The notes below the pieces were generated by a model. The model was given only the letters and a program-made list of their open reading frames with translations. It had not been told where the DNA came from and made no database searches. A stretch of DNA of 54,262 bases from an uncultured Clostridia bacterium. Lineage in GTDB: Bacteria; Bacillota; Clostridia; TANB77; CAG-508. Made by a program: the position numbers and the translations under genes. The stretch spans positions 1 to 54,262 of the forward strand of contig CALXJR010000001.1 of assembly GCA_944388675.1 (NCBI GenBank), read 5' to 3'. Every line of letters begins with the position of its first letter. Position 1 is the stretch's first letter. Of the stretch, positions 1 through 54,262 are shown in pieces.

Positions 1-471
1 ATGATGTCAGGTGCTATAATGAATAAAATATGGGGCGCATTTGGAATGGATGCAGAAGATAATGATGAGGAAGAATACGAAGATGTAGAAGAAAACGAAG
101 AAGAAGATAATGGCAGAGAAAACAAATTATGGGGTAGACGTAACAAAGTTGTAAATATGCCACAACCACAACAAGTGAGAATGGTAATATCTCAACCTAC
201 AACTTTTGATCAAGCCGAAGATATATGTGATTTATTAAAAGAAAAACAATCAGTAATAGTAAACTTGGAATATGTTAATAAAGATATTGCAAGAAGAATT
301 ATTGATGTTGTTAGTGGAGCTGTACATGCATTAGATGGCCATATACAAAAGGTTTCTAATTCAATATTTTTAATTGCTCCTTATAACTATGAAATAACAA
401 ATGAAATGGCTAGAGAAGAAATAAAAAATAAATTATCTGTTTCTTGGCTAAAGAATACTTCAAATAACTAG
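1..471 (+). CDS. sepF: Cell division protein SepF
   Basis: Acidic linker followed by a SepF/DUF552-like core (QSVIVNLEYVNKDIARRIIDVVSGAVHALDGHIQKVSNSIFLIAP). It lies directly upstream of a DivIVA-domain gene. The ORF begins at the window edge, so the true start is uncertain. Confidence 0.8.
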   Translation: MMSGAIMNKIWGAFGMDAEDNDEEEYEDVEENEEEDNGRENKLWGRRNKVVNMPQPQQVRMVISQPTTFDQAEDICDLLKEKQSVIVNLEYVNKDIARRIIDVVSGAVHALDGHIQKVSNSIFLIAPYNYEITNEMAREEIKNKLSVSWLKNTSNN

Positions 472-496
472 ATTTAATATAATATAGGAGGCTATA

Positions 497-958
497 ATGA
501 TTACACCTTTAGAAATAGAAAATAAAAAATTCTCTAAACAAATGATGAGTGGCTATAGTGTAGAAGAAGTTGATGATTTTTTAGATGAAGTTACAGTTGA
601 CTATGAGAAATTGTATAAAGAAAGTAATGAAAACAAAAACAAAATAGATGAACTTGAGGCAAGTTTAAAACACTATAAATCTATTGAGGAAACTTTAAAT
701 AATACTTTAATAATGGCACAATCTACTGCAGAAGATATAAAAAATGTTGCAAAACAACAAGCAGATCAAATTGTAAAAGATGCAGAAGCTGGTGCAAAAC
801 AATCTTTAGCCACATTAGAACAACAAGTTGTATTAAAACAAAAGGAATTAGAAGATTTACAAAAACAATTTGATGTTTATAAAGCAAAAATGGAATCATT
901 ACTAATTTCTCAATTAGAATTAATAAAAGATATAAATAAAGATCAAAGTAATAACTAA
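497..958 (+). CDS. divIVA: DivIVA-domain cell division/septum protein
   Basis: N-terminus MITPLEIENKKFSKQMMSGYSVEEVDDFLDEV is the canonical DivIVA motif, followed by coiled coil. AGGAGG RBS at 486-491. Confidence 0.85.
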   Translation: MITPLEIENKKFSKQMMSGYSVEEVDDFLDEVTVDYEKLYKESNENKNKIDELEASLKHYKSIEETLNNTLIMAQSTAEDIKNVAKQQADQIVKDAEAGAKQSLATLEQQVVLKQKELEDLQKQFDVYKAKMESLLISQLELIKDINKDQSNN

Positions 959-973
959 AATACAAAAACAGAA

Positions 974-1003
974 AGATTTGGACTAAATTCCAAGTCTTTT
1001 TTT
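974..1003 (+). terminator. Rho-independent terminator after divIVA
   Basis: 9-bp stem agatttgga/tccaagtct (one G-U pair), 6-nt loop, then a run of 6-7 T. Confidence 0.7.
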
Positions 1004-1138
1004 GCTTAAAAAAATTACAAAAACAAATAAAATATTACAGCTGTGTTAAATGTATGTTACATTTAGGTTATAGATATTGACATTAAAGTGAAAAAATAAT
1101 ATATATGATATATATAACAATATATTATGGAGGATTAG

Positions 1139-1697
1139 ATGAGAGTTATAAGTGGTAGTGCAAGGCGGCACTATATTACATTCTATAGATGATCAGAATA
1201 CAAGGCCTACTTTAGATAGAGTTAAAGAATCTTTATTTAATATAATCCAAAATAATATAGTTGATGCAATTATATTAGACTTGTTTACTGGAAGTGGAGC
1301 AGTTAGTATTGAGTTTTTAAGTAGAGGTGCTAAAGAAGCATATTTATGTGATAATTCAAAAAAAGCAATGAATATGGCTAAAAAGAATTTAGAAAAAACC
1401 AAACTTATAGAAAAAGCAAATTTTTTTAATTGTGACTATCAAGAGTGTTTGAATTTATTAAGCTTAAGAAATATTAAATTTGATATTATTTTCTTAGATC
1501 CACCATATAAACAGGATTTATCAGTAAAAGCTTTAAAATTAATAGACAGTAAACAATTATTAAAAAAAGACGGAATAGTTATAATAGAAACAGATGAACC
1601 CGAAAGAGATATAAGAGAAATGGAATTACTACATATAAATTATAAAATGTATGATTTAAGAAAATACGGAAGAGCTTCTCTAATTTTTCTTAAATGA
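1139..1697 (+). CDS. rsmD: 16S rRNA (guanine966-N2)-methyltransferase RsmD, reading frame interrupted at in-frame CGG 1166-1168 (continues in +1)
   Basis: ATG 1139 has a GGAGGA RBS and encodes MRVISGSAR, then CGG. Frame 0 stops at 1190-1192. The +1 frame from 1167 gives GTILHSIDDQNTRPTLDRVKESLFNII..., with the SAM motif ILDLFTGSGAVSIEF and IIFLDPPY. Confidence 0.8.
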
Positions 1698-1708
1698 AGG
1701 GAGAAACA

Positions 1709-2146
1709 ATGGAAATATTTACATTATTACAGAAAATTGAAGATATTCTAGAAGATAGTAAAAGGCTACCTTTTAGTCATAAAGTTATAATAAATCAAGA
1801 AGAATTATTAGATATTATAAAAGAAATAAGATTAAAATTGCCAGATGAATTAAGAGAAGCAAAAGCAATAAAAGAAGAACATGATAGAATAATAACAAAA
1901 GCAAATGAAGAAGCTGGAGAAATTGTAAAAGAAGCAGAGAACAGAATAATTTCAATGATAGATGAACACGAAATTACAAAGAAAGCATATGAACAAAAAA
2001 ATAAGATAATTGAAAATGCAAATGATATGGCAAGAGAAATTTCAAACGGTACAAAAGCTTATGCAGACAGTATTTTAGAAAGTGTACAAGTAACTTTAGA
2101 AGATGCTTTAAAGGTTATAGAAAGTAACAGAAAAGAAGTTAAATAA
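1709..2146 (+). CDS. Coiled-coil protein of unknown function (K/E-rich, ATPase-stalk-subunit-like composition)
   Basis: ORF with AAGGGAG RBS 5 nt upstream of ATG 1709 (the track start 1694 lies inside the rsmD stop region). No catalytic motif recognised. Confidence 0.6.
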   Translation: MEIFTLLQKIEDILEDSKRLPFSHKVIINQEELLDIIKEIRLKLPDELREAKAIKEEHDRIITKANEEAGEIVKEAENRIISMIDEHEITKKAYEQKNKIIENANDMAREISNGTKAYADSILESVQVTLEDALKVIESNRKEVK

Positions 2147-2158
2147 ATATTGTTAAAA

Positions 2159-2203
2159 AACTGTGAATAGTAAGAATATTAAATTTTGCTATTCACAGTT
2201 TTT
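2159..2203 (+). terminator. Rho-independent terminator
   Basis: Perfect stem aactgtgaatag/ctattcacagtt with an 18-nt loop, followed by a T-run. Confidence 0.8.
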
Positions 2204-2307
2204 AAACTGTATATTAAGAAAATTTATATATTTTTTTTTAATTCTATGTACATTTTTTTAATTTTGATATAGAATATTTACGAAATATCTAAAATACGGA
2301 GGAAGAA

Positions 2308-4659
2308 ATGGCAAAAAGAGGCAGGAAAAAGAAGAAACAACTTAATCAAAATGTATTTGTTGCAGTAATGATTATTGCAAGTATTTTACTTGCTGTTTTA
2401 ATATATACAAATTCAGGATTTATTGGAGAACATTTAAGCCCATTTTTAGGAGGAATAATGGGTTATATAAAATACATATTACCAATAGGTTTATTTGCAC
2501 TTTCTATCTATATTGCTTATCAGGGTGAAACTTCTTGGGGAAAAAAGATTTTACAATTTTCTTTGATTCTTTTATGTATTTCAATAATAATGAACGTTTA
2601 TGAGATAAATCAAGGAAATGTTGTTATTTCTGGTAGAGATTTTCAAAATGTACTATCTCAATTTTATGATTTAGGTTCAGAAGATATTGGAGGAGGAGCA
2701 ATTGCAGCTATATTTACAATGCCTTTAATAGAATTATTAGGACAATTAGGAACTGTTATATTAACAGCAGGAGTTATTGTAGCTCTAACAATTTCTATGT
2801 TTGGTATAGATGTTGTAAATAGAATTTCTGCTGTAATTGATGATGCTAAAGAAAGAAAAGTCCCTAAATATGCAAATGCAAAAGAACATGAAGAAAAAAT
2901 CATAGGAATTGAAAATAAACCTGAAACTAAGAAAGAAAGAAAACTAAGAGAAAAATTAGAAAAAGAAAAAGCTGCACTAGATGTAGAGCAACTACAAATA
3001 AAATTAAATGGTAAAGAGCCAGAACAAACAAAGTTATTCGATTTTGATAAAGAAGCAAAAAATAGTAAAAAATCATATGTAGAAAAAGAAAGCAAACCTA
3101 AACAATCTCCAGAATTTATAGAAGATCCATTATTTAAAACGCAGGAAGAACAAAAAGAAGAAAAAACAAAAGAAGTATTACAATTAGAACATACTCAAAC
3201 AGTTGAAGATGATAATTATGAGTTTCCACCTTATAATTTATTAAGTGAAGGAACATCAAAAGGAATTAAAGGTGGCAAAAAAGCATTAACAGATACAGCA
3301 TCAAAATTACAAAAAACTTTATATAGTTTTGGTGTTTCAGCAAAAGTTGAAAATGTATCTGTAGGACCTGCAATTACTAGATATGAGTTAAAACCAGCAG
3401 AGGGTGTACGTGTTAGTAAAATTGCAAATTTAGCAGATGACATAGCTTTAAATTTAGCTGCCAAAACAATAAGAATAGAAGCACCTATACCTGGTAAACA
3501 AGCAGTTGGTATAGAAGTTCCAAACGAAACAAGTGAAATAGTTCATATAAGAGATATATTAGAATCAGATGAATTTATTAATAATAAATCAAAACTTGCA
3601 TTTGCTTTAGGTAAAGATGTATCTGGTGCAATAATTGTAACAGATATTGCTAAGATGCCACATGTTATGATTGCAGGAGCAACAGGTTCTGGTAAAAGTG
3701 TTTGTATTAATACTTTAATTACAAGCATAATATATAAAGCAAAACCTAGTGAAGTAAAATTAGTAATGGTCGATCCTAAAATTGTTGAATTATCTGTTTA
3801 TAATGGAATACCTCATTTATTAATTCCAGTAGTAACAGATCCTAAAAAAGCTGCAGGAGCACTTGCATGGGCTGTTCAAGAAATGGAAAATAGATATGCA
3901 ATGTTTGCATCAAAAGGAGTTAGAGATTTAAAAGGATATAATGAAGCAATAGAAAAAGAAGATACAATGGGAAAATTGCCTCATATTGTTATAATTATAG
4001 ATGAGCTTGCAGATTTAATGATGGTAGCTAAAAATGATGTAGAAGATGCAATATGTAGATTAGCACAAAAAGCTAGAGCTGCTGGAATGCATTTAGTAAT
4101 TGCAACACAACGTCCATCTGTTGATGTAATTACAGGATTAATAAAAGCAAATATTCCTTCTAGAATTGCTTTTGCTGTTTCATCACAAGTTGACTCAAGA
4201 ACAATATTAGATCAAGTTGGTGCAGAAAAATTATTAGGAAAAGGTGATATGCTATTTTATCCTACAGGTGCACCAAAACCCGTTAGAATACAAGGAGCTT
4301 TTATTTCAGATAAAGAAGTAGAAAAAGTAGTTAACTTTGTAAAAGCAAACGGAGAATCTACATATAGAGATGATATAACAGAATATATAGAAAAAGCAAA
4401 TACCACAGATAAAGAACAAGCCGAGGGTGCAGGAAGTGATGATGATGCAGATGAATTGCTAAATGATGCAATTGAAACTGTAATTGAAACTGGACAAGCA
4501 TCTACATCGTTTATTCAAAGAAAATTTAAGGTTGGATATGCTAGAGCCGGCAGAATAATAGATCAAATGGAAGAAAGAGGAATAATTTCTGGATATCAAG
4601 GAAGTAAACCAAGAGAAGTGTTAATGACAAAAGAGCGTTGGAAAGAATTAAATTCATAA
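2308..4659 (+). CDS. ftsK: DNA translocase FtsK/SpoIIIE
   Basis: N-terminal TM helices and a K/E-rich linker. Walker A GATGSGKSV, Walker B IIIDELADLM, ATQRPSVDVITG, and a C-terminal gamma winged-helix (ASTSFIQRKFKVGYARAGRIIDQME). Confidence 0.95.
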   Translation: MAKRGRKKKKQLNQNVFVAVMIIASILLAVLIYTNSGFIGEHLSPFLGGIMGYIKYILPIGLFALSIYIAYQGETSWGKKILQFSLILLCISIIMNVYEINQGNVVISGRDFQNVLSQFYDLGSEDIGGGAIAAIFTMPLIELLGQLGTVILTAGVIVALTISMFGIDVVNRISAVIDDAKERKVPKYANAKEHEEKIIGIENKPETKKERKLREKLEKEKAALDVEQLQIKLNGKEPEQTKLFDFDKEAKNSKKSYVEKESKPKQSPEFIEDPLFKTQEEQKEEKTKEVLQLEHTQTVEDDNYEFPPYNLLSEGTSKGIKGGKKALTDTASKLQKTLYSFGVSAKVENVSVGPAITRYELKPAEGVRVSKIANLADDIALNLAAKTIRIEAPIPGKQAVGIEVPNETSEIVHIRDILESDEFINNKSKLAFALGKDVSGAIIVTDIAKMPHVMIAGATGSGKSVCINTLITSIIYKAKPSEVKLVMVDPKIVELSVYNGIPHLLIPVVTDPKKAAGALAWAVQEMENRYAMFASKGVRDLKGYNEAIEKEDTMGKLPHIVIIIDELADLMMVAKNDVEDAICRLAQKARAAGMHLVIATQRPSVDVITGLIKANIPSRIAFAVSSQVDSRTILDQVGAEKLLGKGDMLFYPTGAPKPVRIQGAFISDKEVEKVVNFVKANGESTYRDDITEYIEKANTTDKEQAEGAGSDDDADELLNDAIETVIETGQASTSFIQRKFKVGYARAGRIIDQMEERGIISGYQGSKPREVLMTKERWKELNS

Positions 4660-4690
4660 AAAACAAAAGCAAAAAAGGAGAAAATTACTT

Positions 4691-6259
4691 ATGAATATAT
4701 TATCAAAGCTTACTTCTAATGAATACAACAATAAATTAGAAAACATTTTAGAAACAAAAAAGTTTGATGTTGAAGTAAAAAATTTATTATTAAGTATGTT
4801 GTATAAAATAGAAACAGGCTATGAAGATTATAAAAAAGTAAAGGTAGATGCTGAAGAAAAAGATATTTTTATTAGAAGAATATTAAGTATTATACAAAAT
4901 GAATGTGAAGAAATAAAAGTAGTTACACCACAAACTTTTAAAAGTAAGCCTCTTGAAGAAAAAAACAACATATGCCTTGTTGATGAAGAAAGAGGCTCTA
5001 TTTTAGTGTACGCAAATGAATTAGACTTATTGTATTCACTATTTGAAATGGATTATAAATTTCAACAAAAAGATATTGTAAGCAAAGAGGAAGATCCTAT
5101 AATAGGTAATATACAAAGTTTTTATAAAGTAGCAAATGGAATAGATGAGAGTGAAATAATTAGAGACTTTGATGGTTGGTCTTGGAATAATAACATAAAA
5201 GACCAAGAAAATATTAAAATTAATTTCATATATCAAACTATGCAAGTTTTGCTAGGAAAGAAAATAACACATAAGCTATTAAATAACCCCGAAGAAATTA
5301 AAAAAACTTTAGAAGGAAATGAAGAATTTAAAAAAAGTATATATGTACTAATATTAATAATGATTGCCAAAAAAGATAACAATTTAAGACAAAACTTAGA
5401 AAATATAAAAAATGAAAAAGAAAAAGAATATAAATTAATAAATGATAAAGCTCAGTTTATATTATATACTACAGAAGAAAAAAAGAAACTTAATAATGAT
5501 ATAAAAAAAATAGATGAAATATTAAACGATAAAGATAAATTAAGATATGAATATTATAAACGTAATGAGAAATTACCAAATAAAGAAAAAATCTTTAGCA
5601 TAAGTCATTTAGCAGATATGTTGGAAAATGAAAGAAAAGAAAAATTGGAAGAAATAAAGAAAAAAAATAAGATGCTAGAGCCACTTGAATATGTAAGGCA
5701 AAAAGATAAAAATGAAAAAGACGTTTTATTTTTAAATTCAATTATTGAAGGTGTTTATGATAAAGAAAAGGAAAAAAATGCAATAGTAAATGTACAACAA
5801 ATGTTTTTAAAAAAATTTCAAGAGAAAATTGAAAAAGCAGATAAAGATAAACTTTTGGAATTAATATATAGATTTAGATATTATTGTTTAATTCCTATTA
5901 CTAGAAGAAAATCAATAAAAGATATTCCTGAGATTCAAAAACAATTAGCAGATGTTACAAATTGTTTAATAGATAATGGAATATATAAACAAATAATTGT
6001 CAATTTTTCAGATAGTACAAGTGTATGTTATAACATATTAAAATATGTTTTTATAAGTAAAATAATAAATTTACAAGAAGTTGAAATAATGATAAATAAA
6101 TTAGATAATAAAAAACAAAATGATGGACTAGAGGCTAGGATAAAAGTTAGTATATTTGATGTAAAAGATAAGGAAAAAACATATGAAGAAACTGTAAAAC
6201 ATTTAAAATTAATAAAAGTTAAATTTAACAAAAAGATAAAAGTATTTTTATATTCTTAA
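4691..6259 (+). CDS. Hypothetical K/E/N-rich protein (522 aa)
   Basis: Long ORF with AAGGAG RBS. No motif recognised by eye. Confidence 0.6.
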   Translation: MNILSKLTSNEYNNKLENILETKKFDVEVKNLLLSMLYKIETGYEDYKKVKVDAEEKDIFIRRILSIIQNECEEIKVVTPQTFKSKPLEEKNNICLVDEERGSILVYANELDLLYSLFEMDYKFQQKDIVSKEEDPIIGNIQSFYKVANGIDESEIIRDFDGWSWNNNIKDQENIKINFIYQTMQVLLGKKITHKLLNNPEEIKKTLEGNEEFKKSIYVLILIMIAKKDNNLRQNLENIKNEKEKEYKLINDKAQFILYTTEEKKKLNNDIKKIDEILNDKDKLRYEYYKRNEKLPNKEKIFSISHLADMLENERKEKLEEIKKKNKMLEPLEYVRQKDKNEKDVLFLNSIIEGVYDKEKEKNAIVNVQQMFLKKFQEKIEKADKDKLLELIYRFRYYCLIPITRRKSIKDIPEIQKQLADVTNCLIDNGIYKQIIVNFSDSTSVCYNILKYVFISKIINLQEVEIMINKLDNKKQNDGLEARIKVSIFDVKDKEKTYEETVKHLKLIKVKFNKKIKVFLYS

Positions 6260-6333
6260 GAAAAAAATTAATTTAAATAACATACTTAAAAACAAGTTTC
6301 TGCAATTTTATAAAATACGAAGGGAGAGATTTT

Positions 6334-7989
6334 ATGAATATTACCTTTTTGGGTGCAACAAAAACTGTAACAGGTTCCAATTTTTTAGTAGAAGGAGCTG
6401 GCAAGAAATTTTTAGTGGATTGTGGAATGTACCAAGGTAAAGCTACAGAAGAACTAGAAAATGAGGCACCATTTGTTTATGATGTAAAAGATATAGATTT
6501 TATGCTACTTACACATGCACATATAGACCATTCTGGAAGAATTCCTAAATTATATAATGAAGGCTTTAGAGGTCCAATATATGCTACAAAAGCAACATGT
6601 GATTTATGTGCAATAATGTTACCTGATAGTGGACATATTCAAGAACAAGAAAACGAATGGAAAAATAAGAAAAGAAAAAGAAAAGGTGAAAAAGAGCTTC
6701 CACCACTTTACACAGCTGATGATGCTGTAAAAAGTTTAGAAATATTTAAAAAAGTAAAATATGACGAAATAATTGATATAGATGAACACATACATGCAAG
6801 ATTTAATGATGCAGGACATATGCTTGGCTCAAGCATCATTGAAGTATGGATAGAAGAAGATGGAAAAGAAACTAAAATAGTATTTTCAGGAGATTTAGGA
6901 AATAATGATATTCCTCTTTTATCATCTCCTACAATGATTGCAGATGCTGATTATTTAGTTATGGAATCAACATATGGAGATAGATTACATGTTGGAACAA
7001 AAGATAAGGCTCAAGTATTTTTAAATATAGTTTCTGAAACATTAGATAATGGTGGAACAGTTGTAATACCATCTTTTGCAGTTGGAAGAACACAAGAAAT
7101 TTTATATGAGCTAGATATGATAAAAGAGCAAAAAGGAAAAGATCCAAAATTTGAAGCAGAATATAACAAATTAATGCATGCGCCTGTATATGTAGATAGC
7201 CCACTTGCAATATCAGCAACTGAAGTATTTAAAAATAATGAAGATTTATTTGATGAAGAAACAAAAGCTATAATGGAAAGAGGAGATAATCCATTAGAAT
7301 TTCCAGGACTAAAATTTACAAGGACTGCGGATGAATCAAAAGCCTTAAACGAAAGTGATGAGCCATGTATAATAATTTCAGCAAGTGGAATGTGTGAAGT
7401 AGGAAGAATAAAACACCACCTTAAACATAATATTTGGAATCCAAAAAGTACAATACTTTTTGTTGGATATCAAGCTCCAGGAACTTTGGGTAGAACAATA
7501 GTAGATGGAGCAAAAAAAGTAAAAATATTTGGAGAAGAATTTAGTGTAAAGGCAAGAATTGAATATATAGAAGGATATTCTGGACACGCGGATCAAGAAT
7601 GGTTGTTAAATTTTGTATATTCTTTTATAAAAAAACCAAAACACATATTTATAGTACATGGAGAACCAAAAGCTCAAATGGTATTAAAAGATAAAATTGT
7701 ACAAAGTACAAATATTCCAGTTACAATTCCAGACTTTGGAGAAAGATATACATTAGATGATACATTTGCTATGGAAAAACCATATAATGATCCAGTAGAC
7801 AAGAAATATTTGAGATTACAAGTATTAGATAGGATACAGACATTGCAAGAAGAAATAGAGGATATGCAAAATATTGTAAAAGAAGACTTTTTAGAGCAGG
7901 ATAAAAGTGATGAAGAAATTAGCAAACTTAATGATAAAGTAAAAGATCTTGAAAAGAAAATATTGGAGATAATAGAAAATAAAGATTAA
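6334..7989 (+). CDS. MBL-fold beta-CASP family RNA-metabolising hydrolase
   Basis: HAHIDHSGRIP (HxHxDH), DAGHMLGS, ESTYGD and GYSGHADQ motifs are typical of beta-CASP nucleases. There is a C-terminal coiled-coil tail. Confidence 0.8.
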   Translation: MNITFLGATKTVTGSNFLVEGAGKKFLVDCGMYQGKATEELENEAPFVYDVKDIDFMLLTHAHIDHSGRIPKLYNEGFRGPIYATKATCDLCAIMLPDSGHIQEQENEWKNKKRKRKGEKELPPLYTADDAVKSLEIFKKVKYDEIIDIDEHIHARFNDAGHMLGSSIIEVWIEEDGKETKIVFSGDLGNNDIPLLSSPTMIADADYLVMESTYGDRLHVGTKDKAQVFLNIVSETLDNGGTVVIPSFAVGRTQEILYELDMIKEQKGKDPKFEAEYNKLMHAPVYVDSPLAISATEVFKNNEDLFDEETKAIMERGDNPLEFPGLKFTRTADESKALNESDEPCIIISASGMCEVGRIKHHLKHNIWNPKSTILFVGYQAPGTLGRTIVDGAKKVKIFGEEFSVKARIEYIEGYSGHADQEWLLNFVYSFIKKPKHIFIVHGEPKAQMVLKDKIVQSTNIPVTIPDFGERYTLDDTFAMEKPYNDPVDKKYLRLQVLDRIQTLQEEIEDMQNIVKEDFLEQDKSDEEISKLNDKVKDLEKKILEIIENKD

Positions 7990-8028
7990 CAAACAAAAAG
8001 ATAAAATTTAAAATTAAAGGAGTAAGTT

Positions 8029-9996
8029 ATGAGTCAAAAATTTTTTAATGATGCTATTATAGGAAATAAAGATATTACGGCAACTTTCAGTTCAAATGGA
8101 GAATTACTAAGATTATATTATCCAAATTCAGATTTTAAGCAATTTATAGATTTTTTTCATATGGGAGTAAAAATAAATGATTCAGCAATAATATATTTAC
8201 ATGAAGATGTAAATAACAGATACTATCAGTATTATACAGAAGATACCAATATATTAAATACAGAAATAGAAAATACTTATTTTAAATTAAATATTAAACA
8301 AACAGATTTCGTAATGATAAAGGAAAATGTTTTAGTAAGGAAATATACGTTTGTAAATTCAAATAAAATAGACTTGGACATAAATTTGTTAATACGTTCA
8401 AAACTTTTAACTAATGAAAATAATATGGTATCAGGAAAAGTTATAGAAAATGGATTAATACAATATAATCACGATTATACATTTGCAATATTTTCTAATC
8501 AAGATATAAATGGACATAGAATAAATGATGTACAAAATTATATACACGATGGTGTATTACAAGATAAAGATTATATAGGAATGTCAGCAGATTCCGCTAT
8601 AAGTTATAGTATGGGAGTTTTAAAGCCAGGTGATCAAAGAGAATTTTATATATGTATTTATTTAAAAAATAATAAAGAATTAAAAAAAGTTGAAGAAATA
8701 GAAGACGAAATCGATAGATTAACAAAAATAGAAATAAATAAAGAATATATACAAGCAAAAAAATATTGGAAAAACTACTTAGACAAACATGATGGATTAA
8801 AAATCAAAGATGTAGAAAACAAAATAGTAAATTCAAGAGTTAAGGAAATATATAAACGTACAATATTATTATTTCCATTACTACAAAATGAAGAAACAGG
8901 AGGAGTTTCAGCATCTGCAGAAGTAGATGAACAAAGACAAAAAAGTGGCAGATATGCATATTGTTGGCCAAGAGATGCGATTTTCATAACAAAAGCATTT
9001 GATTATCTAAATATGATTAAAGAAACAGATAGATTCTATGAAAACTTTTGTAAGAAAACCCAAAGTAAAACAGGAATGTGGGAACAAAGATTTTATACAG
9101 ATGGAAACTTAGCTCCTTGTTGGGGATATCAAATAGATGAAACAGCCAGTGTAATTTATGGAATGAATGAGCACTATAAAGCCACAAAAAACATTAAATT
9201 CCTAACTCAAAATTTAAAAATGTGTGAAAATGCATTACATTTTTTATTTAAATATTTGGAATATATTTTTAATGAGCAAGAAGAAAAAGATTTAGTTAAA
9301 AAAGAAATTCAAGATAAAATAAAAGAAACAGGCAAAGAAAAAGATAAAATATACAAGCATAAAAGTTATGACCTATGGGAAATGAATGAAGGTGTTCATT
9401 TATATTCTTTATCTAGTATTTATGCTGCTTTAAATTCAATGTATGAGATATATAATGCTGTAAAAGATAAATATCAAAGTAATAGATTAAAAATTGAGCA
9501 AATTGAAAAAAACATTGCTAAAATTGAACTTGAAAAAGAAAACATTAAAAAATATATATTAGATAATATGTATGATGAAGAATCAAAAATTTTATACAGA
9601 AATACATCAGATAAAAAAATGGATGTAAGTATAATAGGTTCTGTATATCCATTTGAGTTATTTGGACCAAAAGAAAAAAAGGTACAAAACACAGTAGAAA
9701 AAATAAATATGACATTAAGGACATATACAAATGGCTATTTGAGATTTGAACAAGACAGTTATATGGGAGGAAGAAATCCTTGGCCAATTGCAACATTATG
9801 GATGGCAATGTACTATATAAAAAATGGAGAAAAGAAAAAAGCAAAAGAATGCTTTGACTTTGTTACAAACAGCTCAAGTGATTTAGGCTTACTTGCAGAG
9901 CAAGTAGATAACTCATCAATGAAACCAAGTTGGGTAATAGGACTTGGTTGGTCACATGCAATGTATATAATCACACTTGCAGAATTAATAAAATAA
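8029..9996 (+). CDS. Glycoside hydrolase family 15 (glucoamylase/glucodextranase-like)
   Basis: YCWPRDA, GYQIDETA, SYDLWEMNEG (general-acid region) and WSHAMYI are motifs typical of GH15. Confidence 0.75.
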   Translation: MSQKFFNDAIIGNKDITATFSSNGELLRLYYPNSDFKQFIDFFHMGVKINDSAIIYLHEDVNNRYYQYYTEDTNILNTEIENTYFKLNIKQTDFVMIKENVLVRKYTFVNSNKIDLDINLLIRSKLLTNENNMVSGKVIENGLIQYNHDYTFAIFSNQDINGHRINDVQNYIHDGVLQDKDYIGMSADSAISYSMGVLKPGDQREFYICIYLKNNKELKKVEEIEDEIDRLTKIEINKEYIQAKKYWKNYLDKHDGLKIKDVENKIVNSRVKEIYKRTILLFPLLQNEETGGVSASAEVDEQRQKSGRYAYCWPRDAIFITKAFDYLNMIKETDRFYENFCKKTQSKTGMWEQRFYTDGNLAPCWGYQIDETASVIYGMNEHYKATKNIKFLTQNLKMCENALHFLFKYLEYIFNEQEEKDLVKKEIQDKIKETGKEKDKIYKHKSYDLWEMNEGVHLYSLSSIYAALNSMYEIYNAVKDKYQSNRLKIEQIEKNIAKIELEKENIKKYILDNMYDEESKILYRNTSDKKMDVSIIGSVYPFELFGPKEKKVQNTVEKINMTLRTYTNGYLRFEQDSYMGGRNPWPIATLWMAMYYIKNGEKKKAKECFDFVTNSSSDLGLLAEQVDNSSMKPSWVIGLGWSHAMYIITLAELIK

Positions 9997-9999
9997 TAG

Positions 10000-10071
10000 G
10001 GTGCTTTTGGGGACGTTTCACTAAAGCATCAAAAAGGTGTTTTTGGGGACAGGTCTCTAAATCATAAAAAA
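10000..10071. repeat. Tandem direct repeat, 2 x 36 nt (29/36 identical)
   Basis: The two units are GGTGCTTTTGGGGACGTTTCACTAAAGCATCAAAAA and GGTGTTTTTGGGGACAGGTCTCTAAATCATAAAAAA. They are locally G-rich in an AT-rich spacer. Confidence 0.85.
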
Positions 10072-10139
10072 TTCCAAGATTTATTTTTGATGTACCTATA
10101 AAAGTACCTTAAATGTATAAATTTTCTGTAATAGATTTA

Positions 10140-10168
10140 TTGAAAAAAAGAGTATAAAATGTTATAAT
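10140..10168 (+). promoter_or_regulatory. Sigma-A-type promoter (TTGAAA-17 nt-TATAAT)
   Basis: -35 TTGAAA at 10140-10145, -10 TATAAT at 10163-10168, 17-nt spacer. It lies upstream of the small ORF and cdaA. Confidence 0.6.
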
Positions 10169-10201
10169 ATTTTTAGTTTTTTTAACAAGGAGGAATATTC
10201 T

Positions 10202-10318
10202 ATGGCAAAAAGAAAACATGAAGCAGGAAAAATATTTGTTAAAGTTATGGCAGGATTACTTGCTATATTAATGATTTTAGCAGTATCTACAACACTTTTA
10301 TATTATTTATTTGCTTAA
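10202..10318 (+). CDS. Small membrane protein (38 aa)
   Basis: The ORF is not in the track. AAGGAGGA RBS 6 nt upstream. MAKRKHEAGKIFVKVMAGLLAILMILAVSTTLLYYLFA has a basic N-terminus and one TM helix. Confidence 0.5.
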   Translation: MAKRKHEAGKIFVKVMAGLLAILMILAVSTTLLYYLFA

Positions 10319-10350
10319 AAAATGCTTAAACGAAATAAAGGAAGTAAAAT

Positions 10351-11289
10351 ATGGACGATATTTTTTTAGATATAGTTACAGTAAATATAGATACAATTTC
10401 TAAATATATTGATTTATTAAAAGAAAATCCAATAAGAATAATATCTCTTGTTTTAGATTTAATAATAGTTATATATGCTATATATAAAATATTTAAGCTT
10501 GCTAAGAATTCGAGAGTAATGCAATTAATAAAAGGCATTATATTCTTTGTTATAATAACTTGGTTAAGTGGAATTTTGAATTTAAGCATTACACATTCAA
10601 TATTAACAGCTTTTTTACCTTCTGGAGTTATTGCTTTAATTGTAATATTCCAACCGGAAGTAAGAAGAGCATTAGAACAATTGGGAACTAATAAATTTAC
10701 TAATTTCTTTGGTATTGAAAAAAATTTAGAAACAAAAACAAGAGAAGATATATATAAAATAGTAATAGCAGCTGAAGAAATGTCTAAAACAAAAACAGGT
10801 GCATTAATAGTTATTCAAAGAGATATAAGTTTAAGTGATGTTATAGCTACAGGAATAGAAATGAATTCCGAGATTTCACCACAATTATTAGTAAATATTT
10901 TTGTACCTAAAACGCCATTACATGATGGAGCAGTTGTAATAAGGGATAATAAAATTGCAGCTTCTGCATGTATTTTGCCTTTAGCTGATGGAAAAGATAT
11001 ATCAAAGGATTTAGGAACAAGACATAGAGCAGCTGTGGGTATTTCAAAAGAAACAGACGCAATTGCAATTGTGGTTTCTGAAGAATCGGGGAAAATTTCA
11101 ATAGCAAGAGATGGAACTTTAATTGCAGATGTTAAAGAAGAAGCTTTAAAAAAGATATTAATAAAGAGTATTATAACAAATAGATTAGAAAATAAAGAAT
11201 TAAAAAAATTTAATAGGCTTAAGAATATGAAAAAGAATAAAGAGAAAAAAGAAAATACAACTCAAACGGAAGAAAATGTTAAGAAATAA
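10351..11289 (+). CDS. cdaA: Diadenylate cyclase CdaA (c-di-AMP synthase)
   Basis: Three N-terminal TM helices. DAC domain motifs PLHDGAVVIRD and GTRHRAAVGISKETDAIAIVVSEESG. K/E-rich C-terminal tail. Confidence 0.9.
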   Translation: MDDIFLDIVTVNIDTISKYIDLLKENPIRIISLVLDLIIVIYAIYKIFKLAKNSRVMQLIKGIIFFVIITWLSGILNLSITHSILTAFLPSGVIALIVIFQPEVRRALEQLGTNKFTNFFGIEKNLETKTREDIYKIVIAAEEMSKTKTGALIVIQRDISLSDVIATGIEMNSEISPQLLVNIFVPKTPLHDGAVVIRDNKIAASACILPLADGKDISKDLGTRHRAAVGISKETDAIAIVVSEESGKISIARDGTLIADVKEEALKKILIKSIITNRLENKELKKFNRLKNMKKNKEKKENTTQTEENVKK

Positions 11290-11302
11290 TATTATAAGTT
11301 GC

Positions 11303-11334
11303 AATTCAGACTAATATATATATTAGTCTGAATT
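11303..11334. repeat. Perfect 32-bp palindrome (hairpin; probable cdaA terminator/insulator)
   Basis: aattcagactaatata|tatattagtctgaatt is perfectly self-complementary. It lies between the cdaA stop and the truA RBS and has no clear T-tract. Confidence 0.6.
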
Positions 11335-11352
11335 ATGCGTAGGAGTGGTAAT

Positions 11353-12091
11353 ATGAGAAATATCAAATTAACAATTGAGTATGATGGAAAATGTTATAAT
11401 GGATGGCAAAAACAGCCAGATAAGCCTAATATTCAAGGAGAAATAGAAAAGGCAATTTTTAATATAACAAAAGAAGAGGTTGATTTAATTGGTTCTGGCA
11501 GAACGGATGCTGGAGTTCATGCACTACGGACAAGTAGCGAATTTTAAAACAAATTCCAATATTCCAATAGAAAAACTTGCACTAGCAATAAATTCACAAT
11601 TAAAAAATAGTATAGTTATAAAAAAGGCAGAAGAAGTTGATTTAAGATTTCATAGCAGATATAATGCAAAACATAAAACTTATAGATATATAATAAATAA
11701 CTCTCCATGTGGAACAGCAATATATAGAAATTTGCAATACTGTTTTCCAATAAAATTAGATCTAGAAAAAATGCAAGAAGCTGCAAAATATTTTGAAGGC
11801 GAACATGATTTTAAAGCATTTAAATCCAGTGGTACAAGCTCTAAAAATAGTGTAAGAACTATTTATAAAGCTTTAGTAATGAAAGAAGGAGAAAATATAA
11901 TTATAGAACTTACAGGAAATGGATTTTTATACAATATGGTAAGAATCATTTCTGGAACATTATTAGATGTTGGATTAGGTAAAATAAAACCAGAAGAAAT
12001 TCAAACAATCATTGAAGAAAAAGATAGAAAAAATGCCGGAAAAACCTTGCCAGCACATGGTTTATATTTGGTAGAAGTAAAGTATAACTAA
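11353..12091 (+). CDS. truA: tRNA pseudouridine(38-40) synthase TruA, reading frame interrupted at in-frame CGG 11527-11529 (continues in +1)
   Basis: AGGAG RBS. MRNIKLTIEYDGKCYNGWQKQ...GSGRTDAGVHAL is followed by CGG, and frame 0 stops at 11545. The +1 frame from 11528 reads GQVANFKT...FLYNMVRIISGTLL (catalytic Asp in RTDAGVHA). Confidence 0.85.
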
Positions 12092-12157
12092 AAATGTAAC
12101 AAGTATAATATTAATTTCATATTATATAAAAAGTAAAAGTATTAAAGGAGAATAAAT

Positions 12158-12535
12158 ATGGAGTTATTATTATATTTTGCATTACCAGTTTCTACAATTA
12201 TACTAAGTATTGTATTACAAAAAATATTAAAAAGTCCTTTATTAGTATCTGCAACATTTTTTGCAATTTATCTAATTATTGCCTTTGCTATTTTCAATAG
12301 CTCATTTTTAGTGTTTGTTATTATATATACAATTCTTGCATATATTTCAGCGTATTTGACTAAGCTCATATGTGAGACCTTTGGAAAAAATGGAATATTT
12401 AGAAACATAAATGCAGAAAACATAAATACGAATATATTAAGAACAAATGAATTTATAAATAATAATGCTAATACAACATGTGATAATTCGTGTATAAATA
12501 ATAGAAGTTATAATAACAGATATTATAAAAGATAA
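12158..12535 (+). CDS. Small integral membrane protein, N-rich tail
   Basis: Three predicted TM helices. AAGGAG RBS. Confidence 0.55.
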   Translation: MELLLYFALPVSTIILSIVLQKILKSPLLVSATFFAIYLIIAFAIFNSSFLVFVIIYTILAYISAYLTKLICETFGKNGIFRNINAENINTNILRTNEFINNNANTTCDNSCINNRSYNNRYYKR

Positions 12536-12551
12536 AAAATAAGAAATATAG

Positions 12552-12585
12552 AAAACTGTTAAATTTAATTTAACAGTTTTTATTT
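12552..12585 (+). terminator. Rho-independent terminator
   Basis: 13-bp stem aaaactgttaaat/atttaacagtttt, 3-nt loop, T-run. Confidence 0.75.
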
Positions 12586-12725
12586 GTGTGTTATATTACA
12601 AAAATATTACAGAAAAATTAAAATTAAATTACAACATAAAATAAATGTTGTTTTTACATATAAATTGTTGTACAATAAAATAAGTAATATATTTTGTCAA
12701 ATCATGACATATAGGAGGAAAAATT

Positions 12726-13811
12726 ATGGCTAATCCAATGCAAAAAAAATCAAGAAGATCTTTTATTTTAGGTATTTTAGTAGCAGTTGTCTTAATGGGA
12801 GTTGTTGTTGCTATATTATTAATGCAGATAAGCAAATTAAAAGAAGAACAAGATCAATTAATTGCAAATAGAGTTAAAGTATATGCATTAAATAAAGACA
12901 TAAAATCAGGACAAATAATTACTCAAGACATGCTTACCGAAATAGAAACCGATAAAGGTGGTGTACCAAATAATGCAATTAATAATCTAAATGATTATTA
13001 TCTAGTTGACCAAGATGGTAATGATATTATTACTGTGTCACAAAAAGATGAGAATGGCAATGAAAGACTAGTTACATGTGTAGTTATAGAAGGTAGAAAT
13101 TATGCAATTGAGAATATAAATGAAAATACAGGAACAATAACATTTAATGGACAAACTAGAACAATTATAATGAATTCAGCTCCTGTATTAGCAAAAATTG
13201 ATATGAATCAAAAAACAATTTTAACTAGTGATTCAGTTGTAAAAAGTACAGAAACTATAACTGATTCAACAAGATTACAAGAATATAATATGATTATGCT
13301 TTCTACAGGTCTAACTTCAGGTGACTTTATAGATATAAGATTAAGAATGCCATCTGGAGCAGACTATTTAGTAGTATCTAAAAAACAAGTTGAAGTTCCT
13401 ATTATAGATGGTGCTGAATCAGTAAACACAATATGGGTAAATTTAACAGAAGATGAAATATTAACAATGAGCAATGCAATTGTTGAAGCATATATGATGG
13501 AAGGTGCAGTTCTTTATACAAGCAAATATGTAGAGCCAGGAATGCAAGAACAAGCAACGCCAACATACATACCAAGTGATGCTGTTAGAAGTTTAATTGA
13601 AAGAGATCCAAACATTGTACAAGAAGCTAAAAATGCAATATTAACAAGATTTAATGAAAATCAAACTGATGTTAGAGGAAGCATAAATGGAGAGCTTTCA
13701 CAAATAGAACCAGAAGATAGAACAACAAATTTAAATACTGGAGTAACAACAGAAGTAACAAATGCACAACAACAAAGACAATCATATTTAGATGCGCTTG
13801 CAGGAAACTAA
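12726..13811 (+). CDS. CpaB/RcpC-like pilus assembly protein (TM anchor + SAF-like domain)
   Basis: N-terminal TM (SFILGILVAVVLMGVVVAILLM). SAF-like segment NRVKVYALNKDIKSGQIITQDML and GDFIDIRLRMPSGADYLVVSKKQVEVP resemble CpaB. GGAGG RBS. Confidence 0.6.
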   Translation: MANPMQKKSRRSFILGILVAVVLMGVVVAILLMQISKLKEEQDQLIANRVKVYALNKDIKSGQIITQDMLTEIETDKGGVPNNAINNLNDYYLVDQDGNDIITVSQKDENGNERLVTCVVIEGRNYAIENINENTGTITFNGQTRTIIMNSAPVLAKIDMNQKTILTSDSVVKSTETITDSTRLQEYNMIMLSTGLTSGDFIDIRLRMPSGADYLVVSKKQVEVPIIDGAESVNTIWVNLTEDEILTMSNAIVEAYMMEGAVLYTSKYVEPGMQEQATPTYIPSDAVRSLIERDPNIVQEAKNAILTRFNENQTDVRGSINGELSQIEPEDRTTNLNTGVTTEVTNAQQQRQSYLDALAGN

Positions 13812-13841
13812 AATAAAACATAATAAATCAGGGAGGAAACA

Positions 13842-14540
13842 ATGAAAAAGATAGGCTTTATAGGTGTATTCGACAAAACAGATTTAATAATGTACATTTC
13901 AAGAGTATTAGTCGCAATGGGAAAAAAAGTACTAGTTATTGATTCGACCGTGAATCAAAAAGCAAAGTATATTGTCCCTAAAATTAATCCTACAGCTTCT
14001 TATGTAACTGAATTTGAAGGAGTAGATGTATCAGTTGGTTTTAGAGACTATGACTCTATAAAAGACTATCTTGGTATGCCTAGATCAGCAGTATTAGTAT
14101 ATGACTATATTTTTATAGATTTGGATGACCCAACATTATTAGAAAGCTTTGAGATTAATGCTGCAGACAAAAATTATTTTGTAACCTCTCCTGATTTGTT
14201 TTCGCTAAAAAAAGGCTTGGAAATACTTAGTGGTGTAAGGCAACCAATGGAATTAACAAAAATATTATTTTCAAATAAAATGTCTCAATCTGAAGATGAG
14301 TATTTAAATTTCTTATCTTTAGGATATAAAATAATATGGAGCCCAGAAAAAATATATTTTCCAATGCTAACAAATGATTTAGATATAATAATGGAAAATC
14401 AAAGATTATCAAAAATAAAATTTAAGGGATTAAGCTCAGAATATAAAGAATCACTTATATACTTAATTAACCAAATAAATGAAGAAAATAATACATCTAA
14501 CGTTAAAAAGATAATTAAATTATTAGAAAAAGGAGTATAG
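13842..14540 (+). CDS. MinD/ParA/CpaE-fold protein with degenerate P-loop
   Basis: KKIGFIGVFDKTDLIMYISRVLVAMGKKVLVIDST aligns with the MinD beta1-P-loop-helix, but GKS/T is replaced (GVFDKTD). Walker-B-like YDYIFIDLDD. Confidence 0.55.
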   Translation: MKKIGFIGVFDKTDLIMYISRVLVAMGKKVLVIDSTVNQKAKYIVPKINPTASYVTEFEGVDVSVGFRDYDSIKDYLGMPRSAVLVYDYIFIDLDDPTLLESFEINAADKNYFVTSPDLFSLKKGLEILSGVRQPMELTKILFSNKMSQSEDEYLNFLSLGYKIIWSPEKIYFPMLTNDLDIIMENQRLSKIKFKGLSSEYKESLIYLINQINEENNTSNVKKIIKLLEKGV

Positions 14541-14541
14541 T

Positions 14542-15381
14542 ATGGCAATCGTATCTTTTTGGAGTAATAGTAAAAGAGAGACAGGACAAACATTATCTTC
14601 AGTTGCAATAGCCACCTGTATGGCAATAGACCATAATAATAAAATATTAGAAATTGCAACTGGATTTCAAGATAGCACTGTAGAAAACTGCTTCTGGGAC
14701 CCTAATAAATCAGCTTTAAATCAGGTAATACCTGGAATGAATAGAGCATCTTTTAATAACGGTGTAGAAGGACTAGTAAAGATAATGCAAAGTAATAGAA
14801 CATCTTCAAACATTGTATCTGATTATGCAAGAGTTGTATTTAAAGATAGATTAGATGTTTTACCTGCTCCATCTACCAATAATTTGGTTGAATATAATAA
14901 AACTACAGAATACTATTCACAATTAGCATCAATAGCAAATAGAGATTACAATTATGTGTTTATTGATATAGACAGAAGAATGCAAGAACAAAGTAAACAA
15001 AGCATTTTAGCACAATCAGACATTGTTGTATTTACACTTAAACAAGGATATGAATCTCTAAAAGACGTTATAAATTTAAGAAAAGACAACGATATTTTTA
15101 AGAAAGACAAAGTAGTTTTATTAGTTGGCAAATATGATAAATTTTCTAGATTCAATGTAACAAACATGTCCAGAGAATTAAAAGAAAAAAGAAAGATGGT
15201 TGCTATTCCATATAATACATTATTCTTTGAAGCTTCATCAGAAGGTACTGTTGCAGATTTCTTTATTAAATATAGGGGAATAACTGACCAAACTGATAGA
15301 AATTACATTTTTATTCAAGAAACAAAAAGAGCTTGTGATGAAATCATAAATAAATTTCAAGAATTACGAATGAGACAATAG
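14542..15381 (+). CDS. Second MinD/ParA/CpaE-fold protein with degenerate P-loop
   Basis: AIVSFWSNSKRETGQTLSSVAIATCMA occupies the P-loop position without GK[ST]. Walker-B-like YNYVFIDIDRR. It starts 1 nt after the previous stop. Confidence 0.55.
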   Translation: MAIVSFWSNSKRETGQTLSSVAIATCMAIDHNNKILEIATGFQDSTVENCFWDPNKSALNQVIPGMNRASFNNGVEGLVKIMQSNRTSSNIVSDYARVVFKDRLDVLPAPSTNNLVEYNKTTEYYSQLASIANRDYNYVFIDIDRRMQEQSKQSILAQSDIVVFTLKQGYESLKDVINLRKDNDIFKKDKVVLLVGKYDKFSRFNVTNMSRELKEKRKMVAIPYNTLFFEASSEGTVADFFIKYRGITDQTDRNYIFIQETKRACDEIINKFQELRMRQ

Positions 15382-15407
15382 TAGCCTTATAGAAAGGAGA
15401 ATAAGAC

Positions 15408-17321
15408 ATGAATCTAACTAATCTAATATTAATAGTTGTTATATTAGGAGTTGCATTTGCAGTTGTTCGTAAATTCCTTCAAAAAAGACAAAATGAAAAA
15501 TCAGACGAAAAAATACAAGTAGATGATAAAACTTATACATTAGAGACAATGACTGAATTTGTAAAAAAGAGACTAGATGAAATTACAAAAATAAACTTAT
15601 ATGATATAGGTCTTTCAGAAGAGGAATTAAAAAGGAGAAAAAATAAAAAATATGAGCTAAAAAAAGCTTTGAAAGGCTGTACATATGGAGATATAAATGA
15701 TAAAAGATATGTTAAGGAATTAATATATGATTTACTTTATAATGAATATGGTGTTGATGAAATAAATGTATCAAAAGCAATCCCTTTTGATGTTCCATCA
15801 TTATTAACAGCACAAGATAAATTCGATATTATATTATATATGTATAAGAATGAATTTGGTTATGAAGCTCTAACAGAAATAATAAAAAAATACAACTTAG
15901 CAGATTTAAAATATATAGCTGGAGATTCTAAACCTTCTTATGTTATAACTCCTGAAGAAATAAATGATATATATGAAAAAGAAAATTTTGCTTTAACATT
16001 CCAAGATAAATTAAATGTAGTTGTTCAAAGAATATATCAACATTACAAAGGCTATAGTAGTATTGATGAGATTAGAGATATGAACATAGATGGTATTTCA
16101 GGTGGTGTATCTGGACTTCCTGAAAGCTTTTTAAGCCAAGTTGCTCAGACAGATAGTGATTATTTAGGACAAATAGCAGAGCACAAAGTACCACGTGCCT
16201 GTGATAGTATTTGGATAATGTTCCAAGGTAAATCTATCCGTTTAGCTTTTCTTTCATTTGGAACAGAAGCAGAACTTAAAAGAGTTTGTCAAAACATATA
16301 TAAATTCAATAACCCTGGTCAGTTATCTGATACAAATGGTTATAAAATCAATGAAATGAAAGATGGATCTCGTGTTGTTGTTGTAAGACCAAGTATGTCT
16401 GAAACATGGGCATTCTTCGTAAGAAAGTTCGATGTTAAGCGTGCAACACTAGAACAAATAGTAAGATTTCCAGGAAAAGAAGATACAATTGATTTACTAA
16501 AATACTTAGTAAAAGGTGCAAGAATTATATCACTTACTGGTGAGCAAGGTTGTGGTAAAACAACAATGCTTATGGCTATGATAGAAAATATTTATGAAAC
16601 AATGAACTTACGTATCACAGAAACTGCATTCGAGCTTCACTTAAGAAGAATATATCCAACAAGAAATATATTATCAATGCGTGAAACAGAAACAATTTCA
16701 GGACAGGAATGTTTGGATGTTCAGAAAAAGACTGATGGTTCTGTTAACATCATAGGTGAGGTTGCAACAGACCCCGTAGCATCTTGGATGATTCAATCAG
16801 CACAGGTTGCATCTAAATTTACATTATTTACTCACCACGCAAAAACATTCCCAGACTTAGTTACAGCTCTTCGTAACTCAATGTTAAGAGCAGGAGTTTT
16901 CTCAGATGAAAGAACTGCAGAAGAGCAAGTTGTACAAGTATTGAACTTTGATATTCACCTAGTTAAAGACTTTAGAGGAAGAAGATATATAGAAAGAATA
17001 ACTGAGTGTATTCCAGTAGAAGATAAAAATGAATATACATATAACTACAGAAATGAAAAAACAATGGAAGGCAAAATAGAAAAATTCATGGATAATGCAA
17101 CTATATACTTTACAAAAAGTACAAATAGAGAATTATACCAATATAGAAATATATTAGAGTACCATGATGGAGAATATGTATTAACAAATCCAATATCAGA
17201 AAAAAACATTAAAGAAATGTTAAACAATATGGATGATAATGATGCAGAAGAATTTAAAAAATTCGTAAAGAGAAATTGGGGAATAGAAGCACACAGAGAT
17301 TCTGAAATGATAAATGATTAA
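15408..17321 (+). CDS. CpaF/TadA-like type IV filament ATPase with N-terminal TM anchor
   Basis: Walker A GEQGCGKTT (16539-16565), ITETAFELHL, DGSVNIIGEVATDP (Walker B region), His-box FTLFTHHAKT, RGRRYIERITECIP. The N-terminus MNLTNLILIVVILGVAFAVVRKF is hydrophobic. Confidence 0.75.
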   Translation: MNLTNLILIVVILGVAFAVVRKFLQKRQNEKSDEKIQVDDKTYTLETMTEFVKKRLDEITKINLYDIGLSEEELKRRKNKKYELKKALKGCTYGDINDKRYVKELIYDLLYNEYGVDEINVSKAIPFDVPSLLTAQDKFDIILYMYKNEFGYEALTEIIKKYNLADLKYIAGDSKPSYVITPEEINDIYEKENFALTFQDKLNVVVQRIYQHYKGYSSIDEIRDMNIDGISGGVSGLPESFLSQVAQTDSDYLGQIAEHKVPRACDSIWIMFQGKSIRLAFLSFGTEAELKRVCQNIYKFNNPGQLSDTNGYKINEMKDGSRVVVVRPSMSETWAFFVRKFDVKRATLEQIVRFPGKEDTIDLLKYLVKGARIISLTGEQGCGKTTMLMAMIENIYETMNLRITETAFELHLRRIYPTRNILSMRETETISGQECLDVQKKTDGSVNIIGEVATDPVASWMIQSAQVASKFTLFTHHAKTFPDLVTALRNSMLRAGVFSDERTAEEQVVQVLNFDIHLVKDFRGRRYIERITECIPVEDKNEYTYNYRNEKTMEGKIEKFMDNATIYFTKSTNRELYQYRNILEYHDGEYVLTNPISEKNIKEMLNNMDDNDAEEFKKFVKRNWGIEAHRDSEMIND

Positions 17322-17357
17322 AAATAGTAGCTTTCAAGGAGGTGCAAATATATAGTA

Positions 17358-19436
17358 ATGAACAGTGACATGATCAAATACTTGATGATTGGTGTAGGAG
17401 TATTATTTGCAATTATTGTTGTTGCATATTTAATGCTTCGTAAAAAGATGCAAAGTTCTGATATAGTACAAATTAAACAATTAAGACAAGGAACAAAAGA
17501 AAACAAGTTCTCTATGGAGATACTATATCAAAAACTTTATGTTTTCTATATAAAAACACCTTTCTTAAAGAGATATTTGTTTAAAATAAGAAGAAGACTT
17601 GAAATCATAAATATAGATGATGAATATTTAACAAGAAAACAAACTTCAAAAATTTTAACAAATGCATTATTAATAATAATTCCATTAACAATAGTTATTA
17701 TATTTATAACTAAGAATAATGGGTTACTATTATCAATCCTACTTATATTTGAAATTTTTATGATAGATACCCTAGTTGATGGAATGGTTGACAAAATAGA
17801 TAATAAACTATTAGTTCAACAAATAGACTTCTTTGCAGAAATAAGACATGCTTACCATGAATACAACATGGTAGAGGAAGCAATATATCAAGTAGCTCAA
17901 GGTGATAGTGCTCCAGAAATGTCTAGACAAGCAGAAAAAATATATGAAATATTAATATCTGATGATCCTGAAAGTGAACTTGAAAAATATTATGATGTAG
18001 CACCAAATAGTTACTTAAAAGAGTTTGCAGGAATTTCATATCTTACAAAGGAATTTGGTGATAGAACAGTAGATAAATCATCTCTTTATTTAAAAAATCT
18101 AAATAATATAAGTCAAGAAATGCAACTAGAAATTTTAAAGAGAGATAAATTAGACTATGTTTTCCAAAGCTTATCAGTAATTGCGATAGTACCACTACTT
18201 GCATTAGAGCCTATAAAAAATTGGGCAGTATCTCAATTCTCATTTACAGAATCTTTCTATAATGGAAAAAACGGTATGATTGTTCAAATCCTAATGGTTG
18301 TATTAACTTTTATATGTTACATACTTTTAAGAAAGATAAAAGATAATGGCTCTACAAAAATAGAAGTAAGATCTGATAATCCTTGGGAAGAAAAAGTATA
18401 TAAAATTCCAATAATAAAACAAATAGTAGATGCCTTTGTTCCAAAGGAAGGAACAAAGGAGAGAAGAAAATTAAATAATCTAAAAAAAGATGCTGCTTCA
18501 AAAGATAAAATACAATGGTTATATGTTAAAAGGCTTTTACTTACTGTTGTAACATTTGTTGGCTCATTAGTAATATTTACTCAATTACACAAATTACAAA
18601 TTAATTATATATATACAGAACCAACTTCAACATATAACATAATAGGTGAAATGACTGATAAAGACATGAAACAGGCAATGGAAATAACAGAAAGTGATAA
18701 TAAATTTCTTGATATGTTTAGAGGAAAAACAGATACTACTCAAGAAGACATAGAAAAAGAAATGGCAAAATCAGAAGATTATGAAAATAGTGATGATGAT
18801 GAAATAGAAACAGCAGCAAAAAGAGTACTTGACAAATTAAGACAAGTAAACAGTGAGTATTTAAGCTGGTTTGAAATGCTTATGGCAATAGTATTTGCTG
18901 TTGTAGGTTATAATTTACCAGTATGGTTATTATATTTCCAAGCTAAGATGAGACAAATTGAAATGGAAGATGAAGTAATGCAATTCCAGACAATTATCTT
19001 AATGCTTATGAGAATTGAAAGAGTAAATGTTGAAATGATTCTAGAATGGCTTGAAAGATATTCAAATATATTTAAAGAACCAATTTCAAAATGTGTTAAT
19101 GACTATGAAAGTGGACCTTGGGAAGCTCTAGAACAAATGAAAGAAGAAGTAAACTACAAAGAGTTTATTCGTATTATAGAAAGTCTTCAAGCAGCAGTAG
19201 AAAAAATACCAATTGCAGAAGCATTTGATGAACTTGATTCTGAAAGAGAATACTATCAAGCAAGAAGAAAAGAATCTAATGATAGATTAATTTCTAAAAA
19301 AGGTATGATAGGAAAAGGTATAGGATTTGCTCCTATGGTATGCTTATTTGTAGGTTACTTAATTGTACCATTAGTATTTATAGGATTAACAAGTATGACA
19401 TCATCATTTGATACAATGACCTCAATGGCAAATTAA
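17358..19436 (+). CDS. Polytopic membrane protein, fused TadB/TadC (T2SS-F)-like platform
   Basis: Multiple TM helices flank two helical cytoplasmic segments (EIRHAYHEYNMVEEAIYQVAQGD... and ESGPWEALEQMKEEVNYKEFIRIIESLQAAVEKIPIAEAFDELD) that resemble T2SSF repeats. Its position after the ATPase fits this role. Confidence 0.55.
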   Translation: MNSDMIKYLMIGVGVLFAIIVVAYLMLRKKMQSSDIVQIKQLRQGTKENKFSMEILYQKLYVFYIKTPFLKRYLFKIRRRLEIINIDDEYLTRKQTSKILTNALLIIIPLTIVIIFITKNNGLLLSILLIFEIFMIDTLVDGMVDKIDNKLLVQQIDFFAEIRHAYHEYNMVEEAIYQVAQGDSAPEMSRQAEKIYEILISDDPESELEKYYDVAPNSYLKEFAGISYLTKEFGDRTVDKSSLYLKNLNNISQEMQLEILKRDKLDYVFQSLSVIAIVPLLALEPIKNWAVSQFSFTESFYNGKNGMIVQILMVVLTFICYILLRKIKDNGSTKIEVRSDNPWEEKVYKIPIIKQIVDAFVPKEGTKERRKLNNLKKDAASKDKIQWLYVKRLLLTVVTFVGSLVIFTQLHKLQINYIYTEPTSTYNIIGEMTDKDMKQAMEITESDNKFLDMFRGKTDTTQEDIEKEMAKSEDYENSDDDEIETAAKRVLDKLRQVNSEYLSWFEMLMAIVFAVVGYNLPVWLLYFQAKMRQIEMEDEVMQFQTIILMLMRIERVNVEMILEWLERYSNIFKEPISKCVNDYESGPWEALEQMKEEVNYKEFIRIIESLQAAVEKIPIAEAFDELDSEREYYQARRKESNDRLISKKGMIGKGIGFAPMVCLFVGYLIVPLVFIGLTSMTSSFDTMTSMAN

Positions 19437-19450
19437 AGAAAGGATAAATT

Positions 19451-20074
19451 ATGGAGAATGCAGCAAAAGCATTGCAAATGGCAGCTGGAATATTATTTTC
19501 AGTAATAATAATAGCAGCTTTAGTCTTTGCATATAGCAAAATAAGTGAATTAAAACAAACTGAAGAAGATGTTGACGCAGAGCAAAAAGCAACAGAATTT
19601 AATGGAAGTTATGAGCTATTTAATAGATCTGGTGTATATGGTAGTGAGCTTCTTTCACTTGCGAATAAAATGGATGATTATAATCTTAAACAAGCTGACG
19701 AACAAGGATATCAAGAAATCTCACTATCTGTTACACTTACTCCTCCAATTGGAGCACAAGTATATACAAGTAGTAGCTATGATGCAAATTCTTTAACTCA
19801 ATGTTACAATGAATTATCTCAAAAAATAAGAGATGCAAATGAAAAAATAAATGGAAAAAATATTTCCTATTGGGCAGGTTCATCAAGTGAGGTTAGAAGA
19901 ACGTTTACAAATACAACAAGTCCAACTTATAGTGAAATTTCTGAAAAAATAAAAAATTATAATGCTTTAGTTTCAGAAAGAGATGATATTTCTAGAAAGA
20001 TATTTAATTGTACAAAAGTTGATTATGATGAAAATAATGGAAGAATAATTAAAATGTATTATGAAGAACCATAG
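19451..20074 (+). CDS. Pilin-like protein, MENA-type N-terminus (207 aa)
   Basis: MENAAKALQMAAGILFSVIIIAALVFAY. C-terminal FNCTKVDYDENNGRIIKMYYEE is shared with two paralogs. Confidence 0.6.
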   Translation: MENAAKALQMAAGILFSVIIIAALVFAYSKISELKQTEEDVDAEQKATEFNGSYELFNRSGVYGSELLSLANKMDDYNLKQADEQGYQEISLSVTLTPPIGAQVYTSSSYDANSLTQCYNELSQKIRDANEKINGKNISYWAGSSSEVRRTFTNTTSPTYSEISEKIKNYNALVSERDDISRKIFNCTKVDYDENNGRIIKMYYEEP

Positions 20075-20121
20075 AACTTTACTTTGTATAAAATACTGCT
20101 AAAAAGGAGGTCTAGATAGTA

Positions 20122-27635: not shown

Positions 27636-29069
27636 ATGCAAAATAATTTAAAAGAACTAAGCAATAATGATATAGAAAGTAAAATAAAAGAACAACAAGA
27701 ATATATAAATAAAGTAAATAAAATAAATTTAGGCAAAAATTTAAAATATATTGTTCTAACTATGGGATGCCAATTAAATGAAAATGATTCTGAAAAGATA
27801 TCTGGTATGATTGAAGAAATGGGTTATACAAGAACAGATAAAATAGAGGATGCAAATTTAATAGCATTTAATACATGCTGTGTAAGAGAGAATGCGGAAG
27901 ATAAATTATTTGGTAAATTAGGGGAAGTAAAAAAATATAAAGAAGCAAAAGGAACAATAATTGCAATTGGTGGTTGTATGATGCAAGAAAAGCATATGGT
28001 AGAAAAGCTTAAAAAAAGTTATCCTTTTTTTGATATAATTTTTGGACCACACACATTATATAAATTTCCTGAAGATGTATATAATATATTGACAAATAGA
28101 AAAAGAATAGAAGATATATTAGATATTGATGGAGAAGTAATAGAAGGTCTTCCAATAAGAAGAGATGATAAAATAAAAGCATCTGTTGCGATTATGAATG
28201 GTTGTAATAATTTTTGCACATATTGTATAGTGCCATATGTAAGAGGAAGAGAAAGAAGTAGAAGAGCTGAAGATATTCTAAATGAAATAGAAGATTTAGC
28301 AAAACAAGGATATAAAGAAATTACTCTTTTAGGACAAAATGTAAATTCTTATATGAGAGTTGAGAGAGAAAAAGGAGAAGATGTAGGAAAAATAGATTCT
28401 TTTGCAAAATTATTAAGAGAGGTAAATAAAATTTCAGGAATAGAAAGAATTAGATTTATTTCACCTCATCCAAAGGATTTCACAGATGATGTTATAGAAG
28501 CTATAAAAGACTGTGATAAAGTTTGTAAAATTATTCATTTACCTCTACAATCTGGAAGCTCAAAGGTTTTAAAAGATATGAATAGAAAATATACAAAAGA
28601 ACAATATTTAAACTTAGTTTTAAAAATGAGAAATAAAATTCCAGGAGTTCAATTTTCAACAGATATAATTGTGGGGTTCCCAGGAGAGACAGAAGAGGAT
28701 TTTGAAGATACTTTAGATGTTGTAAAAAAAGTATGTTTTGAACAAGTATTTATGTTCATATATTCTAGAAGAAAAGGAACTCCTGCGGATAAAATGGAAA
28801 ACCAAGTTCCAGAAGAAGTAAAACATGAAAGATTTAATAGATTAAAAGAATTAGTTGAGAGTCAAATTGAAGAAAATAATAAAAAATTTGTTGGAACAAA
28901 ACAAAAAGTTTTAGTAGAAGGAAGAAGCAAAACAAATGATAATATGTTAACAGGAAGAACTGACCTAAATAAAGTAGTTAATTTTGAAGGGCCAGATAGC
29001 TTAATAGGACAAATGGTTGAATTAAAAATTATTTCTGAACATATGTGGTACTTAAAAGGAGAAATTTAA
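27636..29069 (+). CDS. miaB: tRNA-2-methylthio-N6-dimethylallyladenosine synthase MiaB
   Basis: UPF0004 domain TMGCQLNENDSEK, radical-SAM motif CNNFCTYCIVPYVRGRERS, C-terminal TRAM domain. Start chosen at ATG 27636 with an AAGGA RBS. Confidence 0.9.
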   Translation: MQNNLKELSNNDIESKIKEQQEYINKVNKINLGKNLKYIVLTMGCQLNENDSEKISGMIEEMGYTRTDKIEDANLIAFNTCCVRENAEDKLFGKLGEVKKYKEAKGTIIAIGGCMMQEKHMVEKLKKSYPFFDIIFGPHTLYKFPEDVYNILTNRKRIEDILDIDGEVIEGLPIRRDDKIKASVAIMNGCNNFCTYCIVPYVRGRERSRRAEDILNEIEDLAKQGYKEITLLGQNVNSYMRVEREKGEDVGKIDSFAKLLREVNKISGIERIRFISPHPKDFTDDVIEAIKDCDKVCKIIHLPLQSGSSKVLKDMNRKYTKEQYLNLVLKMRNKIPGVQFSTDIIVGFPGETEEDFEDTLDVVKKVCFEQVFMFIYSRRKGTPADKMENQVPEEVKHERFNRLKELVESQIEENNKKFVGTKQKVLVEGRSKTNDNMLTGRTDLNKVVNFEGPDSLIGQMVELKIISEHMWYLKGEI

Positions 29070-29163
29070 TAATGGATGTACAAAATCTTGAGCAACAAGA
29101 AACAACAAGAAACTTAAATATAGATAGAAATAGATTATGAATAAAAGAAAAGGAGTAATAAAA

Positions 29164-31776
29164 ATGGCAGAATTTTCACCAATGATGCAACATTACCTTG
29201 CAACAAAGGAAAAGTATAAAGATTGTATATTGTTTTACAGATTAGGAGATTTTTATGAAATGTTCTTTGATGATGCTATAAATGTATCAAGAGAGCTAGA
29301 ACTTACTCTAACAGGAAAAGAATGTGGACAAGAAGAAAGAGCTCCTATGTGTGGTATTCCATACCATGCTGCAGAAACATATATATCTAAACTTGTTGCA
29401 AATGGTCATAAGGTTGCAATTTGTGAGCAGTTAGAAGATCCAAAGCAAGCAAAGGGAATGGTAAAAAGAGATGTAATTAGAATAATAACTCCTGGAACTG
29501 TAACAGAATCAAATTTATTAGAAGAAAAGAAAAATAATTTTATAATGAGTATTTTTCAAAATGGTATGTTTTTTGGAATTGCAGTATGTGATATTTCAAC
29601 AGGAGATTTTTATTCTGCAGAAATCAAAGAAGAAAATAATTTTGAAAGACTACTTGATGAAATTTCAAGATATTCACCATCAGAGATAATTGCGAATAAA
29701 ATGCTAGCTGGTTGCAAAGAAGAAATGGACAAAATAAAAGAAAGATTTGATGTTTATATGTCTTGCGAAGATGAAGAAAACTTTAGTCAAGATACAAAAA
29801 ATATATATATGCAATACACAATTACAGATGATAAAGGAAATGTAATAAAAGATTTAGAAAAAAGATTATTTGCAGTTTCAGCAATTAATGGACTTATTAA
29901 ATATATAGAAGATACCCAAAAAACAAAGTTAGAACATATAAATAAAATTACTATATATACAATTACTAAATATATGGCTTTAGATATAAATGCTAGAAGA
30001 AATTTGGAATTAACAGAAAAATTAAGAGATAAATCTAAAAAAGGAACTCTTTTATGGGTATTAGATAAAACAGCAACTTCTATGGGAGGTAGACTTTTAA
30101 GAAGATGGATAGCAGATCCATTAATAGATGTAGCTGAAATAAATGATAGGCTAGAAGCGGTACAAGAATTAAAAGATGATGTTATATTAAGAGGAGATTT
30201 AGAGGAAGCTCTAAAAGGAGTTTATGATATAGAAAGGTTAGCTGGAAAAATATCTTATGGAAGTGCTAATGCAAGAGACTTAAATTCATTAAAAGCTTCA
30301 AGTGGTAAATTGCCACAAATAAAACAATTACTTTTAAATTGTAAATCTAATATGCTAAAAAAATTATATGAAGAATTAGATCCTTTAGAAGACATATATT
30401 CATTAATAGATAAAGCAATAGTAGAAGATCCTCCAATTTTAATTACAGAAGGAGGAATAATTAAGATTGGTTATAATCAAGAAATAGATGAGTTAAAAAA
30501 AGCCATGACTGATGGAAAAACATGGCTTGTAGAATTAGAAGCAAGAGAAAGGGAGAAAACTGGAATAAAAGGTTTAAAAGTAGGTTATAACAAAGTATTT
30601 GGATATTATATTGAAGTTACTAAATCAAATTTATCAATGGTTCCAGACAATTATATTAGAAAACAAACTTTAACTGGTGGAGAAAGATATATTACAGAAG
30701 AATTAAAGGAATTAGAAAGTAAAGTATTAGGTGCAGAAGAAAAAGTAGTAAGTTTAGAATATAACGAATTTGTAAAAATAAGAGATTTTATTAAAACTCA
30801 AATATTAAGATTACAAAAGTCAGCTATGGCAATTTCAAAATTAGATGTTCTATGCTCTTTTGCAACTGTTGCAGAAGATTTGAATTATTGCAAACCAACA
30901 GTTGATAATAGTGGAGTAATAGAAATAAAAGATGGACGCCATCCAGTAATAGAAAAAATGTTACCAAGTGGAAGCTTTGTATCAAATGATACATATATGG
31001 ATAAAGAAGAAAATAGATTATCTATTATAACAGGTCCTAATATGGCTGGAAAATCTACATATATGAGGCAAGTTGCATTAATAACTTTAATGGCTCAAAT
31101 AGGAAGTTTTGTTCCAGCAAGTTCAGCACATATAGGTGTTGTAGACAAGATTTATACAAGAGTTGGAGCATCAGATGACTTAAGCATGGGACAAAGTACC
31201 TTTATGGTAGAAATGATGGAAGTTGCAAATATTTTAAAAGAAGCAACTGCAAATAGTTTAATAATATTAGATGAAATAGGAAGAGGAACATCAACTTATG
31301 ATGGACTCTCAATTGCTTGGGCTGTTGCAGAATATATAGCAGATAAGCAAAAATGTGGAGCAAAAACATTATTTGCAACACACTACCATGAACTAACACA
31401 ATTAGAAAATACATTAGAAGGTGTAAAAAATTACTCAATTGCAGTAAAAGAAAAAGGAGAAGATATTATCTTCTTAAGAAAAATAGTACCAGGTGGAACA
31501 GATGAAAGTTATGGTGTACATGTTGCAAGACTTGCAGGAGTTCCAAAACAAGTAACATCTAGAGCAAACGAAATATTAAAATCAATAGAAAGAAAAAATA
31601 TATTATCTAATAAGAATATAGAAAAAGAGAATAAAAAACAAGTGGCAGGGCAATTAGATATGTATAACTTTAAACTTGCAGAAATAGCTCATGAACTAGA
31701 TAAAGTAAATGTAAATGAATTAACTCCAATAGATGCTTTAAATACATTAGTTAAAATAAAAGAAGAAATGAAATAG
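29164..31776 (+). CDS. mutS: DNA mismatch repair protein MutS
   Basis: FSPMMQHYL, FYRLGDFYEMFFDDA, Walker A GPNMAGKSTYMRQ, DEIGRGTSTYDG, THYHEL. Confidence 0.95.
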   Translation: MAEFSPMMQHYLATKEKYKDCILFYRLGDFYEMFFDDAINVSRELELTLTGKECGQEERAPMCGIPYHAAETYISKLVANGHKVAICEQLEDPKQAKGMVKRDVIRIITPGTVTESNLLEEKKNNFIMSIFQNGMFFGIAVCDISTGDFYSAEIKEENNFERLLDEISRYSPSEIIANKMLAGCKEEMDKIKERFDVYMSCEDEENFSQDTKNIYMQYTITDDKGNVIKDLEKRLFAVSAINGLIKYIEDTQKTKLEHINKITIYTITKYMALDINARRNLELTEKLRDKSKKGTLLWVLDKTATSMGGRLLRRWIADPLIDVAEINDRLEAVQELKDDVILRGDLEEALKGVYDIERLAGKISYGSANARDLNSLKASSGKLPQIKQLLLNCKSNMLKKLYEELDPLEDIYSLIDKAIVEDPPILITEGGIIKIGYNQEIDELKKAMTDGKTWLVELEAREREKTGIKGLKVGYNKVFGYYIEVTKSNLSMVPDNYIRKQTLTGGERYITEELKELESKVLGAEEKVVSLEYNEFVKIRDFIKTQILRLQKSAMAISKLDVLCSFATVAEDLNYCKPTVDNSGVIEIKDGRHPVIEKMLPSGSFVSNDTYMDKEENRLSIITGPNMAGKSTYMRQVALITLMAQIGSFVPASSAHIGVVDKIYTRVGASDDLSMGQSTFMVEMMEVANILKEATANSLIILDEIGRGTSTYDGLSIAWAVAEYIADKQKCGAKTLFATHYHELTQLENTLEGVKNYSIAVKEKGEDIIFLRKIVPGGTDESYGVHVARLAGVPKQVTSRANEILKSIERKNILSNKNIEKENKKQVAGQLDMYNFKLAEIAHELDKVNVNELTPIDALNTLVKIKEEMK

Positions 31777-31955
31777 ATTTTACTAAAAACTTTTGCCTAA
31801 AAAGGAGCATTCTTCTTGGTCGAAAGTTTCTGGAAAAAATATAAAAAATAGTGAGTATTTTTCTTGCTATTTTTTTCATTCTAGTGTAAAATATTATATG
31901 AAAAGTGTATTATAATCAATTTATGTGCAAAAAATAACAAAGAGAGGGATTATAT

Positions 31956-32360
31956 ATGAAAAAAGTAGTCGCAATTATATCTATAATTTTTTGTATAATT
32001 GGATGTACATCTGTTTATGCAGAAAATGATACAAATGTAGTCACACAAGAAAGCACAACAGGAAAATTAATAGAGATAAAGGAAAAAGAACTAAATACAT
32101 TAGATGAATATAAAGAGGCTTATGGTTCAGATGCATATGGACTAACAGCTTACTTACTAAATAGAATAAGAATTTATAGTATACCATTTGGCTTTGTGGC
32201 AATTGTAGTGGCTGCTATATATCAGTATATAATTGGATTAAAAAAATTAGATGTTAGAGATAAAGGTTTTGCTTTAATGATTACAAGTGTTACATTAGTT
32301 GTAATATGTCAAGTATTGCCACTTGTTTTTGCCATAGTAGTTAAAGGTTGGAGGAGTTAA
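31956..32360 (+). CDS. Small secreted/membrane protein (signal peptide or lipobox IIGC, plus 2 C-terminal TM helices)
   Basis: MKKVVAIISIIFCIIGCTSVYA, followed by two hydrophobic helices. GAGAGGGA RBS. Confidence 0.55.
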   Translation: MKKVVAIISIIFCIIGCTSVYAENDTNVVTQESTTGKLIEIKEKELNTLDEYKEAYGSDAYGLTAYLLNRIRIYSIPFGFVAIVVAAIYQYIIGLKKLDVRDKGFALMITSVTLVVICQVLPLVFAIVVKGWRS

Positions 32361-32363
32361 CAA

Positions 32364-34907
32364 ATGAAAGTATTATTTGCTGTAAATAATGAAAAAGTTT
32401 CAGAATCAATAATAAAAAAATATCAATCTATGTATAAAGAAATAATTTCATCTAAAAATGTTTACTTTTTTAATAATATAATAAATGAATTACAAAAAGA
32501 TAAATCATATGATAGAGTTGTTATAGGAGAAGATGTAGAATTATTTTCTAATAAAAACTATGATGTTATTGATAATTTTATATTTGATAAATTAGATGCA
32601 ATTAGTGATGAAGCATCTAATAGTGTAGAAGGAGATATTCCTATTATATTTATTGCATCAGAAAGAAGAGAAAAAGGAGATCCAATATTAGTTAAATTAT
32701 TTGGAATTGGTATATACAATGTTTTATTAGGAAATGATAGAAGTACAGAGAATGTATGTAGATTAATAAATCAGCCAAGAACAAAAAAAGAAGCTAAAAT
32801 ATATTATAAAATAGAATCAGATGATATTGAATATAAACCGGTTAATCCTGATATTGTCCCAGAAGATGAAATGAACAATATTATCAGACATTATAAAAAA
32901 ATAGATGGAAATGAAGATGCTTATGTATCTAGTTTTGATGATATTGCAGGACAATATACACAAACACAATTAAAAATTATAGCTGCCAAATTACCTCTTA
33001 AAGTTAGAGCGGTACTTGAAGCTAGGTCACCTAAATATCAAGAAGTGATGATTGGTAGTGTGAAAGGTCAAGTTAAAAATCCACCAGCAAAACAGGGTGA
33101 AAAAATTACAACAAGAGATATAAACAATGTATCAAATGATCCTAAAAAAATAAGTTTAATAAATCAACAGTTACGTGGAAATAGATTAACAAAACCTGTT
33201 GTAATTCCTTCGCCAGTTAAATTTCAAAATGTTGAAAAAGTATATAAAAATAATCCTCAAACACAGACTAACATTTTACAAACGCAACAAAATATTCCAA
33301 CTTACAAAGAGGAAAATAATAATTTAGCTCAGACTACAGCTACTCAATATCAACCAATTTCTCAAGTACAAAAACCAATGAATATAAATGAAACTGATGA
33401 ATTACCTATTTCTCAAAATATTGATGAAAGTGAAAATACAGCTATAGTAGAGCAAAAAAGAAAAAGAGGAAGACCTAAGAAAGAAAAAACACCTGAAGAG
33501 CTTATGCAAGAAAATAAGCCAAAAGGAAAAAGAGGAAGACCTAAGAAAAATCCTCAACCTGAAGAAGATGGCATGGAAACAACTGAAAATGAAAAAGAAA
33601 CTACTACTTTACAGCCAATTGATGAAGAACCAATTGATTTATTTACTTTAGGCGATGATGAAGATAATGTAACAACTGAACCAAAAAAAGATGTTGAAGA
33701 AGGAACTATATTACCAGGTTTAGATATAACAGATGATGATGATTTAGATAATGGATTAAGTAATAATATAGGAAATGATGGTTATAAGAATTTAAATCCA
33801 ACTACAGTTAATCCAACCACTGTTAATCCAACAATTGTATCGCCAGCGTACAACAATACTGGCACTACTATAAATACTCCAAATAAAGCTCAATATATCA
33901 ATAATGGAACACAATCTTTTAATCAACCAAATAATAATTTATACGGAACTAATACTTATGAAGCACCAACAGATTTACAAGAGGTTAATATAAATAATAA
34001 TGTTGACTTATCAAGTCTTTTGGTTGGTGATAAAAAAATTGTAGCTTTTGTTGGTACTACTAAAAACGGAACATCATTTTTAATAAACAATCTAGCATGC
34101 TTATTATCAGAAAAAGGTATAAAGACAGCAATTTTAGATCTTACAGAAAATCAAAATGCATATTATATATATAATCTAAATGATGATGATTTAAGAAATA
34201 AAGCAAATAATTGTATTGAAGGTCTTAGAGCGGGAAGAGCTGATGGAATTCCAGTAAATAAAAATCTTACTGTTTATACTACAATTCCTGGAAAGGAAGA
34301 AAATTACCAAGATTATGGAAATATTTTAGAAACTTTAGTAAGAAATTATTCATTAGTATTATTAGATTGTGATTTTAAAACTTATACACAATATTTTGTA
34401 AATGTTCAAGAAATATATCTAGTACAAAGTTATGATATATTAACAATACAGCCATTAACAGCATTCTTAAATGAATTAAAGCATAAAAATGCTTTAGATG
34501 AAAGTAAGTTAAGAATAGTTATAAATAAAGCTCTTAATGTAAGAATGTTAACAGATAAAATGATTGTTGATGGATTATCATGTTATAATGATTCAGCTGC
34601 AACATTCCAGAGACCACTATTTGATAGTAAGACAATTAAGTATACTAAAATTCCATTTGAAGAACAAACATATGCAAGATATCTAGAAAGACTTGTTGAT
34701 TGTAAAATCAATTTAAATGGATACTCAAATACGTTTATGGAAGCATTAAATAGATTAGGAACAATGGTCTATCCACTTATTGCAAATAATATAAAATATG
34801 GACCAAACAAAAACTATAATGATTATAATAAATTTGGAAAAAAACGACCAACTCAATTTAATAGTAGTATGGATGAAACTTTAAATAAAATGAGAAAAAA
34901 TATATAA
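32364..34907 (+). CDS. Pseudo-receiver / AT-hook x2 / degenerate ParA-MinD-fold protein (TadZ/CpaE-like architecture, 847 aa)
   Basis: N-terminal CheY-like fold lacking the acidic pocket (MKVLFAVNNEK..., IPIIFIASE). Q/N/P/T-rich linker with KRKRGRPKKEK and KGKRGRPKKNP. C-terminal KKIVAFVGTTKNGTSFLINNLACLLSEKGIKTAILDL and YSLVLLDCDF. Confidence 0.6.
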   Translation: MKVLFAVNNEKVSESIIKKYQSMYKEIISSKNVYFFNNIINELQKDKSYDRVVIGEDVELFSNKNYDVIDNFIFDKLDAISDEASNSVEGDIPIIFIASERREKGDPILVKLFGIGIYNVLLGNDRSTENVCRLINQPRTKKEAKIYYKIESDDIEYKPVNPDIVPEDEMNNIIRHYKKIDGNEDAYVSSFDDIAGQYTQTQLKIIAAKLPLKVRAVLEARSPKYQEVMIGSVKGQVKNPPAKQGEKITTRDINNVSNDPKKISLINQQLRGNRLTKPVVIPSPVKFQNVEKVYKNNPQTQTNILQTQQNIPTYKEENNNLAQTTATQYQPISQVQKPMNINETDELPISQNIDESENTAIVEQKRKRGRPKKEKTPEELMQENKPKGKRGRPKKNPQPEEDGMETTENEKETTTLQPIDEEPIDLFTLGDDEDNVTTEPKKDVEEGTILPGLDITDDDDLDNGLSNNIGNDGYKNLNPTTVNPTTVNPTIVSPAYNNTGTTINTPNKAQYINNGTQSFNQPNNNLYGTNTYEAPTDLQEVNINNNVDLSSLLVGDKKIVAFVGTTKNGTSFLINNLACLLSEKGIKTAILDLTENQNAYYIYNLNDDDLRNKANNCIEGLRAGRADGIPVNKNLTVYTTIPGKEENYQDYGNILETLVRNYSLVLLDCDFKTYTQYFVNVQEIYLVQSYDILTIQPLTAFLNELKHKNALDESKLRIVINKALNVRMLTDKMIVDGLSCYNDSAATFQRPLFDSKTIKYTKIPFEEQTYARYLERLVDCKINLNGYSNTFMEALNRLGTMVYPLIANNIKYGPNKNYNDYNKFGKKRPTQFNSSMDETLNKMRKNI

Positions 34908-34930
34908 TAAACAAAATGAGGTGATACTTT

Positions 34931-36016
34931 TTGATAATTGTTATATTATTACTTGTAGCAATAATAGTAGGATTAATGTTTTACAATATGTCTATACACA
35001 AAAAAGTAGAAGCATTTAAAAATATAGACCAACAAATAACGAGTTTAAATGTATTGCAAGATTTTATGAATACTATAAGTGAATCATCATCAGCAGATGA
35101 AAAGTTAAAGAAAATAAATGATATTTTAATAGAAAAATATAAAATAAAATATTCAACAATAGTAGTATATAATGGAGCAGAATATGAGATAAAAGCTTCC
35201 AATGTTGCACAAAAGCATTGGGATGCATTAAAAAATCTACAATCTGAACCTATATTTAAAGATAGTATAGAAACTGCAACACCTAAGTATATTACTGTAA
35301 ATAATGAGAATGAAAAATTGCCATATCAAAAAATGGAATTTGGTAGAGCAAAATCAGCAATGTTTTTTCCGATATATATAGATAATGTTTATATTGGTTA
35401 CTGGATAATAGAAGGAAGTACACCCCATGAATTTGATAATGTAGATACAACAATACTTGAAGTGGTAAAAAATAATATTGTTTCAGTTTTAAAAACAGTT
35501 GAAAATCAATCAGTAGTTGAACAAATTGTAAGAGATGATTTATACTCAGAATTAAAAACAGCAGAATATTTATATACAGATGGTAAAAAAATAATAGATA
35601 AATTTGATAAATCTACAGTTTGTCTATTTAAAATAATTAATTTAGTACAAATAAATCAAAATGTTAGTAGAAAAACAGGAGATAATGTAATTACAGAAGT
35701 TTGTAAAACTATAAAACAAGAACTTGCTCCAGAATACTTATTTGTTAGATATATGGGACCAAAGTTTGCAATTGTTTTTTCTGGTGTTGAAATTGACTCT
35801 ATTGAGGAATATATGAAAAATTTAAAACAAAAGGTTGAATCATTAAAAATACCACCAGCACAGGACTATAAAGGTAAACCAGTAGAAGTTTCACCATTAA
35901 TAAATATTGCACTTGCTACATACTATAAAGGCACAATTTTAGTTGGTGTAACAAAAAAATTGGAAGAATATTTAGATACTGCAGATCCTGCAGAGAGTAA
36001 TATAAATTTTTTATAG
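34931..36016 (+). CDS. Membrane-anchored sensor-like protein with degenerate GGDEF domain
   Basis: TTG start with GAGGTGA RBS and an N-terminal TM helix. The GGDEF-domain-like C-terminus (DDLYSEL..., SRKTGDNVITEVCKTIKQEL, FVRYMGPKFAIVFSG) has MGPKF in place of GGDEF (35753-35767). Confidence 0.55.
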   Translation: MIIVILLLVAIIVGLMFYNMSIHKKVEAFKNIDQQITSLNVLQDFMNTISESSSADEKLKKINDILIEKYKIKYSTIVVYNGAEYEIKASNVAQKHWDALKNLQSEPIFKDSIETATPKYITVNNENEKLPYQKMEFGRAKSAMFFPIYIDNVYIGYWIIEGSTPHEFDNVDTTILEVVKNNIVSVLKTVENQSVVEQIVRDDLYSELKTAEYLYTDGKKIIDKFDKSTVCLFKIINLVQINQNVSRKTGDNVITEVCKTIKQELAPEYLFVRYMGPKFAIVFSGVEIDSIEEYMKNLKQKVESLKIPPAQDYKGKPVEVSPLINIALATYYKGTILVGVTKKLEEYLDTADPAESNINFL

Positions 36017-36025
36017 GAGGTTTTT

Positions 36026-36280
36026 ATGGTTACAGACGAGACAGTAAGTTATAATGTGGAAAAAGAAAAGAATACAAAAACAAGAGAAATCTTAAAGGAA
36101 GTGTATAAAGCATTAACTGAAAAAGGATACAATCCAATAAATCAAATTGTAGGATATATACTTTCTGGTGATCCAACATATATTACAAGTCATAATAATG
36201 CTAGAAATTTAATAAGACAAGTAGAAAGAGATGAATTATTAGAAGAAATGGTAAAAACATATATAGGATTGGACAAGTAA
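36026..36280 (+). CDS. IreB-family regulatory phosphoprotein (UPF0297)
   Basis: [39 protein letters not shown]. Conserved position upstream of ruvX. Confidence 0.8.
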
Positions 36281-36281
36281 T

Positions 36282-36710
36282 ATGAGAGCTTTAGGAATTG
36301 ACTATGGAGATGCAAGAGTAGGAATAGCTATTACAGATCCATTATGGATTACAGCTCAGGGATTAGAAACAATACATCATCAAGGAAATGATAAAATTGT
36401 TTTAAAAAGATTAGAAGAAATATTAAAAGAATATGATATTGATACAATGGTTGTAGGTATGCCATTAAATATGAATGGAACAAAAACAGAAAGAGCAGAA
36501 ATTACAGAAAAATTTATACATAAATTGCAATGCAAATTTAACAAAATAAAAATATTAAGTGTAGATGAAAGACTTACAACAGTTGAAGCACATAAAACTA
36601 TGAATTTTTTAAATATCAATAAACACAAAAAAAGAAATGTAGTTGATACTATATCAGCTGTATATATACTAGAATCTTACATGAAAATGCAAGAAAATAA
36701 AAAAGTATAA
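36282..36710 (+). CDS. ruvX: Putative pre-16S rRNA nuclease / Holliday junction resolvase-like YqgF
   Basis: MRALGIDYGDARVGIAITD...VVGMPLNMNG...DERLTT. Confidence 0.9.
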   Translation: MRALGIDYGDARVGIAITDPLWITAQGLETIHHQGNDKIVLKRLEEILKEYDIDTMVVGMPLNMNGTKTERAEITEKFIHKLQCKFNKIKILSVDERLTTVEAHKTMNFLNINKHKKRNVVDTISAVYILESYMKMQENKKV

Positions 36711-36776
36711 AAGATTTTAATATTGTAGAAATACAAATTAAATATAAATTTTAAAAAAATTGAAAGGAGAAATAAA

Positions 36777-37097
36777 ATGAGTGACGAAAGAATACAAGAT
36801 AATGCTAACGAAGAGCAAGATGACAATATAATAATACTAAATGACGAGGATGGAAAGGAAAATAGATTTGAATTTTTAGATTTAGTAGATTTAGACAATG
36901 AACAATATGTAGTTTTATTACCAGCTGATGAAGCTGATTCAGATGAACCAGGAGAAGTAGTTATTCTTAAAGTTGAAGATTCAGATGATGGTTCAGATGA
37001 GGAATCTTTTGTAAGTGTTGATGATGAAAAAGTACTAAATGAAGTATTCGAAATGTTTAAACATAAATTTAAAGATGAATTTGATTTTGTAGATTAA
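36777..37097 (+). CDS. DUF1292-family acidic protein
   Basis: DEDGKENRFEFLDLVDLDNEQYVVLLP. Typical gene following ireB-ruvX in Firmicutes. Confidence 0.75.
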   Translation: MSDERIQDNANEEQDDNIIILNDEDGKENRFEFLDLVDLDNEQYVVLLPADEADSDEPGEVVILKVEDSDDGSDEESFVSVDDEKVLNEVFEMFKHKFKDEFDFVD

Positions 37098-37111
37098 TTT
37101 AATTATTAATA

Positions 37112-37136
37112 ATGAGCAGTTTTTACAACTGCTCAT
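37112..37136 (+). terminator. Hairpin after the DUF1292 gene
   Basis: 10-bp perfect stem atgagcagtt/aactgctcat, 5-nt loop. The T-tract is weak. Confidence 0.5.
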
Positions 37137-37171
37137 GTGTAATTATTTATAATAATAGGGGGACTTAAAAG

Positions 37172-37639
37172 ATGAAAAATTTTAGTACTTGGATGATTTT
37201 AAGCCTAGATGTTATTTTTTGGATTTTAAGAATTATAGCTACATATACAGATGCAATGGGAATGGAATTTTTGATTAAGCCTATGGACGTTAATACAGAA
37301 ATATTGTTATTATTTGTTGCATTAATTTCTTTTCTATTTATAGCAAAAAGAAAAATATTCGGAGGTGTACTATATTTAGTTGCATATGCAGGATATTTTG
37401 GAGTTTATTTATGGAACTACTTTACAGCAACAGAGGGACAAATGACAGACGAATATCTTAATGTATTTTTCTCTTTTATAGGAATTATATTACCTATAAT
37501 AACTTTACTTGATTTATTCCTAGACAAAAATAGAAAATTACGTCCAACAGATAAAAAAACAGACTGGTTTTATAGAAATAAAAAATATGATATACAAAAA
37601 GATGAAAGAGCAGATAAAAATAATTATAGAACATTATAA
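37172..37639 (+). CDS. Integral membrane protein (4 TM helices)
   Basis: Hydrophobic helices. GGGGGA RBS. No motif recognised. Confidence 0.55.
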   Translation: MKNFSTWMILSLDVIFWILRIIATYTDAMGMEFLIKPMDVNTEILLLFVALISFLFIAKRKIFGGVLYLVAYAGYFGVYLWNYFTATEGQMTDEYLNVFFSFIGIILPIITLLDLFLDKNRKLRPTDKKTDWFYRNKKYDIQKDERADKNNYRTL

Positions 37640-37640
37640 T

Positions 37641-37685
37641 AAAAAATACACTATATTGTAGTTAATAAATATAGTGTATTTTTTT
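37641..37685. terminator. Bidirectional terminator between convergent genes
   Basis: aaaaaatacactatat ... atatagtgtatttttt: a 12-bp core stem flanked by an A-run and a T-run. Confidence 0.75.
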
Positions 37686-37699
37686 AATATGAATACGAT

Positions 37700-38197
37700 T
37701 TAATTTTTAGAATCATTTGCAAGACTTGTATTTAGTGCTACATTATTTTTTTGAATTAATCTTAAAATAATTCTACTAACAGGACCTGCAACTAAGATAT
37801 TTAAAAAGAATGCTGCACAGAAGTTTCTAGGCCATCTAATAAAAAATTCACTAAAAATAGTTTGAGCATTATCTCCGCCTAAAAATCCACCAATAATTGT
37901 CATTATTAGAGACATAAATGTAACAATAAAGAAACAATTGAAAAGAATATATGCATTTTTACTATCAGTTTTTGAAACAAATTTATGCAATAAAGCATGA
38001 TTAATTCTTCCTATAATCAAATTTTCTAAAATAAATGCAATTATAAATGTTACAGGAAATGCAATAAATGTAGTTTTTATAGATTCTAAATTAAATCCAC
38101 CTAAATGAATAGAAATATTTAAAAGTCCCATAAAAAATACCATTATTAAACATATTGCAATACCAAATATTAATTCCTCTTTCTTATTTGTTGGCAT
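37700..38197 (-). CDS. DUF2798-like integral membrane protein
   Basis: Four TM helices. Start set at ATG 38197 (MPTNKKEELIFG) with an AGGAGGA RBS at 38204-38210. Confidence 0.6.
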   Translation of the reverse strand: MPTNKKEELIFGIAICLIMVFFMGLLNISIHLGGFNLESIKTTFIAFPVTFIIAFILENLIIGRINHALLHKFVSKTDSKNAYILFNCFFIVTFMSLIMTIIGGFLGGDNAQTIFSEFFIRWPRNFCAAFFLNILVAGPVSRIILRLIQKNNVALNTSLANDSKN

Positions 38198-38568
38198 AAA
38201 AATTCCTCCTTTCTTACATAAAAATAACACACAACTTAAACAAGTTATATGTTTACAACATTTCTATTATAACATGAAAAAATTTTTGATGTAATAGCAA
38301 ATTAAAAAAAATTTCTTAAAATTATATATAAAATCATAAAATATGCTAATATATTGAAAATAACGAACTTTTATGTTAATATGGATGTATTGTAGAGGTA
38401 GTAAATATGAGTATAGAAGATGAAGTATTTAGAAAAACAAAAATGAATATATGAGCCATATCAATAAAAAAAAGTTTGGGATAAATATTATAAGAGGACC
38501 AAGAAACATAATAGATAAATTAAGTAAGGAATTAAATAAGTAATTAAATTTAGAAAAGGAGATAAAGT

Positions 38569-39018
38569 ATGGGAATAATATCAATTGCAAGTGGTAATTC
38601 ATGTTGGCGAGGCTTAGATTATTTTAAAGATAAAAAAGTAATTAAATTGAGAAAAATAAATGATAACGAATATACAAGTATAGTAAGAGGAAATAAAAAT
38701 TATAATGTTTATTTGAATATAGAACATCCAAGAAAATCTACTTGTGATTGTCCACTAGCAAAAGGAAAAAGAGTAATTTGTAAGCATATCGTGGCAACAT
38801 ACTTTACTGCAATGCCAGAAGAAGCGACAAATTTTGAGAAAGAGCAAGCAAAATTACAAGAAGAGTATGAACAGTACCAGGATGAACTTTATGACAAGGT
38901 GATTGGATACATAAATAAAATGTCAAAAAAAGAATTAATTGAAGAATTAATACATATTTTTGACTATGGTCCAGAATGGATATATGATGATTTTATAAAG
39001 AGAAATTATATAGAATAA
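38569..39018 (+). CDS. SWIM zinc-finger protein (stand-alone, 149 aa)
   Basis: CxC-x9-CxH signature CDCPLAKGKRVICKHIVA, preceded by the RG..Y beta-rich region typical of SWIM proteins. AAGGAG RBS. Confidence 0.75.
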   Translation: MGIISIASGNSCWRGLDYFKDKKVIKLRKINDNEYTSIVRGNKNYNVYLNIEHPRKSTCDCPLAKGKRVICKHIVATYFTAMPEEATNFEKEQAKLQEEYEQYQDELYDKVIGYINKMSKKELIEELIHIFDYGPEWIYDDFIKRNYIE

Positions 39019-39085
39019 TATTAGAAATAAATGCAGGAAAATCAAAAATAAGTAGTAATGTAAATTTGGCAAGATGAATTTATGA

Positions 39086-39580
39086 GAAAATAATAAAAAA
39101 CATAGAAAAAATATCTCTTTACATCTAAAAAATATTTTTAAAGAAAATGAATTAGATAGAAATTCAGTTACCAAGGAATTCTCGGCAACTGCTTCCGATG
39201 GAAAAAATATAAAATGAAGTTCTATAATTTAGATGCAATAATATCAGTTGGATATAGAGTAAATTCTAAAAGAGCAACGCAATTTAGAAGATGGGCGACA
39301 CAAGTATTAAAAACTTTTACAATTCAAGGGTATGTGTTAGATAAAGAAAGAATGAAAAATGGTTCTTTTATAGACAAAGATTATTTCGAAAAACTATTTT
39401 TTATTATCAGACGATAGAGATATATTAAAAGATACAGGCAAAATATCACATGAAATAGCTTGTGATAAGGCTTTAACAGAGTTTGAAAGATATGGAATAA
39501 AACAAGATAGATTATATAAATCAGATTTTGATATATTGTTAGAAAAAGTAGAAAAACAGGAGAATAATAATGATGAATAA
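39086..39580 (+). pseudogene. RhuM-family protein remnant (three out-of-frame fragments, internal deletion)
   Basis: Fragment 1 is ISLHLKNIFKENELDRNSVTKEFSATASDGKNIK*. Fragment 2 is MKFYNLDAIISVGYRVNSKRATQFRRWATQVLK...KDYFEKL. Fragment 3 is the C-terminal DDRDILKDTGKISHEIACDKALTEFERYGIKQDRLYKSDFD. There is an A-run indel at 39209-39217, and together the fragments cover about half of a full-length RhuM. Confidence 0.75.
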
Positions 39581-41321
39581 TAGTGTTAATGATAATATTT
39601 TAAATAATCCATCACTTACAATTAGTAAAATTAAATTTAATAATGATAAAGAAATTTTTTTTAATGATGATGATATAGTTATTTTTGTAGGAGCAAACAA
39701 TGTTGGAAAAAGTCGAGCTTTGAAAGATATAAAGGATGATATATTAGAAAAAAAAACAGATAAAGTAATTATAAAAGAAATAGAATATAAAGACTCAAAT
39801 TTCACTGAAAAGAATATGCAAAATTTTTTTAAAAATAATTACGATAATGAGATGGAAAAAAATGGTGATTATAATATTACGATTGATCGCAACAATGCAC
39901 AGTATTATGATAAGAATCATTTTAAAAATATTCTTTTAAATAAGAAACAATTTTATAAAGTTTTATTTAGTTTTTTGTCTACAGAAAACAGATTAAATAT
40001 GACTTCACCAATTTCTTATAACTTTATTGAAGATAAAGTAAGCCTTAATATAATGAGAAAACTAGAAAAAGATACGCAAGCAATAACAAAATTAAATGAT
40101 ATTTTAAATTCATGTTTTGGTAAAGCTATTGATATTAGTGAGGAAGTTAATAACAATTCATTATCAAAATTGTATAAATTCGGTACGAAAGAAGAAATAT
40201 CTAAAACCATAAATACTAATACCAGAGAAGCAAGAAGTTTATTGGAATCTTTAGATGATTTAAACGAACAAGGTGATGGAATTAGAAGTGCTGTCGCTAT
40301 TTTATCTTCATTAATTGCTAATGAACATACTTTATATTTAATTGATGAGCCTGAAACATTTTTACATCCTCCACAAGCAAGAATTTTAGGTAATAATATT
40401 GTAGAATTGTCAAAAAATAAACAATGCTTTATTTCAACTCATAATATTGATTTAATAAGAGGAATTTTAGAAAATAAATCTTCTAGAATTAAAATAATAA
40501 AAATCAATAGAAATGAAAATAAGAATGAGTTTCACATTATAGATAATGCAAGTATAAGTAGAATCGCTAACGATAAAAATTTAAAATATTCTAATATATT
40601 GAATGGATTATTTTATAGTACAGTAGTATTGTGCGAAAATGAAAGTGATTGTAAATTTTATTCTGCAATATTAGAGCATTTGGATAGTAATATATATCAA
40701 AATGTTTTATTTTGTGCAGTTGGTGGTAAAGATCAATTTAAAATTATCATTCCTTTATTGCAAAAGCTAAAAATTAATTATGTGATTATTGCAGATTTGG
40801 ATTTGATTGATAATAGAGAAAGATTAAAAAATTTATTAAATTCTATAGAAGAAAATAAATATGCTCAGATATCAGAAGCTCATAATAATTTTTTGAATTT
40901 ATTTGAACAAGGAACAGACAATCAAATAAAAAAACAGAAAGCAATTAAGGAAGAAATACTAAGTTTATTTACTAAAGATGATTATATGTCTGAAGAAACA
41001 GCCAATAAAATAAAACTTACTTTAAAAAATATCAGTTATTTGAAGTTATTAAAAAACACAGGAAAATCTTGTCTTCCAGCTGGAAAATGTACAATGGAAT
41101 ATGATAAGATAATAGAATTTTTAAATATGAATAATATTTATGTTGTAGAATGTGGTGAAATTGAAAGGTTTATTACACAAGTTGATGGGCATGGAAATAG
41201 TTGGGTAGAAAATGTTTTTAACATATATCCACTTTTAGAAGAGCCTGTGTATGATGATGTAAAAAAATTTATTAAAAATATTTTTAATATAGATGGGAAA
41301 AAAGGTGAAAATAATGAGTAA
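39570..41321 (+). CDS. OLD-family nuclease (ABC-type ATPase + C-terminal Toprim/DUF4435-like domain)
   Basis: Walker A GANNVGKS, signature-like NEQGDGIRS, Walker B LYLIDEPETFLHP, H-loop ISTHN. Toprim-like VVLCENESDCKFY (Glu) and IIADLDLID (DxD). Confidence 0.7.
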   Translation: MMNNSVNDNILNNPSLTISKIKFNNDKEIFFNDDDIVIFVGANNVGKSRALKDIKDDILEKKTDKVIIKEIEYKDSNFTEKNMQNFFKNNYDNEMEKNGDYNITIDRNNAQYYDKNHFKNILLNKKQFYKVLFSFLSTENRLNMTSPISYNFIEDKVSLNIMRKLEKDTQAITKLNDILNSCFGKAIDISEEVNNNSLSKLYKFGTKEEISKTINTNTREARSLLESLDDLNEQGDGIRSAVAILSSLIANEHTLYLIDEPETFLHPPQARILGNNIVELSKNKQCFISTHNIDLIRGILENKSSRIKIIKINRNENKNEFHIIDNASISRIANDKNLKYSNILNGLFYSTVVLCENESDCKFYSAILEHLDSNIYQNVLFCAVGGKDQFKIIIPLLQKLKINYVIIADLDLIDNRERLKNLLNSIEENKYAQISEAHNNFLNLFEQGTDNQIKKQKAIKEEILSLFTKDDYMSEETANKIKLTLKNISYLKLLKNTGKSCLPAGKCTMEYDKIIEFLNMNNIYVVECGEIERFITQVDGHGNSWVENVFNIYPLLEEPVYDDVKKFIKNIFNIDGKKGENNE

Positions 41322-42213
41322 AAATAAAATGAACATTAATTGGTTTCCAGGACATATGGCAAAAACTTTAAGACAGATTGAAGCTGATTTAAAACTAGTA
41401 GATTTAGTAATAGAATTATTAGATGCAAGAATTCCAATTTCTAGTCAAAATCCAGAAACTAAAAAAATTGTTGGGAATAAAAAAAGAATAGTAATATTAA
41501 ACAAAGCAGACCTAGCAGATGAGAAAGAAAATATTAAGTGGGTAAATAAATTTGAAAGTCAAAATATACCTGCTATATTATGCAATTCAAATACAGGTGA
41601 AGGAATACAAAAAATTACAGGTAGAATAGAAAAATTAATGGAAGAAGAAAAGCAAAAAGCAGAAGCAAAAGGTAGAGTTGGCAAAACAATTAGGGTAATG
41701 ATAATAGGAGTTCCTAATGTTGGTAAATCTTCATTAATTAACAGAATGGCACAAAAAACATCTGCACAAGTTGGAAACAAACCTGGAGTTACAAAACAAA
41801 AACAATGGATTAGACTTTCAAACAACATAGAATTATTGGATACCCCAGGAGTATTATGGCCAAGGTTAGATAATCAAAATGTTGCATTAAATTTAGCCTA
41901 TACTGGAACTATAAAAAATGAAGTATTAGATGACCAAGAAGTAGCATATAACCTGTTAAAATATTTAATAGAAGAATATAGACAAAATGTTATAGAAAGA
42001 TATTCATTGAAAGATGATGTAATAGAAGCAATATTAAGTAATAGTGAATTAGAAGAAAACGAAAAAATAGTAGAAATAATGAATTACATAGGAGAAAAAA
42101 GAGGAGCAATAACTAAAGGAAATAATATAGTTTTAGAAAAAGTTTCAAGAATAATATTAGATGATTTTAGAAGCGGTAATTTAGGAAAGATTACTCTAGA
42201 GAAAGTAAATTAA
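41314..42213 (+). CDS. rbgA: Ribosome biogenesis GTPase A (YlqF/RbgA)
   Basis: INWFPGHMAK, circularly permuted G motifs NKADL...GVPNVGKSSLIN...DTPG. Start set at ATG 41314 (AAAGGTGA RBS), overlapping the OLD stop by 8 nt. Confidence 0.9.
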   Translation: MSKNKMNINWFPGHMAKTLRQIEADLKLVDLVIELLDARIPISSQNPETKKIVGNKKRIVILNKADLADEKENIKWVNKFESQNIPAILCNSNTGEGIQKITGRIEKLMEEEKQKAEAKGRVGKTIRVMIIGVPNVGKSSLINRMAQKTSAQVGNKPGVTKQKQWIRLSNNIELLDTPGVLWPRLDNQNVALNLAYTGTIKNEVLDDQEVAYNLLKYLIEEYRQNVIERYSLKDDVIEAILSNSELEENEKIVEIMNYIGEKRGAITKGNNIVLEKVSRIILDDFRSGNLGKITLEKVN

Positions 42214-42227
42214 TATAGGAGGAAAAA

Positions 42228-42626
42228 TTGCAAGAATTAATAGAAAGAAAAAAAGAAATAAATGAAGTAAATCAAATGTCACCACTTATTTGGGCTTATA
42301 TTGGTGACTCAGTATATGAATTATTTATACGAACTCATTTAGTAAATACAACACGATTAAAACCACATAATTTACATATAGAAGCAATAAAATATGTAAA
42401 AGCAAACTCTCAAAAAGACATTTTAAATAACATTTATGAAGATTTAACAGAAGATGAAAAAGATATTGTAAGAAGGGGAAGAAATGCAGATAATCATCAT
42501 TTACCCAAAAATGCAACAGTAGAAGAATACAAATATTCAACTGCATTTGAAGCCTTAATTGGTTATTTATATTTAACAAAACAAGATGAAAGATTAAAAG
42601 AAATTTTAAATAAATGTTTAGATTAG
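42228..42626 (+). CDS. mrnC: Mini-ribonuclease 3
   Basis: LIWAYIGDSVYELFIR and STAFEALIGYLYL motifs. TTG start with AGGAGGA RBS. Confidence 0.85.
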   Translation: MQELIERKKEINEVNQMSPLIWAYIGDSVYELFIRTHLVNTTRLKPHNLHIEAIKYVKANSQKDILNNIYEDLTEDEKDIVRRGRNADNHHLPKNATVEEYKYSTAFEALIGYLYLTKQDERLKEILNKCLD

Positions 42627-42655
42627 TACATACTTATAAAAGTATGTATTTTTTT
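42627..42655 (+). terminator. Rho-independent terminator
   Basis: Stem tacatactt/aagtatgta, 4-nt loop, 7 T. Confidence 0.8.
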
Positions 42656-42745
42656 AAATTTTGTAACAATTTTACAGAAAAACTTTACAAACAATTAACA
42701 ATATGGTAAAATAATTATGTAAATTAAGAGACTATGGAGGATATT

Positions 42746-43804
42746 ATGAATAAGATAATAACCATTTCTGGTGAACCAGCCAGTGGAAAAAGTACAGTTA
42801 TAAAAGATTTAAAAAAGAAATTAGAAGAACAAGGAAAACAGGTTACAGTTCTTTCTGTTGGAAAGATGTTTAGAGAAATAGCTCAAAAAGAAGGATTATC
42901 AATAGAAGAATTTAACGAACAACTAAAACATAGAAGTGATATAGACTTAAAAATAGATAGTATGACAAAAAAATATGGTGAAAATTTTAATAAAACAAGA
43001 GGAAAAGGTGAAATCTTAATTATAGACTCAAGACTTGCATGGAAAACAGTGCCAGACTCATTTGCAGTAAGATTAACAACAATTGATAGAATAGCAGCTC
43101 AAAGAGTGTTTAACGATAAAAAAAGAGGAAAAGAAGATAAATATGAAACATTGGAGGAAGCATTAGAAGCAACATCTGAAAGAAAAAAAGGCGAAGTTGA
43201 AAGATATAAAATGAGATATGGAGTAGACTTAGAAGATGAAAATAATTATAATCTAGTAATAGATACATCATTTTCAGATGTGGGTGATATATCAAATACA
43301 ATACTAGAATGTTTTGAATTACAAAAACATAATAGACCATATGGTAAAAATTGGACAAGTCCAAAAACATTACTTCCAATACAAGATGTAAGAGAAACAG
43401 CATTTAAGTTTGACGAAATGGAAGCTTCAATTGCAAAAAATGGTTTCTTTCCAGAGGAAACAATAGATGCAATTCAGGTAGATGGAGTAAAATTTATTTT
43501 CGATGGAAATCATAGAAATTTTGCAGCTGGCGCACTAGGAAGAACTTTGGTTCCTTATCAAATAGTAGGTAAAGATGATGAGCCTATGACTATGGCAATG
43601 TATGGTAAAAGTACTGCAAGAGAAAGAATCTTTGGATTTGAACCTAAAATGTTATATGATTATGAGCCAACTTTTAATAAACCAGGAAGGGCATTTTCAT
43701 ATAAAGAAATATATCCAGAAATATATAATCCTAAATTTATAGAAAAATTAAAAACTGGAAAAACTCCAGATGTATCTGATGATTTTGATGAAATAGATAT
43801 GTAA
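42746..43804 (+). CDS. Cytidylate-kinase-like P-loop domain fused to ParB/sulfiredoxin-like domain
   Basis: N-terminus ITISGEPASGKSTVIKDL...IIDSRLAW...YNLVIDTS (CMP-kinase-like family). C-terminus IQVDGVKFIFDGNHRNFAAGALG (DGxHR ParB/Srx signature). Confidence 0.65.
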   Translation: MNKIITISGEPASGKSTVIKDLKKKLEEQGKQVTVLSVGKMFREIAQKEGLSIEEFNEQLKHRSDIDLKIDSMTKKYGENFNKTRGKGEILIIDSRLAWKTVPDSFAVRLTTIDRIAAQRVFNDKKRGKEDKYETLEEALEATSERKKGEVERYKMRYGVDLEDENNYNLVIDTSFSDVGDISNTILECFELQKHNRPYGKNWTSPKTLLPIQDVRETAFKFDEMEASIAKNGFFPEETIDAIQVDGVKFIFDGNHRNFAAGALGRTLVPYQIVGKDDEPMTMAMYGKSTARERIFGFEPKMLYDYEPTFNKPGRAFSYKEIYPEIYNPKFIEKLKTGKTPDVSDDFDEIDM

Positions 43805-43888
43805 GCAAACAACTGCTTACATATTTATTTTAAAAATTTTTATTGACGAAATCAAATAAAAATGTTATATTAATAAAGTAATTTATAT

Positions 43889-43963
43889 GGCCCCTTGGTC
43901 AAGCGGTTAAGACGCGGCCCTCTCAAGGCCGAATCATGGGTTCGATTCCCGTAGGGGTCACCA
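43889..43963 (+). tRNA. tRNA-Glu (anticodon CUC), CCA encoded
   Basis: Manual cloverleaf. Acceptor GGCCCCT/AGGGGTC, 3-bp D stem GTC/GAC, anticodon stem CGGCC/GGCCG, loop C-U-CUC-A-A, T arm ATGGG-TTCGATT-CCCGT, discriminator A, CCA. Confidence 0.9.
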
Positions 43964-43970
43964 AGACTAA

Positions 43971-43996
43971 AAAGAAGTAGAAAGATCTACTTCTTT
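43971..43996 (+). terminator. Terminator hairpin after the tRNA
   Basis: Stem aaagaagtag/ctacttcttt with a 6-nt loop. Confidence 0.6.
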
Positions 43997-44105
43997 AATT
44001 TATTATTAAAAGGTATATAAGGAATCGAAAAGGAGGGAAAAAACCATCAAATTTTATATGTCGAAAAATGTAGATGAAATAACAAACAAAATTTCGTAAA
44101 AACTA

Positions 44106-44134
44106 TTGACAAATTAAAAAATAAAATATAATAT
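44106..44134 (+). promoter_or_regulatory. Sigma-A-type promoter upstream of recN (TTGACA-17-TAATAT)
   Basis: -35 at 44106-44111, -10 at 44129-44134. Confidence 0.55.
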
Positions 44135-44169
44135 ATACACGAACAAACATTTGTTTAGGAGGTATATAT

Positions 44170-45798
44170 ATGATTACAACATTACATATAAAAAATATAG
44201 GAATAATAGATGATTTAATAATAGATTTAAACAAAGGACTAAATGTATTAACAGGAGAAACAGGTGCAGGAAAAACTTTAATAGTAGATTCATTAAATAT
44301 CATAGCTGGTGGCAGATTTTCAAAAGATATGATAAGAAAAGGACAAAATGTATCATTTGTAGAATTATGCTTATACCTTCCTAATAATCCAAATGCAATA
44401 GATGGAAATATAATAGTTTCAAGGGAAATAAATAATTCCGGAAAAAACTTATGCAAAATAAATGGAAGACTTGTAACTGTAAATGAATTAAAGTCTTTTA
44501 TGAAAAATATAATAGATATACATGGACAAAATGATAATCAAACATTAATGGATACAGAAAAACACACAAAATATTTAGACAAATTTATAGGTGATGAAAT
44601 TTTAGCCGAATATAATAATTATATAAATTTATATAAACAATATAAAGAACTAAATGAAAAATTAAAAGCAAATTATGGGGATGATAGAGAAAAACAAAGA
44701 AAATTAGATTTATTAGAATATCAATACAAAGAAATAAAATGTGCTTCATTAAAAATTGGAGAAGATGAAAAATTAGAAGAAAAAAGAAAAATAATTATGA
44801 ATTCAGAAAAAGTTGCTCAATCATTAAACACAGTTGTAAACAATTTAGAGGGAACAGCTATTGATGTAATAAATGATTCCATAAAAGCTTTGGAAAAAAT
44901 AGAAGATGTTGATTCAAAATATGAGCAAAAACTAATAGAATTAAAAAATATATACTATGAAGTACAAGAGCTATCAAGAGATATATGTGATATGCAAGGA
45001 GACACATACTTTGATGAACAAGAAAGAGATGATATAGAAACTCGTTTAGATACAATTTATTCATTAAAAAGAAAATATGGAAATACAATAGAAGAGATAC
45101 TACAATATAAAGATGATTTAGAATCAGAAATAAATAGAATAGAAAATTTAGATGAAGAAAATAAGAAGATAAAATGCCAAATTGAAGAAATTACTAACAA
45201 AATGAATAATTTATGTGAAAAAATTACAATTTTGAGAAAAGAAAAAGCAATTGAATTAAATGATTTAATTAATAATGAATTGTCTCAATTAGAAATGAAA
45301 AACGCAAAGTTTAATGCAAAAGTAATTGAAGATAACGAATTTAATATTAATGGTAAAAGCCATGTAGAATTTTTAATTAGAACTAATATTGGAGAAGAAG
45401 AGAAAAAACTAAATAAAATAGCATCAGGAGGAGAAATGTCTAGAATAATGCTTGCAATAAAAACAGTTCTTTCTAATATAGATGAGGTACCTGTTTTAAT
45501 ATTTGATGAAATTGATACAGGAATTAGTGGTAAAGCAGCAAACTCTGTTGGTATAAAATTGAGAAAAATTGCTAAAAATCATCAAGTATTAATAGTAACA
45601 CATTTAGCTACAATTGCTGCCAAGGGAGAACATAATTACTACATTTATAAAGAAGTAAATGATAATAAAACAAATACTAAAATTAAATTATTAAATGAAG
45701 AAGAAACTATAAAGGAAATTGCAAGAATTGCATCTGGAGAAGTAACACAAGTTGCAATTTCACATGCAAAAGAATTAAGAAATAAATATGTTGCATAA
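44170..45798 (+). CDS. recN: DNA repair protein RecN
   Basis: LHIKNIGIIDDL...LTGETGAGKTLIVDSL, long coiled coil, SMC signature ASGGEMSRIMLAIK, IFDEIDTGISG. Confidence 0.9.
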   Translation: MITTLHIKNIGIIDDLIIDLNKGLNVLTGETGAGKTLIVDSLNIIAGGRFSKDMIRKGQNVSFVELCLYLPNNPNAIDGNIIVSREINNSGKNLCKINGRLVTVNELKSFMKNIIDIHGQNDNQTLMDTEKHTKYLDKFIGDEILAEYNNYINLYKQYKELNEKLKANYGDDREKQRKLDLLEYQYKEIKCASLKIGEDEKLEEKRKIIMNSEKVAQSLNTVVNNLEGTAIDVINDSIKALEKIEDVDSKYEQKLIELKNIYYEVQELSRDICDMQGDTYFDEQERDDIETRLDTIYSLKRKYGNTIEEILQYKDDLESEINRIENLDEENKKIKCQIEEITNKMNNLCEKITILRKEKAIELNDLINNELSQLEMKNAKFNAKVIEDNEFNINGKSHVEFLIRTNIGEEEKKLNKIASGGEMSRIMLAIKTVLSNIDEVPVLIFDEIDTGISGKAANSVGIKLRKIAKNHQVLIVTHLATIAAKGEHNYYIYKEVNDNKTNTKIKLLNEEETIKEIARIASGEVTQVAISHAKELRNKYVA

Positions 45799-45933
45799 AT
45801 GCTCTATTACAACATAATACATCTAATAAATATAATTATAACAAGTTAAATTTGTTAAGAATGTAAAAAACATTTACATATTGTATTTTCTATTATATAA
45901 TATAAACATCAAAAAAGAGAGGAAAAAATTAAA

Positions 45934-46671
45934 ATGTTTAATATAGATAGAAGAGTTATAATTATTATAGTTGCAATACTTGCTGGAATAACAATAATAG
46001 GATATTTACAAGATCCTACGGAATTATTATCATTAGTATTAACTTTACCAGGTGTTATAATAGCAATAACATTTCATGAATTTGCACATGCATTTGCTGC
46101 AGATAAATTAGGAGATGATACACCTAGAAATCAGGGAAGATTAAATTTAAATCCATTATCACATATTGACCCAATAGGATTTTTGATGTTAATATTTGTT
46201 CACTTTGGTTGGGGAAAACCTGTGCAAATTAATCCTAGAAACTTTAATAGAAAAAGATCAATGACTGCTCAAGAAGCGATAGTAGCTCTTGCAGGTCCAC
46301 TAATGAATATATTTATTGCTTTTGTATTAACTATAATATTATTTGCGGTTATTACATTTGCTACATCTTTTATATTCACTACTATTGGAAGTATTATAAT
46401 AATAACATTACAAATGGCTATTGCAGTTAACATAGGTTTAGGTGTATTTAATCTAGTACCATTACCACCATTAGATGGTTCAAAAATATTAATACAATTC
46501 TTGCCTTATAATGCTAGAAATTGGTTTATAAGTAATTTTCAAATATTTTATTTAATCTTTTTAGTATTATGGATTACCAATTTAGTAAGTTATATAATTG
46601 CTCCTGTTATAAGCTTAGTTTCAACTGGAATATATTCATTAGTAGCAGCAATATTTGGAATATTCATGTGA
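45934..46671 (+). CDS. Site-2 protease family (M50) membrane zinc metalloprotease
   Basis: HEFAHAF in a TM helix, and NLVPLPPLDGSKIL (the LDG motif). Confidence 0.8.
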   Translation: MFNIDRRVIIIIVAILAGITIIGYLQDPTELLSLVLTLPGVIIAITFHEFAHAFAADKLGDDTPRNQGRLNLNPLSHIDPIGFLMLIFVHFGWGKPVQINPRNFNRKRSMTAQEAIVALAGPLMNIFIAFVLTIILFAVITFATSFIFTTIGSIIIITLQMAIAVNIGLGVFNLVPLPPLDGSKILIQFLPYNARNWFISNFQIFYLIFLVLWITNLVSYIIAPVISLVSTGIYSLVAAIFGIFM

Positions 46672-46691
46672 GATTGAGGTGAAACAATAAT

Positions 46692-54262: not shown

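Follow-up and report, generated by a model that had tools for sequence, protein, structure and literature searches.

ParA/MinD proteins normally reach the nucleoid or the membrane through an ATP-dependent dimer, and the locus described here raises the question of whether a protein of this fold class can carry genuine AT-hooks, and what these would contribute. The locus lies in a window of 54,262 nucleotides (the whole stretch of DNA that was analysed) from an uncultured Clostridia bacterium, whose genome is 1.45 Mb in size with 27% GC. The bacterium belongs to TANB77, an order of the human gut that is widespread and uncultured and whose genomes are very small and AT-rich. A first-pass annotation of the window had noticed two AT-hook motifs in a ParA-fold protein of 847 amino acids together with a P-loop sequence, GTTKNGTS, and the coordinates of the motifs, of their RGRP cores and of GTTKNGTS all proved exact when we re-checked the open reading frame (Table 1). 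If a ParA/MinD member does have built-in AT-hooks, proteins of this class would have a second way of reaching the nucleoid, by means of motifs, and there would be a clear bacterial example of a lineage in which a canonical HMGA-type AT-hook pair has become fixed.

Table 1. Positions in the window of the 847-aa protein gene, its predicted features and its conserved neighbours.
Feature	Residues	Position (nt)	Strand	Evidence
Upstream partner, 134-aa protein, signal or lipoprotein-like leader and two TM helices		31956..32360	+	3-nt gap; 79/86 neighbourhoods
Gene of the 847-aa pseudo-receiver / AT-hook / ParA-MinD-fold protein	1-847	32364..34907	+	ORF call
Receiver-like (CheY-fold) domain	1-150	32364..32813	+	AF2 pLDDT about 90, Foldseek, invariant alignment columns
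Conserved five-helix subdomain	160-232	32841..33059	+	AF2 helices 167-230, pLDDT about 85; column conservation 0.8-0.9
Conserved linear motif ..LTKPVVIPS..QNV.K.Y, linker start	261-295	33144..33248	+	Conserved island in variable linker
AT-hook 1, KRKRGRPKK	365-373	33456..33482	+	Motif, family conservation, Pfam AT_hook
AT-hook 2, KGKRGRPKK	387-395	33522..33548	+	Motif, family conservation, Pfam AT_hook
Acidic segment, net charge -21, motifs E.IDLF.L and LPG[LF][DE]	401-470	33564..33773	+	Charge, motif alignment
ParA/MinD-fold domain	551-812	34014..34799	+	AF2 pLDDT 85, pTM 0.81; Foldseek
Variant Walker-A loop GTTKNGTS, internal Lys	564-571	34053..34076	+	hhalign register, family conservation
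C-terminal tail ..FNSSMDETLNKMRKNI, predicted conserved amphipathic helix		34848..34904	+	Hook-clade conservation, hydrophobic moment, low-confidence AF2 helix
Downstream partner, 361-aa protein, one TM helix and degenerate GGDEF (YMGPKF)		34931..36016	+	Pfam GGDEF E=3.4e-9; 85/86 neighbourhoods
ireB, ruvX, DUF1292 downstream neighbours		36026..37097	+	Pfam IreB, DUF1292; 85, 85, 81 of 86 neighbourhoods

The two motif-bearing segments are KRKRGRPKKEKTPEE (residues 365-379, with RGRP at residues 368-371, nt 33465-33476) and KGKRGRPKKNPQPEE (residues 387-401, with RGRP at residues 390-393, nt 33531-33542). The genome has 1327 ORFs of 100 aa or more (422,543 residues), for which 0.58 RGRP occurrences are expected from the amino-acid composition. 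The 847-aa protein was the only one of these ORFs to contain RGRP, with two copies 22 residues apart. Both motifs have the R-G-R-P core with basic flanks (KRK-RGRP-KK and KGK-RGRP-KK), and the linker peptide matched the Pfam AT_hook profile PF02178 in two stretches with 18.5 bits, above the curated cut-off of 17.4, while a peptide built from the commonest family residues reached 25.7 bits. Exactly two RGRP were found in 120 of 120 close homologues, and 75 of 76 P-loop-bearing ORFs of other species contained at least two. When 280 hooks from 140 homologues were aligned, the family core read K-[RK]-x-RGRP-[RK]-K, with the R-G-R-P positions conserved at 100% and the +4 Lys at 99-100%. The distance from hook to hook across species is mostly 21-23 residues, and relatives usually have two hooks, a few have three and one has six. 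The low complexity of the linker, and codons for K, R, G and P that are either A-rich or frequent in the genome, would favour a chance match without function, but two RGRP within one 23-residue window stand against 0.58 expected genome-wide, and the motif does not vary among hundreds of species, with one gain and near-universal retention. This conservation refutes a chance match, to which we assign practically no weight. The uniqueness of RGRP in the genome, the Pfam score, the invariance of RGRP amid a variable linker and the synonymous codon differences between the hooks lead us to conclude that both predicted motifs are genuine canonical AT-hooks under strong purifying selection. Their earlier description as eukaryote-style is right for the sequence but not as a novelty, since bacterial examples of AT-hooks have been described before (CarD, WhiB7). 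That the hooks were acquired from a eukaryote by horizontal transfer was also considered; in view of the 9-residue length of the motif, the genome's own preferred codons and the bacterial gene context, convergence is the simpler reading of their origin.

The hooks are encoded by a 22-nt identical DNA repeat, AAAAAGAGGAAGACCTAAGAAA, to which attention had been drawn as well. It occurs exactly twice, at 33461-33482 and 33527-33548, and a match was obtained in 0 of 100 shuffles. The exact copies exist, but across 51 species 75% of the same-residue codon pairs between the two hooks were identical because AGA, AAA, GGA and CCT dominate the hook codons, and synonymous differences between hook 1 and hook 2 were common. 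Judging from these codons, the repeat at the DNA level follows from the repeated peptide together with narrow codon usage, and is no independent feature.

The linker bearing the hooks ranges from 212 to 1172 residues across the family and is rich in Q/N/S/T/P, with a column conservation of 0.1-0.3 around the hooks and no alignable sequence otherwise, and we predict that it is intrinsically disordered; the hook segment lies outside both AF2 models, which cover the N-terminal region and the C-domain. Within the conserved island at the linker start, P[VI][VI]IP[ST] was seen again in almost every representative with hooks. The net charge is +9 over residues 361-400 and then -21 over residues 401-470, and the acidic segment directly after the hooks may modulate DNA binding, by analogy with HMGA or CarD. 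Its E.IDLF.L motif was considered as a beta-clamp-binding or FtsZ-tail-like motif, and this assignment was dropped.

The structural examination of the N-terminal region by Foldseek gave matches to VraR, RcsB, NarL and the CpaE receiver domain 4n0p (E 3e-4 to 5e-3), the match to 4n0p having an rmsd of 3.4-3.8 Å over about 138 columns. At the positions given by the AF2 secondary structure, the phospho-acceptor Asp is absent, with an invariant Glu56 after strand 3, and the acidic pair after strand 1 is replaced by Asn8-Asn9. According to this model, the receiver-like domain is phosphorylation-incompetent.

In the C-terminal domain, AF2 and Foldseek support the earlier proposal of a ParA-fold host protein. 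The predicted fold is that of the SIMIBI-type P-loop NTPases of the ParA/MinD class, and the Foldseek matches include ParA 3ea0, BcsQ, FlhG, MinD and Soj (E 2.5e-8 to 1e-5). At the sequence level, the 847-aa protein had no Pfam domain above the cut-off, so that none of the ParA/MinD superfamily profiles (Pfam CbiA, AAA_31 and ParA) claimed it, CbiA being sub-threshold only (15.4 bits, cut-off 25.4 bits), and an NCBIfam search gave no match. PDB sequence searches with the whole protein, the C-domain and the family profile returned nothing meaningful, the family profile finding low-complexity matches only, such as huntingtin polyQ. More than 6000 homologues were found, none with a Pfam domain, and the sole source name shown for them was 'hypothetical protein'; our literature search found no publication on the family.

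The deviant Walker A motif KGGxxGK[ST], with its signature and catalytic lysines, is absent from the C-domain. When aligned with hhalign, GTTKNGTS fell onto GKGGVGKT of E. coli MinD, with Thr in place of both canonical lysines; this low-probability local match covers only the P-loop and helix 1 (31 columns) and serves for the register only. In the family, the loop GT[ST]KNGTS is near-invariant, G564 and G569 being invariant and K567 near-invariant. D668 and D670 in LLDCDF are also invariant, as is D592, which was aligned to MinD D38 by the same low-probability 31-column match. The closest relative outside TANB77, a 429-aa protein (L087), has a loop of like pattern, GNRKAGTT. According to PMC10482377, which cites Xu 2012, E. 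rectale TadZ is missing both lysines and has kept its ATPase activity. Based on the family near-invariance, the Asp residues at Walker A'/B-like positions, the GNRKAGTT relative and this TadZ, we suggest that the lysine-less loop is a conserved variant and probably still a nucleotide site; nucleotide binding and dimerisation of the C-domain we infer from relatives only. The term degenerate, by which the first-pass annotation described the P-loop, does not suit a near-invariant sequence that is older than the hooks.

The family is restricted to TANB77, where it is present in 78 of 81 genomes, and comprises 212 clusters at 50% identity (E<=1e-30). Since it is near-universal in the order, the 847-aa protein probably belongs to TANB77 core cell biology. 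A quick IQ-TREE tree was built from 84 full-length representatives, and 2 changes sufficed to explain the distribution of the hooks on it, a number as low as which was seen in 0 of 500 shuffles. The hooks were gained at the node from which a clade of 65 rows descends and lost in a nested clade of 10 rows, and the aLRT value is 100 for both. This tree shows that the predicted hooks were gained once, in one clade, and then kept almost everywhere. Hooks are missing from families f2 and f3 and from one nested subclade, and f2 proteins have about 577-590 aa with about 40 residues between the folded domains. The folded domains are the same in hook-less and hook-bearing members, and the existence of whole hook-less families and a nested hook-less subclade indicates that the core function of the protein needs no hooks. 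The lysine-less loop is shared by the hook-less basal clades and thus predates the hooks, and TadZ-type relatives are, to our knowledge, not known as nucleoid binders. The idea that the hooks replace ATP-dependent nucleoid binding is not supported by this order of events; nothing would have been replaced, and the hooks would be an add-on.

The gene is fixed between two membrane-protein genes (Table 1). The GGDEF motif of the downstream partner was degenerate in every lineage checked, and further downstream ruvX was named by sequence reading and synteny, without a profile match. No terminator-like site was found from 31600 to 37800, and a promoter scan in this AT-rich DNA was uninformative, with fewer matches than in shuffles. 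A Tad-like locus lies in the window 7.6 kb upstream of the gene, and it would be the associated machine meant in the first-pass annotation. However, three genes of this locus were sought near the homologues and were present in 0 of 86 neighbourhoods, and the locus has its own ParA-like gene (14542-15381), for which hhalign found no real similarity to the C-domain of the 847-aa protein. The pilus ATPase and the 847-aa protein are both near-universal in TANB77, but in family f83 the best ATPase match had 22-23% identity in six genomes and none was found in two, while 6 of the 8 genomes carry the family of the 847-aa protein; genome G056 also has this family and no pilus ATPase. The 361-aa first gene of the pilus locus was compared with the 847-aa protein as a possible paralogue and was ruled out. 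The L087 relative heads a Tad operon with CpaB-like, ParA-like, CpaF-like and TadB-like genes, and a homologue search with it returned 5 proteins only and was uninformative.

In the hook clade, the C-terminal tail has the conserved pattern FSxxMNxTLNKM[KR]xxY. Its hydrophobic moment of 0.47 was reached by 2% of shuffles, with a measure that failed to separate known MTS peptides. The tail possibly contacts the membrane or a partner, and membrane binding is uncertain because the tail is polar (mean hydrophobicity -0.34). Hook-less clades often have MinD-type KKGLFG motifs at the C-terminus and at the linker start, and we take such ends to resemble the E. coli MinD membrane-targeting sequence.

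Based on these observations, we suggest, with a probability of about 0.55, that the 847-aa protein is a multivalent minor-groove tether to the AT-rich chromosome, added to a membrane-associated TadZ-like scaffold. Of the roles that the predicted AT-hooks might have, the most plausible is to tether the protein to AT-rich DNA. The RGRP core of each hook would enter the minor groove of A/T tracts, which are ubiquitous in a chromosome of 27% GC, and two hooks per chain, or four if the ParA-fold domain dimerises like its relatives, would provide multivalent and largely sequence-unspecific nucleoid binding. The neighbouring membrane proteins and the amphipathic tail would place the protein in a membrane-associated assembly. 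The protein would couple the chromosome to this membrane complex, or the nucleoid would act as a positional cue for the complex; as judged from the predicted features, it probably ties the two together. The hooks would be an addition to the TadZ-like scaffold and no substitute for a lost ATP-dependent DNA-binding surface.

Here, we need to consider other explanations. The protein might be a catalytically dead ParA in which ATP-dependent nucleoid binding was lost, with the hooks replacing it and positioning a Tad-like pilus machine on the chromosome. This would agree with the ParA/MinD fold and its missing lysines, the Tad-like locus upstream, the Tad operon headed by L087 and the near-universal presence of both the pilus ATPase and the 847-aa protein. 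It is made improbable by the 86 neighbourhoods free of the three Tad-locus genes sought, the separate and unlike ParA-like gene of the pilus locus, the retention of the protein in f83 and G056 where a close pilus-ATPase orthologue is missing, and the near-invariance of a loop that predates the hooks. The ATPase activity reported for the lysine-less E. rectale TadZ (PMC10482377, citing Xu 2012) speaks against it as well, and a canonical Soj-ParB pair is also encoded in the genome.

Since hooks followed by an acidic segment are the layout of HMGA and CarD (PMC4374960), an architectural or transcription factor acting on promoters or nucleoid structure was also weighed, in which the pseudo-receiver and ParA-fold domains would be regulatory or oligomerisation modules. 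The best N-terminal Foldseek matches (VraR, RcsB, NarL) are indeed response regulators in full length, whose output domains bind DNA, but they have rmsd values of >10 Å and TM-scores of 0.33-0.47. In addition, no Pfam HTH was detected in the 847-aa protein, the hook-less members share the folded domains, and the fixed partners are membrane proteins and not RNA-polymerase-linked genes, and we give this explanation little credence. We also doubt that the hooks bind RNA, anionic phospholipid, or the acidic LPG[LF][DE]/IDLF segment of the protein itself or of a partner, as an intramolecular latch or condensate. AT-hooks are able to bind RNA as well, and those of SWI/SNF have been reported to prefer it (PMC11354804), the -21 acidic segment lies directly downstream of the hooks, and basal relatives have membrane-type basic-hydrophobic motifs at comparable places. 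Nevertheless, the Gly and Pro of RGRP are kept in 280 of 280 hooks, which fits minor-groove geometry, while a generic basic patch would allow K/R swaps and the loss of Gly or Pro, and the preferred substrate of an AT-hook is abundant in a genome of 27% GC.

The tether to AT-rich DNA can be taken one step further, tentatively and at rather long odds: the attachment of the protein to a cellular surface may be built into short linear motifs that have been swapped in evolution, from the KKGLFG membrane motifs of the basal members to the HMGA-type AT-hook pair of one large clade. With the help of its amphipathic tail and its two membrane-protein partners, the hook-bearing protein would then link the nucleoid to the membrane, either independently of nucleotide or modulated by it, or it would serve for positioning in a way that resembles nucleoid occlusion. 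If true, a prevalent gut order without cultured members would have a chromosome-organising system of a new class.

When the protein was compared with known systems, its overall layout was, by predicted fold, TadZ/CpaE-like, with an atypical N-terminal receiver and an atypical C-terminal ParA/MinD-fold domain. It further shares with TadZ the loss of both Walker-A lysines, as reported in PMC10482377 for E. rectale TadZ, and its nearest out-of-order relative sits in a Tad operon. It differs from TadZ/CpaE in that its sequence matches neither a PDB chain nor, above the cut-off, a Pfam profile, and in that its gene lies outside a tad/flp locus (0 of 86). The two domains are set apart by a linker of 300 residues, in which the AT-hooks and the acidic motifs lie, and the protein has in addition a helical subdomain and an amphipathic tail at the C-terminus. 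Its fixed partners, a small protein with two TM helices and a membrane protein with a degenerate GGDEF domain, are a further difference.

The same fold is found in MinD, together with FlhG/FleN and BcsQ (Foldseek TM-scores 0.6-0.7, normalised to the target), and hook-less family members end in KKGLFG-type motifs reminiscent of the MinD membrane-targeting sequence. However, the family lacks the deviant Walker A of MinD, and we know of no MinD with DNA-binding motifs, unlike the hook clade. BcsQ and FleN work with c-di-GMP-binding partners, which the degenerate-GGDEF neighbour may parallel by analogy only. Noc of B. subtilis is a ParB-family nucleoid-occlusion protein that binds specific NBS sites with its ParB fold and the membrane with its N-terminal helix. 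Under the tether reading alone, Noc would be a functional analogue, as one protein for both chromosome and membrane; there is no homology, and the DNA contact of the 847-aa protein would be in the minor groove and of low specificity.

With HMGA and Myxococcus xanthus CarD, the protein shares RGRP cores with basic flanks, and the commonest family hook residues, KRGRGRP[RK]K, are equal to hook 1 of HMGA1. As in these proteins, several hooks lie in a region, here predicted to be disordered, adjoining an acidic segment (for CarD, PMC4374960), but the segment is after the hooks here and before them in CarD. Two hooks are the rule in the family and three are rare, against three or four in HMGA and CarD, so that the pair here falls short of an array of at least three, and the hooks are placed between two folded ParA/MinD-class domains and not on an RNA-polymerase-binding module. 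Multivalency and spacing of AT-hooks are treated in PMC11354804.

Translation of the 847-amino acid ORF yields EQKRKRGRPKKEKTPEEL and KPKGKRGRPKKNPQPEE, both containing RGRP, and the positions that the first-pass annotation had assigned to both hooks and to the GTTKNGTS loop were identical on translation. When the assembly of the window (1.45 Mb, 27.4% GC) was surveyed, RGRP was found only in this protein among 1327 ORFs of at least 100 amino acids, in two copies 22 residues apart, the chance expectation from the genome amino acid composition being 0.58 such tetrapeptides. The linker peptide scored 18.5 bits over two stretches with Pfam AT_hook (PF02178; gathering score 17.4), and a peptide composed of the commonest family residues scored 25.7 bits. 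The hook segment (residues 361-400) carries a net charge of +9, followed by residues 401-470 with a net charge of -21.

Exactly two RGRP motifs are present in each of the nearest homologues (120/120; 53-67% identity). Of 149 representatives, one per 50%-identity cluster, 82 carry two copies, eight carry a single copy and four carry more (three copies in three representatives, six in one); the other 55, many of them fragments, carry none. At species-level genomic loci having the P-loop motif, 75 of 76 ORFs contain at least two hooks, the single exception being an ORF truncated at a contig edge, and the hooks are mostly spaced by 21-23 residues. The position table of 280 hooks from 140 sequences gave K(81-93%)-[RK]-[GRK]-R-G-R-P-[RK]-K, with R, G, R and P each at 100% and the final K at 99-100%; since a GRP core with basic surroundings was required for a hook to be selected, independent evidence comes from the flanking positions only. 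With its commonest residues the family hook reads KRGRGRP[RK]K, the sequence of HMGA1 hook 1. The linker around the hook island shows column conservation of 0.1-0.3 and ranges in length from 212 to 1172 residues. Judged from these comparisons of sequence, the hooks are canonical AT-hooks under strong selection.

The 22-nt element AAAAAGAGGAAGACCTAAGAAA, which had been pointed out as an identical repeat encoding the hooks, is indeed present in exactly two copies, at 33461-33482 and 33527-33548, with 0 matches in 100 shuffles, but does not represent a separate DNA element. Across 51 species, 75% of the same-residue codon pairs of hook 1 and hook 2 are identical because AGA, AAA, GGA and CCT dominate, and synonymous differences between the two hooks are still present in most species. 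This codon pattern indicates that the 22-nt identity is a by-product of the repeated peptide and narrow codon usage, for which recent gene conversion is not required. The invariant hook peptide with synonymous variation is sequence-based evidence for selection at the protein level.

Positions of the features in the window, with their basis or their occurrence among homologous neighbourhoods
Feature	Residues	Nucleotides	Strand	Basis or occurrence
Studied-protein ORF	847 aa	32364-34907	+	translation
RGRP of hook 1	368-371	33465-33476	+	translation
RGRP of hook 2	390-393	33531-33542	+	translation
Variant Walker-A loop GTTKNGTS	564-571	34053-34076	+	translation
N-terminal block	1-235			column conservation
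Short conserved motif	261-295			column conservation
Variable linker	up to ~550			conserved islands: hooks 361-400, acidic stretch 421-460
C-terminal block	550-847			column conservation
Small upstream membrane protein		31956-32360		79/86
Downstream TM + degenerate-GGDEF protein		34931-36016		85/86
ireB				85/86
ruvX				85/86
DUF1292 gene				81/86
mutS				13/86
Tad-like locus		12726-24711		includes own ParA-like gene
Pilus-locus ParA-like gene		14542-15381		AAA_31

The AlphaFold2 model of residues 543-847 (pLDDT 85, pTM 0.81) matched ParA (3ea0), BcsQ, FlhG, MinD, Soj, FleN and HypB in the PDB by Foldseek, with E values of 2.5e-8 to 1e-5. In the predicted structure of residues 1-300, positions 1-150 form a CheY-like domain, modelled with confidence, and positions 167-230 a subdomain of five helices. 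The structures matched by the N-terminal block were response regulators, together with 4n0p, the receiver domain of CpaE (rmsd 3.4-3.8 Å). This receiver has no phospho-acceptor Asp, carrying an invariant Glu56 after strand 3 and Asn8-Asn9 at the acidic-pair positions. No significant sequence-level match for the protein was found in Pfam, NCBIfam or PDB, and its layout is of the TadZ/CpaE type in fold only. Within the linker, a conserved motif ..LTKPVVIPS..QNV.K.Y lies at 33144-33248, and E.IDLF.L with one to five copies of LPG[LF][DE] lies in an acidic context at 33564-33773; three tandem NPTTV pentapeptides at 33795-33839 lie within its least conserved and most gap-rich part (column conservation 0.14-0.24).

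The hhalign comparison placed GTTKNGTS on GKGGVGKT of E. coli MinD, a low-probability local match that serves for register only, and in this register the signature lysine and the catalytic lysine are both Thr. In the family alignment the invariant positions include both glycines of the loop, G564 and G569, as well as D592 (aligned to MinD D38) and D668 and D670 (LLDCDF); K567 and N721 are near-invariant. Beyond the order, the closest relative is a 429-residue protein at locus L087, and its loop, GNRKAGTT, shows the same pattern. According to a passage in PMC10482377 citing Xu et al. (2012), E. rectale TadZ has lost both lysines and kept its ATPase activity, another lysine compensating. Based on these observations, the loop is a conserved variant and not the degenerate P-loop that the first-pass annotation had described, and by analogy it probably still binds nucleotide.

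When 400 genomes were sampled from the class, the protein gave strong matches over its full length only in the order of the window, TANB77, where all 16 sampled genomes had one (16/16), and two weak C-domain matches were found outside it. The protein is present in 78 of 81 genomes of the order, and the best 80 of 513 loci in a species-genome scan were all from uncultured Clostridia, e.g. CAG:245, CAG:508 and CAG:571. Hooks are absent from the version of family f2 (~577-590 aa, with ~40 residues between the folded domains) and from that of family f3 (~970 aa). When we mapped the hook label on a quick maximum-likelihood tree of the N and C domains of 84 full-length representatives, only two changes were needed, a number as low in 0 of 500 label shuffles. 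The hooks were gained where a clade of 65 rows begins and lost in a clade of 10 rows nested inside it, and each of the two clades has an aLRT of 100. They were thus added once, and later, to an older scaffold from which both canonical lysines of the loop were already missing, which argues against the earlier proposal that they replaced the nucleoid binding of a degenerate ParA.

In many basal members that have no hooks, the C-terminus is KKGLFG, RRGLFG, KKGLFK or GLFKRR, often with KKGGLFG..KK at the linker start (P0199, P0207, P0215, P0216, P0231, P0236, P0249 and P0250; L083:4215-7133). These motifs resemble the membrane-targeting sequence of E. coli MinD (...KKGFLKRLFGG). In the hook clade the C-terminus is instead a conserved FSxxMNxTLNKM[KR]xxY, an amphipathic but polar tail (hydrophobic moment 0.47, matched by 2% of shuffles). 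Hook-less and hook-bearing members together suggest that attachment in this one family may be through short "tether" motifs that vary by lineage.

The fixed neighbours of the gene include two that encode membrane proteins. The small protein encoded upstream starts with a lipoprotein-like leader (..IIGC), carries a pair of hydrophobic helices at its C-terminus with a short basic loop between them, and gave no match in Pfam or NCBIfam. The GGDEF motif of the downstream partner is degenerate in all lineages checked (YMGPKF, YSGSKF, YCGPKF and YSGARI; orthologues L081-L086), which points to a GGDEF domain that is conserved but non-catalytic and may serve as a receptor or scaffold. Inside the module the genes are separated by 3 and 23 nt, and no intrinsic-terminator-like site was detected in 31600-37800, from the mutS stop to the gene after DUF1292 and including 31777-31955. 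The adjacency to mutS is not conserved whereas that to ireB-ruvX is. An operon that extends into ireB-ruvX is likely.

RGRP cores bind the minor groove of A/T tracts. We suggest, with a probability of about 0.55, that the two hooks, or four per ParA-type dimer, would anchor the protein to the AT-rich chromosome and that both membrane partners, together with the tail and the folded end domains, would bring the assembly to the membrane; hook binding may be modulated by the acidic segment. Multiple hooks bind multivalently, and their spacing alters affinity (PMC11354804). Such binding has a bacterial precedent in CarD, whose disordered HMGA-like domain with an acidic segment and four RGRP hooks binds DNA (PMC4374960). 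An architectural or transcription role of the CarD/HMGA type seems unlikely, and so does binding of the hooks to ligands other than DNA.

We regard it as equally improbable that the hooks position the Tad pilus, as first proposed. Three genes of the Tad locus were looked for, those of the ATPase, the ParA-like protein and the platform-like protein of 692 aa, and were found in 0 of 86 homologous neighbourhoods; the pilus-locus ParA-like gene showed no similarity to the studied C-domain. Family f83 lacks a close pilus-ATPase orthologue (22-23% identity in six of its genomes, no match in two), and six of these eight genomes keep the studied protein; genome G056 likewise has the protein without the ATPase. 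An evolutionary link to Tad systems remains through L087:539-5581, from a Clostridia genome of 3.4 Mb that does not belong to the order. There a Tad operon is led by the 429-aa receiver-like/ParA-like protein, the family's nearest out-group, followed by SAF/CpaB-like, ParA-like, CpaF-like and TadB-like genes. A chromosome-partition ParA was ruled out as the identity of the studied protein, since the clade has a canonical Soj-ParB pair.

The protein is similar to TadZ/CpaE and MinD-class scaffolds in its fold and, as proposed here, in its working. Unlike both, it has no sequence-profile match; unlike the MinD class it has no deviant Walker A, and unlike TadZ/CpaE its gene lies outside any tad locus. 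Bacterial AT-hooks are already known from CarD (PMC4374960) and WhiB7. Our literature search on AT-hooks together with ParA and the nucleoid found no publication on AT-hooks fused to a ParA-class protein, and the family has no Pfam domain, "hypothetical protein" being the sole source name shown.

Orthologues of the pilus ATPase (window 15408-17321) have one in-frame TGA in many f2 genomes (G305, G089, G119, G331, G420, G432, G438, G441, G444, G453 and G459), and in several f1 genomes the ATPase is present as two ORFs (~residues 1-386 and 380-630); these could represent recoding, a real split or decay.
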